Shown here: positions 1 to 64,000 of the stretch, one piece after another | Numbering within the stretch: the first letter of the stretch is position 1 | Layout of the letters: the number at the start of each line of letters is the position of its first letter | Virus record (IMG/VR): IMGVR_UViG_3300026488_000017 | Location: 40,396 to 104,395 of that record | DNA: 64,000 nucleotides | Origin: a virus | Lineage: Duplodnaviria > Heunggongvirae > Uroviricota > Caudoviricetes | Direction: 5' to 3' (one strand) | Program-made: the position numbers and the translations under genes | The notes under the pieces: generated by a model | Told to the model about the DNA's origin: nothing | What the model saw: only the letters and a program-made list of their open reading frames with translations | The model's database searches: none

Positions 1-89
1 CTCTAAGTGTTCTAAATTTAAAACCATTCTTTCTTTCCTTTCTTTTGAATTCAGTATTATAACATATAAAGTCTTAAAGCCTTCTTAAT

Positions 90-1127
90 CTATCTCTTTA
101 ATGGAATCTTTCCACTCTTTATTGTATCTCTCCAATATTGTAGTAAGTCCTCGAACATCTTTTGGACTGGTATCTCTGGTTCCCAATCGATGTATTCTTT
201 GACCTTAGAACAGCTAAACATTTGATAATCGGCATCACATTGTCTTAACCGTGATGTATCCACAGTCGTTTGAATATCTTTAACGGTACTCATACCACAT
301 AATAAATCTCTCACTTCTGTAAGATGAAATGCTTCTACACCTGCTATATTGAAATAGTCGCCATTCTTAATTTCTTCTTTTTCTGAAGCTAACATTAATA
401 GGTAATATGCTCTAACAGCATCCCTTGCATCTTGAAATGTCCTAGTACTGTCAAGATTACCTAATTCTAAGATAGGTTCTTGTAAACCTGCTTCAATCAT
501 AGCAATCTGTTTAGCTAATGTACTTTCAAAGAAAATATCACTTCTTCTAGGACCTGAGTGAGTACCCATTCTAGTAATAAATGTTTTCATATTGTAAGCT
601 TCACCATAAAACTGACCTAAATAATCTGTACCAATTTTAGAAATGCTATAAGGAGAAGCACCGTGAAATTTTGTATCTTCATTTAGTGTAACGCCTTTTT
701 CTGCTTTACCATATACTTCTGAGCTTGAACAAATATGAACGACTGGATTATAACCATCACGCTCTTTAAGCTGTCGTACAGACTCAACAATATTTGCTGT
801 ACCCATTATGTTTGTTTGTAATGTTTCTAATGGAGCCTCGAAGCTAACCTTAGGAAAAGACTGTGCTGCTAAATGGCTAATGAAATCAGGTCTATGCACT
901 TCAATCATTCTGCTTATACTAGAATAATCAATTAAATCGGCATTGTGTATAGTGATACGGTCATTTTTGTTGATTCTATCTGTTAAGTGATAGATATTGT
1001 CGAGAGGTTCTTGCCACCTCATCATACCGATAATATCCCAATCAGTATTTTCTAAGATGAAATCAGCCATAGTACTACCTACTTGACCAGTGATTCCTGT
1101 AATTAATATTTTTTTATTTATTTTCAT
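90..1127 (-). CDS. NAD-dependent GDP-sugar 4,6-dehydratase (Gmd / GDP-manno-heptose 4,6-dehydratase-like, SDR family)
   Basis: N-terminal Rossmann motif ILITGITGQVGS; length (345 aa) and overall resemblance to GDP-mannose 4,6-dehydratases; sits at the end of the GDP-heptose gene cluster. Confidence 0.65.
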   Translation of the reverse strand: MKINKKILITGITGQVGSTMADFILENTDWDIIGMMRWQEPLDNIYHLTDRINKNDRITIHNADLIDYSSISRMIEVHRPDFISHLAAQSFPKVSFEAPLETLQTNIMGTANIVESVRQLKERDGYNPVVHICSSSEVYGKAEKGVTLNEDTKFHGASPYSISKIGTDYLGQFYGEAYNMKTFITRMGTHSGPRRSDIFFESTLAKQIAMIEAGLQEPILELGNLDSTRTFQDARDAVRAYYLLMLASEKEEIKNGDYFNIAGVEAFHLTEVRDLLCGMSTVKDIQTTVDTSRLRQCDADYQMFSCSKVKEYIDWEPEIPVQKMFEDLLQYWRDTIKSGKIPLKR

Positions 1128-1135
1128 TTGATTCC

Positions 1136-1166
1136 TTATATAGTATTATAACTAAATGTTGCTTAA
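1136..1166 (-). promoter_or_regulatory. promoter-like element (minus strand TATAAT, plus-strand attata 1145-1150) upstream of the dehydratase gene
   Basis: tagtattataact; 15-20 nt before the RBS and ATG at 1127. Confidence 0.4.
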
Positions 1167-1885
1167 AATTCTTCCGTAAATCTGTGAGTGGGGTTGTACC
1201 AATTTGGTTTCATTTCGATTCTAGTATCTTTATCTTCAAAGAATTTCTCTTTAGCTTCTTTATCTGTGATGCTATCCCAATATTTACCCATTGATTCAAC
1301 TAATTCCCATTTACCTATCGTGTCGTGACCAGAAAGATTCACAACTGAAGGTGAATTAGCCCATCTGCGTACCATTTGTACAAGACCATCTTTAACATCT
1401 TCTAAATGTATTATATTTCTTTCATAATCTAAAAATACATCGACTCTTTCCTGGGATTGCACATATTTACAAAATCCATCTTCAAAACCTTCAATATCCG
1501 AAAAAACATAAGATAATCTAGCTATATGAACATTGTCGTTGGTCTCACAATAAGCCTCGATGTGCTTCTTGCTTATACTGTAAGGTGTGTCTTTACCTAG
1601 AACTACATCTGAGCTCAAGAAAATAACACGATTGTTTTCTGTTATATCTTGTATGGCTCTAATAGTACCATCTGCTACTCTAGCAGTCTTCTTAGGATGT
1701 TTTAAGCATTCAGCAGGTTTTGCCATTCCAGCAGTGAAAATGTATGTCCAACCTTGACCGAAATCCATACTCTCATAGTTTTCTAAATCAAATCTCTTTA
1801 CTACCGGCATACCTTGTGAAAATAAATAACTCCCCACAAAACCATTACCTATTACTCTAACTTTATTTTTGTCTGTATAGCTCAT
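1163..1885 (-). CDS. NAD(P)-dependent sugar-nucleotide reductase/epimerase (RmlD-like; candidate GDP-4-keto-6-deoxyheptose reductase)
   Basis: GxGxxG motif VIGNGFVGS near the N-terminus; start moved to the internal Met (ATG at 1885, preceded by AAGGAAAA) to reduce overlap with gmhB; adjacent to the dehydratase. Confidence 0.45.
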   Translation of the reverse strand: MSYTDKNKVRVIGNGFVGSYLFSQGMPVVKRFDLENYESMDFGQGWTYIFTAGMAKPAECLKHPKKTARVADGTIRAIQDITENNRVIFLSSDVVLGKDTPYSISKKHIEAYCETNDNVHIARLSYVFSDIEGFEDGFCKYVQSQERVDVFLDYERNIIHLEDVKDGLVQMVRRWANSPSVVNLSGHDTIGKWELVESMGKYWDSITDKEAKEKFFEDKDTRIEMKPNWYNPTHRFTEEF

Positions 1886-2333
1886 CGAATTTTCCTTCTT
1901 TATATAATATAAAATTTTTGACTCCAGCTGATACTGAAGCTTGATAATCACTATCTTTATCGCCTATCATCGTAGATTGACTCATATCGATACTGTATTT
2001 CTTTTGTGCATCTAATAACATACCTGGATTTGGTTTTCTTGACCAATGATTCCCTTCAGGTGTAAATGGCGAATGATACACATCTGTTATATTTATGCCG
2101 TACTCTTTTAAATCTCTTATCATTAATTTCATTAGCACTTGGAAGTCTTCTACTGTGTAGTAGCCTCTACCAATACCAGATTGATTCGTAACAATAATAA
2201 TAGTGTGTTCGGGGAATTTTTCTATAATATAACCAAGGACATCATAATTATACTCTAATTTTTCGTACTGATAGAAATAGCCATCAGGGTCTTTGTTGAT
2301 AACGCCGTCCCTATCTAAAAATAATGTTTTCAC
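1863..2333 (-). CDS. gmhB: D-glycero-D-manno-heptose 1,7-bisphosphate phosphatase (HAD family)
   Basis: N-terminal LFLDRDGVIN, the classic GmhB/HAD DxDGV motif; about 156 aa. Confidence 0.75.
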   Translation of the reverse strand: MKTLFLDRDGVINKDPDGYFYQYEKLEYNYDVLGYIIEKFPEHTIIIVTNQSGIGRGYYTVEDFQVLMKLMIRDLKEYGINITDVYHSPFTPEGNHWSRKPNPGMLLDAQKKYSIDMSQSTMIGDKDSDYQASVSAGVKNFILYKEGKFDELYRQK

Positions 2334-2344
2334 TTAGACTCCTC

Positions 2345-2384
2345 ATTTAGAGTATTATAACATAAGCAACCTTAAAGGCTTATA
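2345..2384 (-). promoter_or_regulatory. conserved phage promoter motif (extended -10 TGTTATAATA plus CCTTAAAGG)
   Basis: agtattataacataagcaaccttaaaggctt upstream of gmhB. Confidence 0.45.
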
Positions 2385-3015
2385 AAAAAGTCTTAGCTTT
2401 CTCATAATCCTCAGGAACACCAATATCTATAAATTGGCTGTCATTTCTGATTACGGTAACAAAATCTTTATATCTCTCTAAGAATTCTTCGAATGAGAAT
2501 TGCTCAGGTAAATCTTTGAATACTGCTTTGTGTAGAATATAAACACCTGAATTGATATAACCAGCTTCAGTATGCCCTTTTTCTTTGAATCGGATTTTAC
2601 CTTCTTCTATTTCCTCTACATAGCCGTAACGAGAGCAGTCGTCCTGATAAATTAAATTCATATTGATTAATGATGTAGGGTCTTGAAGCTTTACATCAGC
2701 AAATGTATCGCCGTTAAGGACGATGAGATATTCTGTACCTATTTCTTGAAATGCTAATTTGATAGCACCACCAGTACCTAAGGCATACCCTTCTTCTACA
2801 TAACGGACTGAATCTTTATAATAATCTTTGATGTAGTCTTTCATATAACCTACACCCAACCATATAGCGTGTTTTTTATATCTGTTAATAAGAATGTCTA
2901 GGAATGGTTTACCATTGATGTCAGCCATCGGCTTTGGTCTGTCAGCTACGACGCTCTGAAGCCTTGTACCCTTACCACCGGCCAGAATGAGTACTGGTAT
3001 ATTCTCTAATTTCAT
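2380..3015 (-). CDS. hddC: D-glycero-alpha-D-manno-heptose 1-phosphate guanylyltransferase (sugar-1-P nucleotidyltransferase)
   Basis: VLILAGGKGTRLQSVVADRPKPMADINGKPFLD nucleotidyltransferase signature; about 211 aa, typical HddC size; lies in the gmhA/hddA/gmhB context. Confidence 0.65.
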   Translation of the reverse strand: MKLENIPVLILAGGKGTRLQSVVADRPKPMADINGKPFLDILINRYKKHAIWLGVGYMKDYIKDYYKDSVRYVEEGYALGTGGAIKLAFQEIGTEYLIVLNGDTFADVKLQDPTSLINMNLIYQDDCSRYGYVEEIEEGKIRFKEKGHTEAGYINSGVYILHKAVFKDLPEQFSFEEFLERYKDFVTVIRNDSQFIDIGVPEDYEKAKTFL

Positions 3016-3581
3016 ACAGATTTCTTAGCATCAAATTCATCGACTGCATATGCTAATTCGTGCATTATCAAATCGTGTACAACCTGAATAACTGGTGTCG
3101 AATCAGAAGCCACCTTGATAAAATTAATGCCATCAAGATATTGCATTGTACCACCCGTTGAACCCGTTATGATAATGGTTCTCATACCCTTTTTCTTAGC
3201 TACTTTGATAGCCTCGATAATATTTTCTGAATTTCCAGATGTAGTGAACCCGATGAATAAATCGCCTGATTCTCCCATAGCTTCTAGCTGTCGTGAAAAT
3301 ATTTCTTTGAAACCAAAATCGTTTCCTATAGCAGTAATGACGGTGTTATTTGCTGTTAAATCTACTGAAGGGTAACCTCTTCGTGTTGTCATAAATTTTC
3401 CCACTATTTCGCCTACCAAATGTGACGCCGTAGCACAAGAACCACCGTTACCAGCTACATAAATTGTATTTTCTGATTTTAATGTTTCTTTGATTAAACT
3501 TTTACCTACACTCAAAGGAATTAAGTCGTGTTGTAAAGATTCTAAAGCCTTAATATGTTCTTCTATATTTTTGTTCATCAT
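3012..3581 (-). CDS. gmhA: phosphoheptose isomerase (SIS domain)
   Basis: SIS-domain motifs VAGNGGSCATASHLVGE and TTSGNSENI; 189 aa. Confidence 0.75.
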   Translation of the reverse strand: MMNKNIEEHIKALESLQHDLIPLSVGKSLIKETLKSENTIYVAGNGGSCATASHLVGEIVGKFMTTRRGYPSVDLTANNTVITAIGNDFGFKEIFSRQLEAMGESGDLFIGFTTSGNSENIIEAIKVAKKKGMRTIIITGSTGGTMQYLDGINFIKVASDSTPVIQVVHDLIMHELAYAVDEFDAKKSV

Positions 3582-3597
3582 AGTGTTTCCTTGTTTT

Positions 3598-3618
3598 GAT
3601 TATGTATTATACTGTAAA
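3598..3618 (-). promoter_or_regulatory. promoter-like -10 (gtattatac) upstream of gmhA
   Basis: motif variant; followed by the 20-nt palindrome 3619-3638. Confidence 0.35.
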
Positions 3619-3638
3619 GAAGCTTAATATTAAGCTTC
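3619..3638. other. perfect 20-nt palindrome GAAGCTTAATATTAAGCTTC (possible hairpin or protein-binding site) at the hddA stop / gmhA promoter junction
   Basis: read directly; contains two HindIII-type AAGCTT sites. Confidence 0.4.
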
Positions 3639-4643
3639 TACGACCCACGATTCAGCACCATATTCAGAAAATTGCACATCTTCTGCTTTACCACCGAATT
3701 TTTCTAAGGCTTCTTTCACCTTAAGCTTGGATTCAGGTGTCACCAAAAACATCATAAATCCAGATGCACCAGCTCCTGATAGCTTTCCAGCAAAGGCACC
3801 AGCAGTGATAGCTACACTAAAAAGATTATCCACATAAGCATTACTAATACTGTTAGATGTTTTCTTTTTTTCTTCCCAGGATTGATTCAGAATATTTCCT
3901 AATGAATGGCAATCAGATTTCAGAAGAGCTTCTTTCATCAGTAAAGCGGAATTCTTAAGCTCGTGTAATGCCTCTAATGATTTTTCGTTCTTTTGTGATT
4001 TTATTTGTTCTTCAATAACATCACCTGATGAACGCTGTTTACCCGTGAAATAAATCAGTAAGCTTGAAGAAAGCTCATTCATAAAAGACCGTTTGATTCT
4101 TAATGGATTTACAATCGTTTTATCTTTGTAAAATTCCATAAAATTCCAACCACCGTGAGTAGCACAGAATTGGTCTTGTTTTCCACCTTTTAGATTCAAA
4201 TCCTGGCGTTCAATTTCCCAAGCTAGTCCGGCTATGTCGTATTCACCTAAAGGTAGATTGTAGTATTCCACAAACGCTTGAATGATAGCTACGACCATTG
4301 TACTACTAGAGCCTAGACCTGAACCACCTGGTGCATCAGAATATGTTGTGATATTTAAAGAATCTCTATCGATGTATTTTCTGCCTATTAGACCTTCCCA
4401 AACACCTCTCATCAGTAAACAATTTTCATTCTCATATTCATTATCAAAAACATTTGCTTCTTTAATGTCGGTTGCTTTGAAATGCGTACCCATTGTGTTT
4501 GCTGATATTGTGCAGTAAGCATATTTATTGATAGTCACATTAAGAACATAACCACCAAAATCATCTGAATAAGGAGAAACATCTGTTCCACCTCCACCAA
4601 AACCTAATCTTAAAGGTGCTTTACTTCTTACTTTTCTTTTCAT
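3630..4643 (-). CDS. hddA: D-glycero-alpha-D-manno-heptose 7-phosphate kinase (GHMP kinase)
   Basis: GHMP motifs SKAPLRLGFGGGGTD and PGGSGLGSSS; start moved to the internal Met (4643) to remove the 56-nt overlap with the upstream gene. Confidence 0.7.
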   Translation of the reverse strand: MKRKVRSKAPLRLGFGGGGTDVSPYSDDFGGYVLNVTINKYAYCTISANTMGTHFKATDIKEANVFDNEYENENCLLMRGVWEGLIGRKYIDRDSLNITTYSDAPGGSGLGSSSTMVVAIIQAFVEYYNLPLGEYDIAGLAWEIERQDLNLKGGKQDQFCATHGGWNFMEFYKDKTIVNPLRIKRSFMNELSSSLLIYFTGKQRSSGDVIEEQIKSQKNEKSLEALHELKNSALLMKEALLKSDCHSLGNILNQSWEEKKKTSNSISNAYVDNLFSVAITAGAFAGKLSGAGASGFMMFLVTPESKLKVKEALEKFGGKAEDVQFSEYGAESWVVEA

Positions 4644-4650
4644 TAAATTT

Positions 4651-6156
4651 CTACCACTCATCTTCGTTAATCCCCTCTTCATCTTTTTCTTTACAGATTC
4701 TTTCAAAATCAGCTACTGTAGCAACTTTTGTCATTGTGCTCTTTCGTTTATTCTTTAAACGAATCTTAAATGTTTCTCTCTGTTCCATATATTCTTCATA
4801 AGTTTTTATCTTACTAAGTTTTGTCATAGCCCATCGATAATCTTTATCGGGAATACTGTGAAAGTCGCCTTTTCTAAAAAGTTCTACTTGGTCAAAATAT
4901 GTTCTAAGTTCCATCGCAAAGTGTAAATAAGTCTGTAATGAAATAGCATTAAGATGATTTCTAATACCTTCAATCTCTCCAAATTTCTCTTGAAAAGGTT
5001 TAATACCAGTCATACCATCTTCTCTCCAAGGTGAATATTTCTCTTGGAATTCTTTCCTAGAAAGTTTATTTCCACCTATCGTGTTCATAAGCAAATCTTC
5101 GTAAGCATCTTGTGTTTTCTGCATAAATTCTGCTACATCGGGTGCATCTTTATCTCTACCTAAACAACCCGATACGAGTTTTAATGAATGAGTTTCCTCT
5201 CCATCACGAATAAAAGATTCATCTACAAGTTTTGTATATTTACCGAATGTACTAGCACCAGTGTGTGAAGTTGAATCAAAAGTATAATGAACATCTTTAC
5301 CAAAGAAATCATTATTTAATGCAAATAAGACACCTGATTTAGATGGTCCACCTAATCCTAGAATATGTATAAGTTTTCTATGTTCTTCGGGTACCTCTGT
5401 TAAATCTCTAGGTGCTCTACAATATAAATCGAACATCTGAAAGTAAGGGATAATACCTGATGTAGCTAATGAAAGACCACCAATGTACTCAAAATATTCT
5501 GCTTTCTGTGCATCAGGCATTTCATTGAATACTGAATAAACACCACGAGCATATTCGTTATAGTCTTCGATTTCCCAACCTTGTACAATAACCATTACTT
5601 TAGTATCAGATTTTTCTTTCATAAAAACTTCAATTTGTTCTTTTATGTTAAATCCTGATTCTCGACCTGCATCAAATCTTAATTCTTCAACAAAATATTT
5701 AAGACTGTGGTCCATCTTCATACCTTGTCCAGCATTATTACTACCGGCTATAGTGTGTCGTTTTGCTTCATCCACTAGAATAGGCATCTTATCAAAACTC
5801 ATAGCGTGAGAACTAAATGTTGCTTGACATTTGTAGATTCCTAATTTGATTTCAGGTGTCATAGTTTTACCTAATGTGATAACCTGAAGTCCACCTGAAT
5901 CTGATTGTACCATTAATGTTTTCTCGGGAGTATTTAAACCTATGAGAATATCTTCTGTAGCCTGTTCTGTGAAAGCATTGTAAAGACTTCCTACACCACA
6001 ATGTTCTGTATAATCATCCAATCCAAATAGAACACCTTGAATAAATTCATCGTATTCTTTTGTCATATTTAATTTAACAGCGTGTCGTTGTATTAAGTGT
6101 AATCTTGTGAATGTGGTCATCGCTGATGCGATGTATGTTTTTTTGATATTTGCCAT
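4651..6156 (-). CDS. tRNA-guanine-transglycosylase-family protein, probable DNA 7-deazaguanine transglycosylase (DpdA-like)
   Basis: Three TGT-family motifs in the correct order: SDSGGLQV (compare DSGGFQ), IGGLSLATSG (compare GGLAVGE) and HILGLGGPS (compare YLMGVGxP); no CxCxxC zinc site; directly upstream of queE. Confidence 0.55.
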   Translation of the reverse strand: MANIKKTYIASAMTTFTRLHLIQRHAVKLNMTKEYDEFIQGVLFGLDDYTEHCGVGSLYNAFTEQATEDILIGLNTPEKTLMVQSDSGGLQVITLGKTMTPEIKLGIYKCQATFSSHAMSFDKMPILVDEAKRHTIAGSNNAGQGMKMDHSLKYFVEELRFDAGRESGFNIKEQIEVFMKEKSDTKVMVIVQGWEIEDYNEYARGVYSVFNEMPDAQKAEYFEYIGGLSLATSGIIPYFQMFDLYCRAPRDLTEVPEEHRKLIHILGLGGPSKSGVLFALNNDFFGKDVHYTFDSTSHTGASTFGKYTKLVDESFIRDGEETHSLKLVSGCLGRDKDAPDVAEFMQKTQDAYEDLLMNTIGGNKLSRKEFQEKYSPWREDGMTGIKPFQEKFGEIEGIRNHLNAISLQTYLHFAMELRTYFDQVELFRKGDFHSIPDKDYRWAMTKLSKIKTYEEYMEQRETFKIRLKNKRKSTMTKVATVADFERICKEKDEEGINEDEW

Positions 6157-6167
6157 TTATGTCCTTG

Positions 6168-6212
6168 TTGAGCGTATTATAACATTAATTTGCTTAATAT
6201 TACACGCCTGCC
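6168..6212 (-). promoter_or_regulatory. conserved promoter motif upstream of the TGT-family gene
   Basis: gcgtattataacattaatttgcttaatat. Confidence 0.4.
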
Positions 6213-6973
6213 TGATTGTTCCAGATGCGAATGTGGATTCTATCCGAATACTTGAAACCATTATCGATACATTTCTCCATAACAAATTTAGCATTTTCTT
6301 GAAGTGTTTCATTTGTATCACCAAGTGGCATTAAATAAACATCCATATATACTGGAATTGCTTTAAGAATCTCTTGAATCTCTTTGAAATCTTGCTCCCA
6401 AGATGCTTTAGAACATACAAATTTAAGGTACGATTTAGGTGACATTTCTACGATATTCGTTAAATTGTCGATATTGATTCTTTTGTGCTCTAACTCGCCA
6501 CTATTTGATAGTTTTACTGAAGTCGAAAACATTATCTCTTTTTGGTACTCGCGTGTAAAATTAATATCTAATGCACCATTAGTTTCGATTGTAATCTTAT
6601 GACCACGAGAAACATAGTGAGAAATAGTTCTTTGAAAAACTTCATCTTTCCAATAGATTAAAGGCTCTCCACCAGTGAATACAATATCAGGTTTCGTTAA
6701 AGAGTTCTTACCAAAATCGGGGATTGTAGCATCGATTCTCTCGACTAATTCTTCATATTCTGTGATAACATCCCATTCTTTTTTAAATGATTTATCGACT
6801 GAATAATACGAGTCACAACCAAATTTCTTTTCGCCTGTTATAGGGTCTTCATAAGGTACTTTAAACCCTGCACAAGTAAAATTACATAACGCACTTCTTA
6901 CAAATACAGAAGGGACTCCCATACGAGAACCCTCACCTTGTACTGAATAAAAACATTCCATTAATGAATACAT
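6200..6973 (-). CDS. queE: 7-carboxy-7-deazaguanine synthase (radical SAM)
   Basis: ECFYSVQGEGSRMGVPSVFVRSALCNFTC, plus TGGEP and ETNG motifs typical of QueE. Confidence 0.8.
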   Translation of the reverse strand: MYSLMECFYSVQGEGSRMGVPSVFVRSALCNFTCAGFKVPYEDPITGEKKFGCDSYYSVDKSFKKEWDVITEYEELVERIDATIPDFGKNSLTKPDIVFTGGEPLIYWKDEVFQRTISHYVSRGHKITIETNGALDINFTREYQKEIMFSTSVKLSNSGELEHKRINIDNLTNIVEMSPKSYLKFVCSKASWEQDFKEIQEILKAIPVYMDVYLMPLGDTNETLQENAKFVMEKCIDNGFKYSDRIHIRIWNNQAGV

Positions 6974-6982
6974 ATTTGCTCC

Positions 6983-7492
6983 TTAAGCTAGTCTTAGGTT
7001 ACCTAGTTCGTTGATTAAGATAATATCTGCTTCAGTATAATCTCCATAAGCTGTTAATTGCTCATTAAGTTTTGCTAATGATTCTTCATCTGCTTCAAGT
7101 TTTTCTGAAGGAGTGATACGATACATTGTTGGACCTTCTGAACCTTCTTCATTCTCTGTTGGTGTACTAACGATGAAACCTTGTTTAGCATAATCACCAA
7201 GAACATAAAATCTCTCTGGAACAACAACACCAACTACTGTTAAGGCACCATCTAATGCTTCTTCTGATTCGTTAAATGCTACACCATCAAGTGTACTTTC
7301 TGAAACCAAGTTAGCCATTCTCTTTAAGTTAGAAGTATAACCACCATTTAATACGATAATAGTTTTGCCTTTTTCAGCCCACTCTCCGTATAACGCATTG
7401 TCTGTTAATGAACATTCAGCTACAGCGTGTGCAGTTTGAATACCTTTTTGAATATCTGATAGATACATATTTGTAATTGAGTAAAATCTCAT
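6983..7492 (-). CDS. hypothetical protein (acidic C-terminal half)
   Basis: ORF with an upstream promoter-like motif; no recognisable motifs. Confidence 0.4.
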   Translation of the reverse strand: MRFYSITNMYLSDIQKGIQTAHAVAECSLTDNALYGEWAEKGKTIIVLNGGYTSNLKRMANLVSESTLDGVAFNESEEALDGALTVVGVVVPERFYVLGDYAKQGFIVSTPTENEEGSEGPTMYRITPSEKLEADEESLAKLNEQLTAYGDYTEADIILINELGNLRLA

Positions 7493-7509
7493 TTTAGTCC
7501 TTTGTGTTT

Positions 7510-7545
7510 GTTTGAGTAATTATACAATATCTTTACTTAATAAAA
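7510..7545 (-). promoter_or_regulatory. promoter motif variant (TGTATAAT)
   Basis: gagtaattatacaatatctttacttaat. Confidence 0.35.
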
Positions 7546-7897
7546 TTACTTTTTCTTTGTAAGCTTCTAATGTTTCATTCACATTATCTGCTAGTACATC
7601 TGGTTCATATTTTTTGTACGGCATAATATCATCGTGAGAATCGAAAATACTAGAATCCTGGGGTACAACCATACCAACCAGCGTCTTCTTGTCTTCTAAC
7701 CACTCAAAAAATAAACCATTTTCTATGAGAACGGCTTCTAACGAATGCAGTTCTGCTGTGTTCATCACCTCGAGAATTTCAATGCCTTTAACATCTTTCT
7801 TGAATTCGTTAATGATACCACCAGCTTGTGAGATAATAGAGGCTAAACGATTGAATGAAATTTTCAAATCTTTTCTTATGAGTATTTTGCTTTTCAT
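7520..7897 (-). CDS. hypothetical protein
   Basis: ORF in a co-directional gene train; no motif recognised. Confidence 0.4.
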   Translation of the reverse strand: MKSKILIRKDLKISFNRLASIISQAGGIINEFKKDVKGIEILEVMNTAELHSLEAVLIENGLFFEWLEDKKTLVGMVVPQDSSIFDSHDDIMPYKKYEPDVLADNVNETLEAYKEKVILLSKDIV

Positions 7898-8127
7898 TTA
7901 CCCAGCCTCTGTATAAAATAATTGCTTTGTTGGTATTGAACGATATACATTTCTGCCTGAGCAAGATTCTCGTAAATAAAGGCATAGATTTCAGCTACAC
8001 CTTCACCTTCTTTTAAATCTATATCAAAGCTCATAAATGTTTTCGTTCTCTTTATTGATACTGCATCCATATTTATGAGCACTATCTGTAAATCGGGGAA
8101 CCTTTGTACTTTATTTGTTAAATTCAT
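7894..8127 (-). CDS. hypothetical small protein
   Basis: short ORF overlapping its neighbours by 4 nt in the operon arrangement. Confidence 0.3.
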   Translation of the reverse strand: MNLTNKVQRFPDLQIVLINMDAVSIKRTKTFMSFDIDLKEGEGVAEIYAFIYENLAQAEMYIVQYQQSNYFIQRLGK

Positions 8128-8464
8128 CTATAATCCTATATAAAAACATATTAAGGATGAAAATTTTCATTTCTTTTGAAGAGTATTTTATGAGAGCTTC
8201 CATCTGATATGAAAATTCAAGAGCACCTAGCTCCTTGAAGCTATCAGAATCGTTCCCATAGATAGTACCTAACATCGGTAGGACCAATGCATTGTAGCCA
8301 TCGTATGCTCCTACGAGGTGAACGATACTAAATTCCAAATCATCCTGACTAGTTTTTTCGCCTCTTCTAATTTTATGAAAAACTTCCATAATCTTTTGTT
8401 CATAATCGTGTTTTTCTGTGAACCCAACGATACCGTATAGCGTGTCTGCTTCGTGATTAATCAA
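8111..8464 (-). CDS. hypothetical protein (TTG start)
   Basis: ORF; the first codon is TTG according to the sequence. Confidence 0.35.
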   Translation of the reverse strand: MINHEADTLYGIVGFTEKHDYEQKIMEVFHKIRRGEKTSQDDLEFSIVHLVGAYDGYNALVLPMLGTIYGNDSDSFKELGALEFSYQMEALIKYSSKEMKIFILNMFLYRIIDEFNK

Positions 8465-8618
8465 TGTATTGTCCTACCACATATTCAGATAATTCCATAT
8501 GGACCTTAAATTTCTGGTTTGTCGTTTTGTGTTGCCAAATATCTTTCGAGCAATCTATGCACTCGAAATGCCTATTAAAGTCTTGTACTGGAATGTTTGT
8601 GTTGTTTGCTGGGCTCAT
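8457..8618 (-). CDS. small hypothetical protein (53 aa, C-x2-C)
   Basis: not in the ORF track; ATG at 8618 is preceded by AAAGGAAAAAGA and by promoter motif copy 8626-8672; read by hand as MSPANNTNIPVQDFNRHFECIDCSKDIW... Confidence 0.35.
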   Translation of the reverse strand: MSPANNTNIPVQDFNRHFECIDCSKDIWQHKTTNQKFKVHMELSEYVVGQYID

Positions 8619-8625
8619 CTTTTTC

Positions 8626-8672
8626 CTTTATTTTGTATTATATCTAAGTTTTACTTAATTTGACCACTCACC
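8626..8672 (-). promoter_or_regulatory. promoter motif variant
   Basis: ttttgtattatatctaagttttacttaat, upstream of the small ORF 8457-8618. Confidence 0.35.
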
Positions 8673-9524
8673 TGTCCCATTAGTAATAGGAATCAGAATT
8701 GCTCTTTCATCTGTGATAGTAGCAAGAGTCTGCTCCATTAGCATTACTCGTACTTCACTACGCAGACCGTATTTATTAAATAAGAAAGGTATAGAATTAA
8801 TAACTGGTCTTTTGTAAATTGTATTATGTACAGCACTATCATAAGATGCTTGTACTGAAACAAGTTCTTTGCTAATATGTTCAGGGTTCGCAGATGTATA
8901 ATTCTCTAAATAAGCTTCAGTAACAGCAAGTTTCTCGACATCAGCTAAATCACCATCTGTTTGATATTTACTCACTAAGTCATCAAGATATTCTTTTCTG
9001 GTATCTATGAATTTGGTTTGTATTTTTGTTAGACTATTCTTAATCTTAATATTAAAACGAGATTTATTGATTGTTTCTAGTTTTTGTTCTTGTATTAAAT
9101 CAGAAGCAAGAACTTTTGTTAATTCGTTATCTAAATCTTTACTAGCTTCACTAGGAGATACATCTTCTTCGGTACTTAATATTTCTGCTCTAGGTCCAAT
9201 TAATGAAATGTCTGCGTGTATTTTACTCATCACTTCATCTGGTATTTCTACACCAATAGGTATATTTCTTGAGCTAATTTTAGTGCTAGTATCAAAAAAT
9301 CTACTCATACCCAGACCATACATATCTCTATCTTCTTTGATGGCTTTTATCTGAGCATTCAGCATCTGAATCAAAGGGTCTTTTTCTTCTTTTGTTAAAT
9401 CAACCTCGTAAATTTCTTCGAGTTTCGCTTTTACTCTATCAATGTCAATACTAAAGGCCTTGTAAGCAGTATCAGCAATTAAAAAATCTTTTTGTTCTTT
9501 TTTGTTGTTGTACCAGTTAAACAT
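8655..9524 (-). CDS. hypothetical protein
   Basis: 289-aa ORF, no motif recognised. Confidence 0.45.
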   Translation of the reverse strand: MFNWYNNKKEQKDFLIADTAYKAFSIDIDRVKAKLEEIYEVDLTKEEKDPLIQMLNAQIKAIKEDRDMYGLGMSRFFDTSTKISSRNIPIGVEIPDEVMSKIHADISLIGPRAEILSTEEDVSPSEASKDLDNELTKVLASDLIQEQKLETINKSRFNIKIKNSLTKIQTKFIDTRKEYLDDLVSKYQTDGDLADVEKLAVTEAYLENYTSANPEHISKELVSVQASYDSAVHNTIYKRPVINSIPFLFNKYGLRSEVRVMLMEQTLATITDERAILIPITNGTGEWSN

Positions 9525-9533
9525 ATTGTCTCC

Positions 9534-10109
9534 CTATTCTTGCATCAATGATTTTAGTGTATCAGTAACCTCATTCAGGTCTTTTTTCAATGAAGCAATA
9601 TTCCTAGTAACACCAGAGATATTTTTTACCTCTTTAGAAATATCAGTAAATGCTCCACCGATGCTAGAAATCGCTTCAGTCATATCACTAAGTACATCAT
9701 TCATACCGCTTATCGTTGCTGAGTACTCAGCTCTTACGCTCTCAACCCGTGTATCGATACTTGTTTGTGTTTCGATTAACTGATTGGTATTTTTTGTGAC
9801 AATCTGTGCAAGTTCGATGTTGAATTTTTCTTGGACGGCATCTAAGTTTTTTGTAACCATTTCTTTGATGTAGTTTTCAATATCGTAAGCTTTCATATGC
9901 TGTGAATGCAATTCATTCTTGTTTTCTACGAGAATATCCCAAGACTCTCTAACGGCTTCATTACTTAAATCTAAATGGAAATTGATATTATCCCATATAA
10001 TAGTTGCTGTATCTCCAGAAAATGATAACACTGCATCTAAAAGAGGCACTAGATAAGTTACATTCTCGCCGTTTTGGTTTCTAGTTAATTTTACTGTACT
10101 TTTTAACAT
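9534..10109 (-). CDS. hypothetical coiled-coil protein
   Basis: ORF with promoter motif copy immediately upstream (10128-10175). Confidence 0.45.
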   Translation of the reverse strand: MLKSTVKLTRNQNGENVTYLVPLLDAVLSFSGDTATIIWDNINFHLDLSNEAVRESWDILVENKNELHSQHMKAYDIENYIKEMVTKNLDAVQEKFNIELAQIVTKNTNQLIETQTSIDTRVESVRAEYSATISGMNDVLSDMTEAISSIGGAFTDISKEVKNISGVTRNIASLKKDLNEVTDTLKSLMQE

Positions 10110-10127
10110 TTCTTTCCTTTTTGTGTT

Positions 10128-10175
10128 CTTTCTTTATATGTAATATTATAACATAAGCAACCTTAAAGGCTACTT
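10128..10175 (-). promoter_or_regulatory. conserved promoter motif (full copy)
   Basis: ctttatatgtaatattataacataagcaaccttaaaggct. Confidence 0.5.
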
Positions 10176-11358
10176 AGTTGGCACCAGTTGAACTTGAAGT
10201 CGATTCTTCAGTTTTAGTTGAAAGAAGTGCTGCTGTTTGACGGTCACCTAATTGCTTCATATCGTGTTGAACACCTGAGAGTTCCTTGATACTCTTAGTT
10301 TGAAGAGCAATTTGATTTTTTGTCTTCTCGATAAGCTTGTCGTGAGCATCTAAACGGCCTTTTGACATTCTAGTTAAACGGTCAGTTTGTGAAGTGGTAA
10401 TGTTTAAATCAACCACATCAATCATTGCCTTGTTAATTTTAGCAAAGTTATGCTCTTCGATGTCATTAACGAGTTGCAAAGTACTATCAAACATTTCTTT
10501 ATATTGTAGTAAGTGGTTAAGACCAGTTGCAATAGTTAAATCATCTAAGAAGTTGTTCTTAATCTTAGGAAGTAACGATGTAATAGCAAAAGTCGAACTT
10601 TGTGCACTTTCGATAATGATACCAACTTGGTCAATCTTCGATGTACTTTGAATAAGAGCTTCTTTAACTTGAATAATCATATTTCTTGCTTGAAAGTTCT
10701 CTTTTGGAGAAGTATCAGGATTAGCTAGTATATCAGTAAGTTCAGTTTCTAAGTCCTCAAGTACACTTAAATCGGCATCACGGCGAGTTTTGATTTCCAT
10801 TACAGAAAAGGTTGTTTTCTCTAAAGTCTTTTGTTTATTCTCTAAAGTAGCAAATAATCTCTCTGCTGCTTCCTTAATGTTACCTGAAGCTAGTTGTTGC
10901 TTATCGGCTTCAGTCTTTACATCTGTCACTAAACCAGCAATTGTCTTAGCACCTGGTAACGAGAGTAAACCTGAACCGATTTTTGACATAAAACCAATTG
11001 ATACAGCTTCGTTAGCTCCAGCAAATGCTTCTAGTTCAGCGATAGCTTGTGTAATCATTTCTTTTGTTTCATCTAATTCCAACATCGAAATGTCTTCAGC
11101 AAGTCTTTGAGAAACTATATAAGCTTCATCTTGTAAAGTCGTGAACTGATTTTTCAATGCATCAACCGTACGAACTTCTTTTTCTTGTGCTTCAACCATT
11201 TCTACTTCTACTAATTCTGTTTGAACTTCTTCCACTTTAATTCCTTTAATTTTTGATTCTTGAGCTCTTGCTTCAGCCATTTGTGCTTTCGTTCTACGAG
11301 TTCTTTTTGGTTTTGTTTCTACAATTTCTACTTCGATTGGGTTTGAGTCGTCTGACAT
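10174..11358 (-). CDS. hypothetical coiled-coil protein (basic N-terminus)
   Basis: 394-aa ORF, lysine/arginine-rich N-terminus, long predicted coiled coils; promoter motif at 11378-11412. Confidence 0.45.
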   Translation of the reverse strand: MSDDSNPIEVEIVETKPKRTRRTKAQMAEARAQESKIKGIKVEEVQTELVEVEMVEAQEKEVRTVDALKNQFTTLQDEAYIVSQRLAEDISMLELDETKEMITQAIAELEAFAGANEAVSIGFMSKIGSGLLSLPGAKTIAGLVTDVKTEADKQQLASGNIKEAAERLFATLENKQKTLEKTTFSVMEIKTRRDADLSVLEDLETELTDILANPDTSPKENFQARNMIIQVKEALIQSTSKIDQVGIIIESAQSSTFAITSLLPKIKNNFLDDLTIATGLNHLLQYKEMFDSTLQLVNDIEEHNFAKINKAMIDVVDLNITTSQTDRLTRMSKGRLDAHDKLIEKTKNQIALQTKSIKELSGVQHDMKQLGDRQTAALLSTKTEESTSSSTGAN

Positions 11359-11377
11359 TTTCTTTCCTTCTTGTTTA

Positions 11378-11412
11378 TATGTTGTATTATAACATACTTT
11401 GACTTAAAATCT
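11378..11412 (-). promoter_or_regulatory. promoter motif variant
   Basis: gttgtattataacatactttgacttaaa. Confidence 0.4.
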
Positions 11413-11458
11413 CCTTAAAGATTCTAAATATCTCTTAATCTCTTTTGAGACTAACAAC

Positions 11459-11530
11459 TTTCTTTATATGTAATATTATAACATAATCAACCTTAAGGCT
11501 TTATAAATATCAATAAAATATAGGTGAAAA
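11459..11530. promoter_or_regulatory. full promoter motif copy fused to a plus-strand promoter (TTTATAAATA) at a strand-switch; drives the ankyrin gene 11532
   Basis: ctttatatgtaatattataacataatcaaccttaaggctttataaatatcaataaaatataggtgaaaatATG; near-identical to the copy at 33296-33374. Confidence 0.45.
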
Positions 11531-11531
11531 T

Positions 11532-11939
11532 ATGAAAAGTTCATACGCTGATGATATTTGGTACACTGCTGCAACACTAAGCGATAATGCATTACTAAAA
11601 GATTTACACAAAGAAAAGATTCCAGGTATGGATATTTACTATGAGTTACATTCGTGTACACCATTTCAAGCAAGTTGCTATGAAAATAATGAAGAGGCAG
11701 CAAAACTGTTTATTAAATGGGGAGTAGATTTAGATAGAAAAGATGGTGATGGCGATACAATGCTTTCATATTGTTTCGATACCGAAAAGTGGTCAATAGT
11801 GTTAGAGATACTGAAACACAAACCGTCATTAGAAGGTATCAATGATTTCTTAATTACTCAAGCACCTAAAAGAATTCAGAAAGCATTCCAAAAAGTATCT
11901 GGTCTCAAAAAACTAGGTAAGTACGCAGATTTATTATAA
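11532..11939 (+). CDS. ankyrin-repeat protein with conserved C-terminal KKLGKYADLL tail
   Basis: ankyrin-like GDGDTMLSY repeat; C-terminus ...GLKKLGKYADLL is shared with four other ORFs in the window. Confidence 0.6.
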   Translation: MKSSYADDIWYTAATLSDNALLKDLHKEKIPGMDIYYELHSCTPFQASCYENNEEAAKLFIKWGVDLDRKDGDGDTMLSYCFDTEKWSIVLEILKHKPSLEGINDFLITQAPKRIQKAFQKVSGLKKLGKYADLL

Positions 11940-12161
11940 TAGCAAGTGAGGATGGTTCTCTTTGATTGTTTCTAGTAACTTCAAAGTTTTTGAATCTTCT
12001 ATCAGTTTACTAAATAGCATTTGAGCCTCTCGTTCTGTACCCTTTCTATAAACCCATTCATAGCTACCAGGTGACTCTCCAGTTTTTCGGTCTAAGACCA
12101 TTAAGACCATTCCACTCATAGTTTTCTTAAAATAAAATTTATCTCTTAGTGGTTTATCCAT
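11934..12161 (-). CDS. small hypothetical protein, PHLxL C-terminal family
   Basis: convergent with and overlapping the ankyrin gene stop; C-terminus LKLLETIKENHPHLLL is paralogous to 15014..15361. Confidence 0.4.
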   Translation of the reverse strand: MDKPLRDKFYFKKTMSGMVLMVLDRKTGESPGSYEWVYRKGTEREAQMLFSKLIEDSKTLKLLETIKENHPHLLL

Positions 12162-12241
12162 TCTGTGCCTCGTATATTATTTTTATGGCATAGTACACCT
12201 GAAGATGTGTACCACCATCGAATAAAATTTTAACAGCTTCT

Positions 12242-13537
12242 TCAAGCGTAAATATCATTGTACGAGAATTGCCCTAATTCCACTTCATTCCCCATTGGCA
12301 TAATAAGACCTTTCATCATATTATGAATAACTGCTTCAGGAATGAATTTCCCTTCAGTCTCGTTTCGTGTTACATTTCGTTCAAAAATAGTATCGTAATC
12401 AGTACAGAAAAAACGGCTTCTTGTATCATATTTTTTGAGACGCTCATTGAATTTTTGACGGTAACCTTTGTCTTTATTTTCTATCTGAAACGAGAACCAT
12501 TTTCTTCGTGCTTTAGGCCCAACATTTGTCATATCGATAATAATATCATCACCTCTTAGTACAGCACACTCGAACTGCGAACGAATCATACGGTCGATTT
12601 CTGATTGGTCGTCCGATGTAAGAAGCGTCCAAATCTCCCCATATTTAAGAGATTTCCCATATTTGAAGCGACCTAGCTCTAATAGTGTAGCGTCTCTGCT
12701 AATCACTGTGGTATCCTCATCGACATTCTCTTTAATATAAGTGCTCTTACCTGATAGCGGTACGCCTACGAGTGCTGTGATACTACGGTCACTAATGATT
12801 CTAGTGCCTTCATCCATATCTCTATCAGGCCAGAATTTGTCCATAAAAGGCTTACCATAAAGAACGGTACCTAGCAATGAACCTTCATCAGACCTAGCAT
12901 CAGCAGATGGTGAGAAACGACCAGTGGAATCATAACGAACCTGATTAACAAATAACGGAAATAAACTTTTGTGGTTTTTCCATCGTTCTGCTACTTTCTC
13001 AGGTTTGTGCTCTTTACCATCCTTGATGCTGTCAAAAAGTGTACCGTGTAATGAGATAATCGTAAGCACATCTTGCATTTCTGAAGGAAAAATCACACCC
13101 ATTTTCACAAGCTCTTGTAACGGCTTTACAGCTTTATATACTGAAATCCCTTCGTGGCCTCTGAAATGCGTTTTCCATTCTCTAGCTAAAGCCTTTGTCT
13201 TAGAGTGCTCTTTATCCGCCTCACGAAGCTCGTTAGATTCTGTGTGGGTAGGTTTAGGCTTATTGAATGGAATAACCTCTCTCGATGCTGGCTTACCAGT
13301 GTCGTGTAGTAATGCTGCTAAAAGATTTACTGTCTCAGCTCTATCATTCTGTGCTTGTAAACATACCATCATCGTGTGAGTCCATACAGAATCTTCCAAA
13401 TGATATGGATTAGGTTCTGAATCTACAGCGGCGTGATTACTAGCTTTCATTTCGTTAGCTAAATCTGTGAATTCCATTTGGAACCAATTCACTAGTTCTG
13501 CCATTGATGGTTTTTGTTTTTCTTTAAAATAATTCAT
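12242..13537 (-). CDS. HD-domain phosphohydrolase fused to P-loop kinase domain (polynucleotide kinase/phosphatase-like)
   Basis: N-terminal HD motif H...LLHDTGKP; C-terminal Walker A GVPLSGKSTYIKE. Confidence 0.5.
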   Translation of the reverse strand: MNYFKEKQKPSMAELVNWFQMEFTDLANEMKASNHAAVDSEPNPYHLEDSVWTHTMMVCLQAQNDRAETVNLLAALLHDTGKPASREVIPFNKPKPTHTESNELREADKEHSKTKALAREWKTHFRGHEGISVYKAVKPLQELVKMGVIFPSEMQDVLTIISLHGTLFDSIKDGKEHKPEKVAERWKNHKSLFPLFVNQVRYDSTGRFSPSADARSDEGSLLGTVLYGKPFMDKFWPDRDMDEGTRIISDRSITALVGVPLSGKSTYIKENVDEDTTVISRDATLLELGRFKYGKSLKYGEIWTLLTSDDQSEIDRMIRSQFECAVLRGDDIIIDMTNVGPKARRKWFSFQIENKDKGYRQKFNERLKKYDTRSRFFCTDYDTIFERNVTRNETEGKFIPEAVIHNMMKGLIMPMGNEVELGQFSYNDIYA

Positions 13538-13548
13538 TTTTATTCCTT

Positions 13549-13632
13549 CTTATTATATGTATTATAACATACCGTTACTTAAAGGCTCATTAAGGCTCAT
13601 TGAATTTATAAATACTTTCAAAAGGTGACAAT
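13549..13632. promoter_or_regulatory. divergent promoter region (minus: HD/kinase gene; plus: ankyrin array)
   Basis: atatgtattataacataccgttacttaaaggctc ... ttgaatttataaatactttcaaaaggtgacaatATG. Confidence 0.45.
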
Positions 13633-14244
13633 ATGGATTTTGATTCTGAAACTCTTCAGTACTACATAATGAAAGGTAAAGTAATGGAACTAAAGGCAGA
13701 AGAGAAAAAAGGTACGCTTAAGAAATTAGTGAATGTGGATTTTGATAATGGTAAGTCACCACTTAATACAGCCATTTACAAAAAAACATCTACTATCGTG
13801 ACTATATTAATCGATAATGGTGCTGATGTAAATTACATAGATGGTAATGGTGGTCTCCCATTAGTGAATTCTGCCAACACAAACACTTTCATTATAGCTC
13901 CTTTACTCAAAGCTGGTGCTGAAGTAAACAAAGAGAGTACTTATGGTTCAACTGCTTTCACAAAAGTATTAGGTGATAGAGATAGAAAAGGTGAAGGTCT
14001 TGCTGTAGCACTTATATCTGATAAACATTTTGATATTACTAAAGAAGAATTTAAACCTGATATGCTTCTACAGCAATCGATTAAAAATAAATGGGATAGA
14101 GTAACGGCACTCATTCTCAAAACGGGATTTGATTTCGATTACGAGGACCTCAGAAATGTAGGTGATGGTACAAAAAAGATTATAGATAAACATCTAGGTC
14201 TAAAAAAATTAGGTAAGTACGCAGACTTACTAGGAGACATATAA
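13633..14244 (+). CDS. ankyrin-repeat protein with KKLGKYADLLGDI C-terminus
   Basis: ankyrin repeats (SPLNTAIY...NGADVN...GNGGLPLV...AGAEVN); conserved tail. Confidence 0.6.
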   Translation: MDFDSETLQYYIMKGKVMELKAEEKKGTLKKLVNVDFDNGKSPLNTAIYKKTSTIVTILIDNGADVNYIDGNGGLPLVNSANTNTFIIAPLLKAGAEVNKESTYGSTAFTKVLGDRDRKGEGLAVALISDKHFDITKEEFKPDMLLQQSIKNKWDRVTALILKTGFDFDYEDLRNVGDGTKKIIDKHLGLKKLGKYADLLGDI

Positions 14245-14723
14245 TGACTGTAAAACAATTTGAAGAAGAATTAGAAATGTATTCGGTAGACTTTGCTAAA
14301 GATGGAAGAACATTTTTAATGCAGTATGCAGAACTAGGTAATAATAAAATAGTTGATTACTTAATAAAGAAGAAAGCCAAATTAAATAAACAAGATGATA
14401 ATGGTATAACTGCTTTATATACTGCTGCCGTTAGGGATAGAAAATACATAGTAAATGCACTCATCAAAGCTGGTGCTGATGTAGATGTTCAAGATACTGA
14501 AGGAGATACGGCTCTTCATCGTGTAATGTACAATAGAGGTTCTAAGAAAATCGTAGAAATTCTTATACTAGCTGGTGCTGATTTAAGTATCAAAAATGAA
14601 GATGGTCATACAGCAGAAGATTTAATGATTGGTGAATACAAGAAAGTATTTTTATCATCAGTTAAAAAAGTGAAAGGTATGAAAAAATTAGGTAAGTACG
14701 CTGACTTGCTAGGAGATATATAA
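14244..14723 (+). CDS. ankyrin-repeat protein with KKLGKYADLLGDI C-terminus
   Basis: ankyrin repeats (NGITALYTAA, EGDTALHRV); conserved tail; ATG overlaps the upstream stop (ATAATG). Confidence 0.6.
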   Translation: MTVKQFEEELEMYSVDFAKDGRTFLMQYAELGNNKIVDYLIKKKAKLNKQDDNGITALYTAAVRDRKYIVNALIKAGADVDVQDTEGDTALHRVMYNRGSKKIVEILILAGADLSIKNEDGHTAEDLMIGEYKKVFLSSVKKVKGMKKLGKYADLLGDI

Positions 14724-15019
14724 TGAGTAGAGTTAGAATAACAGCTGTCATAGATGGTACATTCTATTACACTAGGTCGTATGAGGATAATGAATCACTA
14801 AAAGCTAGTGTAGATAGTATAGCAAATAGCGAAGTGAAGACACAGCTATTACGCTCAGATGCCAAAGAGTTATCGTATGAAAAATTTCTGAATGATTACA
14901 AAGATGGTAAGAATATTGTTTATTTTTGGATGGATGGTAAATGGATTAAAGATACAACGAAGAATATTATTAAAAATATTGCTCGTAAAAAAATAGGTAA
15001 ATACGCAGACCTATTATAG
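14723..15019 (+). CDS. hypothetical protein with KKIGKYADLL C-terminus (no ankyrin)
   Basis: shares only the C-terminal peptide with the ankyrin family. Confidence 0.45.
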   Translation: MSRVRITAVIDGTFYYTRSYEDNESLKASVDSIANSEVKTQLLRSDAKELSYEKFLNDYKDGKNIVYFWMDGKWIKDTTKNIIKNIARKKIGKYADLL

Positions 15020-15361
15020 AAATAAGTGAGGTTCATTTTCTTTGAGCTTCAGAATATCTACCCCAAAACCTTCTAACAAAAAATCATAATAATCAATAAG
15101 ATTTTCTACACGATTTAGATTTTCCATTACATTCCAAAATAAAGATGTTATTCTATTCATATCAGAAGCTTGTACTGATACAGAACCAAACGCACAACGA
15201 CCAAAATCCCCAACAATAGCATTGTACTCAAAATATAACATACCCAAAGAAATTTTATCTTTCTCGATGATTCGTTTCTCCTTGTGTTTCAGGACCCAAT
15301 TCTTGATATATTCTTTACCATAGAGAGTAGGGTTGTCAAAAGAGTTGATGTGTACTATCAT
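15014..15361 (-). CDS. hypothetical protein, PHLxL C-terminal family
   Basis: C-terminus LKLKENEPHLFL is paralogous to 11934..12161; convergent with and overlapping the end of the array. Confidence 0.4.
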   Translation of the reverse strand: MIVHINSFDNPTLYGKEYIKNWVLKHKEKRIIEKDKISLGMLYFEYNAIVGDFGRCAFGSVSVQASDMNRITSLFWNVMENLNRVENLIDYYDFLLEGFGVDILKLKENEPHLFL

Positions 15362-15362
15362 A

Positions 15363-15908
15363 TTATTTTACTAATTCAACATCACAAGTAACTTCATCTT
15401 GGTAGAACCAGTTCGTGTAGCACTTAGTGCTTATATTCAGGTAACCATTCTTTTCATAGAATAAACCATATTCGAAATACCCTTCTTTATTATCTCTGTT
15501 ATTATAGCTTACAATAAGCTCAGAAGAATTTCTATCAACGATGCTATAATTACCTCTCACAAACATTAATCCACTTTTTTGAACTACATTCGTTTCTGAA
15601 GTACCTTGGAACTGCGCTACTACTGAAAACCAAACGATAATAAACATTATTATTGCACTTACATAAATCTTGAATGTGCTATCCCACAATATGTCTATAT
15701 CTATAAAGAATATAGATACAGCATAAAAAACAAAAACGCCAATAAATAATCCGTATGAATCAGGGTTAATGAACACCAATATAGGGAATAACGGTATAAA
15801 CAGTACAGCCAAAACTTTCGATAATTTTTCTGTGTTTAATTCTCTTTTAGTCATTACAGTCCTTCTACTTTTAGATATCCACTTGGAGTCACTTTTGAAT
15901 CTGACCAA
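15363..15908 (-). CDS. membrane protein
   Basis: three predicted TM helices (LAVLFIPLFPILVFI, LFIGVFVFYAVSIFFI, IIMFIIVWFSVVA). Confidence 0.4.
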   Translation of the reverse strand: MVRFKSDSKWISKSRRTVMTKRELNTEKLSKVLAVLFIPLFPILVFINPDSYGLFIGVFVFYAVSIFFIDIDILWDSTFKIYVSAIIMFIIVWFSVVAQFQGTSETNVVQKSGLMFVRGNYSIVDRNSSELIVSYNNRDNKEGYFEYGLFYEKNGYLNISTKCYTNWFYQDEVTCDVELVK

Positions 15909-16345
15909 CTATTACTATATATTTCAATCGCCGTAATGTTTTTATCTCTTAGGTACATTGATTTATATTTGTAATATGTGCTTTCATCTAATTTACGGAA
16001 TAAGCCTATTGAAGTGTCTAAATCTACAATTATCTGCTTATTATCTACAAATAATAGGTTTTGATATACTAGTTTTTCTGTATTAGAAGTTTCATCAAAC
16101 ACGATAGATAAGTATATACCAGCTACTATTAGACCGATAAGCGTATATAATACTGGACCAACTGTATCATCTGTTACCTGAGTCAAAAACCAAGTAAATG
16201 TCCAAATACCTACAAGCAATGCTATAGATATTAACCCAAAACTCACGAAATCAAAATACATCATTACGAATGGTATTGGTAATGCCACTAACCAAGTCAC
16301 AAATATCTTGATTTTATATGTGTTAAATACTCTTTTCGTTTCCAT
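15854..16345 (-). CDS. membrane protein
   Basis: three TM helices at the N-terminus; overlaps the downstream ORF, so either start may be shorter than listed. Confidence 0.4.
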   Translation of the reverse strand: METKRVFNTYKIKIFVTWLVALPIPFVMMYFDFVSFGLISIALLVGIWTFTWFLTQVTDDTVGPVLYTLIGLIVAGIYLSIVFDETSNTEKLVYQNLLFVDNKQIIVDLDTSIGLFRKLDESTYYKYKSMYLRDKNITAIEIYSNSWSDSKVTPSGYLKVEGL

Positions 16346-16614
16346 TATTTTCCTTCCTTCTCTAATCTTAATTGGTATCTTGATTTTGAGTTCTCACAAC
16401 CACATTCTGAATGTTCATCATTTTCATCATCGTAGAAATCATCACCACAATGTTCACATATCGAAGCTTTGAAATGCTTTAAATCTACCCACTCAACATC
16501 TTCTGACTTACCTATTGATTCGAATGCTAACTTAGCAGAAACACCGTCACTAAAATTTAATGTCATATCTTCACCTGAGTTCGGTCTAACGAATAATTCA
16601 AAAATATCTTTCAT
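16345..16614 (-). CDS. small Cys-rich (zinc-ribbon-like) protein
   Basis: CEHCGDDFYDDENDEHSECGCE; promoter motif copy upstream (16628-16675). Confidence 0.4.
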   Translation of the reverse strand: MKDIFELFVRPNSGEDMTLNFSDGVSAKLAFESIGKSEDVEWVDLKHFKASICEHCGDDFYDDENDEHSECGCENSKSRYQLRLEKEGK

Positions 16615-16627
16615 AATCTATCCTTTG

Positions 16628-16675
16628 TGTCTTTATATGTAATATTATAACATAAAGAACCTTAAGGTGTACTGA
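16628..16675 (-). promoter_or_regulatory. conserved promoter motif (full copy)
   Basis: ctttatatgtaatattataacataaagaaccttaaggtgt. Confidence 0.5.
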
Positions 16676-16679
16676 ATCG

Positions 16680-17489
16680 CTAGAATTCGTACTGTTTTAC
16701 TCTAGCTAGTTCATTTTCTTTCGGGTATCCAAGTGCATTACATAACATTGTCGTACTGTACACTTCTTTTTCTAATGTAAAGTGTTGATGGCCAAATACC
16801 CAAAATTTAGCAGGTGTATCATCAACCATTTGTTCACCATCAAAATTATAGAAACCAGTACCTTCATCTTGGACAAATTCTTCTGGTGTGAAAGATGCGT
16901 GAGGCATAGGGTTGATATGAGAAACGATAATATCACAACCCTTATGGATATTCTGGAGTTTTGGTCGTTCGACCATTAGAACATCGTAGAAATCTGTATA
17001 ACCTTTGATTAAAACGCTGTCATTACTGTAACGCTTCCATAATGTCAAAGGGTTACAGAATGCATTTACTTTGTTACAGTACGAACCATCATACCATCCC
17101 ATAGCTCCACCAATCTTAATACCTTTGTACTCAACGATATCGCCATCTAGCATATGAATTTTGTCATTATCCTTAAACATTTCTTTGAGCTCTATTAAAC
17201 GAGCATCACTATTTCCGTATTTCTTTTCTTGATTCATATTGATTAAATACATATCGTGATTACCAGTAACGAAAAATAATTCTTTATAGAAATATTTAAC
17301 AAGAAATTCAAAGAATGCTTTTGTTTGGCTGTTGTAGTGAGATAAATCCCCAGCTACGATAAGAATCTCACCGTGCTTATGGCCTTCATCAAACATTTTA
17401 TTCTTACAGAATGTAAACATCTTATTTTCATTAGCGTTTGGTTTAATATGGAAATCAAGGTGTAAATCTGATATAATGTCGAATTTCAT
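16680..17489 (-). CDS. calcineurin-like metallophosphoesterase
   Basis: DLHLD ... GDLSH ... GNHD metallophosphatase motifs. Confidence 0.55.
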   Translation of the reverse strand: MKFDIISDLHLDFHIKPNANENKMFTFCKNKMFDEGHKHGEILIVAGDLSHYNSQTKAFFEFLVKYFYKELFFVTGNHDMYLINMNQEKKYGNSDARLIELKEMFKDNDKIHMLDGDIVEYKGIKIGGAMGWYDGSYCNKVNAFCNPLTLWKRYSNDSVLIKGYTDFYDVLMVERPKLQNIHKGCDIIVSHINPMPHASFTPEEFVQDEGTGFYNFDGEQMVDDTPAKFWVFGHQHFTLEKEVYSTTMLCNALGYPKENELARVKQYEF

Positions 17490-17504
17490 CTATTTTCCTT
17501 TTAA

Positions 17505-17545
17505 TTTACTGTATTATAACATAAAAATACTTAAAAGGAGATTAA
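17505..17545 (-). promoter_or_regulatory. promoter motif variant
   Basis: actgtattataacataaaaatacttaaaagg. Confidence 0.4.
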
Positions 17546-19272
17546 ATCTTCATCACAAGTTTTATGTAAATATGGCGCTCTTCAAAATCTGTACCTGAAC
17601 CCAAAACTCTCCCCGTGTCATTCGTGATATTCTTTACGCTAACTTTAATATAATCTTTTGAAAACTTGTACTTATAATAAACATCAAATTGATTGTAACC
17701 ATAGTTATGCTCTTTGATTCTAATATCTGCTTTGTCTGCTTCTGATAATGTCGTACTTTCTTTAGCAAATTTATGAGTTACTCCAGCACCGTAGTATTCT
17801 ATTCTCGTATCAGTTCTGAATGGTGTAATCTTTGAGATATAATCGATATTAGTTCTACCATAAACATACTCAGCAAAGAAATCTATGATGAATTTATTGC
17901 TCTCATAGACTAAGTTCGTGTTAGCACCATAAGTGTATCCATTCTCTGCATTTGTCACTTGAAACATATCTGAGCCATCAGGAGCAACAATATATGTCTT
18001 CTCTCTCGTTATCATATCTTCTAGTATATTATAGAACATAGTCCCTTTGTACTTGAAGTTTTGGTATCTAGCTGTGTAACCTATTTCAGTCTTAATGCTC
18101 GTTTCTTTCTTCAAATCGGGGTTAGGTATCTCATAAAGGCTATCAGAAACTGCTTCGTTTAGATTATAGATTGTCGGGTATTTGTAACCTTGTGCTATAC
18201 TTAAATATATTCCTTTGTACTCACCTTTAACACCTACACCTACATTCCAAAAGTTTTTATCTGCTATAGTTGCATAATCAGCAATTACACTAGCACTGTA
18301 TTTGAAATCTTTATAATTCTCAAAATAGTTTAGAGCTATACTGTTATCTATAACATCGTAGTTCTTCTTATCTTTGTTGTACTTCTGGTATTCTATATCT
18401 TCAAATTTGTGTTTCGTTGTCATAATCAGTTCATCACTAAAATAATACTCATTCCTAATCTGATAGATATTATTATTTGATTTATCGATTTTTTCTACAC
18501 CATTTCTAGGATTGTTTACATTCTCGTAGAAGTTCTGATAAGAAATCTTTAATATATAATCCTGATTAACCATAAAATCCTTAAAGAAACCTAAATAATA
18601 TTGTTTATCATAGATTCTCGGTTCTCCTTTAAGGAATTTATCAGTTCTATCTATTTCATCGCTTCGTGTGTAAATCAGTTTGTATCTGTTTTTCTCTAAA
18701 TAGATGCCCTTTTGATTATAATTTGTGTGTGCTTGTTCACCATCTGGAGTTACTACACTTCTTTTGTCCTCATATATAGCACCTAGTTTCAAATCTTCAT
18801 CTTGAAAAGAAGTAAAGACTTTTCCACCATTGATATAATTCTGAATTTGTATTGTGTTTGAGTTCGATTCTAAGAACCCTAAATGTCTATTGATTGAACC
18901 ACCAAAAGAATTATTACTAATATCATCAACACCTTTATTAAGTGAAATATCTTGTACGAATTCATTAGGGATATAAGAATAATATTGATTAGGCCCACTT
19001 CTAAAAAGTGAGTTCGTAAAATCCATTTCATCAACTGTAAGATTAATCTGGTCGCCTTGTAAACCTCTATATATGGGCTGTCTGAAACCTGGGGTGGTTT
19101 CTTGGATTTGAACAGCTCTCTCTGCGTGTTCGTTATTGTCTGTGTTTTCTAGTTGATTCACAAATAGAACTTCTCGTTGAAAGGGTGCTGAAGTAATAGT
19201 AATTTCTTTTAGTACGATTGTTTCTTGTGCAAATACAATCGTACTAGCTAGAATTAATGTTAATAGTTTCAT
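17542..19272 (-). CDS. TonB-dependent-receptor-like outer-membrane beta-barrel protein
   Basis: signal peptide MKLLTLILASTIVFAQE; plug-domain-like YRGLQGDQINLTVDEM and FGGSIN; Tyr/Asn-rich beta-strand-like C-terminal two-thirds. Confidence 0.45.
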   Translation of the reverse strand: MKLLTLILASTIVFAQETIVLKEITITSAPFQREVLFVNQLENTDNNEHAERAVQIQETTPGFRQPIYRGLQGDQINLTVDEMDFTNSLFRSGPNQYYSYIPNEFVQDISLNKGVDDISNNSFGGSINRHLGFLESNSNTIQIQNYINGGKVFTSFQDEDLKLGAIYEDKRSVVTPDGEQAHTNYNQKGIYLEKNRYKLIYTRSDEIDRTDKFLKGEPRIYDKQYYLGFFKDFMVNQDYILKISYQNFYENVNNPRNGVEKIDKSNNNIYQIRNEYYFSDELIMTTKHKFEDIEYQKYNKDKKNYDVIDNSIALNYFENYKDFKYSASVIADYATIADKNFWNVGVGVKGEYKGIYLSIAQGYKYPTIYNLNEAVSDSLYEIPNPDLKKETSIKTEIGYTARYQNFKYKGTMFYNILEDMITREKTYIVAPDGSDMFQVTNAENGYTYGANTNLVYESNKFIIDFFAEYVYGRTNIDYISKITPFRTDTRIEYYGAGVTHKFAKESTTLSEADKADIRIKEHNYGYNQFDVYYKYKFSKDYIKVSVKNITNDTGRVLGSGTDFEERHIYIKLVMKI

Positions 19273-19281
19273 AATGTTCCT

Positions 19282-20343
19282 TTATGTTTGTAGAATACCG
19301 AAAGATACTAATAATACAGCCCAAACGATTAAGACTGTGTAATATCTTACGATAGGTGTACCGAAATAAGTTTTGCTTATAACAACACATTTATGGACAG
19401 GTGATAACAAATAACCTGCAAAGTCAATAGCAAATAACACGACAAAATATGCTGGGCCAAATATTAATGTCAAGTACGATACTATCCCCGAAAATCTTGA
19501 AGATGAACCTAAACTAAACGATACAAAGAACGATAGCATAGCAACCATTATGAAAGAACTTTCTGCTGAGGCATAAGAGTGAAACCACTCTAGTACACCT
19601 GATTCTCTAATAAAATTACCCAAGATGATGCTTACAGCAACATAACCGAGTACCCAATAGTTCAGCGTCTTGTGGATTTGTTTCAGTAAATCAAGATTCA
19701 ATTCTGTCCCATAGAAATACATTTTTAACCCTATAACAGAAAGAAACAATACACCGAACACTATTGCTGGATTAAAGAAAAATATACCTATTAGACTCAT
19801 TATAAAGAACAATCCTGCTAGTTTATCAAATAGTGAAAATTTGATATTCTTTAGTTCTTCCTCTGAAAAATTGTACTTCAATACTGTATCTTTAGGTAGA
19901 ATAAAATAAATTGTTACTCCTATATATAGAAAAGTAATAATCAATAATGGATAAATTAATGTTATGATACTATAATATGTTAGACCAAGAACTGCCATTG
20001 GGATAATGATTGTCTTCTCTAATGGGTTCCATAAGTAGTAATGGTGAGAACTTAGATAATCTATAATACCTAAATTTTCTCTTACTTCTTTGTCGTTGTC
20101 TTTTGCTATGATATTATCTAAGACTCCTGCCGTTAAAGACACTCTTCCTGGAACTGGTAGCATACCCGCAAACAGACTGAAAACAAAAAGTGTTAATCTG
20201 GTATCTTTGAGTCTGTTATGTAGTTTGTAGAACAAGCCAGTAAAGAGTGGAGAATCATACAATAATCCTGCAATAGACATAATAAATGCCAAGAACAAGA
20301 TATAATGTAGATTAGATAATAGAGTTAAGAACTCTAGTTCCAC
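19282..20343 (-). CDS. polytopic integral membrane protein (about 9-10 TM)
   Basis: hydrophobic segments throughout; immediately upstream of the OMP-like gene. Confidence 0.45.
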   Translation of the reverse strand: MELEFLTLLSNLHYILFLAFIMSIAGLLYDSPLFTGLFYKLHNRLKDTRLTLFVFSLFAGMLPVPGRVSLTAGVLDNIIAKDNDKEVRENLGIIDYLSSHHYYLWNPLEKTIIIPMAVLGLTYYSIITLIYPLLIITFLYIGVTIYFILPKDTVLKYNFSEEELKNIKFSLFDKLAGLFFIMSLIGIFFFNPAIVFGVLFLSVIGLKMYFYGTELNLDLLKQIHKTLNYWVLGYVAVSIILGNFIRESGVLEWFHSYASAESSFIMVAMLSFFVSFSLGSSSRFSGIVSYLTLIFGPAYFVVLFAIDFAGYLLSPVHKCVVISKTYFGTPIVRYYTVLIVWAVLLVSFGILQT

Positions 20344-21008
20344 TATTTCTTCTTTATTAGTTCGTTAAGTTGTAAAGCTGGAATCAACCCATTATCTTGC
20401 GAAATCTGTTTGATGTATGCATTCTCTGATGCACTCAAATATAGATTAGAAGCAGTTGCTTGTGAAATTGCACTATCAACTATAAGTTTTTGTGTCGAAT
20501 CATCTAACATTAAAATAGCATCTAAGATACCTTTACCAATTCTACCACCAGTCATAATATCAATCTGAGCTTCTTTAATGAATTTATTAATCCAGTAAAG
20601 TTCTTCACCTTTTTCATCAGCAAGAATAGTCTTTGGGTCGCCTTGTTCTTTAAGTCTATCAAAGTTTGCTTCAAATACATTGATTTCATATTTGTAATTT
20701 GATAGAGTCTTTTTGAGTGTCTTTAGTTTTATCTTTTGTTTTTTGATTTCTACTAATTTCATCTTGAACGATATAGAACCATCTTCTAAGTCGCATAAAT
20801 CTTCATTTAGACCTTCGAACACAAGGTCTTCCATTTCTAAATCAAGTTCTAAATCTTCTAAGCCACCGTATCGTGTACCTAGTTCTAGTAAAACTTGTTT
20901 AAGCATTCTATAATTGGTCATCTTATCATTGATAACAAATTTATCAATTTGGTATTCTGACATCGTAGTACTTTGAGCTTCTATAAGCTCTTCTATTTCA
21001 TTTCTCAT
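20343..21008 (-). CDS. hypothetical protein
   Basis: ORF with 1-nt overlap to the downstream gene. Confidence 0.4.
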   Translation of the reverse strand: MRNEIEELIEAQSTTMSEYQIDKFVINDKMTNYRMLKQVLLELGTRYGGLEDLELDLEMEDLVFEGLNEDLCDLEDGSISFKMKLVEIKKQKIKLKTLKKTLSNYKYEINVFEANFDRLKEQGDPKTILADEKGEELYWINKFIKEAQIDIMTGGRIGKGILDAILMLDDSTQKLIVDSAISQATASNLYLSASENAYIKQISQDNGLIPALQLNELIKKK

Positions 21009-21017
21009 TATTTCCCT

Positions 21018-21713
21018 TTAGAGTAAGTTTAGTTCTTCTGTAATATTTATAAGTGCACTGTTAGAAGTACAAGAGTTTATTCTATCTTTGAAAGTATATT
21101 TCTCTGCTAGTGTTGTACCTATATTAGCTTTGTATTCATCACTATTCGCAATGACTTTCTCTGCTACTTCAAGAAGAGTTAAGTTTCTAGCTGTACTGAT
21201 GCTATTAAGAATTACATAATCTTCAGGTACTAAAGTTCCTGCTGTTGCAATAGAATTTGCTTCTTCAAGTTGTAAAGACCAAGTTGTGCTTTCTGCACCG
21301 TATGTTCTTGAAATATCTTCTATTTTAGTACTGAAAATTAATTCTAATTCTCTTAGTAATAGAAACTGCTTAGAAGCTAGTTGTTGTGCAAGTTCTAAAT
21401 CTGTTAAAATGATTTCTAGTTTCTCGAAATCTGCATTTGGTCTAAAATACTTATCGTATCGTTTGTTAGCACCATTTACAGAATTGAAAAATTGTAAACC
21501 TACTGCTATCTCATCTGTAATCTCGAACATATTGAAATCTGCCATAATCGAATCAGCATACCCAATATACCAATTAAGATTAACTGGAATTGAACTAGGT
21601 ATGATACTCTTATTGAATGAGTAAGGTAATTGACCTTTGTTGTTTGGTGTGTAGATAATCACCTTTTTGTTTTGAACTATGTCTGCTATACCTTCATCTA
21701 TTAATGCTATCAT
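21018..21713 (-). CDS. hypothetical protein
   Basis: ORF. Confidence 0.4.
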   Translation of the reverse strand: MIALIDEGIADIVQNKKVIIYTPNNKGQLPYSFNKSIIPSSIPVNLNWYIGYADSIMADFNMFEITDEIAVGLQFFNSVNGANKRYDKYFRPNADFEKLEIILTDLELAQQLASKQFLLLRELELIFSTKIEDISRTYGAESTTWSLQLEEANSIATAGTLVPEDYVILNSISTARNLTLLEVAEKVIANSDEYKANIGTTLAEKYTFKDRINSCTSNSALINITEELNLL

Positions 21714-21733
21714 TTGTTTTCTCCTTTTTTGTT

Positions 21734-22630
21734 TTATAGAACAACATAACTAACTGTACCTAATGTACTTGCCGTTATGCCGTTACCTGATTTATCTGCT
21801 AGTGGTGTTATACCCTCAAAGTCGTAGTATAATACTAATCCCGCAACTGCTGGTAGTTTACCTTCTTGTGCTGAAAGAACTTTTTTGACATCTTCTTTCG
21901 CTAAGAAACGATTGTAACATAGTATTGTATCGAATTTTCCATTAAGAAGTGATTGCCCGTTATTACCTCTTAACCCGAATCTTAATGGGTCTGATACTTG
22001 TAGTAATGATGATGGTATTACATTTACTGTGGTACTAGGTGTTTCTGCTGTACCACTAAAAGTCCCGTGAACAGCAGAATCGTATGCTAATCCACCATCT
22101 AAGTAGATATGTATCCTTGCGCCAGGACCATCATAACACATTGTTACTTTATGTCTTTCATTTGGTGGTACTTGTATACCTGTCCAAATCCAAGCCCAAG
22201 ATGATACACCAGTCCCAGCTGTAGCATACGATAACCACCCATCAGGTGATACTTGTATTTCGTATGAATTTTCTTTATTGAAGAAAATAGTAGGGACTAG
22301 ACTTGTTTGGTACACTACACCAAAAGATATTGTATAGCCTGTTGTGAACGATGTGTTGGCTGAAGGAGCAAATACTGTAGCATCACTACTACTAAGTAAT
22401 ATACCAGTAGTTTCGTTTAGTAAATCAACTTTTTCTATCAAGTCATCGATTGCATCAGTAGCAGAAGAAATTCTCGATAATACTTCAGCAATAGTATAGT
22501 ACCTATCTCCGTGAGTGTGGTTATTGTCTGTGTTGTTTACTACTGGAACATTATAGACTTTATCCCAATCTATTGTTCCATCAGCTCTTACTACTGCAAC
22601 ACCATTAATCTCGAATGTTTTAACTGTCAT
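21734..22630 (-). CDS. putative tail fibre/baseplate structural protein
   Basis: NNHTHGDRYYT motif, also present in the giant fibre (SHTHDGRYYT); Ser/Thr/Gly/Asn-rich beta-type composition. Confidence 0.45.
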   Translation of the reverse strand: MTVKTFEINGVAVVRADGTIDWDKVYNVPVVNNTDNNHTHGDRYYTIAEVLSRISSATDAIDDLIEKVDLLNETTGILLSSSDATVFAPSANTSFTTGYTISFGVVYQTSLVPTIFFNKENSYEIQVSPDGWLSYATAGTGVSSWAWIWTGIQVPPNERHKVTMCYDGPGARIHIYLDGGLAYDSAVHGTFSGTAETPSTTVNVIPSSLLQVSDPLRFGLRGNNGQSLLNGKFDTILCYNRFLAKEDVKKVLSAQEGKLPAVAGLVLYYDFEGITPLADKSGNGITASTLGTVSYVVL

Positions 22631-22639
22631 TTTTAACTC

Positions 22640-23638
22640 CTAGCTCTCTATGAAGCTTGATTGTGTAGTATCTGTCGAATTTGCTGTCATTACACTAAAA
22701 GTATCAGTACTAAAACCAAGTTTTGTCGTTGTAGTAGAATTACTACCAGAAACAAGAACACCAAAAATATCATTTGCTGTATTGTTTGAATTAACTTGTG
22801 TGGCACCTGAAATTTGAGATATAGAATCTGTTGTATAACTATGTTTAAAGTTATTTGAACCCAACCAATACCCTACTTTGCTATTTTTTTGTAACGCACT
22901 TACTTCACTATTTATATTAAATTCGACAACTTCTGATATTGTACTAGCTGAGTATGAGTATCTTTTTAACATATCAGCTAATGAATTCGTTTGTCCTTTA
23001 AGAAAACCATATGTGAATGAGCTTAATCCTATACCAAAGTTCCCCTTATGTGCTATATCAGGTTTAGTTATATAAGTATTAAGTAGAATATTTACTTCTG
23101 TTGCTTTTGTAGCACCATCAAAGATATAACCTTTCGATTGTACAGCAAAATCTATTAGTGTATTTTTTACAATAAAAGCAGAGTCTGAAACTGTTGTCGC
23201 TGTAAGAGTAAAGTGGTCAAATTTATTGATTTTCTTGGCATCATTCATAAAATAACCGAATCGTTGAAAACTCATACCAGAACCTTTAACAGTCGAAAAA
23301 CCTACAGAAGGAGTCAATAAACTAGAAACTTCAGTACCTATATTGTAATTTCTTAGTCTAGCATCATCATTTGAACCACCACCATTCATAATGATATTAG
23401 TTTTATACCCGAGAACTTCAATTCTACTCGATAAAACATCAATCTTATCTTTTTCTGCTTGAAATAAGAATGTTACTTCATCGGCAGGCATATAAAGAGT
23501 ATCGTGTATGTGTCCTGTCCCAGCAACTAATGATGATGGTATATTAATAAAATCTGTAAATTTCACTTTAGCTGTTGTGTTGTATATTGTTTTGTTACCT
23601 GAATCTAATTCTACTATTAGTGTGTTCGACTTTGCCAT
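22640..23638 (-). CDS. putative tail/baseplate structural protein
   Basis: compositional similarity to fibre proteins; in the structural gene train. Confidence 0.35.
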   Translation of the reverse strand: MAKSNTLIVELDSGNKTIYNTTAKVKFTDFINIPSSLVAGTGHIHDTLYMPADEVTFLFQAEKDKIDVLSSRIEVLGYKTNIIMNGGGSNDDARLRNYNIGTEVSSLLTPSVGFSTVKGSGMSFQRFGYFMNDAKKINKFDHFTLTATTVSDSAFIVKNTLIDFAVQSKGYIFDGATKATEVNILLNTYITKPDIAHKGNFGIGLSSFTYGFLKGQTNSLADMLKRYSYSASTISEVVEFNINSEVSALQKNSKVGYWLGSNNFKHSYTTDSISQISGATQVNSNNTANDIFGVLVSGSNSTTTTKLGFSTDTFSVMTANSTDTTQSSFIES

Positions 23639-23647
23639 ATCCTTCTC

Positions 23648-24715
23648 CTAAGACTCTGCCATACCAGCAGATGATTGTGGTAGTGCTAGTGAACCACCAA
23701 GTACATTACTTGCTGCCTCTGTTGCCCATACCATTTTTTGAACCTTTCCGTGTTGAGCACCATCGTACCCACCCATCATAAATCCTACTTTTTCTGAACC
23801 TAGTGTGTTTGACTCCGAGAAACCTTCACTAAAACATATAACATTTGATACTGTATTAGTAACCATATTGACACGCCAATTATTAGCTGTACCAGTACCA
23901 TCGATGATATAACCTTTATCTGCATCCTTAGAAAGACCTGAAGGATAATGTGTAATTGCTTGAGTCGTCCCAGCACTGGATGTATTTGTAAGATATGTGT
24001 ATTTTGTTGTTGCTTTTGTTGCAGCACCTTCTTTTACTACATAACCGAAATTTTCTGAAGAAAGACCTTGTCTTGTGCTGCTCTGTGATGCTGCTACTGG
24101 TAGAAGAGTCGTTGAGGCACTTACGATTGATACAGAACTCCAGTGATTCGCTGAATCACAAACATAAAGCTGTGATTGTGAGTAGATATTATATAAAGTA
24201 GCTCTAACATCGTGAGGCATCAAGTTACCTAAATATGTTTCTACTTCTGTAGCATAAACAATGGTATCTACTTCTCTACCAGTCGAACGGAAGTTCCCCG
24301 TAGCTCCATTTCTCGAAGTTCCAAAATAAAAACCTTTGAATTCAGAACTACCACCTGGGGAATATTGGCAAGTTACTGTCCCTATTTGCCCAACTTCTGT
24401 TCCTGTTTCTGTTACTGTATTGAATCTTTGTACTCGCTCTGCATACACAAAACTACTCTTATACCCACCATTAAGAAAACCTTTAGTTTTAAGAGGACGA
24501 ACTGTAAGTGCTTTTGATAGTGCAGCAACTGTATCCATTATCTCACCGAATTCGGCTTCAATAGTGTTCTTACTTGTGTAAATATCATCGTGATTGTGAT
24601 TCGATGGGTCTATCAGTGCTGATGGAATACCTGCGATGTGGTCGTAGTTTACTTTCCCGTTTGTACCTATGATAGTCTCTCCGGCTGTATTGGTTAAACT
24701 CTTAAAATCTGCCAT
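23648..24715 (-). CDS. putative tail fibre/baseplate structural protein
   Basis: N-terminal NHNHDDIY motif; Ser/Thr/Gly-rich. Confidence 0.4.
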   Translation of the reverse strand: MADFKSLTNTAGETIIGTNGKVNYDHIAGIPSALIDPSNHNHDDIYTSKNTIEAEFGEIMDTVAALSKALTVRPLKTKGFLNGGYKSSFVYAERVQRFNTVTETGTEVGQIGTVTCQYSPGGSSEFKGFYFGTSRNGATGNFRSTGREVDTIVYATEVETYLGNLMPHDVRATLYNIYSQSQLYVCDSANHWSSVSIVSASTTLLPVAASQSSTRQGLSSENFGYVVKEGAATKATTKYTYLTNTSSAGTTQAITHYPSGLSKDADKGYIIDGTGTANNWRVNMVTNTVSNVICFSEGFSESNTLGSEKVGFMMGGYDGAQHGKVQKMVWATEAASNVLGGSLALPQSSAGMAES

Positions 24716-24723
24716 TTTATCTC

Positions 24724-25335
24724 CTATTTCAGTATAAAGACACCTAATCCGTTCCAGTAATCATTTTTTGATTCTGATTCAGTAAATATCTCTTTTTTGT
24801 ACACAATTTTCTTGTTTAATGTATTTATAAAATAATCGATAGCAGTTTGTACGCTCTCAAAATTATAATCATCCAAGATTAATATAGCATTATTAAGTAT
24901 TTTTTCGTATAGGACTAGGAATTTAAAAATATCTTCTACCTCGTGTGAAGCATCATAGAAAATAACATCGAATTTTTGACTCCGTAGAGCACCATAAACC
25001 TCAGGACTAAAAATATCAGCGTTGATTATTTTTGTGTTAGTGATTTTGTATTTTTTGAGATTATTTTCTAGCGTTTGTGTCGTATCACCTATATCAATAT
25101 CTAGGACTGGTATCGTTTCAGTAAATATTAAGGAATCTATTGCCGTTACACTTTTAGCGGACAAGGCAATGGGAATCGTACTAGCACCTTTGAAATAACC
25201 TATTTCCAAAACATTTTTACCTTTAGAAACCTCGTGTAGAAAATATTGAGATTTTGGCGATGTCAATCCACATAGATTATATTCTGTGTATTTCTGTGAA
25301 TCGATTTTATCGAAAATTTCATCTAGGTATTTCAT
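24724..25335 (-). CDS. class I SAM-dependent O-methyltransferase (TylF/MycE-like, Methyltransf_24)
   Basis: VLEIGYFKGAST (SAM-binding motif I) and FDVIFYDASHE. Confidence 0.5.
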   Translation of the reverse strand: MKYLDEIFDKIDSQKYTEYNLCGLTSPKSQYFLHEVSKGKNVLEIGYFKGASTIPIALSAKSVTAIDSLIFTETIPVLDIDIGDTTQTLENNLKKYKITNTKIINADIFSPEVYGALRSQKFDVIFYDASHEVEDIFKFLVLYEKILNNAILILDDYNFESVQTAIDYFINTLNKKIVYKKEIFTESESKNDYWNGLGVFILK

Positions 25336-26348
25336 AGAATATCCTCACATTTTGTGCATTTCCAGCAGTCAAAATTACAATTTTTTGTCCAATCCACCCA
25401 TTCATCAAAAACCTCATCTGAAATATTATTCTTGCTTTTGATTTTGTAAAATTCATTCGTGCTTTGTAATGCTAAGATACCTAGCTCTGTTACCTTCTCT
25501 ATAATGAATAACGAGTTCAGGAAAACATTTTTAGACTCTCTCCCGTGAAGCTTGAAGACATCGATTCCATCTAAGCCTTCCATAAAAGATTCGGTAGGGA
25601 TGATGCTAGATTTTTTGAGACCGTATGATGGGTCTTCTTTCTCCCATTTGTAACACGAAACATTATACATTGAGCTCTTGAAAAAAACTTCTTTCTGTGT
25701 ATTGATATTATTATTCACATTGTAGGTGTAATGCTCTGATTGAATAGGGCAGTTACCAATACAGTTCTCGTTCCATAATATGCTCAAGCTTAGTTTTTTC
25801 TTAAGGATTTCTTGTGCTTTATCTCTTGCTTCGTATATCTCTTTGAGAGTATTTTGTGACCTCATAAGATTCCTATCTACATTGACATAATCAAAACCAG
25901 CTAAGAAAGCATCATACACTTCTCTAGGTTTGTCTAACGAGTGCAAAACAGTATTCTTAATATACAAATCAGGAAATTCTTTCTGAATCTTCCCAAAATA
26001 TAACCAAGAGGTAAAAGGAATAGTAACAGTTCTTATGCCAATATTATATAGATTTCTGAAATTGGCTATGAAAATATCAAGATTTTTTTCGGAAGGAGAG
26101 ATATGAATATTATTGAATACTGGAGATACTTTGATACCAGTTAATTGCTGTATTATTACGGCATTTGAAATATTTGTTGTAATATCTTCTTTTGTGAATA
26201 TAGTCCCCATAGCATCTTGGTTGAATGGTGCCATTCGTACTGTAAAATAAATATCGTTTATGTGATTTTTGTATTTAAGCAAGAAAGGAACTAAATGCTC
26301 GTGAATGTACTCCGGGGTTAAATCCGGGTATAGAGGTAATGAAAACAT
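25332..26348 (-). CDS. hypothetical Cys-rich protein
   Basis: CIGNC and C-terminal CNFDCWKCTKC clusters; no confident family. Confidence 0.35.
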   Translation of the reverse strand: MFSLPLYPDLTPEYIHEHLVPFLLKYKNHINDIYFTVRMAPFNQDAMGTIFTKEDITTNISNAVIIQQLTGIKVSPVFNNIHISPSEKNLDIFIANFRNLYNIGIRTVTIPFTSWLYFGKIQKEFPDLYIKNTVLHSLDKPREVYDAFLAGFDYVNVDRNLMRSQNTLKEIYEARDKAQEILKKKLSLSILWNENCIGNCPIQSEHYTYNVNNNINTQKEVFFKSSMYNVSCYKWEKEDPSYGLKKSSIIPTESFMEGLDGIDVFKLHGRESKNVFLNSLFIIEKVTELGILALQSTNEFYKIKSKNNISDEVFDEWVDWTKNCNFDCWKCTKCEDIL

Positions 26349-26371
26349 ATATTTCCTTTCTTATATTATAA

Positions 26372-29300
26372 CTACTTTTTAGTTAATAATTCTCTTAGTT
26401 CATCTATTTGTTTTTGTTGGTCTTTAACAATATTTACAAGAACAGCAGTTATTTTACTGTAATTCATACCCTGGACTTCACCATCTTCAACAGCAACTAA
26501 TTCAGGAAGAACTTTTTGTACTTCTTCTGCGATGAAACCTACATCAGGTTTACCTGATTCTTTCCAATCGTATCTAACTGCTTCTAAACCATCTAATATT
26601 TCAAAGTGGTTAGTTAAAGGTTCTACATTTTCTTTATATCTGATTGAAGATGTTTCAACTATTGTACCAGCTCTAAAGTTTTGATTAACAGTTAATGACC
26701 CAGCTATTGTTTGTAAAACAGTAGAATCAGTTCTAACTAATTCGGCACTATTTCTTGAAGTCCAAATCTTAGACCAGGGTCTCCAAGTACCATTATAATA
26801 ATTTCTTTTGAATATTGCACCATTATTATTATCTCCGCCCGTTGCTTCTTGTGTACCGTATTGAGTCGTACCTTGATATGTAATATATATTTCACCTGAT
26901 ACTTCTGTAGGTTTATGAACTAATGTGGCTACAAGAGATGTGCTAGCACAAACCCATATTTTACCTGGAGTTTTTAGTGTATCTAAATCAGTATTGCTCC
27001 CTATATTAATAGTTTGGTCTGCTACTTTTACGAAAGCTGTACTATCGTTTCCATCTAGTTTATCTGAATCATTAACTTTACCCAAATACGATAATAAACC
27101 AGTTCTATCTGTAAATCTCATATAGTTGTCTGAATCTGTCGCCGTATTTCTAAAACAGAAATCTGCTGAAGCACTTGGTGTACCTTGAGTAGCATAAGTA
27201 CTCTTAAATAGTCTAGCATTAATATCACCTGATGATGTTCTTGCCGGAATCGTATTAACCGTAGGTGCTGTCGCAGAATTAAGATTGTCTAGTTTATCTG
27301 AATCTGCTGCTTTCGCAGTAAGACCTAAATATTTACTTGATAACTTTGTACCTGCTTCAAACACATTGTCTTCTGCTGCTACTACATTTGCTGTTATAGC
27401 AACCTTATCTTCTACTGTAGCCGTATAGTGTCTAAAATTTAGAGTACCTTGTACACCAAAAGTACTATTATCAGGATGCATATAAGATAGTGCTATGTGT
27501 TGGTCTGTACTAGAACTTCTTAGTGATATAAAATCGGTATTATCATCACTGGCTTTAGTAATTTGTAATGTACCAGTCATTGTATCACCAGAACGAGACA
27601 CAAAATTCGTGTTACATTCTGTTTCTGTATAATATCTACCATCGTGTGTATGCGAATCATTTACGACTGTTACTGTTAAAACTTCATTCGATGTACCATC
27701 AAAAGCGAATGAACCAGTAGCATCACCTGCTAATGAAATTGTTCTATTAGAAGAAAGTTTTGTAGCAGTCGCAGCATTTCCAGTAATATCAGAACTGATT
27801 GTAGTAGGTAATCTTGCATCAGATATAGTACCTGCATTTAGATTAGTAGCATCCCTATAAAATCCAATTGATTGACCATCAAGTAAATCAGCATCTAAAC
27901 CTGAACCTGAACCATCAACATTTTTAAGACCATTAAGAATATCAATATCAGCCATTGTAGCACCTGCAACAGCAGTATCTACTTCAGTTTTAGTATAAGT
28001 AGTTGATTGGTCAGCTTTAAAGCCCAAAAATTCAGAAACAGCTTCTACATCTGCTTTATAATCTAACAAAACATCGGTTTCAATTTTACTATATTTTAAT
28101 GCTAATTTATTATCTACGCTCGTAGTGTCAGCTTTAAGTGCTAATCTAGCGTCTGATTCGCTTTTTGTGTAAGTATATGTTTTATCTGCTTTAAGAGCTA
28201 ATTTACTATCCGATTCTAACGATGTATCTATTAGTGATAAAGAAGCATCTACTTCGATTTTAGTGTATGTGCTCGATTGGTCAGCTTTTTGTAGTAGTAA
28301 CCCTGCTACTTCTGTTTGTGAGTACGATTCGTTTTTCGAATAAGTTGTTGCTATGTCTGCTTTAAGAGCTAAACTAGTACCCAAGTCACTTGTGCTCACT
28401 TTAAGTGCTAATTTAGTATCTACGGAAGTAACATCATCTTTAAGTGATAATTTAGCATCAACATTAGCTATATCATCTTTAAGTGCTAAAGCGGAATCTA
28501 TATCAGATTTACTATAAGAATCAGCTATATCTAATTTAACATCAAGAAGATTGTCTACTTGTGCTGTAGTATAACCACCGCTTGCATCACCTTTAAGTGC
28601 TAAAGCGGCATCCATTTCATCTTTTGTATAAGTAGTTGATTGGTCAGCTTTGAGTGCATCTTGTGAATCCACATAAGTTTTATCAGATTTGAATCCTAAT
28701 GCTACATTAACTTCATCTTTTGTGTGAGTATCTGTTTTATCTGCTTTAAGAGCCAATTTTGTATCTACTACTGTTATATTTTCTTTGAGATTAAGGCTTG
28801 CTGCCATATCAACTGAATTGGCTTTGATAGCTAAGCTATTATCTACTTCAGTTTTACTATAAGTAGTAGCTGTATCTGCTTTACCATTTACTGTAGCTGT
28901 ATCTGCTTTAAGAGCTAATTTTGTATCTACTACTGTTGTAGTGTATGTTGTAGCTGTATCTGCTTTAAGAGAAAGTGCATCAATAGTTGTACTAGCATTT
29001 GCTTTAGTATTAAAAGTGTCATCTACTTCAGATTTAAGGTAAGTAGTAGATTGGTCAGCTTTAAGATTTACTTTATTATCAACCTCTACTTTATCGTATG
29101 TATCTGCTTTATCTGATTTATCATCCATCTGCGAGTCAATTTCTGTCTTAGAATAAGATGTAACTGCTGATGTAGCATTCTCGATTGCAGTGTTTGTTTG
29201 TGCTATAGTGTAAGTATCTGTTTTATCGGCTTTAAGAGTTAAATCAGCTTGTGCTGCTGCTTCAGAATATGTATCAGAAATATTTGCCTTAACAGATAAT

Positions 29301-29716
29301 GCTGCATCCACTTCATTTTTATCATAAGTAGTAACTTTATCTGCTTTTAAATCGTTTGTTGTGTCTGATTGTGATTTAGTATATACTTGCGTTTTATCTG
29401 CTTTAACAGATAATTTAAAAAGTACTTCTTGTTTATCATAAGTAGTGTAATCATCTGCTTTTGTAGCTAATTCTGCATCTACTTCTGCTTTTGTGTAAGA
29501 AAGAACTGCATCAAGCTTAAGAGCTAATTCTGCATCTACTTCGCTTTTATCATAGAAATTAGAACTCCCTGAATCTAGTTTTTTCCAAACTAGAACGCCA
29601 TCTGCATTTAACCAACCGTGTTCACCCGTATCTAAAGCAAACACCATTTCGCCAATAACTGGTGGTTCATTGACTAAGTTTATTTTAGGTTCTCTTCTAA
29701 ATATAATTCCTGACAT
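26372..29716 (-). CDS. large tail fibre protein with tandem fibre repeats and C-terminal intramolecular chaperone (peptidase S74-like) domain
   Basis: about 30 repeats of the type TxYTKxEVDxxLALKAD (phage tail-fibre repeat); C-terminus DVGFIAEEVQKVLPELV...MNYSKITAVLVNIVKDQQKQIDEL typical of the auto-cleaving chaperone domain; HTHDGRYYTETE motif. Confidence 0.7.
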   Translation of the reverse strand: MSGIIFRREPKINLVNEPPVIGEMVFALDTGEHGWLNADGVLVWKKLDSGSSNFYDKSEVDAELALKLDAVLSYTKAEVDAELATKADDYTTYDKQEVLFKLSVKADKTQVYTKSQSDTTNDLKADKVTTYDKNEVDAALSVKANISDTYSEAAAQADLTLKADKTDTYTIAQTNTAIENATSAVTSYSKTEIDSQMDDKSDKADTYDKVEVDNKVNLKADQSTTYLKSEVDDTFNTKANASTTIDALSLKADTATTYTTTVVDTKLALKADTATVNGKADTATTYSKTEVDNSLAIKANSVDMAASLNLKENITVVDTKLALKADKTDTHTKDEVNVALGFKSDKTYVDSQDALKADQSTTYTKDEMDAALALKGDASGGYTTAQVDNLLDVKLDIADSYSKSDIDSALALKDDIANVDAKLSLKDDVTSVDTKLALKVSTSDLGTSLALKADIATTYSKNESYSQTEVAGLLLQKADQSSTYTKIEVDASLSLIDTSLESDSKLALKADKTYTYTKSESDARLALKADTTSVDNKLALKYSKIETDVLLDYKADVEAVSEFLGFKADQSTTYTKTEVDTAVAGATMADIDILNGLKNVDGSGSGLDADLLDGQSIGFYRDATNLNAGTISDARLPTTISSDITGNAATATKLSSNRTISLAGDATGSFAFDGTSNEVLTVTVVNDSHTHDGRYYTETECNTNFVSRSGDTMTGTLQITKASDDNTDFISLRSSSTDQHIALSYMHPDNSTFGVQGTLNFRHYTATVEDKVAITANVVAAEDNVFEAGTKLSSKYLGLTAKAADSDKLDNLNSATAPTVNTIPARTSSGDINARLFKSTYATQGTPSASADFCFRNTATDSDNYMRFTDRTGLLSYLGKVNDSDKLDGNDSTAFVKVADQTINIGSNTDLDTLKTPGKIWVCASTSLVATLVHKPTEVSGEIYITYQGTTQYGTQEATGGDNNNGAIFKRNYYNGTWRPWSKIWTSRNSAELVRTDSTVLQTIAGSLTVNQNFRAGTIVETSSIRYKENVEPLTNHFEILDGLEAVRYDWKESGKPDVGFIAEEVQKVLPELVAVEDGEVQGMNYSKITAVLVNIVKDQQKQIDELRELLTKK
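28036..29554 (-). repeat. internal degenerate tandem repeats (coding, roughly 54-66 nt units) within the tail fibre gene
   Basis: recurring ...gctttaagagctaatttagtatctac... units on the plus strand. Confidence 0.55.
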
Positions 29717-29765
29717 ATCTTATACCTCGTATTTTATAGGTATTTATACGGGAATAAAGAAGAGG

Positions 29766-30236
29766 TTAAGGATTAGAGTTTGGTGGTGTACTATCTGCTT
29801 CACAAGTATAAGGCGTAGCCGTGATGTCGTTACCGTCACGAAGCACGAGATTCCCATCGTTATCATTTCTACAGCCGTTATCAATAATTTCTATACCTGA
29901 CTTAAAATAAATCGAGTGTCGTGTAATATCCTCTTTCCATTGCTCATCCCAAAGGACTTCGAAAGAATTCTCAAATATTGATTCCAGCTGAGCATTAGTT
30001 AGTGTACTTGATAAAATATTTGTGTAGAAACCTTGTAAGAAACATTTTGGTGGTGTTGTGAGAGTTGCTGTTGCTTTCCCATCTGTGATTCTCGAAACAG
30101 CCGTGTGGAAGGCAGGTACAAATTCATCTGAATAAGTGTACCTTTCTTCTGTTGGGAAGTAGCTTATGTGCGGGACCTCATCGAATTCGGTTTTAGTCGA
30201 ATCACCTCTAACTAAATATACTGTAATCTCAGCCAT
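29766..30236 (-). CDS. hypothetical protein
   Basis: ORF. Confidence 0.4.
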   Translation of the reverse strand: MAEITVYLVRGDSTKTEFDEVPHISYFPTEERYTYSDEFVPAFHTAVSRITDGKATATLTTPPKCFLQGFYTNILSSTLTNAQLESIFENSFEVLWDEQWKEDITRHSIYFKSGIEIIDNGCRNDNDGNLVLRDGNDITATPYTCEADSTPPNSNP

Positions 30237-30262
30237 AGAATACCTCTTTTAGAGTTATTTAT

Positions 30263-30508
30263 CTATTTTATTCTCTGTGAGGTCAAAGAAATCTTACCAG
30301 TATCTTTAAAATATACGAATTCTACCTGGAACCCGTCTTGTATATAAACATCGTGAACCACTTCAGACAAAAATTCTACATCTGCATCCATTAAAGCACA
30401 GACTTTTTCTGATAACGAATATTCTCTTTCGAGAACAGCTAACATATCTGTTAATGCTTGAAAAGTTGCTCTGTGGTCTTCGTTGGGTAGCTTAAATTCT
30501 ATTTTCAT
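30263..30508 (-). CDS. hypothetical small protein
   Basis: ORF; 4-nt overlap with the upstream gene. Confidence 0.35.
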   Translation of the reverse strand: MKIEFKLPNEDHRATFQALTDMLAVLEREYSLSEKVCALMDADVEFLSEVVHDVYIQDGFQVEFVYFKDTGKISLTSQRIK

Positions 30509-31059
30509 TTAATAATCTTATCTAAGAATGCTTTAAATTCTTCATCATCATTGTATTCTAATACTATTTCTTGAAGACGGTCGAAGGCATTATCATAATC
30601 ATCAACACCATCACGAGAGCTCATATAATCGAATGAGATTTTATCATCCAAATAAAACTGAAAGGATTTTTCATCACGGACACCAAGAACATTTTTAATA
30701 GATTTGAGAGCTTCATCGTATAGCTCTCTCGCTTTGTCACGATGTGGTGAGTATGATAGTTTCTCTTCGGTAATGTATCCAAACACTTTCTTGGTACCTC
30801 TATGTGTCAATGCTCGTACACTCACATAACCTCCATAGGCAATATCTACTTCGCCTGGTTGTGTAGTAGAACCATTCACTACACTTGGTTCATTTTTGAA
30901 TCGTTCATAACCTGGTCTATCATTCCCGTATTTCTCACACATTTCTGTATTGAGGGTCATAGAGGTTTCATCGCCATCGTAATACAAATATTTGTAGTTA
31001 TAAATCGTTTCTTTTCGTAGATTTTTCATTTCTGTTTTAATATCTAAAAAGTTTCTCAC
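30505..31059 (-). CDS. hypothetical protein
   Basis: ORF. Confidence 0.4.
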   Translation of the reverse strand: MRNFLDIKTEMKNLRKETIYNYKYLYYDGDETSMTLNTEMCEKYGNDRPGYERFKNEPSVVNGSTTQPGEVDIAYGGYVSVRALTHRGTKKVFGYITEEKLSYSPHRDKARELYDEALKSIKNVLGVRDEKSFQFYLDDKISFDYMSSRDGVDDYDNAFDRLQEIVLEYNDDEEFKAFLDKIIK

Positions 31060-31229
31060 GAATTATCCTTTTCAACATATTCTTTAAGGATGTAAATAGT
31101 TTCATTAGCAAATTTCACTTTGTATTCTTGTTCTGCTACCTCTACAATAACACCTTTGATGTCTGAATTAATCAACATTTCGGGTGTCTGTACATATAAT
31201 GTTTTTACTTTATCTCCAAGATATAACAT

Positions 31230-31481
31230 TTAATCTCCTTTGATGTTTTTACTGAATTTGCTTCTCAGTAAATCTATTTTATTTGCTTGAGAGAATTTTT
31301 GATTATCTCTATTTAATTCTTGTTTCCAATACATTTCCAAACCCGTATAGATAAATCTTTTTTCATCGTGGTTTAAAGTGATTGTATTATCATACTTTTC
31401 CTGAAGGTCTTCTAAGTCCATTTTCAGGTCTTCGATTTGTTGTTTGTATTTTCTGCATTTTTCTTGATGTGATTGTTTCAT
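31230..31481 (-). CDS. hypothetical coiled-coil protein
   Basis: ORF. Confidence 0.35.
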   Translation of the reverse strand: MKQSHQEKCRKYKQQIEDLKMDLEDLQEKYDNTITLNHDEKRFIYTGLEMYWKQELNRDNQKFSQANKIDLLRSKFSKNIKGD

Positions 31482-31528
31482 AAGTATCCTTTAGAGTGCC
31501 ACTAAAAGAAGTGACACTAAAAGAACAG

Positions 31529-32461
31529 TTATTTACTAACTTGTCCTAAGTCGATAATCAGGCCTGAATTTCCAGCCTGAACCTTTGATTTAACACCATC
31601 CCATTTTGTAATAGCATTGTTTCTAAGAATTTTCTCTGTCAATGAAGCAGATACTAATCTATTTGCCTTTGCTTGAGCAGTCGCTTTAACAAGAATCGCA
31701 TTTGCTTGTCCCTCTGCCGCAATCTTCACTGCATTAGCAACACCTCTAGCCTTTTCTTCAACTGATTTAGCCTCATTTTGAGCCTTAACAATAAGTTCTG
31801 CTGATTTAAGAGCATCTTGTTTTGCGACTTGAACTTCTTCTTGTTTGTCACGAATCTTTTGTGGTACGATAATATCTTTCAGATTAATCTTAACCAATTT
31901 GAAATACGGATTCTCTGCATAAGATTCATTTAAGTAACCAGTAAGTGTTTTTTCAACCTCTCCACGCTTGTCCATAATCGAATCGACTTGAAATTTTGAA
32001 ATAGTACTCTGTACTGCATCACGATTTGCTTGTAAAACTTTCTTATAGAAAGCATTATCAAAGTCGCCATCTGATTTATACATTTCGGCTAGTTGGTCAG
32101 CAACTGGTTTAACTTCGATACTAAGAGCTAACTTAATCGGGATACCTTTTCTGTCAAGACCTTGTAATACTGGTTCAAATAGTAACAATTCTGAATCTTT
32201 TTTCTCTGCTTCTGTACGAGAATAGTTAATCAACTTAGGTCTAATTGTATTAATATCTACACTCTGATAGATAGGAATAAAAAAGTGATAACCGGGTGTT
32301 AATTCTGTCATATCATATTTTGTACCTGTTTTAAGTACTGCTCTTTCTCCATCATTAACGATAGCGAAACCTGTTTTTGTAAGTGCCATTGTACCTAGTA
32401 CAAATAATGCTATAACTAATGCTACTGCACTACCCATAACTGTTTTGATAATTTTCTGCAT
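31529..32461 (-). CDS. SPFH/band-7 (prohibitin/HflC-like) domain membrane protein
   Basis: N-terminal TM anchor followed by AIVNDGERAVLKTGTKY...YHFFIPIYQSVDINTIRP and a C-terminal Ala/Lys-rich coiled coil, the typical SPFH architecture. Confidence 0.55.
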   Translation of the reverse strand: MQKIIKTVMGSAVALVIALFVLGTMALTKTGFAIVNDGERAVLKTGTKYDMTELTPGYHFFIPIYQSVDINTIRPKLINYSRTEAEKKDSELLLFEPVLQGLDRKGIPIKLALSIEVKPVADQLAEMYKSDGDFDNAFYKKVLQANRDAVQSTISKFQVDSIMDKRGEVEKTLTGYLNESYAENPYFKLVKINLKDIIVPQKIRDKQEEVQVAKQDALKSAELIVKAQNEAKSVEEKARGVANAVKIAAEGQANAILVKATAQAKANRLVSASLTEKILRNNAITKWDGVKSKVQAGNSGLIIDLGQVSK

Positions 32462-32470
32462 TTCTTTCCT

Positions 32471-32905
32471 TTATAAAAGAATATGAGGACAGCTATCTAA
32501 TATGTGCCCTCGGTATGTTTGAAAGAATAAATCTTTACCTTCATCGCCTTTTTTATCGATGTTTTTGATTTGTTGTACTATTATATCAAAGATATACTTA
32601 AAATCACCTTCAAAATAAATTTTAAAGTTTTCTACATCTTCGTACTCATCTGTGCTTGTACTATGCACCATTACTATTTCATACTCTATACCATCTTTAA
32701 CATAGGTATTATCAAACGGTGATGGAATTATACTTGTTTTGAAAGTAACAAGATACCACTGGTTTGAATTTTTATCAGCTTGTACGAAACCCAATACTGG
32801 TTTGTGGAGCTCAACGACTGTACCTGCGAAATCTTCTGAATGGTCAAAATAAGTCCTTGTGTACCAGAGATTTCCTGGTGCATCATTAAAGTTGAATTTC
32901 ATCAA
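32471..32905 (-). CDS. hypothetical protein
   Basis: ORF. Confidence 0.4.
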   Translation of the reverse strand: MMKFNFNDAPGNLWYTRTYFDHSEDFAGTVVELHKPVLGFVQADKNSNQWYLVTFKTSIIPSPFDNTYVKDGIEYEIVMVHSTSTDEYEDVENFKIYFEGDFKYIFDIIVQQIKNIDKKGDEGKDLFFQTYRGHILDSCPHILL

Positions 32906-33290
32906 AAACTCTTTTCCCTAAAATGTGTTCTGTATAATATTTACAAATACTCAAATCAGGATAGAATTCCATAGCAAAACTAAATACTATGTCATTACTA
33001 AATAGTAAGTCAGCTAGAGTTACATATTCTTTAGACATTCTGATTTTGCTGTATAAAGTATCGTAAAGCATTACACCGTGAGATACTTTATGTTTCATAA
33101 GAGATTCTATTCTTACCATTTCGACCGAAACATCTCCTTCGAGCTGTAAGTGGAGAATATCATTAGTACCAGTGTATTCAAATTCTACTATTTTTAAGTA
33201 CTTACTAGCTTCTTCTTTACCTTCATATATTTTTGGAACGATTATATCAGTTAAATTTTCTCTTACTTCTGGTTCTTCATTTTTAGACAT
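32886..33290 (-). CDS. hypothetical protein
   Basis: ORF; divergent promoter region upstream. Confidence 0.4.
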   Translation of the reverse strand: MSKNEEPEVRENLTDIIVPKIYEGKEEASKYLKIVEFEYTGTNDILHLQLEGDVSVEMVRIESLMKHKVSHGVMLYDTLYSKIRMSKEYVTLADLLFSNDIVFSFAMEFYPDLSICKYYTEHILGKRVFDEIQL

Positions 33291-33295
33291 ATTAT

Positions 33296-33374
33296 AACCT
33301 TTTCTCTTTATATGTAATATTATAACATATCTAACCTTAGAGCTTTATAAATACCAATAAAATACGAGGCTATT
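33296..33374. promoter_or_regulatory. divergent promoter region, full motif copy plus plus-strand TTTATAAATA promoter
   Basis: ctctttatatgtaatattataacatatctaaccttagagctttataaataccaataaaatacgaggctattATG. Confidence 0.45.
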
Positions 33375-33761
33375 ATGCTATTTACTGAAAAACATATTAA
33401 AAACGAGATAGAAGATATAATTCTTACGCTTGAGAGTACTAAGAACTTAAACGAAGCCGACGCAGAGAATGTATTTGCTCATACTGCATCACAACTAAAG
33501 AACTTGATGCCTTTTTATAAGAAAATGCTAACCAAAGTTAAAATGTACACGAATATTAAGAATTCAGGCAAAGATGCTGAAAGCAATAAAATTATTAGAA
33601 TATACACAAAGAAAAAAGAAGAACTAGCAAATGACTTTGAGCGACTACAAAAAGTCGTTATGGATTTAACTGTGATTATGGATTTAGATGAATTAACAAA
33701 ATTTGCTAAAACAGTCGATAATTTAGAAGCAACAGTAAATAACCATCATTGGGCTAAATAG
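33375..33761 (+). CDS. hypothetical coiled-coil protein
   Basis: first gene of the plus-strand island; promoter-like TTTATAAATA upstream. Confidence 0.4.
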   Translation: MLFTEKHIKNEIEDIILTLESTKNLNEADAENVFAHTASQLKNLMPFYKKMLTKVKMYTNIKNSGKDAESNKIIRIYTKKKEELANDFERLQKVVMDLTVIMDLDELTKFAKTVDNLEATVNNHHWAK

Positions 33762-33802
33762 ATAAATACTGATAAAGAAAATACTAAAGAGAGGAGAATA
33801 CA

Positions 33803-35650
33803 ATGGGTTTAATTTTTGATGATGTCCACAGAATTGCCAATATACCGATTCAGATTGCTATTGCTGGAGAAGATTTATATGTAGGTGATGTAGTAGAATA
33901 CCAAGATTTCGATGAGGCTAATGAACTTGCAATAATGCGTCGTAGAACTGGTAACGATAAAATTGTTGCTGGTGTTGTTGGTAAAAATACAGTAGCGGGT
34001 GATGAGTTCGCTCTAATCAAAGAAGGTAGAATTACTGAATTTGATACTAGTGCTTGGGTACTAGGTGACCTTTTATATCCTAATGCTACGGGTGGAATTG
34101 TAAACTACAAAGTAGTACAAGCTGGTATTATTAATCAGAATATTGGTGCTGTTATTAAGGTTGGTACGACTGACGGTGCAATGGATATTCTTGTTAAGAA
34201 TCCAACCGAGAAAGCTGTTGAAATTCCTTATACGAATACGAATAGTGGTCTTGCTGCAGATAATGTTAAAGATGCAATCGATGAAGTAGAAGCTAGAAGC
34301 GATGTTTCAGAAGACCGTTTACAGACTTTAGAAAATAAGATGGCTGGTATAGAATCAGGTGCAACTCGTGACCAAACTCCAGTAGAAATTAAAACACTTT
34401 ATGAGTCAATGTTAAATACAAACGAATATGATGATGCTGAACAATTCAAAGTAGCTCAAATAGCAGTTACTCAACCAGTAGATTTAGATTTCATTGAGAA
34501 AAAAGATGAAGACCGTAGAAACATTGTTGGTACATTAAGCTTACCTCTAAGTCACATTCCTTTACTAGTTTCTTTAGACTATGCAATAGGTTCAGGTAAT
34601 ATCAAATTCTTTAGAGCACAAAACACTACTCAAGGTACAACTTATGTAGATAGAAACGGTACAGTTCGCTATGCAGACAATGATGAACCTAGATTCGAAC
34701 AAGAAGGTCTTCTTTTGGAAGGGTCTAGCACAAATCTATTTGCTAATTTCATCAAATATGATGATTGGAGTGGTAAAACTATAAATGTTGATTCTAGTAT
34801 AGCTCCTGATGAGAATACAACTGCTGGTACTGTAACTTTTAGTACAGCAAATAATGGTAGAGTTTTCAAAGATGTTTTATCACCTAACTTAAATGGCCAA
34901 GATTGTACTTTCAGTATATGGTTAAGAGGCGTAACGGGTTCAGAAACTTGTACACTAAAATTATCTGATGCTGTTACTGATACAAATAATGCTTCAGAAA
35001 CTTTTACTCTAACGAAATATTGGAAGAGATATAATGTTACTGGAAAGATTAATAATATTGGTGGATATGATGGATACAGATTACAAGTAATAGGTACAAC
35101 GGGAGAGACTGTTAATATATGGGGTACTCAACTTGAAACTGGTGTTCTTATGACATCTTTAATACCTACTTTTGGTGCTACAAAGCAGAGAAATGAAGAT
35201 ATTTGTGAGGTTGATTTCTTAGATAATCTTATGAATGCAGAGAAAGATTATACAATAATGATAGATGTTCATATGCCTAAGCTTAGAACAGCAAACAAAA
35301 TGAGAACTGTTTTTGGAGTTCAAGGTGAAGAACATAGATACTTTAGAGTTTCTAGTACTGGAGATATAGAGACTGCAGGTTTAGGTACAGCTACATCTGA
35401 CAAATATGTTTCTGATACATTCCGTTATATGAATATTTCAAAAGATGGTGTACATACTGGTTATGTTAATGCTGGTGGTTTACTTATTACAGATAAAGGT
35501 ACAAATAACGATGAAGTGACTATAACAGGCACAAGAAAGATAGTTTTAGGTAATGCAGGACACGGTTCTAGTACACCAATGTTTGGACACCTTAGAAATT
35601 ATAAAGTGTACGATTTCGCTTTACTAGATGAAATGTTGAGGTTAGCATAA
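33803..35650 (+). CDS. tail fibre/receptor-binding protein, paralog 1 (lectin-like C-terminal domain)
   Basis: shares the EPRF...G.L.E...TNL...S.D.S.W...SPDGT.N..KI and W/IWG.QLE.G...TSLIPT blocks with the two downstream ORFs. Confidence 0.5.
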   Translation: MGLIFDDVHRIANIPIQIAIAGEDLYVGDVVEYQDFDEANELAIMRRRTGNDKIVAGVVGKNTVAGDEFALIKEGRITEFDTSAWVLGDLLYPNATGGIVNYKVVQAGIINQNIGAVIKVGTTDGAMDILVKNPTEKAVEIPYTNTNSGLAADNVKDAIDEVEARSDVSEDRLQTLENKMAGIESGATRDQTPVEIKTLYESMLNTNEYDDAEQFKVAQIAVTQPVDLDFIEKKDEDRRNIVGTLSLPLSHIPLLVSLDYAIGSGNIKFFRAQNTTQGTTYVDRNGTVRYADNDEPRFEQEGLLLEGSSTNLFANFIKYDDWSGKTINVDSSIAPDENTTAGTVTFSTANNGRVFKDVLSPNLNGQDCTFSIWLRGVTGSETCTLKLSDAVTDTNNASETFTLTKYWKRYNVTGKINNIGGYDGYRLQVIGTTGETVNIWGTQLETGVLMTSLIPTFGATKQRNEDICEVDFLDNLMNAEKDYTIMIDVHMPKLRTANKMRTVFGVQGEEHRYFRVSSTGDIETAGLGTATSDKYVSDTFRYMNISKDGVHTGYVNAGGLLITDKGTNNDEVTITGTRKIVLGNAGHGSSTPMFGHLRNYKVYDFALLDEMLRLA

Positions 35651-36921
35651 TGGCAGATAACAGAAATCCTATAAAGAGTACCGGTTGGTCACTCAAAGAA
35701 ATAGCAAAGAAATTCAAAGATGGTATTACTACTCACTCTGAATCAAAAGGTGAAATGGGAGAGGTTTCTACGCCTCTCGTTAATCTACCACTTAATCGTG
35801 ATTTATATTTCTCGTATGGTGTAGGTGAAGTAGAATTTTTTAGGAATTCTGTTGGTACTTATTTCGATTTACAAAACATAATGAGAACAGCACAAATGAA
35901 TGTGCCTCGTTTTGGTCCTAATGGTTTATTGGTAGAATACCAAACGACAAATCTAATTGCTTACAGCACTGATAGTGCATCTAGTAGATGGACAGCACCT
36001 AACAGTGGTTGGGCTGGGTCTATAAACGCTTATTTTTCTCCAGATGGTACTAAGAATGCAGATAAGATTTTGACATCTAAAACAGCAAGTACTCTTCGTT
36101 TTGTTCTTAGTAATACTCCTACTGATACACAAGGTACACTAGCTAATATGTCTGCTGGTACATATACATTCAGTTTTTATATTAAAGATGTCGATGGTGG
36201 TGTACAATCACTAAATATTTTAGTGGGTTCAGAAAATATCGATTTAGAATACAATACATCAGATAAATGGACAAGACAAATAGCTACTTTTACAGTAACA
36301 GCCTTTACTAACATTGATTTAATTATAGGTTCAGATGGTACATTAAATAATAGTAGTATTTGGGGTGTCCAACTAGAAAAGGAAGAAGGTGTTTCGAGTC
36401 TTATTCAAACTGTTGGCACTGGATTAACTAGAAAGGCAGATTTTGTTGAAGTTCAAGGACTAAACAACTTCCCCGATTGTACTAAAGTTTCAGCCACTAT
36501 ACAGTTCACACCAGTTAATACTTCAGGTGGATATGATATTATGGGTGGATACGATGGTACAACAAAAGTAACATCTTTTTCATTAGATGATTCACTTAGT
36601 CTTAAAGCACTCGTGATAGATGAAAATGATGTCGGGTCAAGTTTAGCTACACCACCTGACTATATAGAACTTGAAGATGCACAAACTTACACATTTGGTT
36701 ATGCTTTAAATAACCAAAATGATACTTGTGATTTATTCTTAGGTTCAGTAATATTACCGAGTACAGCATCGATTGTGAACGACTTCATACCAAAAGGAAT
36801 AGTAGATACTATTGTATTGGGCGGAGAGAGAGGAAACAGTACAGCTAGAATGGCTGGGTACATTAAAAATCTAAAGATATTTGATAAAACTTTAATAAAA
36901 GCATCATTTAGTCTTATATAA
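35650..36921 (+). CDS. tail fibre/receptor-binding protein, paralog 2
   Basis: homologous blocks (NVPRFGPNGLLVEY..TNLIAYS, IWGVQLEKEEG); ATG overlaps the upstream stop (TAATG). Confidence 0.5.
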   Translation: MADNRNPIKSTGWSLKEIAKKFKDGITTHSESKGEMGEVSTPLVNLPLNRDLYFSYGVGEVEFFRNSVGTYFDLQNIMRTAQMNVPRFGPNGLLVEYQTTNLIAYSTDSASSRWTAPNSGWAGSINAYFSPDGTKNADKILTSKTASTLRFVLSNTPTDTQGTLANMSAGTYTFSFYIKDVDGGVQSLNILVGSENIDLEYNTSDKWTRQIATFTVTAFTNIDLIIGSDGTLNNSSIWGVQLEKEEGVSSLIQTVGTGLTRKADFVEVQGLNNFPDCTKVSATIQFTPVNTSGGYDIMGGYDGTTKVTSFSLDDSLSLKALVIDENDVGSSLATPPDYIELEDAQTYTFGYALNNQNDTCDLFLGSVILPSTASIVNDFIPKGIVDTIVLGGERGNSTARMAGYIKNLKIFDKTLIKASFSLI

Positions 36922-36930
36922 GGAGATATT

Positions 36931-38052
36931 ATGAAATCAGTAAGTTTTGAAAACATCGTTGAATTATTTAACGATGGTATTAGACAAACAGAAGACAATA
37001 ATGGTTTAATGTCCGATTTACAGAATACTATTCTTGAAATGCCCTTAAAGAATTCATTAGTAATGACAAAAGGTCCAGATTCAGGTGAATATACAAGGAC
37101 TGGACAAGCTACTATTATTGATAGATATGGTATCGTTCGTTATTTTAACGCTAATGAGCCTCGTTTCAATGAGAAAGGAATGCTATTTGAGGATTCTCGG
37201 ACAAATCTTATACCATATAGTAATGATTTTAGTCATTGGGGTGGAGCCACAAAAACATCAGGTTTTGGAATATCTCCCGATGGTACACGGAATTCAACAA
37301 AAATAAACTATTCTGGCGGAAATCAATCGGTGTCGATAGCTAATATCACAACGGTTGGACAAAAATATTCAGGTCAAATCTGGATTAAAGGTATCAAAAA
37401 TCAAACGATTCTGTACCAATTCGGAGGTGGTGATAGAATGCACACCTTAACGGGGAAATGGGACCTTATTAAATGGGAAAATTTCACATCGAATAGAACA
37501 GATTTTAACATAAGCACATACGGTGGAGCTACAGCTAGAGAGGTTGAGGTTTTTGGTGCTCAATGTGAATCAGGTGAGATAGCTTCATCATATATTCCTA
37601 CGAATGGTTCTACTGAAACGAGAGGTAAAGATATTCTCAAAATTTATTCTGAAAATATTTTACAATTTAATTCAACAAGAACGATAGCTTTAGATTACAC
37701 GCCTCTTAAAAAAGACTGGTCTGAAACGAGAGAAATTTTAAATTTTAGTAATGCTACGCAGATGAGAATCAATACAGATAATGATTATCAATTTTTCAAT
37801 AACGGGACCAGTATGCTCATCGATGAGGTACAAGGTACTGATACAGAAAGGTTGGTGTACGCATTGAGCGATAATGATTTCAAAGGTTATTTCCAAGGTG
37901 ATTTAGTGAATACAAAACCTATCACGATTACGACAGCTAAGGTAACGAGTATTGATATTGGTTCTGATACCAACCGTTCAGCTTGGGGATATATAAGCAA
38001 TATAAGATTCTACGATAATACGCTTGGTGATATGGCCCTTATTGTGATATAA
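36931..38052 (+). CDS. tail fibre/receptor-binding protein, paralog 3
   Basis: homologous blocks (EPRFNEKGMLFED..TNLIPYSNDFSHWGG..SPDGTRNSTKINY; FGAQCESGEIASSYIPT). Confidence 0.5.
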   Translation: MKSVSFENIVELFNDGIRQTEDNNGLMSDLQNTILEMPLKNSLVMTKGPDSGEYTRTGQATIIDRYGIVRYFNANEPRFNEKGMLFEDSRTNLIPYSNDFSHWGGATKTSGFGISPDGTRNSTKINYSGGNQSVSIANITTVGQKYSGQIWIKGIKNQTILYQFGGGDRMHTLTGKWDLIKWENFTSNRTDFNISTYGGATAREVEVFGAQCESGEIASSYIPTNGSTETRGKDILKIYSENILQFNSTRTIALDYTPLKKDWSETREILNFSNATQMRINTDNDYQFFNNGTSMLIDEVQGTDTERLVYALSDNDFKGYFQGDLVNTKPITITTAKVTSIDIGSDTNRSAWGYISNIRFYDNTLGDMALIVI

Positions 38053-38079
38053 ATATAATAAAAGAATAAGGAGAATATT

Positions 38080-38457
38080 ATGGCATTCAATAGATTAATA
38101 ATAACATACAGCGAAAATACGAAAAAATTAGAAAAAGAAATGAAAGAGGCTTTTCCTGAGCGTGTAAAGGTCGATGACAATGGAGATATTTATTTCGATA
38201 TTATCAAGACACAAACCGTACGAAAGAATAACCTTACCTTATCAGCTATATTAGTGCAGTCTCCATCGGATTATGAAATGCTTGATAGTTTACAGTATCT
38301 AACAGTGCTTGGTTCGTACGAAAAAATATTCAAAACACCTAGCTTATTAAAAATATACAAAAAGGTATATGATTTCACTAAAGCTGTTAAAGCTGTTGAT
38401 GAAAATGGAATTAAATATGAGTGGTTTCCACCTGAAAAGTTCTGTGACATAGCATAG
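38080..38457 (+). CDS. hypothetical protein
   Basis: ORF in the plus-strand island. Confidence 0.4.
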   Translation: MAFNRLIITYSENTKKLEKEMKEAFPERVKVDDNGDIYFDIIKTQTVRKNNLTLSAILVQSPSDYEMLDSLQYLTVLGSYEKIFKTPSLLKIYKKVYDFTKAVKAVDENGIKYEWFPPEKFCDIA

Positions 38458-38467
38458 GTGATAGCTT

Positions 38468-38941
38468 ATGATTTGTACATTAGAGGTTACAAAAAATCTC
38501 GATAGCATTTCTAAGGATTTAAGCTTACAGCTTAATGCTTTAGATGAGGATATGAACTCACTACACAAGCATATAATACAGCTTGGAGTGAAATATCCAG
38601 AACAGCAGGAGCTTATTGAGTTCATCGTATTCATTAACGATAGATTGGGTACAAGACACAGCCAAGTTGAGGACATTATGAGCCAAACTATCTCTGATTT
38701 AATTAGTTGCGAGAAACAAATGGTAGTCATAAATGAGAAACTAATGACAAAAATAGATTCAATATCAAGCAAAAAAGGTTTTTGGAGTACTGTCGGGAGT
38801 AAGATTTCTTCAGTAAATGATATTAAAGTATTATTTGGTTTAGGTTTTGTTGTTTCATTGGTCATTGCTAGAATATTCTTTCCAGAATCTAGTAGCGAAT
38901 TCTTAGCTGATATGATAAATATTACAATAGGTAAAAAATAA
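38468..38941 (+). CDS. hypothetical protein with C-terminal TM helix
   Basis: VLFGLGFVVSLVIARIFF hydrophobic C-terminus. Confidence 0.4.
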   Translation: MICTLEVTKNLDSISKDLSLQLNALDEDMNSLHKHIIQLGVKYPEQQELIEFIVFINDRLGTRHSQVEDIMSQTISDLISCEKQMVVINEKLMTKIDSISSKKGFWSTVGSKISSVNDIKVLFGLGFVVSLVIARIFFPESSSEFLADMINITIGKK

Positions 38942-38951
38942 GGAGAATATT

Positions 38952-39632
38952 ATGTTTGAAAAATTTATGAGTCTTTTCAGACCCAAAGAAGAGGTTGAAA
39001 AGGGTATTGTTAGTGCAGACCTTTTCAGCGTTGAAGAAGTAGATAAAACAGACCAACATCAAAAATGTTTAGATAGATATGGTGAGTGTAGGTTATGCGA
39101 ATTAGAGAATGACTACCTTCACGAAATATTAGATGAGTGTGAGTTAAAAATAGACCCAAATAAAGAATCTATTCTGTTACTAGATGATAATAGTGGTGTG
39201 ATTTCTTTCTTAATGGACGATTTCAATAGTATTAAGAAGAATGGTGGATTTGACCACACAAAATATAATGTTTTGAAACTAGATACAAAACTTGCAGCAT
39301 TTAAGTTGAGAGCTCTTCTATACAGTAACAAAAAATTAAGAATAAAATATGCTATATTAGATATTACTCTAGGTGGTACACTATACAGTAATGAAGGTAG
39401 AAATATTACATTAGATGGTGTAGATAGCCTTTTAGATATTTTAGAAGTACATCCTGATGTAAAATATTTCTTCTATACTGGAAATAAACTAAATCCTTAT
39501 ATTAAAAAGAATGAGGAAATTATTTCAAAATTTAGTAAGAAATTAGATGGTAATATAAACGATAAGATTTTATTCAAAACAAGTTTAACGAGAGAAGGTA
39601 GGCAAGAATATATTAGTAAGTTTTTTGAGTAA
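38952..39632 (+). CDS. response-regulator receiver (REC) domain protein with N-terminal Cys cluster
   Basis: LLLDDNSGV (acidic pair), AILDITLGG (phospho-acceptor Asp), FFYTGNK (conserved Thr) and PYIKK (conserved Lys) at REC-like spacing; N-terminal C-x6-C-x2-C...C. Confidence 0.5.
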   Translation: MFEKFMSLFRPKEEVEKGIVSADLFSVEEVDKTDQHQKCLDRYGECRLCELENDYLHEILDECELKIDPNKESILLLDDNSGVISFLMDDFNSIKKNGGFDHTKYNVLKLDTKLAAFKLRALLYSNKKLRIKYAILDITLGGTLYSNEGRNITLDGVDSLLDILEVHPDVKYFFYTGNKLNPYIKKNEEIISKFSKKLDGNINDKILFKTSLTREGRQEYISKFFE

Positions 39633-39634
39633 AT

Positions 39635-40825
39635 ATGAAGAATATAACGCTATACAAAAAACAAATAATAATATTCTTCTTAGCTATTTCAATAATGATG
39701 GTTTCATTAACTGCTATGATTGTGGAAACTCGTTCACATTTACTACAAGCAAAAGCAAATGTATATATGTCGAGAGTAATCGAAGACCGTTCTCCGTTAG
39801 AAAACTCGTTTAGAATACTAAAAGATGGGTGCACCTGGTATGTGGATAATAACCTGAATATTACAGGCAAAAGAGACAACAATATGGTCCCTCTAATCCA
39901 GATTGGTGATGTAATCCTTGATACTGATTATGAAATTTTTGTAGAATATGACGGTTATCTGCTGGTTGATGATAATATAGGGAATGTGTTATTTAAGCTT
40001 CTATGGTATGGTGCATTATTCTCATTCATACTCATTGTTATTATGTTGCTACTACTAGATACTTCGGTATCCAAAGAAAGAGACCACACTCTCAAAATAT
40101 TATTAAGCAATGAAGCTTTGTCATCGAGTAAAACTACGATTATGATTACAGAAAATGTGCACCACGAACTCAACACACCAATGGAAGTAATAGAAAACAA
40201 GATTGCTAAAATCCAAGATTTCTTGCTACCGGTGCTTTTAAATGAAGATTTATTTGTTAAAGAATATGCTTTAGAAATCAACGATGACTTTGAATTGATT
40301 GCAGAATCAGCAGAATTAGTACATAATGTTCTTAATAGTATGAAAGAATATAAGCACCTTAGATATAGTAATGGCAATAAAACTCTGTATGACATCATCA
40401 ATGGTGCATTTAGTATATTAAATTATACTACTGGTAACTTCAACTATGAAGTAGATGTTAGATTGAAATTGTATAAGCTAGATGATTCTACATTCAGGAA
40501 TGCTACTCTAGTGAATATAATTTTAAATCACTTGAAGAACTCGCTATCTGCTAATAGCACAAAGATAATAGTGCTATTCGATAAAATAGAAAAGGGTATA
40601 TGTACTTTTAGAATCATTGATAATGGTAATGGGATAGCGAAGAAGAACATCGCAGAGATTTTTAAACCAAATTTCAGCACAAAAGATGTTCCAGGGGAGA
40701 TTTCAGGTAACGGGTTATTTCTCAATAAGACTATACTAACAGAACATAGTGGAGGCCTAAAACTAATCGACACATCAACTCTAGGTACTACATTCGGTAT
40801 TGGTGTTCCAGCAATTCTACGCTAG
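39635..40825 (+). CDS. membrane-bound sensor histidine kinase
   Basis: two TM helices flanking an extracytoplasmic loop of about 90 aa; H-box HHELNTPMEVIEN; N-box IILNHLKNSL; G1 DNGNGI; F IFKPNF; G2 GNGLFL. Confidence 0.7.
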   Translation: MKNITLYKKQIIIFFLAISIMMVSLTAMIVETRSHLLQAKANVYMSRVIEDRSPLENSFRILKDGCTWYVDNNLNITGKRDNNMVPLIQIGDVILDTDYEIFVEYDGYLLVDDNIGNVLFKLLWYGALFSFILIVIMLLLLDTSVSKERDHTLKILLSNEALSSSKTTIMITENVHHELNTPMEVIENKIAKIQDFLLPVLLNEDLFVKEYALEINDDFELIAESAELVHNVLNSMKEYKHLRYSNGNKTLYDIINGAFSILNYTTGNFNYEVDVRLKLYKLDDSTFRNATLVNIILNHLKNSLSANSTKIIVLFDKIEKGICTFRIIDNGNGIAKKNIAEIFKPNFSTKDVPGEISGNGLFLNKTILTEHSGGLKLIDTSTLGTTFGIGVPAILR

Positions 40826-41143
40826 AATATCTAATTCATTTTTCGTTACTGGTTCGAGATTACAATCTAACATTAGCATTGTAGTTTCATATTTTGTGGA
40901 AGTTTCGTGAAGTTTTTCTAAGACTGCAGACATCGTTGTGTTGGAGATTTTAAGCTGTTTATTAGCATACTCTAGCTTCGATGCTAAGTCTTCATTGGCA
41001 TCTTGTAAAGACTTACATTTATTTAATAGAAAATCACGACTACGGTCTGCTTTCAAATCAACAATCTCTTGCTTCAATCCTGCATACAATGCATTCATTT
41101 CATCTACTTGGTCTTGTGTGAGTTTATATTTTTTAGTGAACAT
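40817..41143 (-). CDS. hypothetical coiled-coil protein
   Basis: ORF; promoter motif upstream (41150-41192). Confidence 0.4.
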   Translation of the reverse strand: MFTKKYKLTQDQVDEMNALYAGLKQEIVDLKADRSRDFLLNKCKSLQDANEDLASKLEYANKQLKISNTTMSAVLEKLHETSTKYETTMLMLDCNLEPVTKNELDILA

Positions 41144-41147
41144 AGTT

Positions 41148-41196
41148 ATCCTTTATATACAATATTATAACATAAAGGACCTTAAAGCTTTATTAA
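41148..41196 (-). promoter_or_regulatory. conserved promoter motif
   Basis: ctttatatacaatattataacataaaggaccttaaagcttt. Confidence 0.45.
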
Positions 41197-41417
41197 ACTA
41201 AGTAATATCCTAAAGCTCCTAATTCTTTCTCTCCGAAAAATTTAGTGTTCTTCCCATCAGAAAGACCTACTTCGAATTGTGATTTATCAACGACCTCGAA
41301 AGCCGTGTTTGGTCTGTAAGATTTCTTACCAATAACCACATAATCTTCAAACGCTACAGTTTCGCCTAAATCAGGTAAGTTCACTTTCTCGTTTAGTGCA
41401 AATTTCTTAAATGTCAT
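41193..41417 (-). CDS. hypothetical small protein
   Basis: ORF. Confidence 0.35.
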   Translation of the reverse strand: MTFKKFALNEKVNLPDLGETVAFEDYVVIGKKSYRPNTAFEVVDKSQFEVGLSDGKNTKFFGEKELGALGYYLV

Positions 41418-41418
41418 A

Positions 41419-42972
41419 TTATTCTCCTAAGTATAATTCTTTAATCTCATCATACATTTTATGTATTGATTTATGAGTGTGTTTCTTGAAATATTTTTCA
41501 TCTTCTATATTAGCTATCACTTTAGTTGCACTCGTGTCATCATCAGTTCTTAGTGTCTCTACGACACTTAAATCAGGATTACGAGATAATGAGTGTTTGT
41601 AGTCTGAAACCCTATCAGACCCCGCTAATACAATATTTATATTCTTATCAGCCTTACCCATAATACCAAATAGATTTCCAGTCGAGTGATTAACAATTTC
41701 TACTTTAGGGAATGCTGTCTTAACCATCTTGTTTCTTAAATCTTTTGAGAATTTAGTTTCTTTTCCAGTAACAACACAAACTACACCACCATCATAGTCT
41801 TGTAGTCCTTTTTGAATGATTTTGTAATGAGCTTCAGTAAGAATCCTAAATTTACCTAAGAATAAAAAGTTATTATTTTCTTTTAATCTCTTTCTAAGAA
41901 TCATTTTGATATTACCTTGAATATCATCTTTTATCATTGTGTTATCTCTTTTAGTGTGTTTAAAACGAATCGTAGTACCTTTCAGTTCTTTCGCTGCTTT
42001 CTTAAGGAAATTAGGAAATTCCTTTTCTGTGACTGGTTTTACTGTGATTCTCATAATGATTTCAAGAGCATACATCCTTACTTGTTTCCAATATAAGTCG
42101 TTCTTATCATCCTCATCTTCATTGTATCTTGCTTTAATAGCCCTTCTTGCTTCGGGGTCTATTTGGTACTCTTGCTGAAATTTAAGAATAGTTCCATTTT
42201 TAAAGTCAATTACTACACCTTCTTCAACACCACCATATACTGACTCAACCTCTAAGAACATTTCTCTTAGGTCATCGATAAGTAATTCTTTGTTAGTCCA
42301 ATTCATTGAAGATTTTCTCTGAGCATAAATACTCTTTAATTCTTTCATTTTGATTGATTTCTCAAAAGTAGCAGGATTACCTAAAATACCTTCGAATAAT
42401 AGAGCAGGTACATCAAGACCTATGATTTTAGCATATTTGTCACGACCTTCAGTATTGAAAGCAGTAGGCGAAGATTTTAGTTTCCCCATTTTGTTTGTGT
42501 ACGATGTAGGTGAATATGCAATAAGCACCATACCGTGAGTCTGCTTGTAAGAAGATGATAATGTAGGTTTTCTCATTAAGAACTCAACAAAAAATTCCGT
42601 TGAATCAGCAATACCAGATATTTTTCCTTGTTTTTCTAAGTGATTAAATATTATTTGGAATTGAGCATTAGCAATACTAGATTTCTTGATACTTGAATCA
42701 GCAGCGAAATCAAATTCACCTGGATACTGAACCTCACCTTTGTATGCAACAATCCAATCAGTAGTCCAGTCGCCTGTGTCACCGACATATATTAAAGTAA
42801 TCTTAATACCATCCGTTTTATGTTCTACAACACAGCTGTCGCTTAAGAAATTATCTCTTTTTTTGTCGTTTGTCACAAACTTACCAACTGACTTGATACT
42901 TATGTCTAGTTGGTCTTTGGCTTCTGTTAAGAAACCACTGAAACTCTTTAAATTTATCATTCTATTCTCCAT
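41419..42972 (-). CDS. ATP-dependent RNA-ligase-like nucleotidyltransferase with C-terminal cytidylyltransferase-like domain
   Basis: motif I EHKTDGIKI (KxDG), motif IV EGVVID, motif V ILKF; C-terminal GKFRILTEAH resembles the (H/T)xGH nucleotidyltransferase motif. Confidence 0.45.
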   Translation of the reverse strand: MENRMINLKSFSGFLTEAKDQLDISIKSVGKFVTNDKKRDNFLSDSCVVEHKTDGIKITLIYVGDTGDWTTDWIVAYKGEVQYPGEFDFAADSSIKKSSIANAQFQIIFNHLEKQGKISGIADSTEFFVEFLMRKPTLSSSYKQTHGMVLIAYSPTSYTNKMGKLKSSPTAFNTEGRDKYAKIIGLDVPALLFEGILGNPATFEKSIKMKELKSIYAQRKSSMNWTNKELLIDDLREMFLEVESVYGGVEEGVVIDFKNGTILKFQQEYQIDPEARRAIKARYNEDEDDKNDLYWKQVRMYALEIIMRITVKPVTEKEFPNFLKKAAKELKGTTIRFKHTKRDNTMIKDDIQGNIKMILRKRLKENNNFLFLGKFRILTEAHYKIIQKGLQDYDGGVVCVVTGKETKFSKDLRNKMVKTAFPKVEIVNHSTGNLFGIMGKADKNINIVLAGSDRVSDYKHSLSRNPDLSVVETLRTDDDTSATKVIANIEDEKYFKKHTHKSIHKMYDEIKELYLGE

Positions 42973-42974
42973 TT

Positions 42975-44339
42975 TTAATATAATTTTGCGAAAGGGCCAA
43001 ATACATCACCTTTCTTCATAGCTAAGTAAACTAATGATACTGAAACTTCTTCTATTTTTTTGGTGTGATAGAATTCGTATAAGAACGATAGTTGCATTAA
43101 TTTTGTTTTAGCTATCTTAGGTTTACTTTTAAAGACTTTTCTCATATTATCCACAAAAACTTTTTCTTTCACTATACCCATTTCAGTTTTACCAACCAAA
43201 TAATTGAATATTTCTGTAAATTCATCTACTCGTTTATCAAAAGATTTAACATCTTTTGGGAATGTATTATGGTCATTGTTGAATTTTCTGCTATATTTCT
43301 TCATTAGCATTTTAACCATTTCTACTGGTGCTTTACCGAGTCTCGCTGCTGTAGATTTATTGGATGTGCCTTCAAGTTTTAAGTTTCCACCGTTGTCTTT
43401 TACTTGTATTTTTACTAATTCAGCAGATGACTTAACATAAATATAAGAATCTTGAGATTCGAAACCAGGACTTTTAAGTTTTAGTTTACAAATACTACCA
43501 TAGAACTTGTAATCGTAATCGTTCATTAGATTACCACTAATATTAACATTTTCCCATAGAGCTGTCTTACCACTAATTTTCTTAAGCGAAATACCCACTA
43601 CTTCTTTTGTATCATACATATCTCTAAGTACTCTATTAAATTCTTCTATGTTTGTTACAGTATCATCTATTTTCTTAAATAATCTTCTCTTTACAGTTGA
43701 GAGTTTATTAACCAACCAAATATCAGCTGGGTTCCAAGTATCTTTTTGGCTTATACCGTATTGGTCTTTAACATATTTGCTAATGTCTTCCATAAAATCA
43801 CCACTCTGTGAGTAGTGAGTAAATTTAGTATTACCTACTTCTTTATATACTGTTATTTGTTGTTGATAGAAAGTTTCTTCCCATTCTGTATCCATATCAG
43901 GATACAGTGCTCTAAGGCCTTTACCACAAACCTTAAGGAATTCTTGTTTATTTTTGAAACCATTCTTCTTAATTGACATTTCTATAGCATATAGTGATGC
44001 TCTCTCTTGCTTGATAGTTTCTATTGTAGCGTTAGTTCCACCACCTTGGTTGGAGTACGGTTGTTTGTCTATCTCACTCCACTTGAATTCTTTATCACTT
44101 GATGCCAAGAAAAAGTTTAAATGGCTACCAGTTTTTATTATCTTATTAATCTTTAATATGTCACCAGTGTTTACTGCTTCTATAAATGATTCAGTAATAG
44201 GTGTTAATGTTACAACACCTTCAAATTTTGTTTTGTCTGCAGCAATAAATTTTAATTTCTTTTTATTGATAATATCGTCCCTTATCATACATAGATAAGG
44301 TTTTTCAAAAGTTATATCGCTATTACTAAAAGTAGCCAT
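42975..44339 (-). CDS. hypothetical protein
   Basis: 454-aa ORF, no motif recognised. Confidence 0.45.
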   Translation of the reverse strand: MATFSNSDITFEKPYLCMIRDDIINKKKLKFIAADKTKFEGVVTLTPITESFIEAVNTGDILKINKIIKTGSHLNFFLASSDKEFKWSEIDKQPYSNQGGGTNATIETIKQERASLYAIEMSIKKNGFKNKQEFLKVCGKGLRALYPDMDTEWEETFYQQQITVYKEVGNTKFTHYSQSGDFMEDISKYVKDQYGISQKDTWNPADIWLVNKLSTVKRRLFKKIDDTVTNIEEFNRVLRDMYDTKEVVGISLKKISGKTALWENVNISGNLMNDYDYKFYGSICKLKLKSPGFESQDSYIYVKSSAELVKIQVKDNGGNLKLEGTSNKSTAARLGKAPVEMVKMLMKKYSRKFNNDHNTFPKDVKSFDKRVDEFTEIFNYLVGKTEMGIVKEKVFVDNMRKVFKSKPKIAKTKLMQLSFLYEFYHTKKIEEVSVSLVYLAMKKGDVFGPFAKLY

Positions 44340-44340
44340 A

Positions 44341-45531
44341 TTAAGCCCCTAAGAATGAACTGAATGGTTTGATTCTAGCACCTTCGTTGATTTTGATACC
44401 GTGCCTTTTCTCAACATAAGCTTCAACTTTTTGTTTAAAATCTTTATGTTCTCTAAGTTTAAGAAGTTCTACTGCTTTGAAATACATACCAGATTTAAGA
44501 GAAACATCCTCTTCTGCATCTTTCTCGATTTCTTGGCATTGACCACCATCAGTACAAAATAAGATTGCATAGAATCTATTAAGAGCTTTCTGCTTAACAT
44601 CTTTTGATAAATGTTTATTAGCTAATTCAAGAACTTTTATGAATGAGTGTAAATCTGTTGTTTTGAGGTTTGTTACATTAAATACTGTTTTCATTAGTGA
44701 AAGAAGATTAGTATCGTAAGTTTTTTCAGCAGGCTTCTTCTCTCTATAAACAGTCTTACCATCAATTTTAGTGTCGAGGACTTCGTAACCAGCAGTAACA
44801 CCTTTATCGACACTAAAATTTAGTAGTCTGATTTGACCTGGTTGTTTTGCTTTTACTTTCGGTTTTGCTTCTGTGTGAGTAGGAGAAACTACTATGAAAT
44901 CTTTATCTAATTCGTGTAGTGCACCTACTAATGCTCTCCAAAAGTGTTTACTAGCTACACCTTTCATCTGTGCTTTAGCATCTTCAAACGATGATGAGTG
45001 AGCGAATTTTGACCAATCAGATTGTACACCGTCTGTCATTTCAGAAAGCTCTAAGTCTAACTGTGCTTGTACTACTAAATCACCAAACTTAGCTTGAGCA
45101 ATACAAATAATAGTATTACCTAGTTTATCTTCGGTATTAGCATAGTTTCCAATATATGTCACATCTTTAGCGAATTCAGCAAGTGGAGTACCTTCAACAC
45201 CTTCTAAGAAATTAAAAATATCTTTCCCGTATTCTCTAGGAACAGCAACATCTAAATCCCCAGCAGATTGCTTATGTAATACTACTTCATCATCTTTATA
45301 ATCGGGTGACATAATAAAAGAAGTCGAACCGTTGAATACCCCACCGTTCATAATTTCTTTCTCGTTTGACCAAATCGGGTAACCAAAACTGTTTTTGAAA
45401 GATTTATTCATCCCGAGTAAAAAGTCTTGGAATTTTTTAACGAACTCTTTACGACCTATATCTTTTAGAGGTATTCTTTCTGCAGATACTTCTTTACCTG
45501 ACTTTGTTTTTATCGTTGTATTTCCACCCAT
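44341..45531 (-). CDS. hypothetical protein
   Basis: 396-aa ORF. Confidence 0.45.
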   Translation of the reverse strand: MGGNTTIKTKSGKEVSAERIPLKDIGRKEFVKKFQDFLLGMNKSFKNSFGYPIWSNEKEIMNGGVFNGSTSFIMSPDYKDDEVVLHKQSAGDLDVAVPREYGKDIFNFLEGVEGTPLAEFAKDVTYIGNYANTEDKLGNTIICIAQAKFGDLVVQAQLDLELSEMTDGVQSDWSKFAHSSSFEDAKAQMKGVASKHFWRALVGALHELDKDFIVVSPTHTEAKPKVKAKQPGQIRLLNFSVDKGVTAGYEVLDTKIDGKTVYREKKPAEKTYDTNLLSLMKTVFNVTNLKTTDLHSFIKVLELANKHLSKDVKQKALNRFYAILFCTDGGQCQEIEKDAEEDVSLKSGMYFKAVELLKLREHKDFKQKVEAYVEKRHGIKINEGARIKPFSSFLGA

Positions 45532-45532
45532 A

Positions 45533-45796
45533 TTATTTCACCTTTAAACCAAAAGAATCTGCTAAATCAAAGAATTTCTTTTGTAAGGATTGTTTTACTG
45601 TAAATGTTAATTCTTCAGTTGAACCGTATTTACTAAACGACCAATTCTTCTTTCCTATAAGTTTCTCGATATTATTCAGTAAATCCTCAAATGCCGATAT
45701 TTCATCATTATTTTCTATATCTTCACTAAAGTCTTTTATGTTTGTGCTCATATACACAAAATCTTGTTTCTCTGATATTAAATCTTTAAATGTCAT
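45533..45796 (-). CDS. hypothetical small acidic protein
   Basis: ORF. Confidence 0.35.
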   Translation of the reverse strand: MTFKDLISEKQDFVYMSTNIKDFSEDIENNDEISAFEDLLNNIEKLIGKKNWSFSKYGSTEELTFTVKQSLQKKFFDLADSFGLKVK

Positions 45797-45821
45797 ATTA
45801 TTCTCCGTCTTTTTCTTATAT

Positions 45822-46064
45822 TTATACTGATAATTGGTCTTTGGGAATCATTGATAAATCTTCATCGAAAGCTGAGATGAATTCGTTCATAGTCTTGTAT
45901 TCACCTGATTGGATGTCATCTTCATATTTGAATACTAGATTGCTCAGGTTATTTGTCGTAGCTAACCCGTGTGTGATTTTTATTGCTTGTAGCATTACTC
46001 TGTTGTACATATCGATACTGATAGTCCAAACTAATTCTGCTTTTTGTTCTTTAGATAATTTCAT
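45822..46064 (-). CDS. hypothetical small protein
   Basis: ORF with promoter motif upstream (46078-46114). Confidence 0.35.
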   Translation of the reverse strand: MKLSKEQKAELVWTISIDMYNRVMLQAIKITHGLATTNNLSNLVFKYEDDIQSGEYKTMNEFISAFDEDLSMIPKDQLSV

Positions 46065-46075
46065 TAAAATCCTTC

Positions 46076-46116
46076 TTTATACTGGTATTATAACATAAAA
46101 GACCTTAAGGCTTGAT
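46076..46116 (-). promoter_or_regulatory. conserved promoter motif
   Basis: ggtattataacataaaagaccttaaggctt. Confidence 0.45.
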
Positions 46117-46637
46117 TAAACAAGCACAGGAGTGTAATTATTTAGCTCGACAGCAAAATTTCTGTGAGGTATTTTTGTACTGGTGTAGTGTTTTGTGTGA
46201 GAGTGTCCGTGCCAGACCTCTTCGATAGCATTCTCTTCTGCAATTTTCTGTAACTGCTCTATTTCTTTTTGATATTCATTATCATATTGACCGATTTCTA
46301 AGGGATAGTGACAAAGCAGTACCTTATCAACGATTATGTAGTCTTGAACTGACTCAAAACCTAAGTCTATATAGTATTGATTTGGCTTATAATCGTGATT
46401 ACCTTTGATGAGAATTTTAGTTCCATTCAAAGATGATATAATTTTCTCTATAAGTTCTTGGCCGTTTTCATACAGCTTTAAACCACAAGAAACATCACCT
46501 AAATGGATAACTGTATCATCTGGTTTTACAATATTATTCCAATTTTCTATCATTAATTGATTGTGATTCTGTGGTCTGTTTGTGAATTTGATTATGTTTT
46601 TGTGTAGAAAATGCGTATCTGAAATTATATATGTCAT
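46116..46637 (-). CDS. metallophosphoesterase (calcineurin-like phosphatase)
   Basis: IISDTHFLH ... HLGDVS ... GNHD motifs. Confidence 0.6.
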   Translation of the reverse strand: MTYIISDTHFLHKNIIKFTNRPQNHNQLMIENWNNIVKPDDTVIHLGDVSCGLKLYENGQELIEKIISSLNGTKILIKGNHDYKPNQYYIDLGFESVQDYIIVDKVLLCHYPLEIGQYDNEYQKEIEQLQKIAEENAIEEVWHGHSHTKHYTSTKIPHRNFAVELNNYTPVLV

Positions 46638-46692
46638 ACTGTTCCTTTAGATTCTTTAGAGAGAGGACTTTAAAAATCCTCTCGAAAATAAC

Positions 46693-47112
46693 CTATTTCT
46701 TTGAAGAAGAAACACGACCAGTAAATGGTAATATCAAGACAACGACAAAGGCAATCACTTGTGAAGTACTAAGACCATCTAAGTCAGCCATCGTAGGGTC
46801 GATTGAACCCGCAAGATAATCTGTTAGCATAATCATAATGACAATTTTGGCGAATGCTACTATCATTAGCAATACTGAAGCACTGGCACCAAGAACTGAA
46901 CCTAAGACAGCACCGAGTTTACCTCCGACATCTGCTCCACCTGCTCCACCACCGACTGTACCCATAAAGATGATAACTAAACCAAAAATACTCAAAATAC
47001 CAGCAAAAATCCAATATAAAATATTGATTGACTCAACAGCATTGATTAAACTCGCACCGAACATTTCTGGACCCATCCAGTAACCTAATAAACCTACAAT
47101 TAAACTTAACAT
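46693..47112 (-). CDS. Gly-rich membrane protein
   Basis: hydrophobic, GGGAGGADVGGKLGAVLGSVLG segment. Confidence 0.4.
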   Translation of the reverse strand: MLSLIVGLLGYWMGPEMFGASLINAVESINILYWIFAGILSIFGLVIIFMGTVGGGAGGADVGGKLGAVLGSVLGASASVLLMIVAFAKIVIMIMLTDYLAGSIDPTMADLDGLSTSQVIAFVVVLILPFTGRVSSSKK

Positions 47113-47145
47113 ATCTTTCCTTTGTGTTTTTGTTCTATCTCTCTT

Positions 47146-47190
47146 GATATACTATATTATAACATACCTTTACTTAAAGCTTTATTAACT
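47146..47190 (-). promoter_or_regulatory. conserved promoter motif
   Basis: tatattataacatacctttacttaaagcttt; followed by the 16-nt palindrome aatcgtatatacgatt (47192-47207). Confidence 0.4.
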
Positions 47191-47376
47191 AAATCGTATA
47201 TACGATTTTATGCCTTGTTCATTCGTTAAAACTGTGAGTTCTTTGTCTATAACGCATTCACTAAGTAGTGCTACAAGTTCATCATACTCCATAAAGTTTG
47301 TTTTGGCTAAAACAATTACATCGTGTTCTTTAATTATTTCGTGTTTGTCTATGTATTTTCCTATAATGTATCTCAT
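47185..47376 (-). CDS. hypothetical small protein
   Basis: ORF with promoter motif upstream. Confidence 0.35.
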   Translation of the reverse strand: MRYIIGKYIDKHEIIKEHDVIVLAKTNFMEYDELVALLSECVIDKELTVLTNEQGIKSYIRFS

Positions 47377-47392
47377 AATAAATCCTTTAACT

Positions 47393-47438
47393 TTAGTATG
47401 TAATAGTATAACATACTAGACCTTAAGAAGAGATTAAA
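47393..47438 (-). promoter_or_regulatory. promoter motif variant
   Basis: gtaatagtataacatactagaccttaagaag. Confidence 0.4.
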
Positions 47439-47447
47439 GGGTGTAGT

Positions 47448-47831
47448 CTATTTAATCCCGTAGCGAGAATTAGCTCTATCTCTTAATTTTTGGTCTTTTG
47501 CTTTTCTAGCATCTGGTTTTTTTCTAAGAGTCTTAGTTCTTCTTTTTGAACCTTTCTTTTTGTTCATTTTTTCAGAACCCGAAATGTGAACACATTTACC
47601 TTTACTTGAGCTATATTTCTCATTGTCGCCAGAACAAGTGTAAGTAATTTTTTTCTTAAATTTACCTTTACTGTCTTTTACAACTTTCTTTACTTTCTTT
47701 TTACCTTCATCTAGTATAGCATCCGTTTCGATAGCAGTTACAGAACATTCTGTTAATAAATCTTTAAAGTCTTTCATAATTCCACCCATTTGTTTATTGG
47801 TATTTATACGGGTGGAAAATGAGCCTACCAC
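47448..47831 (-). CDS. highly basic protein (possible nucleic-acid-binding)
   Basis: Lys/Arg-rich throughout (KKKGSKRRTKTLRKKPDARKAKDQKLRDR). Confidence 0.4.
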   Translation of the reverse strand: MVGSFSTRINTNKQMGGIMKDFKDLLTECSVTAIETDAILDEGKKKVKKVVKDSKGKFKKKITYTCSGDNEKYSSSKGKCVHISGSEKMNKKKGSKRRTKTLRKKPDARKAKDQKLRDRANSRYGIK

Positions 47832-50749
47832 TCATCTTCATCTATTTGTGCATCTTTGTGCGTTAAGTCCCATTTAAGCGGGTCTGTAATAAGTTTTATG
47901 GGTTTCATAAAACCTTTCTCAAACATCGTATCGTAATCGATATATTCTTTCAAATCTTTATCAAAAATTCTATTCTCTTTGAAAGCAAAAGCATTACTGT
48001 TACCACAAGTGTTTGGTATCTTCATATAAAGAAACGAGATTTTGTCTCCAGCTTCAATATCTTTTATTTTCAAATCAGCGTTTTTCTTAATGTACTGATT
48101 ATGTACAAGACTTGCTCTCGAATTCACTGGTGCACCTAACCATTTCTCACCAGTCCATTTCTTGAATTTCTTTTCAGATTCGTCCCAATCATAATCTAAT
48201 GAAGTAACACCTTGGTTAATTGAAATATCTTTAGGGTCTTGATTAATCGTATCTTCTTGTACTTTAGCTATGTAATCGATAACTTTTGGAATATCACCAT
48301 CGATAAGAATTTCCATTGCTTCTTGTAGTTCTTGTCGATAAAATTTAGGTGTCGTTGAACGAACCATACTTAATCCCGTTACTTTTAGTTTCGGTTTAGC
48401 AAGTGTAACACCTTCATCCCAATACTTTCTCGCAAAATACATTTTAGGTTTGATACTAATAAAATTATCACAAATAACCTCAGGGTCTTCTTGTAATTTC
48501 TCTGGTAAGAAAGCATTAAGAGTAAAAGCATAAACATTATCTAATTTATCTCTTACAAGTGGAAGAGCTACTTTGTTGATGTAGTTCAAAGTAAAATCGA
48601 TAAGTTCTTGTTTCTCGATTTTATCTTCATAATCTTTACCATATTTTCTCTCAACAACTTTTTCTAATGTTAAATAACAACTATCTGTATCAGCTTGTAC
48701 AACATTATCAAGATAAGTTTTTGAACCATATCTCATTTCGATGTCTTCTTGTGCACCTAATTGATTAGCTCTGATACTCTGCTCTTGACTGATAAGAATG
48801 TTAGCTATTCTTGATGTACTCGTTACCGCCGCACTAAAGTACTCAGGCTGTCCAGCAAATACATTAGCTCTCATACTTAATGAACCGTACATACTGTTAA
48901 GAAGAATTTTTACACCCATTTGGTATGTATCATCTTTATCTCTTAACATTGAAATTTCTATTTTCTTAGCATTAAGCTCATCTACATTTGTAGCACCATT
49001 AGCAATTTCAACCTTAATATCTTCAATCTCTTGTTCTTTTGTTTTCATTGCTCTTTTATATGCTTTTCTATCTTTGATAAGATTCTCAATAATAGTACTC
49101 GTAATACTTCTGTGTGCCTTCGTAAAGAACATTCCATTTGGTGTAGCACAAACATTATGCTTATTCAATACAGTATTAATTTCTTTCATTACTGTTTCAT
49201 TTCGTAACACATTATCAATAAAGTAAAAGTCGAATTTCTCTAACTCTTTAGGGTCAGCATCTTTAGGGTAGTAAATGAAATATTTAGCTCTTAGGTCTAA
49301 TAAATCAGGATGTAGATTCTTAGGTTCAATAAGAGTATCAATACCAATATTCGCCCACATAATAGCACTAGGATATAATGATGTAAAATCTAGTGAGAAT
49401 ACCCATTTTCTAAAAGAACCAGTACCTCTAGTCCACCCACCTGGGAATCGTTGTCCGTGTAATTCCGGGTCAGCCATAAGTGCTTCGAAAAAATCTTTCT
49501 TTTCTTCACCATAATCGTTACTCAAAATATGTTTAGGTAAGACTAAATCATTTTCAGGAAAAGCATTCTCTAACGGAAGTACATAACCTGAATTTAGTGA
49601 TTCATTGTAAATAAATGAATTCCACTGTTTTAAGGTACCACTAACATCAGATAACGAAACACCACAGTTATATGAAATATATTTAGCAAGGTCAATAAGT
49701 TTTAGTTTATTGTCGAGTTCGAATAACAGCGCGACATCTTGGATGCCATACAAAATAAAATTATCATAATCATTATGATAGAAATCACCGAAATCTGTGA
49801 ACTCATCGTGTTCTACTTTAGCTGTACCAAGTTCGTGACCAACAACTGAATCCAAAGAATAACTTGTAAGAGTCGTATATGTGTATTTGTGATAAAAATC
49901 TTTGTAATCTAAAGTGAAGTAACCTTTCCACTGAAATGTATCTTCTTTACCGAAATTTGTTTGTACTTCTCTGTGAGTTACTTTACCTACTGGAGATAGT
50001 TGAGATACATAACCTCCACTTAAACAATCTGTGTTAAAAGTGAATTCTTTACCTTTTTGTGAGTATAAATCGCTTCTTTTGTCTAGGACTCTGATAATTC
50101 TGTTTGTAATGTAAGGGTAATCATAGAATTCTGAATTCCAACCAGCCATTACTGTTGGGTTTCTTCTTTTAAGAATTTCTAAGAAAGTTTTAAGCAATTT
50201 TTCTTCTGATTCCATCTTGATGTAACGAATCTTACCGTGAGGTGACTCAAAATTAGTTTTGTTTTCCCAATCCTTTTCAAGACCAAGTATATAGAACTCT
50301 TTTGATTTTGTGTCATAAATTTGTATAGATGAAATCGCTGCCATCGCTGCTCTAGCGTGTTTTGTAGGTTTCCAATCGTTCTTCTCACCATCAGGAAGTA
50401 CTAGCGTTTCTATATCGATGTACCAGGTGTGAAATTGATGGTCATTATCATTAGGTTTACCAAAGTTTTCTCTAATATAACCTTGTTCTAATGATTTATT
50501 ACCATATGTAGCGATACCCGAACCTGAATATAATGCCGTAGCATCTTTGTACTCTTTGAGTGTTTTGTATCTGAATTCTTGGATGTTATCTTTTGTTGTG
50601 ATTGATTTAAAATCTGAAGGTTCATCACTCTTTAGGTAAAGAGGTGGTACATATCGAACTGCTTTCAGTTCTGAATCTCCAGTTTCTGTGTCGAATGTTC
50701 TAGCATATAAATTGCTACCACTTTTAAATATGTTTTCGTATAATGTCAT
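47825..50749 (-). CDS. family-B DNA polymerase (T4 gp43-like)
   Basis: exo I YIDIET; motif A LDFTSLYPSAI; motif B KILLNSMYGSL; motif C VQADTDSCY; 974 aa. Confidence 0.85.
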   Translation of the reverse strand: MTLYENIFKSGSNLYARTFDTETGDSELKAVRYVPPLYLKSDEPSDFKSITTKDNIQEFRYKTLKEYKDATALYSGSGIATYGNKSLEQGYIRENFGKPNDNDHQFHTWYIDIETLVLPDGEKNDWKPTKHARAAMAAISSIQIYDTKSKEFYILGLEKDWENKTNFESPHGKIRYIKMESEEKLLKTFLEILKRRNPTVMAGWNSEFYDYPYITNRIIRVLDKRSDLYSQKGKEFTFNTDCLSGGYVSQLSPVGKVTHREVQTNFGKEDTFQWKGYFTLDYKDFYHKYTYTTLTSYSLDSVVGHELGTAKVEHDEFTDFGDFYHNDYDNFILYGIQDVALLFELDNKLKLIDLAKYISYNCGVSLSDVSGTLKQWNSFIYNESLNSGYVLPLENAFPENDLVLPKHILSNDYGEEKKDFFEALMADPELHGQRFPGGWTRGTGSFRKWVFSLDFTSLYPSAIMWANIGIDTLIEPKNLHPDLLDLRAKYFIYYPKDADPKELEKFDFYFIDNVLRNETVMKEINTVLNKHNVCATPNGMFFTKAHRSITSTIIENLIKDRKAYKRAMKTKEQEIEDIKVEIANGATNVDELNAKKIEISMLRDKDDTYQMGVKILLNSMYGSLSMRANVFAGQPEYFSAAVTSTSRIANILISQEQSIRANQLGAQEDIEMRYGSKTYLDNVVQADTDSCYLTLEKVVERKYGKDYEDKIEKQELIDFTLNYINKVALPLVRDKLDNVYAFTLNAFLPEKLQEDPEVICDNFISIKPKMYFARKYWDEGVTLAKPKLKVTGLSMVRSTTPKFYRQELQEAMEILIDGDIPKVIDYIAKVQEDTINQDPKDISINQGVTSLDYDWDESEKKFKKWTGEKWLGAPVNSRASLVHNQYIKKNADLKIKDIEAGDKISFLYMKIPNTCGNSNAFAFKENRIFDKDLKEYIDYDTMFEKGFMKPIKLITDPLKWDLTHKDAQIDEDEW

Positions 50750-50796
50750 TAATATCCTTTTATGTACTGTAATACCCGATTGGTACAGTTTTTCTA

Positions 50797-50830
50797 TGAG
50801 TATATTATAACATAAAAGGACTTAATTTCT
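50797..50830 (-). promoter_or_regulatory. promoter motif upstream of the DNA polymerase gene
   Basis: gagtatattataacataaaaggacttaat. Confidence 0.45.
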
Positions 50831-51115
50831 TGCTCGTCCTCTCATATAATCTTCTATCATTTCTGCTTCTGATTTTGTTTGTACGACTTTCGTTTGAGTG
50901 ACTTTTCTTTTTCTCTTAACTGTTTTCATCCCTGGTACAGTGCATCTTGTTGCTGGTTTACCCGGTTTACCTTTTACATTTCTTTTGTATTTTGTTACAG
51001 ATTGTAATGTTATCGGTGATTCAACATCTACAGCAAACGAAGTATCTTCTGCGATACCAAACTCTCTCATTAATGAATCTATTTCTTCATTCTCGTATTC
51101 ATAAGTATAACTCAT
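50822..51115 (-). CDS. hypothetical protein
   Basis: ORF between pol and helicase with its own promoter motif. Confidence 0.4.
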   Translation of the reverse strand: MSYTYEYENEEIDSLMREFGIAEDTSFAVDVESPITLQSVTKYKRNVKGKPGKPATRCTVPGMKTVKRKRKVTQTKVVQTKSEAEMIEDYMRGRARN

Positions 51116-51132
51116 AATCTTATCCTTTGTTA

Positions 51133-51178
51133 CTTTATATGTAATATTATAACATAGGTTTCCTTAGAGCCTTCTTAA
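51133..51178 (-). promoter_or_regulatory. conserved promoter motif (full copy)
   Basis: ctttatatgtaatattataacataggtttccttagagcctt. Confidence 0.5.
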
Positions 51179-52596
51179 TCGAAATTTAATTGCCCTACAT
51201 CCATCTGAGCTACCATTCCTGTCGGGTTCTGAAGACCTAAATCAGGCATTGAAGAAGCAATTTTATTGATTCCTTGTGCCATAACAGCATTACTATCATT
51301 CGATACCATATCTTCCCCATCCCAATCAGAAAATCTCATCTTAGGGAAGTCTGCCTTAACCATAACAGAATCTAACGAACCAGTATTTCTATTCTTAGCA
51401 AATTTCCATATCATTTGATTCATTTCTTTCATTTGGTCATTCTGAATAAAGAGAACAGCTGTATCTGCTGTCTGAATAATACCTAGTGAATCTGCTACTG
51501 ATTCTAAACCAGCATCAATATTCCCGTAAGCACCACGATTTAACTGAGCGAATGTAAGAAGAGGTAAACCAATTCCGTCTTTGTTATTTGGGCAAGTCTT
51601 AGCGAAACCGTGGAGTTCTTCTGCTATTAGCTTGTAATATGAATATGTCCCTCCAGATTTATCTAATGTCGTTCTTGAAGAAGCCATTAAGGTTAGGTAA
51701 TCGATTACAATCATATCGAAAGAAATATCGTGCTCATTTTTTAGGTCATTCACGAGTGATTCTAGCATTAGCGTATTGAAAATACCTGCAGCGAATTCCT
51801 TGATGACCATTTTACCAAGAACGGGTTTAACAGCATTAAACTGTTTTGCTATATCCTCTCTAGGCATTGTCTTAAATTCGTGAGTAGCTATATCCAAAAT
51901 ATTAGCATCCACTCTTAGACCGATTTGTTCTTCAGGCATTTCTAGTGTCACAAATAATACATTTTTACCTTGAAGCACATTGTGTGCAGCAATACTGATA
52001 CCACCAACCGTTTTACCACCGTGAGATACAGCCATTAAAAGATTTAGCGTCTTATCAAATAGACCTCCGCCTAGTGCTGAGTCGATTGCTGGAATACCAG
52101 TCGTTAGACCGTGTTGTACTTGCTTGTAATAGTCGATTCGGTCTTCAATGCTATCATTATATTTCATACCTATATCAGTATCAAAATTAATTTTTAGTGC
52201 ATCTGTAATCATTCCTACGATAGGGTCGAATGCACTATCTTTTTGTATGATGTCAGCTGAAGCAAAGATTGCCTTCGTAAGCTCTTGTTTTTGAACCCAT
52301 TGCTGAGTACTTTTTAGAAAGGGTTTGATGTTGGTGACCCGTTCTTCGAGTGCCAATTCTTTGAATCTAGCTAGTACTGGAGCCTTGAGCTGATTACTGA
52401 TTGTACCTGAGTTTTTTATTTGTAACCCGATGTCTTTGATTGTTGGTCTTACGGAGTGGTCTGTCATATATTTTTGAATCTCTCCAAAAATCGTACTGTT
52501 TTCTACGGATTCAAAATGCTCTGTCTTGATGAAAGAATAACTTTTCCCAAAGTATTCCTCCGATTTCATTAGTGTTTGAAGTACTGCATTTTCCAT
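51175..52596 (-). CDS. replicative DNA helicase, DnaB family (T4 gp41-like)
   Basis: DnaB-type core (HGGKT..., VLFVTLEM H1a-like); about 473 aa, as for gp41. Confidence 0.65.
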   Translation of the reverse strand: MENAVLQTLMKSEEYFGKSYSFIKTEHFESVENSTIFGEIQKYMTDHSVRPTIKDIGLQIKNSGTISNQLKAPVLARFKELALEERVTNIKPFLKSTQQWVQKQELTKAIFASADIIQKDSAFDPIVGMITDALKINFDTDIGMKYNDSIEDRIDYYKQVQHGLTTGIPAIDSALGGGLFDKTLNLLMAVSHGGKTVGGISIAAHNVLQGKNVLFVTLEMPEEQIGLRVDANILDIATHEFKTMPREDIAKQFNAVKPVLGKMVIKEFAAGIFNTLMLESLVNDLKNEHDISFDMIVIDYLTLMASSRTTLDKSGGTYSYYKLIAEELHGFAKTCPNNKDGIGLPLLTFAQLNRGAYGNIDAGLESVADSLGIIQTADTAVLFIQNDQMKEMNQMIWKFAKNRNTGSLDSVMVKADFPKMRFSDWDGEDMVSNDSNAVMAQGINKIASSMPDLGLQNPTGMVAQMDVGQLNFD

Positions 52597-52611
52597 TCTT
52601 ATCCTTTATTC

Positions 52612-52652
52612 GTTTATATAGTACATTATACTATTTTTCTACTTAACTATTT
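52612..52652 (-). promoter_or_regulatory. promoter motif variant upstream of the helicase gene
   Basis: tatagtacattatactatttttctacttaac. Confidence 0.35.
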
Positions 52653-52656
52653 TTAA

Positions 52657-52926
52657 CTATTTTGTGAACTGCGATTTAGCTCCATATACTCTCTGTTTTG
52701 TACCAGTGACGCATCTATGATTCTGCTCATAAAGGTTATCTGCTATATCTCTGTATTGAACAGCTTGTTCGTGAGAATTTGCTGTCATAGCTTTCTTAGC
52801 ATTTTTGATACTAGCCTCTTTTAAATAATAGCATTCTTTCGTTGTATTCTGGTCTTCGTATTTGTCTAAAGACACAAAACCTTGTAACGATAGAGCTAAT
52901 AATAATGATAATATTATCTTATACAT
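52657..52926 (-). CDS. small secreted/membrane-anchored protein
   Basis: N-terminal signal-like MYKIILSLLLALSLQGFVS. Confidence 0.35.
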   Translation of the reverse strand: MYKIILSLLLALSLQGFVSLDKYEDQNTTKECYYLKEASIKNAKKAMTANSHEQAVQYRDIADNLYEQNHRCVTGTKQRVYGAKSQFTK

Positions 52927-53255
52927 TCTGGTTTGTCCTCCTCTAATCTTTTCTGCATATTATATGATTCTTTTGGAAATTTGTCATATTTTACCTTTAA
53001 AGAGAATAGAGTATTATAATTCAATTCATAATCTTCCCACTCTGAATTGCTAGGAGCACAAGGATTTTTCTCGGCATAACGAACCATCGGTGAAAGCATT
53101 TGTTTTTGAAATATTTCGTGTTGTTTTGTGTTAGTAGCTATGTCACTCTTTATTTCGCGGTAACCACCGATTGTACCACCGGCTAATGTGATGAGTGCTG
53201 TGATTGTGCTAATAAGTAGCTTAGTGTTTTTCAGGTATTCGAATATTTTATCCAT
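52914..53255 (-). CDS. hypothetical protein with N-terminal TM
   Basis: LISTITALITLAGGTIGG hydrophobic segment. Confidence 0.35.
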   Translation of the reverse strand: MDKIFEYLKNTKLLISTITALITLAGGTIGGYREIKSDIATNTKQHEIFQKQMLSPMVRYAEKNPCAPSNSEWEDYELNYNTLFSLKVKYDKFPKESYNMQKRLEEDKPECIR

Positions 53256-53277
53256 AAAGATTCCCCTTTATGAATAT

Positions 53278-54273
53278 TTATCTCTGAATCGGGCCTTGAC
53301 CTGAATATAACCTTAAGGTATGCTCCATTATCTCATCTGCCTTTACAGATAATAAACGGCCTAGATTCACGATGGCTTCATTGTCACCTTGTAATGTCGA
53401 ACCCATACCCATAGCGTGTGTATGCCCACCGGCTGTAGTCACGCCAGGTATTGTCATAGCGTAATCTATGAGTAAATCTTTAAATATCTTAGCTTCAGGC
53501 TCTGTGATTTTATTTGAGAGCCGAATACTAGCTGAACCATATAGTGTCACATTTACATAACACAAAAAGTCTGGAAAATCTATTGTAATATGAGAACGAT
53601 AATCATCTAGGTAACAAAGCAATAGAGATTTATTCTCTGCTCTGAATAATCTACCTGACTCTTGGAGTTTCTTGAATACTTTGTCTTTCTTTTTGAAAAG
53701 AGTGTCGATTTTCTCATTATCAGCCAGTCTAACCTTCGTAACATCTTTGAATCTTAAAAAGAATCTTCTTGGAAGTAAATCCCAAAATAATTCATTCATT
53801 CTTAGCCCTTCAGTAAATAAAGGGTCCTTTAACTGCCATAAATCGTAAGCATCCACTACATCGATAAAATGTTTTAATTCTTTATCTGTTTCTAGTCCTT
53901 TATGTTTTAGTAAGAACAAATATGTAAGCTTAGTAGCACAAAATTTCTTCGACACCATAATCTTAAGGTTGTCTGTTTTATATGTAGTTGGGTCGTAAGT
54001 GTAATCGTGGTGGTCAATATAGTTAAATTCTATATGCGAGTGTAAGTTTGCTAAATCTTGAACAAATCTCATTTCTTTTTCTGTAATATTTAAGTCTGTT
54101 ATATAAACTTCTCTTATGTTTGACCTAGTATGGAGCATATCTTCCATTATCTCTAGTTGTTCTTGAACCCTAGAATAAGCAGCATTTAGAGGTAATATAT
54201 TACCATAACATTTTGATAGTGCTATTTGTGCACCGACACCGTCCAAATCGTTATGAGATAAACTTATAATCAT
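53278..54273 (-). CDS. DHH/DHHA1-family phosphoesterase (NrnA/RecJ-like)
   Basis: N-terminal SHNDLDGVGAQIAL (DHH motifs I/II) and C-terminal TTAGGHTHAMGMG (DHHA1 GGGH motif). Confidence 0.55.
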   Translation of the reverse strand: MIISLSHNDLDGVGAQIALSKCYGNILPLNAAYSRVQEQLEIMEDMLHTRSNIREVYITDLNITEKEMRFVQDLANLHSHIEFNYIDHHDYTYDPTTYKTDNLKIMVSKKFCATKLTYLFLLKHKGLETDKELKHFIDVVDAYDLWQLKDPLFTEGLRMNELFWDLLPRRFFLRFKDVTKVRLADNEKIDTLFKKKDKVFKKLQESGRLFRAENKSLLLCYLDDYRSHITIDFPDFLCYVNVTLYGSASIRLSNKITEPEAKIFKDLLIDYAMTIPGVTTAGGHTHAMGMGSTLQGDNEAIVNLGRLLSVKADEIMEHTLRLYSGQGPIQR

Positions 54274-54758
54274 TTCTTTCCTTTTTTGACTTTCCCTATC
54301 ACACCGTGAGCTGTGTATAAGGTAACTAATTCATCTATTTTTGTTTGTGGTAAAATCGTTAAATACCTTATACCCAATCGTTCGTTTACTTTGTAGAACT
54401 TCATAATAATATCGAGTTCTTCTTGGTTGTCTACTCTCTCTTTTTTGGGAAATTTGATATAGCTAATCTTATCTGATAAACTATGTCTAAGAAATCTGTA
54501 TTGAGCAGTAAGTGGTATTTTGTTGTAGAAGTCTAACCAAACACCCATTTGTATACCGTGTACATCGTTAGCTATATAGCGTATCATCATAAAAGAATTT
54601 AATTTGTTGATTTCTTCTTCACTTGGCCAATATTTCTTATTAACAATAGTTGCCATAGTTTGAAACATAGATGGCCCTTTCGCTTTCTCATCTATATCTT
54701 CTATATCTTCTTTGATTACCTCTTTAGGTAAATAACCATCTTCAAAAAAATCATCCAT
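54270..54758 (-). CDS. hypothetical protein
   Basis: ORF. Confidence 0.4.
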   Translation of the reverse strand: MDDFFEDGYLPKEVIKEDIEDIDEKAKGPSMFQTMATIVNKKYWPSEEEINKLNSFMMIRYIANDVHGIQMGVWLDFYNKIPLTAQYRFLRHSLSDKISYIKFPKKERVDNQEELDIIMKFYKVNERLGIRYLTILPQTKIDELVTLYTAHGVIGKVKKGKK

Positions 54759-54819
54759 TGTACTCCTTTAATATGCATGTTCTAGGCCGAAGCCTAGTAA
54801 GAACTATACTAGCTCTTTG

Positions 54820-55107
54820 TTATTCACAAAGAGTTTTACCTTCTTTTGAAAGGCGTAACTTAACAGTTGAACCTGCTGGTTTGTCTTTTGTAGTGTACTT
54901 TGTACCATTTGGTGCTGTACGCTCAACTCCACCAGTCTTTGCTGCTGTTGCTGTTTTAACAAGTTTACCAAGACCTGGTACAACACACTCTCCACCAACA
55001 ACACCTTCAAGAATCGTTCCAATTACTGTATCGATTGTACGACCTGCATCTGCTTTAGATACTTCTAACTTTGTTGCTACTGCTTCAATTAATTCTGCTT
55101 TGTTCAT
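54820..55107 (-). CDS. HU/IHF-family histone-like DNA-binding protein
   Basis: MNKAELIEAVATKLEVSKADAGRTIDTV...GLGKL.K...R....TG start and arm region; local GC is noticeably higher than the background. Confidence 0.6.
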   Translation of the reverse strand: MNKAELIEAVATKLEVSKADAGRTIDTVIGTILEGVVGGECVVPGLGKLVKTATAAKTGGVERTAPNGTKYTTKDKPAGSTVKLRLSKEGKTLCE

Positions 55108-55217
55108 TCTATTTCCTTTGCCTCGTGGGTCTTTTTAATTTTAGGACTTACATCAAATAATGGCTTTCACTTATGTTACTCACTATCAATATATTCTAAA
55201 TGCCTTTCTCGTTTGTT

Positions 55218-55252
55218 ATGTTGTATTATAACTAATGTTTACTTAATTTAAG
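55218..55252 (-). promoter_or_regulatory. promoter motif variant roughly 110 nt upstream of the HU gene (long 5' leader)
   Basis: gttgtattataactaatgtttacttaat. Confidence 0.35.
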
Positions 55253-55836
55253 TCATATTCCACGATAAACTCATCAAGCCTTTTACTTAAATAAGGGGAG
55301 TGACCAGTGTTATCTACAACTGCATCAAAAACATAATCATCTAGCTCTCGCTCTGAAGCGTGACCATCTGTTGTGTCAATATCATCGTTTCTGATTTTTA
55401 GTGTAATTACTCTATAATTTGAAGATTTTATTACAGCACTCTCTATATTGAATCTAAAATCTGGCACTAATATAATCTCGGGTTCATCAGAATCTAAAAT
55501 CTTTGATAATAATAAATCAGCCCATACAGATACACCGAATTGAGGTTTCATTCCCTCTGTACCGAAATTCTGTAAAATCTCTCTGTAATCTGTCACTTTC
55601 TCATAATCGTATCCATCAAGCTTAGGAATCTCTCTGTATAAAGGTTCTTTATCGTTTTTGAATTTATCTAATTCTTCAGAAGTGATTCCGAATGTATCTG
55701 CTATAATCTTTTTGAGAGGATAAGCGAAGCTTAAGATTCTCGTTCTGATTTTCTCATTTAATTTCTCTATAAGAAGATTAGCACTAAAATCCTTACCACC
55801 TCGTTTTGGGCCGTTGATTAGAATTATTGTTTTCAT
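55243..55836 (-). CDS. deoxynucleoside monophosphate kinase (T4 gp1-like)
   Basis: MKTIILINGPKRGGKDFSANLL resembles the T4 gp1 N-terminus (GVKRSGKD). Confidence 0.6.
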   Translation of the reverse strand: MKTIILINGPKRGGKDFSANLLIEKLNEKIRTRILSFAYPLKKIIADTFGITSEELDKFKNDKEPLYREIPKLDGYDYEKVTDYREILQNFGTEGMKPQFGVSVWADLLLSKILDSDEPEIILVPDFRFNIESAVIKSSNYRVITLKIRNDDIDTTDGHASERELDDYVFDAVVDNTGHSPYLSKRLDEFIVEYDLN

Positions 55837-55879
55837 TTATATTCTCCTTGTACATTTTAGTTCTTCATTTATAAATTCA

Positions 55880-56089
55880 CTAAAGATTTTCATACTTGCC
55901 ATCTTTTATAACATCGATTATATTGTCTATGGAATCATTAAATCTTCTCTCGTTTATAATCTTTAGTTTGCTTCTGCTCTTTTCACTTAATTTTTTAGTG
56001 TATTTCCAAATTAGTTCAGGAGTCACTTGTTCCAATATCAGTTCATCAGAACTTTCATCGATGAATTTTTCTATTTCATTTAAGGTCAT
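55880..56089 (-). CDS. hypothetical small protein
   Basis: ORF. Confidence 0.35.
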   Translation of the reverse strand: MTLNEIEKFIDESSDELILEQVTPELIWKYTKKLSEKSRSKLKIINERRFNDSIDNIIDVIKDGKYENL

Positions 56090-56625
56090 TTTCTCTCCTC
56101 AATTAATTCTAAAAGATGCACGATTAAACCAGGTCCTACTGTTGCCGTTACATAAGGGATATCATTATCATCTAACAATGCTCTGATTTCTTTATCTTTT
56201 TCTTCAGCTTCGTGTAGTTTCTGATTTCTACCATATTCTTGATATGGATGTGCATCATTATCTCTTACTAAGAAAACATTAAGTGTATTAAATGTTTCAT
56301 ACATAGCTAATGCTAATGCTTTGAATTCTTTTTGAGGTATATGAGGGTCATCTGCTAAATATGTCAATCCCATAACGAAAGGTGAATCAGTAATAGTGTA
56401 ATCCACTTTACCTTGTAAGACACGATTTCTATTTTTCTGTTCCGCAAGTAAAGATAATTGATTACCTAATTGAAGATAATCTTCTTTATATACTAAATCT
56501 TTAGCGAACTCTGTAATAAGTTCTACTCTTTCTCCATCTGTTTTCATTTGATGAAATAATCCTGCGGCAGTTGTTGATTTACCAGTACCTGGTCCACCGA
56601 ATAAACTAATGTGCAATGTTTCCAT
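56086..56625 (-). CDS. P-loop NTPase (possible nucleotide kinase)
   Basis: Walker A LFGGPGTGKST. Confidence 0.45.
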   Translation of the reverse strand: METLHISLFGGPGTGKSTTAAGLFHQMKTDGERVELITEFAKDLVYKEDYLQLGNQLSLLAEQKNRNRVLQGKVDYTITDSPFVMGLTYLADDPHIPQKEFKALALAMYETFNTLNVFLVRDNDAHPYQEYGRNQKLHEAEEKDKEIRALLDDNDIPYVTATVGPGLIVHLLELIEERK

Positions 56626-56634
56626 TATAATCCT

Positions 56635-56901
56635 TTAATATGTTATGACTAACGGTCTATTTTTCTTGAATTGTAGCCTAAAACCATTAAATACCCATTC
56701 ACCATCGACAAATCTTCTGTATTTCATTCCAAATCCAATACTAGTGAATGGGTTAGTAAAGAAAAATAATGTATCTGTTTTTGTAAATGGTTCAGTTTCT
56801 ATTAAGAAACCGTCGCTCTTAAAACTAGGTCGTTTTATTACTTTATGCATTTCTCTCATTATAATCCTTTTCTTACTAAATAATCTTCTATCTCCAACCA
56901 T
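56635..56901 (-). CDS. hypothetical small protein
   Basis: ORF. Confidence 0.3.
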   Translation of the reverse strand: MVGDRRLFSKKRIIMREMHKVIKRPSFKSDGFLIETEPFTKTDTLFFFTNPFTSIGFGMKYRRFVDGEWVFNGFRLQFKKNRPLVITY

Positions 56902-57389
56902 TCTAATAAAGGGAACTCATCGCTCTCATTGCTTAAAAAAGTCTTGATATGAATACATTCACACTCTGGTTGATACTCTTTAACAGCTCTTAAATATGTT
57001 TTGTAGTCATCTATAAAAACTGCTGCCTTAATAAATCGTTTCTCTACGGTTGCTATATAACCACTATGAAAAGGAAAATGTTTCTTTAAGAACATTTCTT
57101 TAGAATGTGAGTGTTCTGGCATACTGTTAGAAACAAAAACAATATCGTATCTAGCAGATAATCTACCTAATACTTCTACTGAATTTCTGCGAGGTTTCAT
57201 ACCGTGATATAATTCTGAATCTCTCCAGAATTCTAACGGATTATTATGATTATGCATTAGCTCTAATAAATCATTAGCACGACCATCAGTTCTTAGTAAA
57301 GGTTTTAAATCTCCACCTACAAGATTCTCATACCATTTAATCCATTTCTTTACGGCAGGTGCTACGGTTTCATCTACATCGCACATCAA
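56859..57389 (-). CDS. HAD-superfamily phosphatase (5'(3')-deoxyribonucleotidase-like)
   Basis: N-terminal MMCDVDETVA (DxDxT/V motif). Confidence 0.45.
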   Translation of the reverse strand: MMCDVDETVAPAVKKWIKWYENLVGGDLKPLLRTDGRANDLLELMHNHNNPLEFWRDSELYHGMKPRRNSVEVLGRLSARYDIVFVSNSMPEHSHSKEMFLKKHFPFHSGYIATVEKRFIKAAVFIDDYKTYLRAVKEYQPECECIHIKTFLSNESDEFPLLEWLEIEDYLVRKGL

Positions 57390-57400
57390 AATTTTCTTAT

Positions 57401-57613
57401 TTAGAATGTGAACTCCTTCTCTTTTTCTTTAAGATTATCAGAAATAATTTCAATCTCTTCAAAAACAAGCTTAAATGGTACTACATCATCTTTACTAAGA
57501 ATATTCATTTTTCGTGTCATTCTGATAAATTTTGTTAAATCGTACTCGACATCGTAACGAGCATTCATATCTTCGATTTTATATGTGAGGTTTCTTATTT
57601 CTTGTTCAGTCAT
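57401..57613 (-). CDS. hypothetical small protein
   Basis: ORF. Confidence 0.3.
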   Translation of the reverse strand: MTEQEIRNLTYKIEDMNARYDVEYDLTKFIRMTRKMNILSKDDVVPFKLVFEEIEIISDNLKEKEKEFTF

Positions 57614-57825
57614 TATGCTACCTCATACCATCTGTAAAATTCTAAAGCACTTTCTAACATTTTAACTATTGATGCTCTGTCATCTTCGAAATTATCTGCA
57701 AAGACACCATCAAACTCTCCAGTTTCATCCATATTAGAAATCATTTCTCTGAAGTCTGTTATATTTTGTTTTATTCTTTCGGCCATAATCGTATCTATCG
57801 TATCTTCATCTATTTCTACTAACAT
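57613..57825 (-). CDS. hypothetical small acidic protein
   Basis: ORF with promoter motif upstream. Confidence 0.3.
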   Translation of the reverse strand: MLVEIDEDTIDTIMAERIKQNITDFREMISNMDETGEFDGVFADNFEDDRASIVKMLESALEFYRWYEVA

Positions 57826-57835
57826 ATCAATCCTT

Positions 57836-57870
57836 TATGTAGTATTATACTATACTTTTACTTAATTCTT
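57836..57870 (-). promoter_or_regulatory. promoter motif variant
   Basis: gtagtattatactatacttttacttaat. Confidence 0.35.
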
Positions 57871-57883
57871 ACTGAATAAGCAT

Positions 57884-58141
57884 CTAATTGTCGGTTATTG
57901 TGCCTCTGAATACTACAAATCCACTTCCACCTACATCCACTTTCTCTGCAGAATAGAGTATATATTTTTCAATGCCTTCATCAGCAATATAGTTACTGAT
58001 TGACTCTTGGTAATCTAAAGAACAGCGTTGAGTCTTAACCTCATACGATTCTCCTAATACAGTACCTTGAGGTTTATCGACTAATACAACCTCAACATCG
58101 TTTGCTTCAAATAAACTTCGAACTTCTTGTAATAATTCCAT
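57884..58141 (-). CDS. hypothetical small protein
   Basis: ORF. Confidence 0.3.
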   Translation of the reverse strand: MELLQEVRSLFEANDVEVVLVDKPQGTVLGESYEVKTQRCSLDYQESISNYIADEGIEKYILYSAEKVDVGGSGFVVFRGTITDN

Positions 58142-58142
58142 A

Positions 58143-59504
58143 CTATTTTCCTTTAATAAAATTGATAAGTGTTCTCACACCAAATCCAGTAGCGAAACCT
58201 TTTACAAATGCAGGCCCAGCAATATCGTGATGCACATATCTTTTCTTGCCTTTTTTTGTCATAGCATTTGTAAGAAATAACCCTGCTTTCTGACAACCCA
58301 TATTCGGAGTACCAGTATTACTCAAATCAGCAAGTTTATCATCAACACCATCCATCATATCTGTATGAAATGCTGCATCCATATAAATCTCACCAGTTTT
58401 TCTACCACATTTCTGAATCTTTTTCTTTAGTTCATCATTGAATCCAACAAGACCACAAGCACCATCAAATTGATATACAGCAGCACCCGTTAATGTAGCA
58501 AGACTGTGATATGTCGTTGCTTTCGGATATTCTTCTTCAGCTAAACATAAGTTATCGAAAAGGACAATTCTTCCCTCAGCATCTGTATTCTTAATGTGTA
58601 CAGTCTTACCATTTTTCATTGTAAGAACATCATCTGATTTATATGCTGTACCATCAATCATATTTTCTGCTAATGCTAAATAACAAGTTACTCTCGTTGC
58701 GGCACCGTGTGTTTTGATATACTCCATAAAACCAAGTAATGTCATAGCACCTGCTTTATCAGATTTCATACCAGTCATATGCCCACCAGTCTTAATATCT
58801 AGTCCACCTGAATCGTATGTTAAACCTTTACCAACAAATACATTATGTTTTACATTAGCACCATTAGCGAATGGATTATAATCTAATTTGATTGTCATTG
58901 CTTTATGTCTTGAGGCACGATTTACTGCTAAATGACCATTCATACCTAATTGTTTAAGATATTTTTCATTATAAATTGTTACATCTACAAATGAACCTTT
59001 AAATTTCTTCTCAACATATTTTAAGATACTAGCACTATGAGCATCTTCAGGAGCAGTATTTACCCAATCTTTTGTAGTATTTTGTGCTTTTACTCTAGCT
59101 GTAATTTCTTTAAGTTTGTCTTTAACAGATTTACCTTGATTAGAATTCACAATCACTTGAAGAATTACTTCTTTCTCTATTTTCTTTTCAGATTTATACC
59201 GATTAAACGAATAATCACTTAATAAAACACCTTCTAAAAATTCATCTTCAACTTTTGTGAGAATTGTACAAGCACTCTTTGCTTTTGTTCTAAGAATTGT
59301 TTTACCAACAACTGTACCTAATTCTCTCCAATCTGAAGGTTTCTTCATATCAGTTGTGCTAAAATATAAGATGCCGTTTTGTACGATTGTTTGGAATTTC
59401 TTATTTTCAAAACCAGTATGTTTGAAGTCTAGTTGCTTGTATTGTTTCTTGTTTAAAGAGCGAACAGTTAGTTCATTCTTTAAACCTTTAGTAGTTATTT
59501 TCAT
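58143..59504 (-). CDS. leucyl aminopeptidase, peptidase family M17 (PepA-like)
   Basis: VGKGLTYDSGGLDIK and the M17 signature NTDAEGRIVL; start moved to the internal Met (MKITTKGL..., ATG 59504 preceded by AAAGGAAA) because the promoter motif copy at 59516-59548 lies inside the longer ORF. Confidence 0.7.
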   Translation of the reverse strand: MKITTKGLKNELTVRSLNKKQYKQLDFKHTGFENKKFQTIVQNGILYFSTTDMKKPSDWRELGTVVGKTILRTKAKSACTILTKVEDEFLEGVLLSDYSFNRYKSEKKIEKEVILQVIVNSNQGKSVKDKLKEITARVKAQNTTKDWVNTAPEDAHSASILKYVEKKFKGSFVDVTIYNEKYLKQLGMNGHLAVNRASRHKAMTIKLDYNPFANGANVKHNVFVGKGLTYDSGGLDIKTGGHMTGMKSDKAGAMTLLGFMEYIKTHGAATRVTCYLALAENMIDGTAYKSDDVLTMKNGKTVHIKNTDAEGRIVLFDNLCLAEEEYPKATTYHSLATLTGAAVYQFDGACGLVGFNDELKKKIQKCGRKTGEIYMDAAFHTDMMDGVDDKLADLSNTGTPNMGCQKAGLFLTNAMTKKGKKRYVHHDIAGPAFVKGFATGFGVRTLINFIKGK

Positions 59505-59515
59505 TAATTTCCTTT

Positions 59516-59550
59516 TGTTATGTATTATACTGTAATACAGCTTAACTTTC
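59516..59550 (-). promoter_or_regulatory. promoter motif variant upstream of the M17 aminopeptidase
   Basis: tgtattatactgtaatacagcttaac. Confidence 0.35.
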
Positions 59551-59739
59551 ATCAAATTTTGATAATACTTTATTATTGAATAAGCATTCTATTTCTGAAT
59601 GAGATAAGTTTAGTTCTAATGATTCGAGGGTAATTTCTGCGTAGATTGGTTGTAATATGTTTCTTATATCGTAAGTAGGCTTGAATAAATTTTTGTATTC
59701 AAGCCAGTCTAAATGAGTTTCAATATTTGTTTTGGTCAT
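59542..59739 (-). CDS. hypothetical small protein
   Basis: ORF. Confidence 0.3.
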   Translation of the reverse strand: MTKTNIETHLDWLEYKNLFKPTYDIRNILQPIYAEITLESLELNLSHSEIECLFNNKVLSKFDES

Positions 59740-59742
59740 AAC

Positions 59743-60813
59743 TTATTCGTTATCATCCTCATTAGGTTCAGCACCTTCATCTAAAAAGTCTGTATCATCT
59801 TGTCCAGGCATATCATAAGATATTTTGTATTTTGCTTTAAGATACTCTTTGAAGTCTGTCTTTTCAAGAACTGGTGCCCACCACTCTTCAGTCGATGTTA
59901 CTTTCTCTCTGACTTTTTTATCTTCAGGTATACAAGGTCTTGAATAATACCCTACTGTTGGTTTCTCAATATATCCACCTTCTAGTGCTACATCGATGAA
60001 TCCGTGCCATTTAACGATTCCACCTTCCCAATTTGCTCTTACTTGAAATTTAGATTTCTCTTTAACGAATCTCGATTTCTCAATGTTTATCGTAAAATTG
60101 TAACCAGTGATTTCTTTACCTGTTTTTTCTTGTGATTTACCAATAATGAAAATCGTGTCACTTGAATAGATACCACCCGTTCCACCTGATACTACTGCTT
60201 TACTAAACATTTCTTGTGTCTGATATGTGTGGTTGATTGCTACACAAGGAATATCAAATTTCTTGAAATATGGTGTTGCCATTCTCCATAAAGATTTCAT
60301 TTGTTTTGCACGAGTCATATCTGCTACAGATTTTTCATTCTGAGCATCATCAATTTCTTTCTTTGAAGCAAGATTTCCGACTGAATCAATAAGAATCATT
60401 ACTTTATCTTTTTTCTCGATACCATCTAATTGAGCGATTAAGTCAAATTTAAGTTCTTCAACATTCATAATAGGTGTGTGAACTACTCTCGCTGTATCAA
60501 CACCGAACTGCTCGAAATATGCTTGTGGAGACCCATACTCTGAATCGTAGAATAAGATAACACCATCTTTATTTTTCTTTAAGAAAGCTGATGCCATAAT
60601 AAGGGCGTATGAAGTTTTGAAGTGTTTTGAAGGGCCAGCAATCATCGTTAATCCTGATGTAAGACCACCATCGATTTCTCCTGAAAGTGCTAGATTTATC
60701 ATAGGATATTCTGTTGTGATGAAATCTTTTGCCTCGAATACAACACTTTTTTCGAGTGTCATAGTTTCTTTAATTTTACTGTTTTTCTTTAGTTTGTCCA
60801 TCAATGATGACAT
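59743..60813 (-). CDS. uvsX: RecA-family recombinase UvsX
   Basis: MSSLMDKLKK...INLALSG...GLTMIAGPSKHFKTSYAL closely parallels the T4 UvsX N-terminus and Walker A. Confidence 0.75.
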   Translation of the reverse strand: MSSLMDKLKKNSKIKETMTLEKSVVFEAKDFITTEYPMINLALSGEIDGGLTSGLTMIAGPSKHFKTSYALIMASAFLKKNKDGVILFYDSEYGSPQAYFEQFGVDTARVVHTPIMNVEELKFDLIAQLDGIEKKDKVMILIDSVGNLASKKEIDDAQNEKSVADMTRAKQMKSLWRMATPYFKKFDIPCVAINHTYQTQEMFSKAVVSGGTGGIYSSDTIFIIGKSQEKTGKEITGYNFTINIEKSRFVKEKSKFQVRANWEGGIVKWHGFIDVALEGGYIEKPTVGYYSRPCIPEDKKVREKVTSTEEWWAPVLEKTDFKEYLKAKYKISYDMPGQDDTDFLDEGAEPNEDDNE

Positions 60814-60833
60814 ATAGTACCTCTTTTATTTTT

Positions 60834-60868
60834 GATGTACTATTATATCAAAAAAATACTTAATAACG
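60834..60868 (-). promoter_or_regulatory. promoter motif variant upstream of uvsX
   Basis: ctattatatcaaaaaaatacttaataacg. Confidence 0.35.
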
Positions 60869-60870
60869 GA

Positions 60871-61281
60871 CTATAAGAGGTCTGCGTACTTACCTAATTT
60901 TTTCTTTGTATTAAGATATGTTTTTATTGTATCTTGAACCATAGATGGAGCATAGTCGTAATAATTTTTCCCTGCGTATTTAAGGTCTAATGAAGGTTTC
61001 TTTTCCAAAATCATCATCATTATTTTTTCGTTGTAAAAACCTGGTTTGACAGCCCAATGCATAGCACTTCTACCATCATCACTCTGTAGGTTAATATCTG
61101 CACCATTTTTCAATAACAGCTCTACTATTTTCTCGTAGCTTTTGAATATAGCAAGATGTAAAGCAGTCCAACCGAATGAACCTTTCTCATCGATATTGTC
61201 GTACTTTTTTATGATGGCTTTGATGCCTTTAATGTCATTATCTTTGACTAGGTCTGTTAGTGTATCTCTGGTCTTTGTCAT
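60871..61281 (-). CDS. ankyrin-repeat protein with KKLGKYADLL C-terminus
   Basis: GWTALHLAIF...NGADINLQSDDGRSAMHWAV ankyrin repeats; same conserved C-terminal peptide as the 11.5-15 kb array. Confidence 0.6.
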   Translation of the reverse strand: MTKTRDTLTDLVKDNDIKGIKAIIKKYDNIDEKGSFGWTALHLAIFKSYEKIVELLLKNGADINLQSDDGRSAMHWAVKPGFYNEKIMMMILEKKPSLDLKYAGKNYYDYAPSMVQDTIKTYLNTKKKLGKYADLL

Positions 61282-61302
61282 AATACCCTCTTTTATGGGT
61301 AT

Positions 61303-61671
61303 TTATAGCAAATCTTCAGGATGGTATAAATGGCTGTAATAGTTTAAATAGGTTTTGTGAATGTCTGATGCTATCTCTCTATCGACTAAGAAATTTTGTT
61401 CTATCATTCTTCTTATGGGGCCCACTATCATATTTACTTGACCCGTTTCTTGAATATTTTTCATCCATACAAGATGTTCTTTTGTTACACCATCAGGTAT
61501 AAGACCCTCTGATTTTAATGAATCATATCCTATGTAAAAATCTGGTTCGGGTTCGGGTTCGATTTCAGGAATGTTCCCGTATTCAATCTCATATAATTTT
61601 AATGCTTTTGAATCAGTAAGATAGCCACTATAAAAACTCATAACTTCATTTTTTACTTCATTCATTGTCAT
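61303..61671 (-). CDS. hypothetical protein
   Basis: ORF. Confidence 0.4.
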   Translation of the reverse strand: MTMNEVKNEVMSFYSGYLTDSKALKLYEIEYGNIPEIEPEPEPDFYIGYDSLKSEGLIPDGVTKEHLVWMKNIQETGQVNMIVGPIRRMIEQNFLVDREIASDIHKTYLNYYSHLYHPEDLL

Positions 61672-61675
61672 AATA

Positions 61676-61819
61676 TTATCTCTTATATATTTTATTTTTT
61701 AAGTCTTTCTGAATCATATTTGTTAGAGCAACAACTTTTTCTTTGTCACCTCTTTCATATACTTCTTTATTGATTAACTCACCAAGTAATCTATAATTCT
61801 TTTCGATTAAACTTTCCAT
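61676..61819 (-). CDS. small hypothetical protein (47 aa)
   Basis: not in the ORF track; ATG 61819 preceded by AAAGGATAATAA and a full promoter motif copy (61828-61870). Confidence 0.3.
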   Translation of the reverse strand: MESLIEKNYRLLGELINKEVYERGDKEKVVALTNMIQKDLKNKIYKR

Positions 61820-61825
61820 TTATTA

Positions 61826-61872
61826 TCCTTTATATGTAATATTATAACATAAAGAACCTTAGAGCTTTATTA
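61826..61872 (-). promoter_or_regulatory. conserved promoter motif (full copy)
   Basis: ctttatatgtaatattataacataaagaaccttagagcttt. Confidence 0.5.
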
Positions 61873-62205
61873 AAGTAGTATATCAGGTCTGTTTTCTAAT
61901 AATTTATTCATATCGTTTCTATGTTCTCTATAAATGTTATCACTTATTCTATCTAGCGAATGTAACTCATAAGCAATATAAAGACTTGCTTTAATGTATG
62001 TGAGAAATGTATCTGCTGAATCCGATGATATTGGTTCATATTGGTTTGCTTCAATATCATATAATAATTCAATATCGAAATTCTCTGACTCAACATTCAT
62101 ATTCATCATATTCATATTGAGGTTAAATTCCGTTACCTTTTCTCTCACTATTTTTAAACCCTCAAATCCATACAGATATTTAGGAACATTCATTACATTA
62201 GACAT
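61870..62205 (-). CDS. hypothetical protein
   Basis: ORF. Confidence 0.4.
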   Translation of the reverse strand: MSNVMNVPKYLYGFEGLKIVREKVTEFNLNMNMMNMNVESENFDIELLYDIEANQYEPISSDSADTFLTYIKASLYIAYELHSLDRISDNIYREHRNDMNKLLENRPDILL

Positions 62206-62668
62206 CTATACTTCTTACATCCAATCCCGTTATTTTATTGTACACAGCGAAATTTGGGTCATATCTCCAATGAATCTGTATTTCATTTTCTTCCCATTTG
62301 ATATTGTCTAATAATGTACCGACTGCACATCCGACTGCAGCGCTACGAGATACACCGGCGGCACAATGAATTAAAAATTGTTTCTCTTTGTTCTTTAATA
62401 TGAAATCTCTTATCTCTTTACCTTGTTCATCTGTTAGTGTTTTGTATGCACCGAAATCTGAATCTATATCCCAAAAATTCATTTGAAGAACATCATCAAA
62501 TCCTTGAATCTTACTATCTGGATGAATATTATGTGAAGGGTCAAACATACTAATCAATACAGTATTTTCCTTCTCTAATTCATCAGCATTATAAAGCCCT
62601 AAATATTCATCAACACCTATAATACCATTTATTCTATTTGATTCTATACTATTTTCAATCATTACCAC
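62198..62668 (-). CDS. dual-specificity / protein-tyrosine phosphatase (CX5R)
   Basis: signature IHCAAGVSRSAAVG (HCxxGxxRS P-loop). Confidence 0.65.
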   Translation of the reverse strand: MVMIENSIESNRINGIIGVDEYLGLYNADELEKENTVLISMFDPSHNIHPDSKIQGFDDVLQMNFWDIDSDFGAYKTLTDEQGKEIRDFILKNKEKQFLIHCAAGVSRSAAVGCAVGTLLDNIKWEENEIQIHWRYDPNFAVYNKITGLDVRSIDV

Positions 62669-63204
62669 TCCTCTACATCAAATTTTATTTTACAATCCAT
62701 CTTGCCATTTTTTCTCTCGTATATTTCTGTATCCACACCTATTTCAGGAATATCTATACTATATTTTTCTTCAATCGCTTCAGCAACTAAATGTCTATGA
62801 CAAAAAGTGTTTTCGGGTGATTCATAACATAATATAACATATTTTTTATCTTTACCGAATAAATCAGACCAAGATTTAAAAATATCATTCATATCTACCT
62901 CATCGATGACCAGTCGTTGGAATTCTTTCGTATAGACAAGCTCCCTCTTAGAACCTTGTGGTGAGTCTTTGTATTCAAGAAAGAATTGCTTCTTTGGAGC
63001 AAGACGCTTATCGTGTAAATCCACGACAGCCTCAATCTCATCGGTGATACCACCTGAAATACTGACCAGAATATAATCTTCAGGGATATTTTTTATATTT
63101 CCGTAATACGATGTGAAAAATTTCATAGCTCTATCACCGTGTTGCATTTTGGTGTCTTTGGTTTGGGCGTTAATCGAAGCTTTGAATAGAAATTTTTTGT
63201 CCAA
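62662..63204 (-). CDS. hypothetical protein (DUF488-like, CHR motif)
   Basis: YVILCYESPENTFCHRHLVAEAI resembles the conserved C-terminal block of DUF488 proteins. Confidence 0.35.
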   Translation of the reverse strand: MDKKFLFKASINAQTKDTKMQHGDRAMKFFTSYYGNIKNIPEDYILVSISGGITDEIEAVVDLHDKRLAPKKQFFLEYKDSPQGSKRELVYTKEFQRLVIDEVDMNDIFKSWSDLFGKDKKYVILCYESPENTFCHRHLVAEAIEEKYSIDIPEIGVDTEIYERKNGKMDCKIKFDVEEW

Positions 63205-63704
63205 TCTAATCGGTGACCTCTTCTAATACTTTTGTGTGTACCATCAGGAGAGTGCTCGTAGATAATCCATTTTTCTGGCTCTATGATAAATTTATTCTCA
63301 ATATCTTTTTTATAATCCTCAGGTATATAAGATTGGCTTATAGGAATCATTTCGCTTTTGTGTTTGATGCTGATATTACCATTTTCTGCATTAGCATTAC
63401 CAGTCATATTCTGAATCGAAATATTCCCGTTTTTATTTGTAATGGTTCCATTGAAATGTTTTGATACTGTGATATTACAATTTTTTGCTTCAATGGTTCT
63501 GATATTTCCTGAGAAATGGGCTTCTTTAACATTTTTGATATTTAATGCATCCGTATTGTCGCTAAAATCCATTCTATCTTCTAAACCCAATAAGCTATCC
63601 ACTGCATCATTAATCTCTTCGTGTGTTGTGTATTTTCTTTTCATTGGTACTCTGTATCCCATATTTAACCTTTGTTCACCTAGTGAGGCACTGAAGAATC
63701 CCAT
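63123..63704 (-). CDS. hypothetical protein
   Basis: ORF; overlaps the downstream ORF, so the start is uncertain. Confidence 0.35.
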   Translation of the reverse strand: MGFFSASLGEQRLNMGYRVPMKRKYTTHEEINDAVDSLLGLEDRMDFSDNTDALNIKNVKEAHFSGNIRTIEAKNCNITVSKHFNGTITNKNGNISIQNMTGNANAENGNISIKHKSEMIPISQSYIPEDYKKDIENKFIIEPEKWIIYEHSPDGTHKSIRRGHRLDWTKNFYSKLRLTPKPKTPKCNTVIEL

Positions 63705-63705
63705 T

Positions 63706-63957
63706 CTACCATCCCCATTTCTTTAGCTTGAAAAATACACGAGCATCAAGAAGATGCTTCATACCTTCAAGATTTTCTCTAATATCTCTAGCATTACTAT
63801 CGATTTTTATGTCATCACGCTTAACAAATTTGATAGGTTTAAGGTTGAATCCTTTTGTTTCAAATGCTTCTGTATAGAATGCATCTTTGTATTCTTTCCC
63901 ATCGAACTCGAATGATTGTCTATCTACGGACTTATTATGGAAGTATAGTGTAGCCAC
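63706..63957 (-). CDS. hypothetical small protein
   Basis: ORF. Confidence 0.3.
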   Translation of the reverse strand: MATLYFHNKSVDRQSFEFDGKEYKDAFYTEAFETKGFNLKPIKFVKRDDIKIDSNARDIRENLEGMKHLLDARVFFKLKKWGW

Positions 63958-64000
63958 ATCAGCAATACACGCTACATCAAGGTCGAACTCTCTGTATAGA

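Follow-up and report, generated by a model that had tools for sequence, protein, structure and literature searches.

The 64,000-nucleotide stretch of phage DNA analysed here (the window) carries, close to its left edge, six genes that appear to form a self-contained sugar-activation cassette, and which may supply GDP-6-deoxy-heptose for the glycosylation of a 7-deazaguanine-derived base in phage DNA, a reading to which we give about an even chance of being correct. The cassette is embedded in an operon of 7-deazaguanine DNA-modification genes, all on one strand, on the parent 331-kb contig of a giant T4-like phage. The combination of a heptose cassette, a deazaguanine operon and a glycosyltransferase suggests a new, undescribed sugar-decorated DNA base; a sugar-bearing deazaguanine DNA base of this kind was absent from the literature that we searched.

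As the preliminary description had proposed, positions 90–4706 hold six tightly packed, co-directional open reading frames on the minus strand (Table 1), and the same set was obtained from the open reading frames and from the contig's own gene calls. The six-gene set is real gene content, and a chance pattern is ruled out. Neighbouring genes overlap by 4 bp or 23 bp, or are separated by gaps of 35–49 bp. The length of HddA was counted from the ATG of the contig's gene call (the mechanical open reading frame begins at a TTG at position 4706), while the 240 residues of the reductase correspond to 1163–1885 within a mechanical open reading frame that extends to 1951. The N-terminus of GmhB (156 amino acids) reads MKTLFLDRDGVINKD.

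Table 1. Predicted genes of the heptose cassette and the two adjoining deazaguanine genes (window coordinates).
Feature	Position	Strand	Length and basis
GDP-heptose 4,6-dehydratase homologue	90..1127	(-)	345 aa; Pfam GDP_Man_Dehyd 8.6e-70; PDB 7US5
Compact RmlD-like short-chain dehydrogenase, predicted 4-keto reductase	1163..1885	(-)	240 aa; PHROG 540, remote homology
GmhB, heptose 1,7-bisphosphate 7-phosphatase	1863..2333	(-)	156 aa; NCBIfam best matches, HAD motif
HddC, heptose-1-phosphate guanylyltransferase	2380..3015	(-)	211 aa; NCBIfam HddC, 5XHW/6JQ8
GmhA, sedoheptulose-7-phosphate isomerase	3012..3581	(-)	189 aa; TIGR00441, Pfam SIS_2
HddA, heptose-7-phosphate kinase	3630..4661	(-)	343 aa; NCBIfam HddA, PDB heptose kinases
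DpdA2-type DNA guanine transglycosylase homologue	4651..6156	(-)	501 aa; tblastn to nt-1 DpdA2
QueE, 7-carboxy-7-deazaguanine synthase	6200..6973	(-)	257 aa; Pfam Radical_SAM

Pfam domains found across the cassette were GDP_Man_Dehyd, HAD, NTP_transferase, SIS_2 and GHMP kinase. For the four core enzymes the top NCBIfam model was heptose-specific in each case, with scores that all lie under the curated equivalog cut-offs: HddA (4.4e-110, 368 bits against a cut-off of 600), HddC (6.6e-46, 157 bits against 300), GmhA (TIGR00441 gmhA, 2.1e-47, 161 bits against 209) and GmhB, whose best matches were NF006506 (132 bits), NF050049 (130) and TIGR00213 (126). The solved structures closest to HddA were heptose kinases (3K85, 4USK/4USM and 4N3O, 1e-87 to 1e-98), with the next family, fucokinase, at 1e-16; those closest to HddC were 5XHW/6JQ8, a Yersinia 6-deoxy-D-manno-heptose pathway protein, at 1e-35, with the next at 8e-13. 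The KdsD arabinose-5-phosphate isomerase model reached only 15 bits on GmhA, and GmhB carries the DRDGVIN HAD motif. Finally, the dehydratase is 69% identical (E 4.5e-160) to the Campylobacter jejuni GDP-heptose 4,6-dehydratase (PDB 7US5), whereas GDP-mannose dehydratases matched it at only ~1e-36. Judged by the closest family and the closest solved structure, these comparisons support a heptose-specific assignment for five of the six predicted enzymes, in agreement with the GmhA, HddA, GmhB, HddC and dehydratase labels first given to them. That the enzymes are mannose or glucose paralogues, which the preliminary description had named as a finding that would overturn its reading, is contradicted by these heptose-specific best relatives.

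The sixth protein, the 240-amino-acid reductase, had zero matches in Pfam and zero among PDB sequences, and only three close relatives among 1.84 billion representatives; its match to PHROG 540 ("nucleotide-sugar epimerase") was at 8.7e-10. Remote homology identified RmlD_sub_bind/Epimerase proteins as its distant relatives, and the alignment retains GxGxxG, Ser91 and Tyr102-x3-Lys106, which supports its original labelling as a putative SDR reductase.

The preliminary description overlooked the decisive context, namely the adjoining DpdA and QueE genes. The operon runs in the order QueE, DpdA2, HddA, GmhA, HddC, GmhB, reductase, dehydratase, a 706-amino-acid unknown, DpdL, a 160-amino-acid unknown, a GT4-type glycosyltransferase, FolE, QueD and a purine phosphoribosyltransferase; DpdL, the glycosyltransferase, FolE, QueD and the phosphoribosyltransferase lie just beyond the left edge of the window on the parent contig. 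DpdA2 and QueE are the genes immediately upstream of the cassette, DpdA2 and the HddA start overlap by 11 bp, and no terminator-like sites were found on the coding strand from 6156 to 90. By tblastn, the DpdA2 homologue aligned to YP_008125322 of Vibrio phage nt-1 (29% identity, residues 8–308, E 2e-25), a protein identified as DpdA2 (PMC6884629) whose activity is described in PMC10516641. At its C-terminus it carries an additional helical domain and a conserved Trp; its predicted structure (pLDDT 89.5) returned generic TIM barrels only in a fold search. The DSGGLQ motif is invariant, and a Pfam TGT match was obtained for one homologue (2e-6). The top five NCBIfam matches of QueE were all QueE models, at 2e-18 to 3e-11 and below cut-offs, and the protein is 41–46% identical to QueE of related loci. 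DpdL, a 117-amino-acid protein, carries an LxxxHRH motif, is 38% identical to DpdL of Cellulophaga phage phiST and lacks the catalytic Cys required for QueD/PTPS chemistry. A QueC PP-loop motif was found in none of the 80 related loci, nor in the ~74 kb that were visible out of the 331-kb genome. The same cassette occupies the same slot, between DpdA and DpdL-glycosyltransferase, in two related contigs: in one (L003) its proteins are 44–88% identical to those described here, and in the other (L096) DpdL and the glycosyltransferase come straight after the dehydratase.

It had been noted earlier that no glycosyltransferase is recognisable in the window; this holds for the window itself but not for the operon, since the GT4-type enzyme lies ~3 kb past the left edge. 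The open reading frames put forward at that time as candidate transferases (42975–45531 and 25332–26348) had matches solely to PHROG families without an assigned function, and no transferase signal. The GT4-type transferase occurs in the deazaguanine module of hundreds of related contigs. Among 80 IMG/VR loci picked solely for having a homologue of it, many on truncated contigs, DpdL was present in 78 (sharing the strand of the transferase in every case, and no more than 500 bp from it in 70), and a DpdA-like protein of 510–550 amino acids in 73; other partners were FolE (61 loci), the phosphoribosyltransferase (60) and QueE (48). Profiles of the 510–550-amino-acid proteins and of the DpdA family aligned with an hhalign probability of 88.7% (E 2.6e-6), the DSGGxQ motif included, and gp168 of PA5oct matches both. 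Cultured phages repeat this arrangement: QueD-FolE-x-DpdA-GT-DpdL-QueE in ACP17, GT-DpdA-DpdL-QueE in Xanthomonas X1, gp168-gp167-gp166...QueE in PA5oct and DpdL-GT in Phosso. The glycosyltransferase (GT) is thus a conserved partner of deazaguanine genes. In one locus (L006) it stands beside ManC, which serves GDP-mannose (FolE-QueD-DpdA-DpdL-GT-ManC-QueE), and in other lineages an epimerase and a cytidylyltransferase-like gene are nearby; donor-supply genes therefore vary at one place of the module, which holds the heptose cassette here and ManC in L006. Counting against a DNA base as acceptor, the nearest structural neighbours of the transferase (MshA, BshA, sucrose-phosphate synthase, PglA) are mostly enzymes that work on small molecules or lipid-linked sugars. 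The sequences themselves show the enzyme families, through homology, together with the gene order and the conserved linkage.

From these genes we infer a pathway with the following order of steps. GmhA would isomerise sedoheptulose-7-phosphate, HddA would phosphorylate C1 and GmhB would take off the 7-phosphate; after HddC, the dehydratase would yield GDP-6-deoxy-4-keto-D-lyxo-heptose, and the short RmlD-like reductase would reduce C4 to give a GDP-6-deoxy-heptose, probably the manno isomer because a separate epimerase gene is absent. This reaction scheme is established for C. jejuni (PMC10680097). In parallel, FolE, QueD and QueE would make 7-carboxy-7-deazaguanine, on which DpdL, a proposed decarboxylase, would act, and DpdA2 would put the processed base into phage DNA in place of guanine. 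The retaining GT-B glycosyltransferase may then transfer 6-deoxy-heptose from GDP to the base derived from deazaguanine, which could receive the sugar within DNA or while still free, ahead of its insertion; this acceptor is assigned from gene linkage only. The outcome would be a bulky hypermodified G that may shield the genome from host nucleases, and the phosphoribosyltransferase probably recovers the guanine freed by base exchange. Plain 7-deazaguanine, if that is the product of DpdL as in phiST DNA, offers no obvious C7 hydroxyl or amine for a sugar. Attachment would in that case need unusual chemistry, such as a C-, N2- or O6-linkage, or esterification of the carboxy intermediate.

GDP-6-deoxy-heptose could instead be the sugar donor for a small molecule (a pterin, or a deazapurine base or nucleoside) made by FolE, QueD/DpdL-type T-fold enzymes, QueE, the phosphoribosyltransferase and the transferase, and acting as a cofactor, protectant or antimetabolite in the infected cell. 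Pterin synthesis likewise begins with FolE and a PTPS-like enzyme, and the phosphoribosyltransferase in the 60 modules counted above is HGPRT-like, of a sort that converts base to nucleotide in deazapurine nucleoside antibiotic pathways; the invariant residues in the N-terminal half of the glycosyltransferase are, moreover, mostly acidic or aromatic, not basic. We nevertheless consider a small-molecule product unlikely: a DpdA-type transglycosylase accompanies nearly every module (73 of the 80 loci, and the cultured phages), the only known job of DpdA is inserting deazaguanines into DNA, the module sits among replication genes, adjoining DNA polymerase, in many lineages, and the Cys missing from DpdL argues against QueD/PTPS chemistry.

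Also counting against the DNA-base reading are the scores of the four core heptose enzymes, under the NCBIfam cut-offs, and the heptose clusters of Bellamy, MH319741, MT836453 and L004, which are without nearby deazaguanine genes. Such clusters would suit a cassette of auxiliary metabolic genes whose GDP-6-deoxy-heptose serves to change the LPS, O-antigen or capsule of the host, for instance as a barrier to superinfection, and which came to lie beside deazaguanine genes by an accident of insertion; the bacterial version of the pathway feeds capsule and O-antigen (PMC10680097), and the Bellamy genes lie inside a 25-kb island. Yet three diverged contigs hold the cassette between DpdA and DpdL-glycosyltransferase with overlapping reading frames, the single nearby transferase comes from a DpdL-linked family, ManC takes the equivalent place in a sister lineage, and the genes seen include no flippase, polymerase or lipid-carrier enzyme, so that a role at the host surface appears a little less probable again. 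More improbable still is that the sugar goes onto 5-hydroxymethyl- or 5-hydroxycytosine, as in T4 or RB69, or onto capsid or tail-fibre proteins, with the deazaguanine system independent. Tail-fibre genes are indeed present in the window, but the transferase family keeps its linkage with DpdL and DpdA rather than with structural genes, and a scan of the ~50 larger open reading frames of the window and L001 gave no thymidylate-synthase-like cytosine hydroxylase or hydroxymethylase, within the ~74 kb visible of the 331-kb genome.

All six activities of the C. jejuni capsule and Yersinia pseudotuberculosis O-antigen pathway (GmhA, HddA, GmhB, HddC, 4,6-dehydratase and C4-reductase; PMC10680097) are matched here, although the phage genes lie in a DNA-modification operon, not a polysaccharide locus, lack a C3/C5 epimerase gene and include a shortened reductase with almost no relatives. 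Phage heptose pathways as such are already known, and the earlier view that one is highly unusual in a T4-like phage was overstated: the T4-like Synechococcus phage Bellamy has, in the order seen here, HddA, HddC, a short-reductase homologue (2e-21) and the dehydratase (4e-160), and other phage records, including Caulobacter phage Cr30, have HddA homologues. The Bellamy cassette, part of a heptose and polysaccharide island that SynMITS9220M01 has as well, is surrounded by several glycosyltransferases, a carbamoyltransferase and sugar dehydrogenases, UDP-glucose dehydrogenase included, with no DpdA, DpdL or QueE nearby.

Of the systems that modify DNA, that of Cellulophaga phage phiST is among the closest on the side of the base, sharing a DpdA2-type transglycosylase, FolE, QueD, QueE and an LxxxHRH DpdL; it makes 2'-deoxy-7-deazaguanine without QueC (PMC10516641), whose motif is likewise absent from the visible 74 kb here. 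The present module adds the GT4-type glycosyltransferase and the six-gene GDP-6-deoxy-heptose cassette. No homologue of the transferase was found in phiST, which has DpdL, so that a transferase is unnecessary for the known product; a glycosyl step is unmentioned in PMC10516641, where E. coli given dpdL plus dpdA of phiST and of ACP17 yielded no product. On the side of the sugar, the arabinosyl-5-hydroxycytosine phages RB69, DLP3, HY126 and Bas46/47 (PMC13326640) share the logic of a SIS isomerase, kinase, HAD bisphosphate phosphatase and nucleotidyltransferase in a T4-like phage, and their glycosyltransferases, which act on a non-canonical DNA base, have the same structure matches as the one here (6KIH). 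They differ in using UDP-arabinofuranose rather than GDP-heptose, a protein-kinase-like domain fused to the nucleotidyltransferase rather than a GHMP kinase, and a pyrimidine made by a thymidylate-synthase-like hydroxylase, with no dehydratase or reductase step. The T4 alpha- and beta-glucosyltransferases, to which the phage transferase has no detectable sequence similarity, use host UDP-glucose and the hydroxymethyl of cytosine, unlike the system proposed here. A further parallel is QTMAN, the vertebrate tRNA queuosine mannosyltransferase and a member of family GT4, which transfers a GDP-linked, manno-configured sugar onto a 7-deazaguanine derivative already in nucleic acid, its substrate being RNA and its acceptor the cyclopentenediol hydroxyl of queuosine.

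The preliminary description had read the genes at the left end of the window as a six-gene heptose set predicted to synthesize GDP-6-deoxy-heptose, a reading with which the ORFs, their domains and their families agree. The same six genes are called in the parent contig (ENA ERZ27262635 k141_314747, 331,651 bp), and Pfam identified domains of the GDP-mannose-dehydratase type, HAD phosphatase, nucleotidyltransferase, SIS isomerase and GHMP kinase. For four of the proteins the top NCBIfam model is a heptose enzyme. The scores lie below the equivalog cut-offs (HddA, 368 versus 600 bits; HddC, 157 versus 300; GmhA, 161 versus 209; GmhB, 132 versus 178), implying that these are divergent phage versions whose substrate identity we infer and the models do not certify; even so, the KdsD model gave the GmhA protein no more than 15 bits. 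Among solved structures in the PDB, those of heptose kinases (3K85, 4USK and 4N3O) come nearest to HddA, and that of a Yersinia 6-deoxy-D-manno-heptose pathway protein (5XHW/6JQ8) to HddC, in both cases with an E-value lead of more than 20 orders of magnitude over the next family, while the dehydratase matched C. jejuni 7US5 at E 4.5e-160 (69% identity over 343 columns) as compared with 2.4e-36 for the best GDP-mannose dehydratase. Judged by best curated family and best solved structure, five of the six cassette enzymes are predicted to be heptose-specific rather than hexose or pentose paralogues, and their best NCBIfam and PDB matches were not the ManC, Gmd or RmlD paralogues that would have spoken against the core interpretation, GDP-6-deoxy-heptose synthesis. 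An arabinose pathway like that of RB69 was considered and rejected, given the full-length GHMP heptose kinase, the far higher score for GmhA than for KdsD and the identity of the dehydratase to a heptose dehydratase. Taken alone, a heptose pathway carried by a phage is uncommon, with precedents.

The sixth cassette protein is best read, as a prediction from its sequence, as a shortened sugar-nucleotide 4-keto reductase. It has no Pfam match and no PDB sequence match at E-values up to 1, and an HMMER search of 1.84 billion representatives returned only three close relatives, together with distant RmlD_sub_bind/Epimerase proteins of ~285 aa; the protein is 40–50 residues shorter than its relatives. 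In the alignment, the Rossmann GxGxxG and the Ser...Tyr-x3-Lys triad are kept, with G13, G15, S91, Y102 and K106 invariant or nearly so. No C3/C5 epimerase is present in the cassette, and the simplest guess for the product is the manno isomer.

On the parent contig, in a setting that the preliminary description does not mention, the cassette sits within a longer operon that continues past the left edge of the window, on the same strand throughout, in the order QueE, DpdA2, HddA, GmhA, HddC, GmhB, reductase, dehydratase, a 706-aa protein, DpdL (117 aa), a 160-aa protein, a 335-aa GT4-type glycosyltransferase (GT), FolE, QueD and an HGPRT-like phosphoribosyltransferase. The gene assignments are largely solid. 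Searches of Pfam, PHROG and NCBIfam returned nothing for the 706-aa and 160-aa proteins. A heptose cassette occupies the same slot in the related contig L003 (IMG/VR UViG_3300026484_000390; proteins 44–88% identical), where a second, 492-aa DpdA paralogue takes the place of the 706-aa ORF. In a second related contig, L096, both proteins are absent and the dehydratase borders directly on DpdL, after which come GT, FolE, QueD and the phosphoribosyltransferase. The slot is variable, and we treat the two proteins as insertions rather than core components. Just upstream of QueE lies a 169-aa protein that matches PHROG 3668 ‘hydrolase’ at 5.9e-28, and a PTH2-family protein is found near the module in another locus (L005); a neighbour of this kind may recur. 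In L003, an HNH-like ORF between QueE and DpdA is probably a homing endonuclease inside the modification operon; a related, shorter ORF lies elsewhere in that contig. Scans for T4 late-promoter motifs, sigma-70 promoters and terminators gave nothing above chance.

Features of the window, of the parent contig past its left edge (L001), and of compared loci (L003, related contig with the heptose cassette; L008/L009, marine loci; L093, Xanthomonas phage X1)
Feature	Location	Strand	Remarks
Heptose cassette, six ORFs	window 90-4706	minus	overlapping slightly or spaced by up to 49 bp
Candidate C4-reductase (RmlD/DmhB-like extended SDR)	window 1163-1885	minus	240 aa; ATG at 1885
DpdA2 homologue	window 4651-6156	minus	501 aa; adjoins HddA upstream, 11-bp overlap with HddA start
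QueE	window 6200-6973	minus	next gene upstream of DpdA2; Pfam and NCBIfam
Hydrolase-like protein	window 6983-7492		169 aa
Protein of PHROG 6931	window 12242-13537		431 aa
Three tandem tail-protein paralogues	window 33803-38052	plus	615, 423 and 373 aa; PHROG 5939 and 1419
T4-type DNA polymerase	window 47825-50749		
706-aa protein	L001 11101-13221		between dehydratase and GT
160-aa protein	L001 13626-14108		between dehydratase and GT
HGPRT/XPRT-like phosphoribosyltransferase	L001 16709-17170		
HNH-like ORF	L003 6928-8205		425 aa
ORF related to HNH-like ORF	L003 300-746		148 aa
ORFs with acidic-Trp tail	L003 8236-9999, 14934-16412, 3644-4639		
Short epimerase/dehydratase-like and cytidylyltransferase-like genes	L008/L009 4334-6203		latter 135 aa; beside DpdA-like gene
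PP-loop protein	L093 5341-5874		annotated PAPS reductase family

The DpdA2 homologue matched 71 phage proteins by tblastn, among them Vibrio phage nt-1 YP_008125322 (29% identity over residues 8–308, E 2e-25), and an HMM of the DpdA family matched this nt-1 protein at 6e-65. YP_008125322 is DpdA2, a DNA guanine transglycosylase, as defined in PMC6884629, and in E. coli it was shown to place preQ0 in DNA (PMC10516641). Across the family, the TGT motif DSGGLQ does not vary. Pfam TGT matched one homologue at 2e-6 and otherwise fails to recognise the family, the validated nt-1 enzyme among them; the family profile gave no TGT match against PDB sequences; and Foldseek with an AlphaFold model of the protein (pLDDT 89.5) returned generic TIM barrels and TGT-like Cap10 at a weak E of ~1e-2. 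We therefore base the DpdA identity on sequence homology to nt-1 DpdA2. The protein ends in an acidic-Trp tail, ...NEDEW at window ~4651, and similar tails close the DpdA proteins of L003 (...PEEW and ...DEEW) and a methyltransferase-like ORF there (...ESEW). At least 90% of 20 homologues keep the last Trp, and the model shows the tail as disordered; it resembles a short docking motif, perhaps one for a replisome protein such as a clamp or single-strand-binding protein.

DpdL carries LRDDHRH, that is LxxxHRH, in place of the CxxxHGH of QueD, and is 38% identical to DpdL of Cellulophaga phage phiST; all homologues surveyed have LxxxHRH. This variant of the QueD motif defines DpdL, a proposed 7-carboxy-7-deazaguanine decarboxylase that occurs in phages with DpdA, FolE, QueD and QueE but without QueC (PMC10516641). 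All four companions are present on the parent contig. The SGGxDS PP-loop of QueC was found neither in the window nor near GT in any of the 80 related loci (0/80), 74 kb of the 331-kb contig having been read, and among all loci checked it occurs only in nt-1 and Xanthomonas phage X1.

The preliminary description had offered ORFs at 42975-45531 and 25332-26348 as candidates for the transferase, and these match only PHROG families without assigned function. The transferase of the operon scores 25.1 bits against Glycos_transf_1, with a Pfam gathering cut-off of 26.4, and some homologues carry a precomputed match; against the PDB the family profile gave only marginal GT4 matches, and NCBIfam only weak ones. 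A model of a homologue 91% identical to it, built from an alignment of 35 sequences (pLDDT 92), has a two-Rossmann GT-B fold, nearest by Foldseek to retaining GT4/GT5-type transferases (MshA, 5.7e-12), and all members of the family share an E-x7-E pair.

Homologues of GT gave 194 matches in a protein search and were found in at least 568 IMG/VR stretches. We surveyed the best 80 of these loci, which were picked solely by their GT homologue and searched with profiles from seed loci. Even with many of the 80 contigs truncated, a DpdL-like protein was found near GT in 78, always with LxxxHRH and on the same strand, and within 500 bp in 70; a DpdA-like protein of 510–550 aa was found in 73, FolE in 61, the phosphoribosyltransferase in 60 and QueE in 48. 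The 510-aa family aligned with the DpdA family across DSGGxQ and HxLG (hhalign, 88.7% probability, E 2.6e-6), and gp168 of Pseudomonas phage PA5oct matches both profiles. Cultured phages carry the module as well, in the orders QueD-FolE-x-DpdA-GT-DpdL-QueE (Acidovorax phage ACP17), GT-DpdA-DpdL-QueE (X1), gp168-gp167-gp166...QueE (PA5oct) and DpdL-GT...FolE...QueE (Sinorhizobium phage Phosso), and it is also present in BUDD and Burkholderia phage BCSR5. This linkage, like the operon structure and family assignments, is shown by the sequence comparisons, and the result that stands out is that the cassette lies within a conserved DpdA-DpdL-glycosyltransferase module.

The heptose cassette itself was seen only in the parent contig, L003 and L096. 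The sugar-supply genes at this position vary with the lineage. In L006, another GT-bearing locus, a ManC-type mannose-1-P guanylyltransferase directly follows GT, and many marine loci have an epimerase (36/80) and a cytidylyltransferase-like gene (31/80) near the module, some with a UDP-glucose dehydrogenase fragment; these marine genes could provide an alternative sugar-donor route for the GT family. X1, the only GT-bearing locus seen with SGGxDS, may make a different deazaguanine derivative; its PP-loop protein lies between FolE and GT-DpdA-DpdL.

By Megablast, window positions 1-8000 have no near relative among 50,697 phage records. The T4-type DNA polymerase is ~30% identical to that of any cultured phage, its best full-length matches being from Campylobacter phages, and the window has a GC content of ~33%. 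From the polymerase, the C. jejuni-like dehydratase and the GC content, our guess is a host in the Campylobacterota. The tail-protein genes are opposite to most of the window's strand, and the GC skew flips sign there. The C-terminal half of the PHROG 6931 protein resembles polynucleotide kinase, RNA ligase and ATPase families.

We propose that the heptose cassette would yield GDP-6-deoxy-heptose as the donor for GT, and that the deazaguanine genes would make 7-carboxy-7-deazaguanine, which DpdL would then process. DpdA2 would swap the processed base for guanine in DNA, GT would place the sugar on the deazaguanine-derived base before or after its insertion, and the phosphoribosyltransferase would plausibly recycle the freed guanine, or may convert a deazapurine base to its nucleotide. 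In this scheme we infer the acceptor, the order of steps, the linkage chemistry and a role in evading defences; we give about even odds that a deazaguanine-derived base in the DNA is what carries the sugar. A real difficulty is that no acceptor group is obvious at C7 of plain 7-deazaguanine. Because of this, and because phiST makes 2'-deoxy-7-deazaguanine (dDG) with DpdL and no GT, the acceptor could be the carboxy intermediate, N2, O6 or a pyrrole-ring carbon. The proposal would also explain why an attempt to reconstitute the DpdL step failed, an open problem in the field: dpdL and dpdA by themselves yielded no product in E. coli (PMC10516641).

The structural neighbours of GT include, besides MshA and BshA, the tetrahydrobiopterin glucosyltransferase 5ZER, as would suit a module whose product is a small molecule bearing a sugar, either a pterin or a deazapurine nucleoside; we consider this unlikely, as a DNA transglycosylase is almost always part of the module, which lies among replication genes. 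Cyanophage Bellamy has HddA, HddC, reductase and dehydratase in the same order within a transferase-rich island without deazaguanine genes, where they likely remodel the host surface. An equivalent function for the present cassette is slightly more doubtful still, given its conserved insertion site, the single, DpdL-linked transferase and the ManC gene at the same place in a sister lineage. Least probable to us is that a modified pyrimidine, or else proteins of the virion, receive the sugar, since the ORFs scanned, which make up the smaller part of the genome, include no thymidylate-synthase-like enzyme. 

In its broadest form the main proposal, glycosylation of 7-deazaguanine by a DpdA-DpdL-GT4 module, is a tentative reading that falls somewhat short of even likelihood: a widespread, unrecognised DNA hypermodification would be made by a module found in more than 560 IMG/VR contigs and in cultured phages such as ACP17, PA5oct and X1, and the sugar-donor cassette joined to the module would change from lineage to lineage, with 6-deoxy-heptose used in this phage.

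Hypermodification of phage DNA determines whether a genome can be cut by a given host defence or laboratory enzyme, and has also yielded new enzymology and tools. Modified cytosines are known to carry sugars, and 7-deazaguanines are known bare. If true, the proposal would join the two and describe the first glycosylated purine-type base, or purine analogue, and the first heptose-bearing base in DNA, and a heptose donor would have no precedent in any nucleic acid; in the literature searched we found no report tying heptose or any glycosyltransferase to deazaguanine DNA. The linkage is broad, extending over hundreds of environmental contigs from T4-like and jumbo phages and over the six cultured phages, and the swapping of sugar-supply cassettes would be a way for phages to diversify DNA modification. 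In its base-synthesis half the system is akin to the DpdA/DpdL deazaguanine systems (PMC10516641), and in its sugar half to the bacterial GDP-6-deoxy-heptose pathway (PMC10680097); QTMAN, which places mannose from GDP-mannose on queuosine in tRNA, is a loose analogy. The arabinosyl-5-hydroxycytosine system of RB69 and HY126 (PMC13326640) works alike, with a phage-encoded route of isomerase, kinase, HAD phosphatase and nucleotidyltransferase and with glycosyltransferases matching the same structures, but differs in its sugar, nucleotide carrier, kinase type and target base.

What the first reader, a model, noticed from the sequence alone, without database searches (positions are those of the whole stretch)
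4651..6973. 7-deazaguanine DNA modification genes (QueE plus TGT-family DpdA-like) next to the heptose cluster
QueE is unambiguous (FYSVQGEG...FVR..C...C, TGGEP, ETNG). The 501-aa upstream ORF carries the three tRNA-guanine transglycosylase family blocks (SDSGGLQV, GGLSLATSG, HILGLGGPS) but lacks the tRNA-TGT zinc motif, as expected for phage DNA-guanine transglycosylases (DpdA). Established knowledge: phages with DpdA and preQ0-pathway genes replace G with 7-deazaguanine derivatives (dPreQ0, dADG, dG+). Here the deazaguanine genes sit at the head of a nucleotide-sugar operon and are transcribed in the same direction. That raises the speculative possibility of a glycosylated 7-deazaguanine, comparable to mannosyl- or galactosyl-queuosine in tRNA, or of two independent DNA modifications. 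FolE, QueD and QueC are not in this window and should lie elsewhere.
Basis: partly seen in the sequence, partly recalled or inferred. Interest (0 to 1): 0.75.

Follow-up and report, generated by a model that had tools for sequence, protein, structure and literature searches.

The report
Phage deazaguanine DNA genes with heptose module
A giant uncultured T4-like phage carries one operon that makes a 7-deazaguanine base, swaps it into DNA, and has a heptose-sugar pathway and a glycosyltransferase built into it, which suggests (but does not prove) a sugar-decorated guanine analogue in DNA, something not yet described.

Summary

The window cuts the operon. On the source contig (331,651 bp) the order is QueE, DpdA, HddA, GmhA, HddC, GmhB, SDR, 4,6-dehydratase, a 706-aa ORF, DpdL (motif LxxxHRHxF), a 160-aa ORF, a GT4-type glycosyltransferase, FolE, QueD and a purine PRTase. 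No QueC is annotated in the ~78 kb examined, so the base probably derives from CDG, not preQ0.

The pair GT + DpdL sits in QueE/DpdA(-like) clusters (FolE seen in most) in every lineage with a strong GT match. Relatives with the same QueE-DpdA...FolE-QueD-PRTase skeleton carry QueC, QueC+QueF, or a PP-loop ATPase cassette where the heptose genes lie here. The heptose genes therefore occupy the tailoring slot.

Most likely reading: a (6-deoxy)heptosylated 7-deazaguanine in DNA. This is inferred, not shown. I rate it a new variant of a known kind.

The parts
6200..6973 (-). QueE-type radical SAM enzyme (7-carboxy-7-deazaguanine synthase), 257 aa. Its Cys triad is C30-x3-C34-x18-C53.
   Evidence: PHROG 2076 QueE-like, 4e-58. 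Five NCBIfam QueE models are the top hits (2e-18 to 3e-11), all below their curated cut-offs. Pfam Radical_SAM scores 32.2 bits against a cut-off of 29.5. C30, C34, C53, TGGEP and ETN are invariant across 8 phage QueE sequences, including annotated ones from ACP17, BUDD and PA5oct.
4651..6156 (-). DpdA2-like DNA-guanine transglycosylase, 501 aa. It has a TGT-type TIM barrel (about residues 1-335) and a C-terminal helical domain, and no zinc site.
3630..4661 (-). HddA-like D-glycero-D-manno-heptose 7-phosphate kinase (GHMP). Its start codon overlaps the DpdA stop by 11 nt.
   Evidence: NCBIfam NF049969 HddA at 4e-110 (368 bits, cut-off 600); the next family scores 106 bits. Pfam GHMP_kinases_N and _C. 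The overlap is shown.
3012..3581 (-). GmhA-like sedoheptulose 7-phosphate isomerase (SIS)
   Evidence: TIGR00441 gmhA at 2e-47 (161 bits, cut-off 209). The KdsD arabinose-5-P isomerase model reaches only 0.0097. Pfam SIS_2.
2380..3015 (-). HddC-like heptose 1-phosphate guanylyltransferase
   Evidence: NF049965 HddC at 6.6e-46 (157 bits, cut-off 300), the best of 32 families. Pfam NTP_transferase.
1863..2333 (-). GmhB-like heptose 1,7-bisphosphate 7-phosphatase (HAD-IIIA)
   Evidence: NF006506 at 1.7e-38 and NF050049 at 1e-37, both below cut-off.
1163..1885 (-). Short SDR-like protein (240 aa as called on the contig). Inferred to be the 4-reductase or epimerase of the deoxy-heptose branch.
   Evidence: PHROG 540 nucleotide-sugar epimerase, 7e-10 to 9e-10. 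No Pfam or NCBIfam hit. 43% identical to the orthologue at the same position in the relative L008.
90..1127 (-). GDP-sugar 4,6-dehydratase (GMD/DmhA-like), 345 aa
   Evidence: Pfam GDP_Man_Dehyd at 8.6e-70. TIGR01472 gmd at 1.8e-46, below cut-off.
1..27 (-). First 9 codons of the next operon gene, a 706-aa ORF of unknown function. The operon continues off the window with DpdL, a 160-aa ORF, the GT4 glycosyltransferase, FolE, QueD and a PRTase. These are L003 11101-17170, where window coordinate = 11128 minus L003 coordinate.
   Evidence: Contig look-ups. Family hits. The window-to-L003 mapping was verified.
6983..7492 (-). 169-aa ORF directly upstream of QueE. It may or may not belong to the operon; function unknown.
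   Evidence: PHROG 3668 'hydrolase' at 6e-28. No Pfam, NCBIfam or PDB hit. A 46%-identical homologue lies ~1.5 kb upstream of QueC-DpdA in the relative L020.

Best explanation
The two ORFs are the first genes of a ~13-kb, co-directional, tightly packed operon of an uncultured T4-like jumbo phage. The operon builds a 7-deazaguanine base from GTP, exchanges it for guanine in DNA, and very probably decorates it with a heptose.

Proposed steps:
1. FolE, QueD (with the catalytic CxxxHGH motif) and QueE convert GTP to 7-carboxy-7-deazaguanine (CDG).
2. No QueC is present. A DpdL homologue, the predicted CDG decarboxylase, would give 7-deazaguanine.
3. The DpdA2-like transglycosylase replaces G in duplex DNA by base exchange, using the TGT-type aspartates D86 (acid/base), D122 (base recognition) and D294 (nucleophile).
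4. GmhA, HddA, GmhB and HddC make GDP-D-glycero-alpha-D-manno-heptose. The 4,6-dehydratase and the SDR convert it to a GDP-6-deoxy-heptose.
5. The conserved retaining GT-B (GT4, EX7E) glycosyltransferase transfers that sugar to the deazaguanine, either before or after insertion. Candidate positions are the electron-rich C7 exposed by decarboxylation, or N2 as in huimycin.
6. The 6-oxopurine PRTase next to QueD may salvage the released guanine into GMP, which feeds back to GTP.

Shown here: gene identities, gene order and conservation of the association. Inferred: every chemical step, the acceptor of the sugar and the order of events.

My sub-confidences are: QueE and DpdA-family identity ~0.9; a CDG-derived, QueC-independent base ~0.7; the sugar ending up on the deazaguanine ~0.45.
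For: Identity of the two ORFs: QueE; DpdA2-like. nt-1 DpdA2 inserts preQ0 into DNA when expressed in E. coli (PMC10516641).

Operon structure: all genes lie on one strand with gaps of -23 to +48 nt, and DpdA/HddA overlap by 11 nt. No terminator-like site lies between genes on that strand.

Genes beyond the window edge: FolE Pfam 6.8e-27, QueD Pfam 2.9e-23 with CRHLHGH, PRTase Pfam 3e-14. The 117-aa protein carries LRDDHRHMF, which is the DpdL signature LxxxHRHxF of PMC10516641. It is 34% identical to the ACP17 cluster protein that has the same motif.

Association: homologues of GT and DpdL sit together inside QueE clusters that also hold a DpdA or a DSGG-bearing DpdA-like ORF (FolE was seen in most, not in the PA5oct or L018 stretches) in the relatives L008 and L009, and in ACP17, Xanthomonas BUDD, PA5oct and two marine T4-like lineages. 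In X1 the GT lies next to DpdA. In Burkholderia BCSR5 and Sinorhizobium Phosso the GT lies in a QueE/FolE cluster, with DpdL and DpdA not checked there.

Tailoring slot: relatives with the same QueE-DpdA...FolE-QueD-PRTase skeleton hold, at the position of the heptose genes, QueC (L019), QueC+QueF (L020), or a PP-loop ATPase plus two ORFs (L009, BUDD). A marine lineage has a different sugar-nucleotide set (UDP-Glc-DH-like, epimerase, cytidylyltransferase-like) next to the core.

A relative whose DpdA is only 51% identical keeps the identical heptose cassette in the same place.

Chemical precedents: the glycosyltransferase HuiG glycosylates a 7-deazapurine base, and a PRTase uses CDG in tubercidin synthesis (bioRxiv 10.64898/2026.04.15.718813). 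Heptosylated 5hmC DNA has been made from a phage gene cluster (bioRxiv 10.1101/2023.12.21.572611).
Against: There are no chemical data for this phage or for any phage with the GT+DpdL core.

If DpdL really decarboxylates CDG, the product has no obvious hydroxyl or amine handle at C7. The sugar would then need C- or N-glycosylation, which GT4 enzymes are not known for.

Cellulophaga phage phiST makes plain dDG with DpdL and no such GT, so the GT is not required for dDG.

DpdL function is itself only predicted: heterologous tests failed, and my profile comparison of DpdL with QueD found nothing.

T4-like phages that arabinosylate 5-hydroxycytosine use a similar set of SIS isomerase, kinase, HAD phosphatase, nucleotidyltransferase and GT-B enzyme (PMC13326640). 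The acceptor here could therefore be a pyrimidine.

Only ~78 kb of the 331-kb genome was seen. QueC or a pyrimidine hydroxylase could lie elsewhere.

The heptose enzymes and QueE all score below NCBIfam equivalog cut-offs.
Confidence: 0.5

Rival explanations
1. There are two independent functions that merely share an operon. The deazaguanine genes make an unglycosylated base in DNA (dDG or dCDG). The heptose cassette and the glycosyltransferase put the sugar on something else: a hydroxylated or hydroxymethylated pyrimidine in DNA, a virion protein, or a host surface glycan.
Against: No thymidylate-synthase-like hydroxylase or hydroxymethylase, TET/5mYOX enzyme or C5-methyltransferase is annotated in the ~78 kb examined. 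The GT stays next to DpdL, QueE and a DpdA or DpdA-like ORF in all ten other loci examined whose GT matches at E below 1e-20, including 156-kb ACP17, where it lies between DpdA and DpdL. The heptose genes occupy the exact position where relatives carry QueC or QueF.
Confidence: 0.3
2. The modification is made at the nucleotide level. The purine PRTase converts the deazaguanine base plus PRPP into a nucleotide, as ToyH and TubE do in toyocamycin and tubercidin synthesis. Phage kinases and the polymerase then incorporate it during replication. DpdA would be auxiliary, or would act only on residual G.
For: A 6-oxopurine-type PRTase is conserved directly after QueD in every relative of this clade, whatever the tailoring cassette. 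It also occurs in the marine lineages. A T4 gp1-like dNMP kinase and a 5'-nucleotidase are encoded in the window. A PRTase uses CDG in tubercidin synthesis.
Against: A DpdA-family protein with intact catalytic aspartates is conserved in every cluster. nt-1 DpdA2 alone is sufficient for DNA insertion in E. coli. The published view is that all phage 7-deazaguanines are post-replicative (PMC10516641). No ribonucleotide-to-deoxyribonucleotide step specific to the analogue was identified. Guanine salvage explains the PRTase equally well.
Confidence: 0.12
3. The 501-aa protein is a tRNA-guanine transglycosylase that modifies phage or host tRNA, not DNA.
Against: The closest characterised relative acts on DNA. 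The protein lacks the zinc subdomain that tRNA TGTs use on the anticodon stem. A profile of the family retrieves only 436 representatives and not the huge canonical TGT family. No Pfam or NCBIfam TGT model recognises it. It sits in the replication-gene neighbourhood typical of phage DpdA clusters.
Confidence: 0.04

Closest known systems
DpdA2 of Vibrio phage nt-1 (YP_008125322) and the phage DpdA2 subfamily (Hutinet 2019, PMC6884629; Cui 2023, PMC10516641)
   Same: 29% identity over the ~300-aa catalytic barrel. It shares DSGGLQ, FD(K/E)(M/I)P and (F/Y)DS(T/S)(S/T)HTG, has no zinc motif and a similar length (464 vs 501 aa), and lies inside a FolE/QueD/QueE cluster of a T4-like phage.
   Different: nt-1 has QueC and ArcS and inserts preQ0, at about 0.1% of G. 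Here QueC is absent from the region seen, and DpdL, a GT and heptose genes are present. The position that is H-G in nt-1 is an invariant Q192-G193 here and in ACP17. The substrate is therefore probably different.
DpdL-type clusters predicted to give 2'-deoxy-7-deazaguanosine (Cellulophaga phage phiST; Acidovorax phage ACP17; Cui 2023)
   Same: FolE + QueD + QueE + DpdL + DpdA without QueC. The DpdL signature LxxxHRHxF is present. The ACP17 DpdA, GT-like protein, DpdL and QueE are all homologous to the proteins here.
   Different: phiST uses DpdA3 and has no homologue of the GT. The paper does not mention a glycosyltransferase, a PRTase or sugar genes. Here a six-gene GDP-heptose cassette is inserted in the cluster.
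Bacterial DpdA (Salmonella Montevideo, PDB 7UI4) and bacterial or archaeal tRNA-guanine transglycosylases
   Different: There is no CXCX2CX22H zinc site. No DpdB ATPase partner was seen. No Pfam or PDB sequence-level match was found. A helical C-terminal domain of about 165 aa is extra.
Phage DNA sugar hypermodification systems on pyrimidines (T4 glucosyl-5hmC; arabinosyl-5-hydroxycytosine of RB69, DLP3 and HY126; heptosyl-5hmC from metagenomic clusters)
   Same: A phage-encoded nucleotide-sugar pathway (isomerase, kinase, HAD phosphatase, nucleotidyltransferase) is combined with a GT-B transferase in a T4-like genome.
   Different: Those systems lie next to a pyrimidine hydroxylase, hydroxymethylase or TET enzyme. 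Here the neighbours are deazaguanine genes. The sugar here is predicted to be GDP-linked heptose with a 4,6-dehydratase branch.
GDP-6-deoxy-heptose pathways of Campylobacter jejuni and Yersinia pseudotuberculosis capsule or O-antigen (GmhA, HddA, GmhB, HddC, DmhA, DmhB). This comparison is from my own knowledge.
   Same: The same four-enzyme route to GDP-D-glycero-alpha-D-manno-heptose, followed by a GMD-like 4,6-dehydratase and an SDR.
   Different: All phage versions fall below the NCBIfam equivalog cut-offs. The SDR is unusually short at 240 aa. The setting is a phage DNA-modification operon, not a polysaccharide locus.
Huimycin/dapiramicin and tubercidin/toyocamycin biosynthesis (7-deazapurine secondary metabolites)
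   Same: FolE/QueD/QueE core combined with a glycosyltransferase that acts on the deazapurine base (HuiG), or a PRTase that uses CDG or preQ0.
   Different: Those are bacterial small-molecule clusters that lack DpdA. Here a DNA transglycosylase is present and the setting is a phage replication module.

Membership tests
QueE (7-carboxy-7-deazaguanine synthase, radical SAM) | Three-cysteine [4Fe-4S] motif and the SAM-binding GGE motif | tested here: met
   C30, C34, C53 and T100-GGEP are invariant in 8 phage QueE sequences. The Cys2-Cys3 spacing is unusual (x18) and varies between relatives. ACP17 has the classic CX3CX2C.
QueE (7-carboxy-7-deazaguanine synthase, radical SAM) | Match to curated QueE family models | tested here: inconclusive
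   PHROG QueE-like at 4e-58. Five NCBIfam QueE models are the best hits, but at 43-67 bits against cut-offs of 200-300.
QueE (7-carboxy-7-deazaguanine synthase, radical SAM) | Co-occurrence with FolE and QueD | tested here: met
   FolE and QueD (with CxxxHGH) lie in the same operon, 8-10 kb downstream on the contig.
TGT superfamily | TGT-type (beta/alpha)8 barrel | tested here: met
TGT superfamily | Three invariant active-site aspartates (acid/base, base recognition, nucleophile) | tested here: met
   D86 (in DSGGLQ), D122 and D294 are invariant in 19 homologues and align with the same motifs of nt-1 DpdA2. Equivalence to Asp95/130/256 of bacterial DpdA is inferred from motif order, not from a superposition.
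TGT superfamily | Structural zinc site, CxCxxC...H | tested here: not met
   No CxCxxC occurs in the window protein or in any DpdA2-like relative. E. coli TGT has CDCYTC. Bacterial DpdA keeps the site.
TGT superfamily | Pfam PF01702 (TGT) match | tested here: not met
   The window protein has no hit at E up to 1. Only 1 of 19 homologues hits, at 2e-6. hhalign against E. coli TGT gives a 26.6% probability, with only the QG...GGL region aligned.
Phage DpdA2 subfamily | Significant sequence similarity to nt-1 DpdA2, the founding member | tested here: met
   tblastn E 2e-25, pairwise E 2e-32, 29% identity over 307 aa. The hit was verified to be YP_008125322. The family HMM scores nt-1 DpdA2 at 205 bits.
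Phage DpdA2 subfamily | Exchanges guanine in DNA for a 7-deazaguanine | not testable with these tools
   Shown for nt-1 and VH7D DpdA2 in E. coli. No data exist for this clade.
DpdL (predicted CDG decarboxylase) | Signature LxxxHRHxF in place of the QueD motif CxxxHGH | tested here: met
   LRDDHRHMF in the 117-aa protein. L30, H34, H36 and F38 are invariant in 8 homologues; R35 is F in PA5oct.
DpdL (predicted CDG decarboxylase) | Occurs with DpdA, FolE, QueD and QueE but without QueC | tested here: met
   True for the ~78 kb examined. The other ~250 kb of the genome were not seen.
DpdL (predicted CDG decarboxylase) | T-fold relatedness to QueD | tested here: inconclusive
   hhalign of shallow DpdL and QueD alignments found nothing. 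No Pfam or PDB hit. The published link is by HHpred.
GDP-D-glycero-alpha-D-manno-heptose pathway | GmhA, HddA, GmhB and HddC all present | tested here: met
   For each protein the best NCBIfam family is the heptose enzyme (368, 161, 132 and 157 bits), although all are below the equivalog cut-offs. The set is conserved as a block in a relative.
GT4-type retaining GT-B glycosyltransferase | GT-B fold with the EX7E motif | tested here: met
GT4-type retaining GT-B glycosyltransferase | Identity of donor and acceptor | not testable with these tools
   A GDP-(6-deoxy)heptose donor and a deazaguanine acceptor are inferred from gene neighbourhood only.

The most novel reading that the evidence does not exclude
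The phage DNA contains a 7-deazaguanine that carries a heptose or 6-deoxy-heptose. This would be the first glycosylated purine-type base in any DNA. The GT + DpdL core, found in cultured phages such as ACP17, BUDD, BCSR5, PA5oct and Phosso, would then define a whole family of sugar-decorated deazaguanines in which interchangeable nucleotide-sugar cassettes set the sugar. One mechanistic possibility is that DpdL decarboxylation exposes the nucleophilic C7 for C-glycosylation. Another is N2-glycosylation, as in huimycin.
Probability: 0.4. Interest if true: 0.9.

Novelty: new variant of a known kind. Interest (0 to 1): 0.75.

Why it matters
All ten or so known 7-deazaguanine DNA modifications are small groups at C7 (H, COOH, CN, amide, amidine, aminomethyl and its methyl and formyl forms). 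All known DNA glycosylations are on pyrimidines.

A conserved glycosyltransferase inside deazaguanine clusters, with swappable sugar cassettes, would join these two strategies. It would explain why DpdA + DpdL alone failed to give product in E. coli. It would also offer a candidate identity for the uncharacterised modified G of PA5oct.

The idea can be tested directly, because several cultured phages carry the GT + DpdL core. Such bases matter for evasion of restriction, CRISPR and glycosylase-based defence. They also affect sequencing artefacts in jumbo-phage metagenomics and could serve as new enzymatic tools for DNA labelling.

Tried and rejected
Searches that found nothing:
- Megablast of 4 kb against 50,697 phage records gave no match, so the phage has no close cultured relative.
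- Pfam, NCBIfam and PDB phmmer with the 501-aa protein, and a 19-sequence profile against PDB, gave nothing meaningful.
- hhalign of the family against a single E. coli TGT sequence gave a weak result (26.6%). It aligned only the QG...GGL region, although in the expected register.
- hhalign of DpdL against QueD alignments gave no signal.
- The sigma-70 promoter scan found fewer sites than shuffled sequence (26 vs 39.9), and the terminator-like sites are not informative.

Ideas considered and rejected:
- That the QueD homologue is itself DpdL. Rejected because it has CRHLHGH.
- That the 706-aa ORF is a second DpdA, as in the relative L008. Rejected because it has no DSGG motif and no HMM score.
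- That the SIS/kinase/HAD/NTase set makes UDP-arabinose, as in RB69-type phages. Rejected because the best models are GmhA, HddA and HddC, KdsD scores only 0.0097, and a 4,6-dehydratase is present.
- That Xanthomonas PhiXhv-type GT hits belong to the same system. Rejected because identity is 25%, coverage is partial, and the context is GlmS/deacetylase without QueE.

Four literature searches for a glycosylated deazaguanine in DNA found none in the held library. The supplementary tables of Cui 2023, which classify ACP17 DpdA, are not held.


Full report
**1. The observation**

Both proteins have many homologues, so they are real genes. The 501-aa protein has 23 homologues in the 5.8-billion-protein collection, all metagenomic. 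One exact copy lies on a 331,651-bp contig. A profile of the family finds 436 cluster representatives among 1.84 billion proteins. On the minus strand QueE is transcribed first and the 501-aa gene second. "Upstream" in the finding is therefore true only in plus-strand coordinates.

**2. QueE**

- The 257-aa protein matches PHROG 2076 "QueE-like radical SAM" at 4e-58.
- Its five best NCBIfam hits are all QueE models, although far below their equivalog cut-offs.
- Pfam Radical_SAM passes its threshold.
- In an alignment with seven phage QueE proteins, including annotated ones from ACP17, BUDD and PA5oct, the residues C30, C34, C53, TGGEP and ETN are invariant.
- The spacing Cys2-x18-Cys3 is an insertion of variable length. 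ACP17 has the classic CX3CX2C.

**3. The 501-aa protein**

Sequence libraries do not recognise it. There is no Pfam, NCBIfam or PDB hit, even with a 19-sequence profile. One homologue of the 19 touches Pfam TGT at 2e-6.

Two independent lines place it in the DpdA family.

- *Similarity to a validated enzyme.* tblastn against phage genomes finds 71 records. Among them is Vibrio phage nt-1 at 237,924-238,751 (29% identity over 307 aa, E 2e-25). That locus is YP_008125322, the founding DpdA2 (Hutinet 2019). This protein alone inserts preQ0 into DNA in E. coli (Cui 2023). Acidovorax phage ACP17 ASD50403, which lies between FolE and QueE, is also 29% identical.

The family keeps DSGGLQ (D86), FDKMP (D122), QG (192-193) and FDST (D294) invariant. 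These line up with the same motifs of nt-1 DpdA2. They correspond, by order of motifs, to the acid/base, base-recognition and nucleophile aspartates of DpdA and TGT.

There is no CxCxxC zinc motif in this protein or in any DpdA2-like relative, whereas E. coli TGT has one. Bacterial DpdA retains the zinc site.

**4. What the window cuts off**

The window starts 14,161 bp into the contig. Two contig look-ups show that the operon continues past window position 1. The gene order is:

1. QueE
2. DpdA
3. HddA
4. GmhA
5. HddC
6. GmhB
7. short SDR
8. GDP-sugar 4,6-dehydratase
9. 706-aa unknown ORF (its first 27 nt are window 27..1)
10. 117-aa ORF
11. 160-aa ORF
12. 335-aa glycosyltransferase
13. FolE
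14. QueD
15. 153-aa phosphoribosyltransferase

All genes lie on one strand with gaps of -23 to +48 nt. The DpdA stop overlaps the HddA start, ATGAGTGGTAG.

- FolE scores Pfam 6.8e-27 and QueD 2.9e-23. QueD has the catalytic CRHLHGH motif.
- The 117-aa protein carries LRDDHRHMF. This is exactly the LxxxHRHxF signature by which Cui et al. define DpdL, the predicted CDG decarboxylase. It is 34% identical to the ACP17 cluster protein with the same motif. L30, H34, H36 and F38 are invariant in eight homologues.
- No QueC appears in the precomputed Pfam annotation of the ~78 kb covered.
- The expected base is therefore derived from CDG and is of the 7-deazaguanine type. It is not dPreQ0, dADG or dG+.
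- The rest of the window is a T4-like replication and structural region: B-family polymerase, DnaB-like helicase, UvsX, dNMP kinase and tail fibre proteins.

**5. The sugar genes**

HddA, GmhA, HddC and GmhB each have the heptose enzyme as their best NCBIfam family by a wide margin: 368, 161, 157 and 132 bits. All are below the curated cut-offs. The arabinose-5-phosphate isomerase model scores only 0.0097, and a GMD-like 4,6-dehydratase follows (Pfam 8.6e-70). The product is therefore most likely GDP-D-glycero-alpha-D-manno-heptose, processed further to a GDP-6-deoxy-heptose. The last step, through the 240-aa SDR, is inferred.

**6. The glycosyltransferase**

- The 335-aa protein hits Pfam Glycos_transf_1 at 1.5e-5, just under the cut-off.
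- A model of its 91%-identical cluster representative has pLDDT 91.7.
- It also matches a tetrahydrobiopterin glucosyltransferase (20.4), the DNA glycosyltransferase of phage HY126 (19.3) and T4 alpha-glucosyltransferase (18.2).
- The EX7E motif is invariant in 31 homologues.

**7. Comparative evidence that sugar and deazaguanine belong together**

(a) A relative whose DpdA is 51% identical (L007/L008) keeps the same six-gene heptose cassette between DpdA and DpdL-GT-FolE-QueD-PRTase.

(b) Homologues of the GT with E below 1e-20 were examined in ten other loci.

| Locus | What lies next to the GT |
|---|---|
| L008, L009 | DpdL, QueE, DpdA |
| ACP17 | FolE-x-DpdA-GT-DpdL-QueE |
| Xanthomonas BUDD | DpdL, QueE, DpdA |
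| Xanthomonas X1 | GT adjacent to the DpdA match (by coordinates) |
| PA5oct | DpdL, QueE, DSGGFQ-bearing DpdA-like ORF |
| Two marine T4-like lineages | DpdL, QueE, DSGG(F/Y)Q-bearing DpdA-like ORF |
| Burkholderia BCSR5, Sinorhizobium Phosso | GT inside a QueE/FolE cluster; small neighbouring ORFs not checked for the DpdL motif |

A weaker GT hit (25% identity, Xanthomonas PhiXhv) has a different context and was excluded.

(c) In the same phage clade the skeleton QueE-DpdA...FolE-QueD-PRTase is constant, while the middle varies. It holds QueC in L019; QueC plus QueF in L020; and a PP-loop ATPase with two ORFs plus GT and DpdL in L009, an arrangement also present in BUDD. Here it holds the heptose cassette plus DpdL and GT. 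A marine lineage places a different sugar-nucleotide set (UDP-glucose-dehydrogenase-like, epimerase, cytidylyltransferase-like) next to the same core.

The heptose genes thus sit in the slot that elsewhere holds the enzymes that define the final deazaguanine derivative.

**8. Literature**

- Cui 2023 predicts dDG for DpdL clusters. Expressing DpdA + DpdL of phiST or ACP17 in E. coli gave no product, and the authors suggest that unknown enzymes may be required. The paper does not mention a glycosyltransferase, a PRTase or sugar genes.
- PA5oct DNA resists G-containing restriction sites, and the modification is unidentified.
- Four searches of the held library found no report of a glycosylated deazaguanine in DNA.
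- Chemical precedents exist. HuiG glycosylates a 7-deazapurine base, and a PRTase uses CDG in tubercidin synthesis. Heptosyl-5hmC DNA has been produced from a metagenomic phage cluster.
- One caveat: T4-like phages that arabinosylate 5-hydroxycytosine use a similarly composed sugar-activation set and a GT-B enzyme.

**9. Mechanism proposed**

GTP is converted to CDG by FolE, QueD and QueE. DpdL is predicted to turn CDG into 7-deazaguanine. DpdA exchanges this base for G in DNA. The GT4 enzyme transfers (6-deoxy)heptose from the phage-made GDP-sugar to the deazaguanine, before or after insertion. The PRTase may recycle the released guanine.

Gene identities and associations are shown here. All chemistry is inferred.

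The weak point is the acceptor atom. Decarboxylated 7-deazaguanine offers only C7/C8 or N2. Plain dDG is the end product in phiST, which lacks the GT.

My estimates:

| Reading | Probability |
|---|---|
| Sugar ends on the deazaguanine | ~0.45 |
| Shared operon but separate targets | ~0.3 |
| Nucleotide-level route through the PRTase | ~0.12 |
| tRNA rather than DNA as substrate | ~0.04 |

**10. Verdict**

The finding is real and its main reading is supported. The DpdA and QueE genes alone would be a new member of a known kind. The conserved GT + DpdL core with interchangeable sugar cassettes, here a complete GDP-heptose pathway, is a new variant of the 7-deazaguanine DNA-modification systems. 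I could not find this variant described. It can be tested by mass spectrometry on cultured relatives. Expected masses are given.

Noticed in passing
window 11532-11939, 13633-14244, 14244-14723, 14723-15019 (all + strand): Four ORFs on the strand opposite to most neighbouring genes all end in nearly the same C-terminal peptide, K(K/R)(L/I)GKYADLL, with GDI added in two of them. Two of the four are ankyrin-repeat proteins by precomputed Pfam. A shared tail on otherwise different proteins suggests a targeting, packaging or degradation tag.
   Followed up: no
window 1-27 (-), continuing as L003 11101-13221: A 706-aa ORF lies inside the operon between the dehydratase and DpdL. It has no hit in Pfam, PHROGs, NCBIfam or PDB. 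Its N-terminus has a possible PD-(D/E)xK-like pattern (IDVGF...GIENKV). In the relative L008 the same position holds a second DpdA paralogue instead.
   Followed up: partly
L008 11916-13394; a 462-aa ORF follows DpdA at L019 11459-12847: The relative L008 encodes a second, diverged DpdA paralogue. It scores 238 bits against the family HMM but has DSGA in place of DSGG. It may be an inactive partner or an enzyme with another substrate. In L019 a 462-aa ORF occupies the same position after DpdA, but it gave no tblastn match to the DpdA queries, so its relation is untested.
   Followed up: partly
L003 16709-17170 and the equivalent gene in L008, L009, L019, L020; also L016-L018: A small 6-oxopurine-type phosphoribosyltransferase follows QueD in every relative of this clade, whatever the tailoring cassette. 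It also occurs in the marine clusters. Its role is unknown: guanine salvage after base exchange, or formation of a deazaguanine nucleotide.
   Followed up: partly
window 6200-6973 (-): The radical SAM cysteine triad of this QueE is CX3CX18C. The insert between the second and third cysteine ranges from 2 to more than 40 residues among phage relatives.
   Followed up: yes
window 12242-13537 (-): A 431-aa protein with an HD-type motif and an AAA_33 kinase domain (Pnkp-like). Relatives carry T4-type RNA ligases near their copy, which suggests a tRNA-repair module close to the DNA-modification operon.
   Followed up: no
L016/L017 2334-14184 (marine T4-like contigs; 87 contigs carry the GT): A widespread marine phage cluster directly after the DNA polymerase gene. 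It combines a DSGGFQ-bearing 510-aa protein, DpdL, GT, PRTase, a 2OG-Fe(II) oxygenase, a HIT protein, FolE and QueE with a different sugar-nucleotide set. It is probably another uncharacterised deazaguanine derivative.
   Followed up: partly
window 17542-19272 (-): A 576-aa protein in the tail or baseplate region has a precomputed Pfam hit to the TonB-dependent receptor beta-barrel, which is unusual for a phage structural gene. It may be spurious.
   Followed up: no
window 6983-7492 (-): A 169-aa ORF directly upstream of QueE (PHROG 3668 'hydrolase') has a 46%-identical homologue near the QueC-DpdA cluster of L020. A PTH2-family gene lies in the L018 cluster. It is not clear whether this ORF belongs to the pathway.
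   Followed up: partly

Follow-up and report, generated by a model that had tools for sequence, protein, structure and literature searches.

A copy of a recurrent promoter module lies at positions 10128-10175 of the window, that is, the whole stretch of 64,000 nucleotides that was analysed, exactly where the first-pass annotation had reported one. Read on the minus strand, the module has the sequence aagtaGCCTTTAAGGttgcttaTGTTATAATattacatataaag and combines an upstream TTAAG pentamer, a TGT and a TATAAT hexamer, which is followed by a conserved ATTACATATAAAG; the pentamer sits within a 9-nt palindrome, CCTTTAAGG, at 10169-10161. The downstream gene starts at 10109, and the transcription start site (TSS) is predicted, from analogues on the Campylobacter jejuni plasmid pVir, to fall at ~10137-10139.

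10128..10175, minus strand: focal module, with TTAAG at 10166-10162, TGT at 10153-10151 and TATAAT at 10150-10145

The focal module is a member of an extensive family. The string TGTTATAAT is found 16 times in the window, exclusively on the minus strand, compared with 2.4 ± 1.5 occurrences in shuffled sequences, 0 of 100 of which reached 16, and an nhmmer profile built from these copies retrieved 16 strong copies together with a further one at 47444-47391. The shorter core, TTAAG-N11-TATAAT, occurs 23 times in the window, again on the minus strand only, with 0.23 occurrences expected from a mononucleotide shuffle. No TTAAG and TATAAT were found in the window at gaps of 6-10, 12-15 or 17-19 nt, and a gap of 16 nt yielded a single match, on the plus strand. 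Three CTAAG variants raise the number of sites to 26 (yTAAG-N11-TATAAT) and one TATACT variant raises it to 27. The earlier count of 'at least 25 near-identical' copies thus stands for the shorter core (26 plus one variant), but near-identity itself extends to only ~16-17 of the 27 modules, ~10 being alike in the core alone. All core copies lie on the minus, that is, coding strand with identical spacing, and the start codon mostly follows 18-55 nt downstream. As a repeated unit, the module measures 45-60 bases; the two flanks of the source contig, 10 kb each, contain 6 and 3-4 further modules. Approximately eight window copies lack TGn and constitute a minimal class, with TTAAG and TATAAT only. 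Besides the focal copy, the window contains the following modules.

56..77, minus strand: strong-class module with TGT; downstream gene beyond the window
1145..1166, minus strand: minimal-class module (no TGn), upstream of GDP-mannose-dehydratase-like gene 90-1127
2354..2375, minus strand: strong-class module with palindrome CCTTTAAGG, upstream of 1863-2333
3606..3627, minus strand: minimal-class module inside an 18-nt palindrome AGCTTAATATTAAGCT, upstream of GmhA-like gene 3012-3581
6176..6197, minus strand: module upstream of 4651-6156
7519..7540, minus strand: minimal-class module upstream of 6983-7492
8637..8658, minus strand: minimal-class module upstream of small ORF 8457-8618
11386..11407, minus strand: module, proximal of a tandem pair, upstream of 10174-11358
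11475..11496, minus strand: module, distal of the tandem pair, with palindrome CCTTAAGG; back-to-back with late promoter 11502-11509
13561..13582, minus strand: module upstream of kinase-like gene 12242-13537; divergent region shared with late promoter 13607-13614
16644..16665, minus strand: module with palindrome CCTTAAGG, upstream of 16345-16614
17513..17534, minus strand: module upstream of metallophosphatase gene 16680-17489
32580..32601, minus strand: module (TGATATAAT) within ORF 32471-32905, 119 nt upstream of SPFH/Band-7 gene 31529-32461
33319..33340, minus strand: module, CTAAG variant, upstream of 32886-33290; back-to-back with late promoter 33346-33353
41164..41185, minus strand: module upstream of 40817-41143
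46087..46108, minus strand: module with palindrome CCTTAAGG, upstream of small ORF 45822-46064
47156..47177, minus strand: module upstream of membrane-protein gene 46693-47112
47391..47444, minus strand: module variant with TATACT as -10 (cttcTTAAGGtctagtaTGTTATACT), upstream of ORF 47185-47376
50804..50825, minus strand: module upstream of family-B DNA polymerase gene 47825-50749
51146..51167, minus strand: module, CTAAG variant, upstream of 50822-51115
52625..52646, minus strand: minimal-class module upstream of DnaB/gp41-like helicase gene 51175-52596
55225..55246, minus strand: minimal-class module, then a 118-nt leader and HU-like gene 54820-55107
57844..57865, minus strand: minimal-class module upstream of 57613-57825
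59524..59545, minus strand: minimal-class module upstream of M17-peptidase gene 58143-59504
60842..60863, minus strand: module (TGATATAAT) upstream of UvsX/RecA-like gene 59743-60813
61841..61862, minus strand: module, CTAAG variant, upstream of 61676-61819

The genes behind the modules include those for the DNA polymerase, the gp41-like helicase and the UvsX-like recombinase, nucleotide and DNA-modification genes, and small ORFs. These gene classes support the proposed role of the modules as promoters of non-late genes (replication, nucleotide metabolism and small ORFs).

Conservation was assessed in a position matrix of the 26 core copies, in which TATAAT is present in 26/26 by design of the search. 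In the proximal box, TTAAG at -28..-24, the bases T-27, A-26, A-25 and G-24 are invariant (26/26 each) and T-28 is found in 23/26 copies; A-6 is also invariant or nearly so. The extended -10 that had been read from the focal copy is a genuine property of the family, with G-14, T-15 and A-16 each present in 21/26 copies and T-17 in 24/26. A distal TTAAk box at -39..-35, 11 nt above the proximal TTAAG (T, T, A and A in 17, 18, 14 and 17 of 26 copies, respectively), reads exactly TTAA in 10/26 copies and is clearer in relatives; aligning the 10-mer TTTAAGTnTT with this distal box leaves 18 nt to the -10, compared with 19 nt in cj0183. The upstream element was likewise rightly judged to lie too near the -10 to be a canonical -35. 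The gap between the two is 11 nt, the position matrix contains no TTGACA hexamer at a spacing of 17 ± 1, and a scan of positions 1-20000 for canonical -35/-10 pairs produced 63 matches compared with 92 ± 11 in shuffles, that is, fewer, and missed most of the modules. Such a gap is geometrically incompatible with the classical contact between sigma region 4 and a -35 box, and resembles the geometry of the T4 MotA box.

The palindromic CCTTAA(A)GG element, from which the family had initially been described, is real in five copies, where a strict CCTT(T)AAGG stands beside the -10 (2370, 10161, 11491, 16660 and 46103), but does not hold as a feature of the family, its left half being weak. C-30 is found in 12/26 copies, position -29 is mixed (T in 13, A in 8 and C in 3), and G/C at -31/-30 occurs in only about half of the copies; the information content is 2.47 bits at G-24 versus 0.59 at C-30 and 0.15 at -29. 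Furthermore, the symmetry centres of the 8-mer and 9-mer palindromes are offset by half a base pair with TTAAG fixed, and three copies carry GCTCTAAGG, which is not palindromic. Because conservation is asymmetric and the palindrome centres differ while TTAAG stays put, it is not the palindrome that is recognised as a unit; what never varies is TTAAG, itself asymmetric.

The three bidirectional regions in which a module abuts a second conserved promoter on the plus strand are indeed present, with TATAAATA located 18-22 nt upstream of the plus-strand start codons. Judging by its sequence, this second promoter, (GCTT)TATAAATA, is of the T4 late type, an identity that the first-pass annotation overlooked. 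In T4, late promoters (TATAAATA; gp55/gp33/gp45) are read by the phage gp55 sigma factor. The likeness to T4 extends to an exact TATAAATA located 18-24 nt before tail-fibre, tail and late-looking genes and to the lack of a -35; gp55 and gp33 were not found in 84 kb of the 331-kb genome. The late promoters and late-promoter-like sites of the window are as follows.

11502..11509, plus strand: T4-type late promoter TATAAATA, 22 nt upstream of ankyrin-like gene 11532-11939
13607..13614, plus strand: T4-type late promoter, 18 nt upstream of 13633-14244
33346..33353, plus strand: T4-type late promoter, 21 nt upstream of 33375-33761, then tail-protein genes
38048..38055, plus strand: late-promoter-like TATAAATA, then a Shine-Dalgarno sequence and ATG at ~38083
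29741..29748, minus strand: T4-type late promoter, 24 nt upstream of 1114-aa tail-fibre gene 26372-29716
45819..45826, minus strand: late-promoter-like TATAAATA, then a Shine-Dalgarno sequence and ATG at ~45787
47801..47808, minus strand: T4-type late promoter, 23 nt upstream of basic-protein gene 47448-47777
61300..61307, minus strand: T4-type late promoter, 18 nt upstream of ankyrin gene 60871-61281
21044..21051, minus strand: possible late promoter inside the final part of the preceding ORF, 35 nt upstream of 20343-21008

The TATAAATA octamer is not enriched in the window overall (12 occurrences versus 13 expected), and its positioning alone is significant: 8 or 9 of the 12 octamers sit 18-35 nt upstream of start codons, and 5 of the 12 are fully intergenic in a window that is 5.8% intergenic (binomial p = 3.6e-4). 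We also considered that the conserved downstream TATAAAG of the modules might act as a weak late promoter.

The window, which carries T4-like core genes, belongs to a distant T4-like jumbo phage of 331 kb, uncultivated and known from metagenomes only; a megablast search of positions 9000-14000 against 50,697 phage records returned no match. Several observations hint at a Campylobacterota host. The GDP-mannose-dehydratase-like gene is 72% identical to its Campylobacter concisus homologue, the best matches of the DNA polymerase are to Campylobacter phages (30% identity), and the ribosome-binding sites of the window read AAGGA, as in C. jejuni. No CRISPR spacer, tRNA or prophage that would tie the phage directly to a host was found, the window being devoid of tRNA genes, and a TonB-receptor-like gene, considered as a host marker, had only 10 relatives, mostly on phage-like contigs, and carried no host information.

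The architecture of the modules recurs in Campylobacter phages. Counting TTAAG-gap-TAyAAT over the whole genome of NCTC12673 gave 8, 19 and 5 sites at gaps of 10, 11 and 12 nt and 7, 19 and 3 at gaps of 21, 22 and 23 nt; in the first 50 kb of each genome, gap 11 is represented by 10 sites in CP81, 13 in CP220 and 0 in T4. The GenBank record of NCTC12673 (GU296433; Kropinski et al., 2011) marks TTAAGnnnnnnTTAAGn8TGnTATAAT as 'promoter, extended -10 region', so that the proposal of a promoter class specific to the present phage group did not survive the comparison. RNA-seq of NCTC12673 infection has been reported to validate these predicted host promoters (PMC6024767), and Sacher 2018 described two 'novel A/T-rich motifs', the sequences of which are given in neither the text nor the supplement. 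Like our phage, the three (Eucampyvirinae) have TTAAG-N6-TTAAG-N8-TGn-TATAAT ahead of replication-type genes and on the same strand as these; all are T4-like myoviruses in which TATAAATA late-type promoters co-exist with this class, and gp55 is annotated in NCTC12673. The phages differ in several respects: the proteins are ~30% identical (DNA polymerase), the genomes of the Campylobacter phages measure 130-180 kb versus 331 kb here, and in NCTC12673 the spacing varies from 10 to 12 nt and the box flanks are unconserved, whereas the present phage group carries near-identical cassettes of 45-60 nt. Many CP220 copies lack TGn, and the copies in Campylobacter phages and on pVir have no palindrome.

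The same architecture is transcribed in uninfected cells. Plasmid pVir of C. jejuni 81-176 contains seven TTAAG-N11-TATAAT sites, for which TSSs were predicted from sequence at 7 nt past the end of the hexamer and afterwards compared with Table S5 of Dugar et al. (2013); all seven predicted positions coincide with TSSs mapped by dRNA-seq in uninfected cells. Mapped chromosomal promoters with a proximal TTAAG include those of the SRP RNA, argC and lysA (gap 10), Cj0260c (gap 11) and Cj0089 (gap 12), although the search that yielded these examples favoured sequences containing TTAAG. Another C. jejuni plasmid, pTet (45 kb), lacks the gap-11 motif, which is thus not a universal feature of host promoters; this absence at first seemed to favour a phage-specific element, but was outweighed by the TSSs mapped on pVir and on the chromosome. 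A factor encoded by the plasmid might, in principle, be needed for the pVir copies. The sigma70 promoters of C. jejuni are characterised by TGxTATAAT, no clear -35 and an upstream periodic pattern, and are followed by 20-50-nt leaders with an AAGGA ribosome-binding site (PMC3656092). Wosten (1998), as quoted in PMC3824568, gave a -35-region consensus TTTAAGTnTT and a -16 consensus TTTTTTTG, and the upstream region of RpoD promoters is described as TTTAAGTnTT or as a periodic A/T signal (Wosten 1998; Petersen 2003; Dugar 2013, PMC3656092). The modules resemble these promoters in the extended -10 TGnTATAAT, the lack of TTGACA, a TTAAG-containing upstream element, the upstream periodicity of ~11 nt, the AAGGA and the leader lengths. 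They differ in that TTAAG is invariant at -28..-24 with rigid spacing, whereas upstream conservation in the host promoters is weak with the consensus placed in the -35 region, and, unlike the host promoters, they have a common start region, ATTACATATAAAG.

Taken together, these observations are best explained if the modules are Campylobacterota housekeeping (RpoD/sigma70) promoters that serve the phage as its pre-late (early/middle) class, a reading to which we assign a probability of roughly 70%. The host RNA polymerase holoenzyme would bind mainly via TATAAT and the T-rich TG 'extended -10/-16' region, with the TTAAG pentamer, 11 nt above TATAAT, replacing the TTGACA box. In many copies, a second TTAAk one helical turn higher would occupy the site of the C. 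jejuni TTTAAGTnTT. Transcription would start ~6-8 nt past the hexamer, within the conserved ACATATAAAG, a prediction that matches the starts measured for the analogous pVir promoters, and the resulting leader of 12-50 nt would end in the AAGGA ribosome-binding site. The modules behave as repeated cassettes resembling PeSLs, a minority of them with a short hairpin in which TTAA forms the loop. The phage copies are presumably read by unmodified host polymerase, a part of which would touch TTAAG. The palindrome had been proposed as the binding site of a phage-encoded transcription factor or sigma appropriator; this was not borne out, and such a factor would not be required, because like promoters, both on pVir and on the chromosome, are active in C. 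jejuni without infection. Thus, the module is a well-defined control element yet not a new type, its architecture being already present in C. jejuni and NCTC12673.

An alternative that we regard as unlikely is that the modules are activator-dependent middle promoters, in which a phage or host protein, MotA/AsiA- or PhoB-like, binds the TTAAG boxes near -26 and -37 and recruits a polymerase whose sigma region 4 has no -35 within reach. The pho boxes bound by PhoB take the place of a -35 and are directly repeated every 11 bp, and the MotA box, (a/t)(a/t)(a/t)TGCTTtA, is centred at -30 with a spacing to the -10 of 12 ± 1. The rigid gap of 11 nt is close to the latter spacing and the TTAAG direct repeats have the period of the former; the copies with TTAAG and TATAAT alone (approximately eight in the window and many in CP220), the lack of the motif on pTet, and a strong class that partly reads aaaGCTTTA, recalling TGCTTtA, would also fit an activator. 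The layout of Mot-box promoters has been described (PMC4122927). The T4 middle promoters resemble the modules in having an excellent -10 and a box that replaces the -35, with its 3' end ~11-13 nt away, but they carry TGCTTtA rather than TTAAG, and the invariant bases here are TTAAG, not GCTT. Moreover, by analogy with the seven of seven pVir sites and the chromosomal genes, the present architecture appears to work in uninfected cells. Pfam and PHROGs searches of the small ORFs of the window identified no MotA, AsiA, sigma factor or other transcription-factor family, and scans of the concatenated small ORFs likewise found no transcription regulator, the sole DNA-binding match being the HU-like protein, with matches to 'Serglycin' being artefacts of the Gly-Ser linkers. 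Neither MotA nor AsiA was detected in the window, where small and medium ORFs were scanned (Pfam, PHROGs), or among the Pfam hits of the flank genes, ~84 kb of the 331-kb genome in all, and the full annotation of NCTC12673, a phage with the same promoters, includes gp55 but not MotA or AsiA. Nor does the window show a further class of pre-late promoters from which such a factor could be made beforehand. The MotA box was accordingly rejected as the identity of the element, the spacing being similar but the invariant bases different, with no MotA/AsiA found in the window and the architecture active in uninfected cells.

Considerably less probable is that the palindrome functions mainly as an RNA hairpin, either an intrinsic terminator or a 3'-end stabiliser, which would make the module a strict PeSL, that is, a terminator-promoter composite. 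By definition, a PeSL comprises a stem-loop plus an early promoter (PMC4122927). The arms flanking TTAA do pair better within copies than when permuted (2.90 versus 2.21 ± 0.12 consecutive pairs, z = 5.8), although this test is inflated by sub-families of common ancestry; several distinct stems have been preserved through compensatory or G-U substitutions (for example, AGTAGCC/GGTTGCT, AGTTAC/GTAACT, CTTAC/GTAAG and AAGGAACC/GGTTCTTT), and a U-rich stretch follows the arms. However, at least 6 pairs are formed in only 9/81 copies and at least 5 in 12/81, the stems are AT-rich, the upstream regions fold with a mean z-score of only -0.69, and a terminator scan of positions 1-20000 placed no terminator-like site at any module. 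A hairpin would, furthermore, leave the invariant TTAAG and its fixed distance from TATAAT unexplained. Termination was therefore rejected as the main function, folding, terminator scan and permutation together indicating that the hairpin is real in a minority of copies only. The modules resemble the PeSL/PmSL cassettes described in T4-like phages (Arbiol et al., 2010, PMC2839356; Comeau et al., 2014, PMC4122927) in being many conserved intergenic units with an early-type promoter, a Shine-Dalgarno sequence, a start codon and, in some copies, a stem-loop. PeSLs have a -35/N17/-10 arrangement with the stem-loop just above the -35, whereas here there is no -35, the hairpin overlaps TTAAG and most copies have no convincing stem. 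As for the literal proposal of the first-pass annotation, that a dimeric repressor or activator uses the palindrome CCTTAAGG as its operator, the perfect 8- or 9-nt palindrome in five copies speaks for it, but the asymmetry (G-24 in 26/26 versus C-30 in 12/26, with -29 mixed), the half-base-pair shift of the palindrome centres with TTAAG in register, the non-palindromic GCTCTAAGG in three copies and the palindrome-free copies of Campylobacter phages and pVir make it highly improbable.

Near-identical modules precede unrelated genes both within the genome and in distantly related phages. At the DNA level, the window aligns with IMG/VR contigs 3300026488_000015 and 3300026488_000025 at modules only, with up to 46/46 identities, and only 6 of 89 window proteins match these contigs, at 25%-44% identity. 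The module at 61841..61862 contains a 46-nt stretch that is 100% identical to a module in contig 3300026488_000015, the one at 16644..16665 matches a module of another phage at 48/50 positions, and the closest module pairs lie upstream of non-homologous ORFs. Identical cassettes beside unrelated genes, as in PeSLs, are consistent with recombinational shuffling. A degenerate scan of IMG/VR with TTAAG-N8-TGTTATAAT was uninformative, being dominated, among the matches listed, by single chance matches. It is a tentative possibility that the proximal TTAAG, at its rigid 11-nt gap, is read by a dedicated factor rather than classically by sigma region 4, which would constitute a distinct mode of recognition, and that the cassettes are also exchanged among distant jumbo phages as mobile units. 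If this were true, TTAAG could be recognised by a protein of the host, by a conserved one of the phage or through a sigma/alpha contact of an unusual, compact kind, and the recognition mode would be common to Campylobacterota, their plasmids and their T4-like phages.

Under the preferred reading, that of host-type pre-late promoters, the modules provide a clue to the host lineage, Campylobacterota, and a transcription map of the phage, with pre-late cassettes on the one hand and TATAAATA late promoters on the other. The phage copies offer an unusually clean natural consensus for Campylobacter-type promoters, with TTAAG exactly 11 nt from TATAAT. The cassettes described here would be well suited for in vitro work on how the polymerase of Epsilonproteobacteria reads the upstream region and for building strong synthetic promoters for Campylobacter.

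The repeated minus-strand unit of the window clearly constitutes a genuine and, as our analysis suggests, functional promoter family. On the minus strand, the focal copy reads aagtaGCCTTTAAGGttgcttaTGTTATAATattacatataaag, and downstream of it lie an AAGGA ribosome-binding site and an ATG at 10109. The 64-kb window contains 16 occurrences of TGTTATAAT, exclusively on the minus strand (2.4 expected), and a profile built from them recovered 16 strong copies plus a further one at 47444-47391; inspection of every upstream region in the window revealed a shorter version of the module in front of many more genes. TTAAG-N11-TATAAT is present 23 times, always on the minus strand, against a chance expectation of 0.23, and gaps of 6-10, 12-15 and 17-19 nt between the two elements do not occur in the window at all. 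Counting three variants with CTAAG and one with TATACT, the modules number 27, and the source contig holds 6 and 3-4 additional ones within 10 kb on either side of the window. In most cases a start codon follows at a distance of 18-55 nt, the other modules having longer leaders or being the distal member of a tandem pair. Two arrangements stand out:

11386-11407 and 11475-11496 (-), two tandem modules 89 nt apart upstream of one gene, 10174-11358, with a late promoter back-to-back to the distal module
55225-55246 (-), module with an unusually long 118-nt leader (module and leader together, 55107-55246) before the gene for an HU-like DNA-binding protein (54820-55107)

In a position matrix of the 26 core copies, T-27, A-26, A-25 and G-24 never vary and T-28 is found in 23, whereas the mirror positions of the palindrome are weak (C-30 in 12 of 26, -29 mixed). 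The palindromes CCTTAAGG or CCTTTAAGG are confined to five copies, and the symmetry centres of the 8-nt and 9-nt versions differ, with TTAAG keeping a constant distance to the -10. The non-palindromic GCTCTAAGG is present in three of the strong copies. Also conserved are T-17, A-16, T-15 and G-14, corresponding to a T-rich, TG-type extended -10, as well as A-6 and the start region, c/tTACATATAAAG. Thus, the promoter modules and extended -10 of the first-pass annotation stand, but its palindrome is not a conserved unit, given the asymmetric conservation, the five palindromic copies and the two symmetry centres. A weaker second TTAAk, very clear in related phages, is located at -39 to -35, 11 nt upstream of the proximal TTAAG. 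The matrix contains no TTGACA-like -35, and canonical -35/-10 matches within 1-20000 are rarer than in shuffled sequences.

Because the best protein hits were to Campylobacter phages and the ribosome-binding sites read AAGGA, the modules were compared with the Campylobacter literature. The first 50 kb of CP81 contain nine TTAAG-N11-TATAAT sites and seven with N22, on the gene strand only, and those of CP220 contain 13 gap-11 sites, often without TGn; the first 50 kb of T4 contain none. In the whole genome of NCTC12673, TTAAG precedes TAyAAT at gaps of 10, 11 and 12 nt in 8, 19 and 5 cases and at gaps of 21, 22 and 23 nt in 7, 19 and 3 cases. The GenBank record of this phage annotates TTAAGnnnnnnTTAAGnnnnnnnnTGnTATAAT as ‘promoter, extended -10 region’, that is, with the same architecture as the modules, and its predicted host promoters were reported to be validated by RNA-seq (PMC6024767).

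Housekeeping promoters of C. jejuni combine TGxTATAAT with a periodic upstream pattern and lack a clear -35, with AAGGA ribosome-binding sites and leaders of 20-50 nt (Dugar 2013, PMC3656092); an older consensus, cited in PMC3824568, gives a ‘-35 region’ TTTAAGTnTT and a -16 region TTTTTTTG. In C. jejuni 81-176, plasmid pTet has no gap-11 site, and pVir (NC_008770) has seven, on the gene strand only. The start predicted for each from sequence (hexamer end +7) coincides in 7/7 cases with a dRNA-seq TSS of uninfected cells (Table S5, Dugar et al.). In pVir, a 51-nt promoter cassette, AAAGGTATAGATTAAGTATAGATTAAGTATAAAAAAGGTATAATTATAATA, also recurs in nearly identical form before several unrelated small genes, a plasmid counterpart of the phage module arrangement:

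11270-11323, cassette; predicted start 11323
16216-16269, cassette; predicted start 16269
16611, predicted start; more divergent cassette copy upstream of parA
25623-25676, cassette; predicted start 25676
29023-29076, cassette; predicted start 29076
29958-30011, cassette; predicted start 30011
31204-31257, cassette; predicted start 31257

The chromosomal TSS tables, in a text search biased by having TTAAG among its terms, list mapped promoters with proximal TTAAG at the SRP RNA, argC and lysA (gap 10), Cj0260c (gap 11) and Cj0089 (gap 12), and others with TTAAG at gaps of 20-22. The plasmid and chromosomal start sites indicate that Campylobacter RNA polymerase uses the TTAAG/TATAAT architecture without phage proteins.

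We therefore consider it probable (roughly 70%) that the modules are pre-late promoters of the host RpoD type. In the source phage, they would be read by unmodified host polymerase, with transcripts starting within ACATATAAAG, at about 10137-10139 for the focal copy. With a gap of only 11 nt, sigma region 4 could not make its classical -35 contact, and the spacing recalls that of the MotA box in T4 middle promoters; we therefore retain a model in which a DNA-binding activator reads TTAAG. Such an activator appears unlikely, however, considering that the same architecture is active in uninfected cells, that Pfam and PHROGs scans of the small and medium ORFs of the window found no recognisable regulator, that MotA and AsiA are absent from the annotated NCTC12673 genome and that no other pre-late promoter class is seen in the window. 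A hairpin was rejected as the explanation of the module: the arms flanking TTAA form 2.90 consecutive pairs within copies versus 2.21 in permuted controls (z = 5.8), and several distinct stems are maintained through compensatory or G-U changes, but at least six arm pairs are found in only 9 of 81 copies, the mean folding z-score of the upstream regions is -0.69 and a scan of 1-20000 called no terminator-like sites at modules, making this a minority sub-feature.

An exact 24-mer of the module matched two IMG/VR contigs, 3300026488_000015 and _000025, which contain 50 TTAAG-N11-TATAAT sites, all with gap 11 and on one strand. At the DNA level, the modules alone align with the window (identity up to 46/46), protein matches in the fetched 114 kb of these contigs are limited to 6 of the 89 encoded in the window (25-44% identity), and the closest between-genome module pairs precede non-homologous ORFs. 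The PeSL promoter cassettes of T4-like phages are described as behaving in this way (PMC4122927).

At the strand switches, a second plus-strand promoter had been proposed; its motif, GCTTTATAAATA, includes the T4 late-promoter octamer TATAAATA, the GCTT being part of the minus-strand module. Overall, the octamer shows no enrichment in the window (12 versus 13 expected), but 8-9 of the 12 sit 18-35 nt upstream of start codons, in front of genes for a 1114-aa tail fibre, tail proteins, ankyrin-repeat proteins and a basic protein. The placement of modules and octamers defines two promoter classes: the modules appear to drive replication, nucleotide-metabolism, DNA-modification and small genes, and TATAAATA the late-looking genes. 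In many strong copies (e.g. 41185-41198, 47177-47190 and 61862-61875), the upstream part of the module (-41 to -31) reads TTTAATAAAGC, which on the opposite strand is GCTTTATTAAA, a sequence one indel removed from GCTTTATAAATA as found at the three bidirectional regions; many of the unidirectional modules may hence derive from bidirectional early/late cassettes by decay, or the other way round. NCTC12673 carries nearly palindromic back-to-back TATAAATA late-type pairs at divergent genes (15448(+)/15470(-) and 71398(+)/71421(-)). The peptide K(K/R)LGKYADLL, in some cases extended by GDI, GDD, D or R, forms the C-terminus of 13 otherwise different proteins, several with ankyrin repeats; seven are encoded by the two IMG/VR relatives (L004, L010, L011 and L013) and six by the source phage, those of the window all downstream of TATAAATA late-type promoters:

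11532-11939 (+)
13633-14244 (+)
14244-14723 (+)
14723-15019 (+)
60871-61281 (-)
18225-18770 of L146, source-phage sequence outside the window

The peptide is absent from the whole NCTC12673 genome and from CP81 and CP220 (first 50 kb each), and may serve as a tag for targeting, packaging or degradation.

The source contig (331,651 bp; ENA ERZ27262635 k141_314747) encodes a T4-type family-B DNA polymerase, with best hits to Campylobacter phages at only 30% identity, a gp41-like helicase, a gp62-like clamp-loader subunit, a UvsX-like recombinase and T4-like tail-fibre and baseplate domains, and thus represents an uncultivated T4-like jumbo phage. Megablast of 9000-14000 against 50,697 phage records found no close relative. 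Other genes include:

90-6973 and L146 11101-17170, long module-driven block with genes for a sugar-nucleotide pathway (GDP-mannose-dehydratase-like, HAD phosphatase, nucleotidyl transferase, SIS/GmhA-like isomerase, GHMP kinase) and 7-deazaguanine-type genes (radical-SAM QueE-like, GTP cyclohydrolase I, PTPS/QueD-like, phosphoribosyltransferase)
17542-19272 (-), 576-aa outer-membrane protein resembling TonB-dependent receptors (PF00593), its N-terminus similar to a signal peptide; a search of 5.8 billion proteins gave just 10 relatives, most of them encoded on large phage-like contigs
38952-39632 (+), 226-aa protein, by eye like a stand-alone receiver domain; no Pfam hit
39635-40825 (+), adjoining membrane histidine-kinase-like protein (HATPase_c)
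58143-59504 (-), M17 leucyl-aminopeptidase-like protein
3806-5206 of L144, just outside the window, NAMPT/NAPRTase-like enzyme adjoining a NUDIX protein

The gene content of the block suggests DNA hypermodification. Modified guanine is a known feature of Campylobacter phages. The receiver-like and kinase-like proteins may form a phage-borne two-component pair, and the last pair suggests NAD salvage.

The GDP-mannose-dehydratase-like gene (90-1127; 72% identity to its Campylobacter concisus counterpart) suggests, along with the type of promoter, the AAGGA ribosome-binding sites and the related phages, a host within the Campylobacterota. The promoter architecture as such is already known, being annotated in Campylobacter phage NCTC12673; here, it takes the form of PeSL-like repeated cassettes with T4-type late partners. 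The modules are most useful as a clue to the host and as a natural, very clean consensus of the upstream element of Campylobacter promoters, an element still poorly understood.
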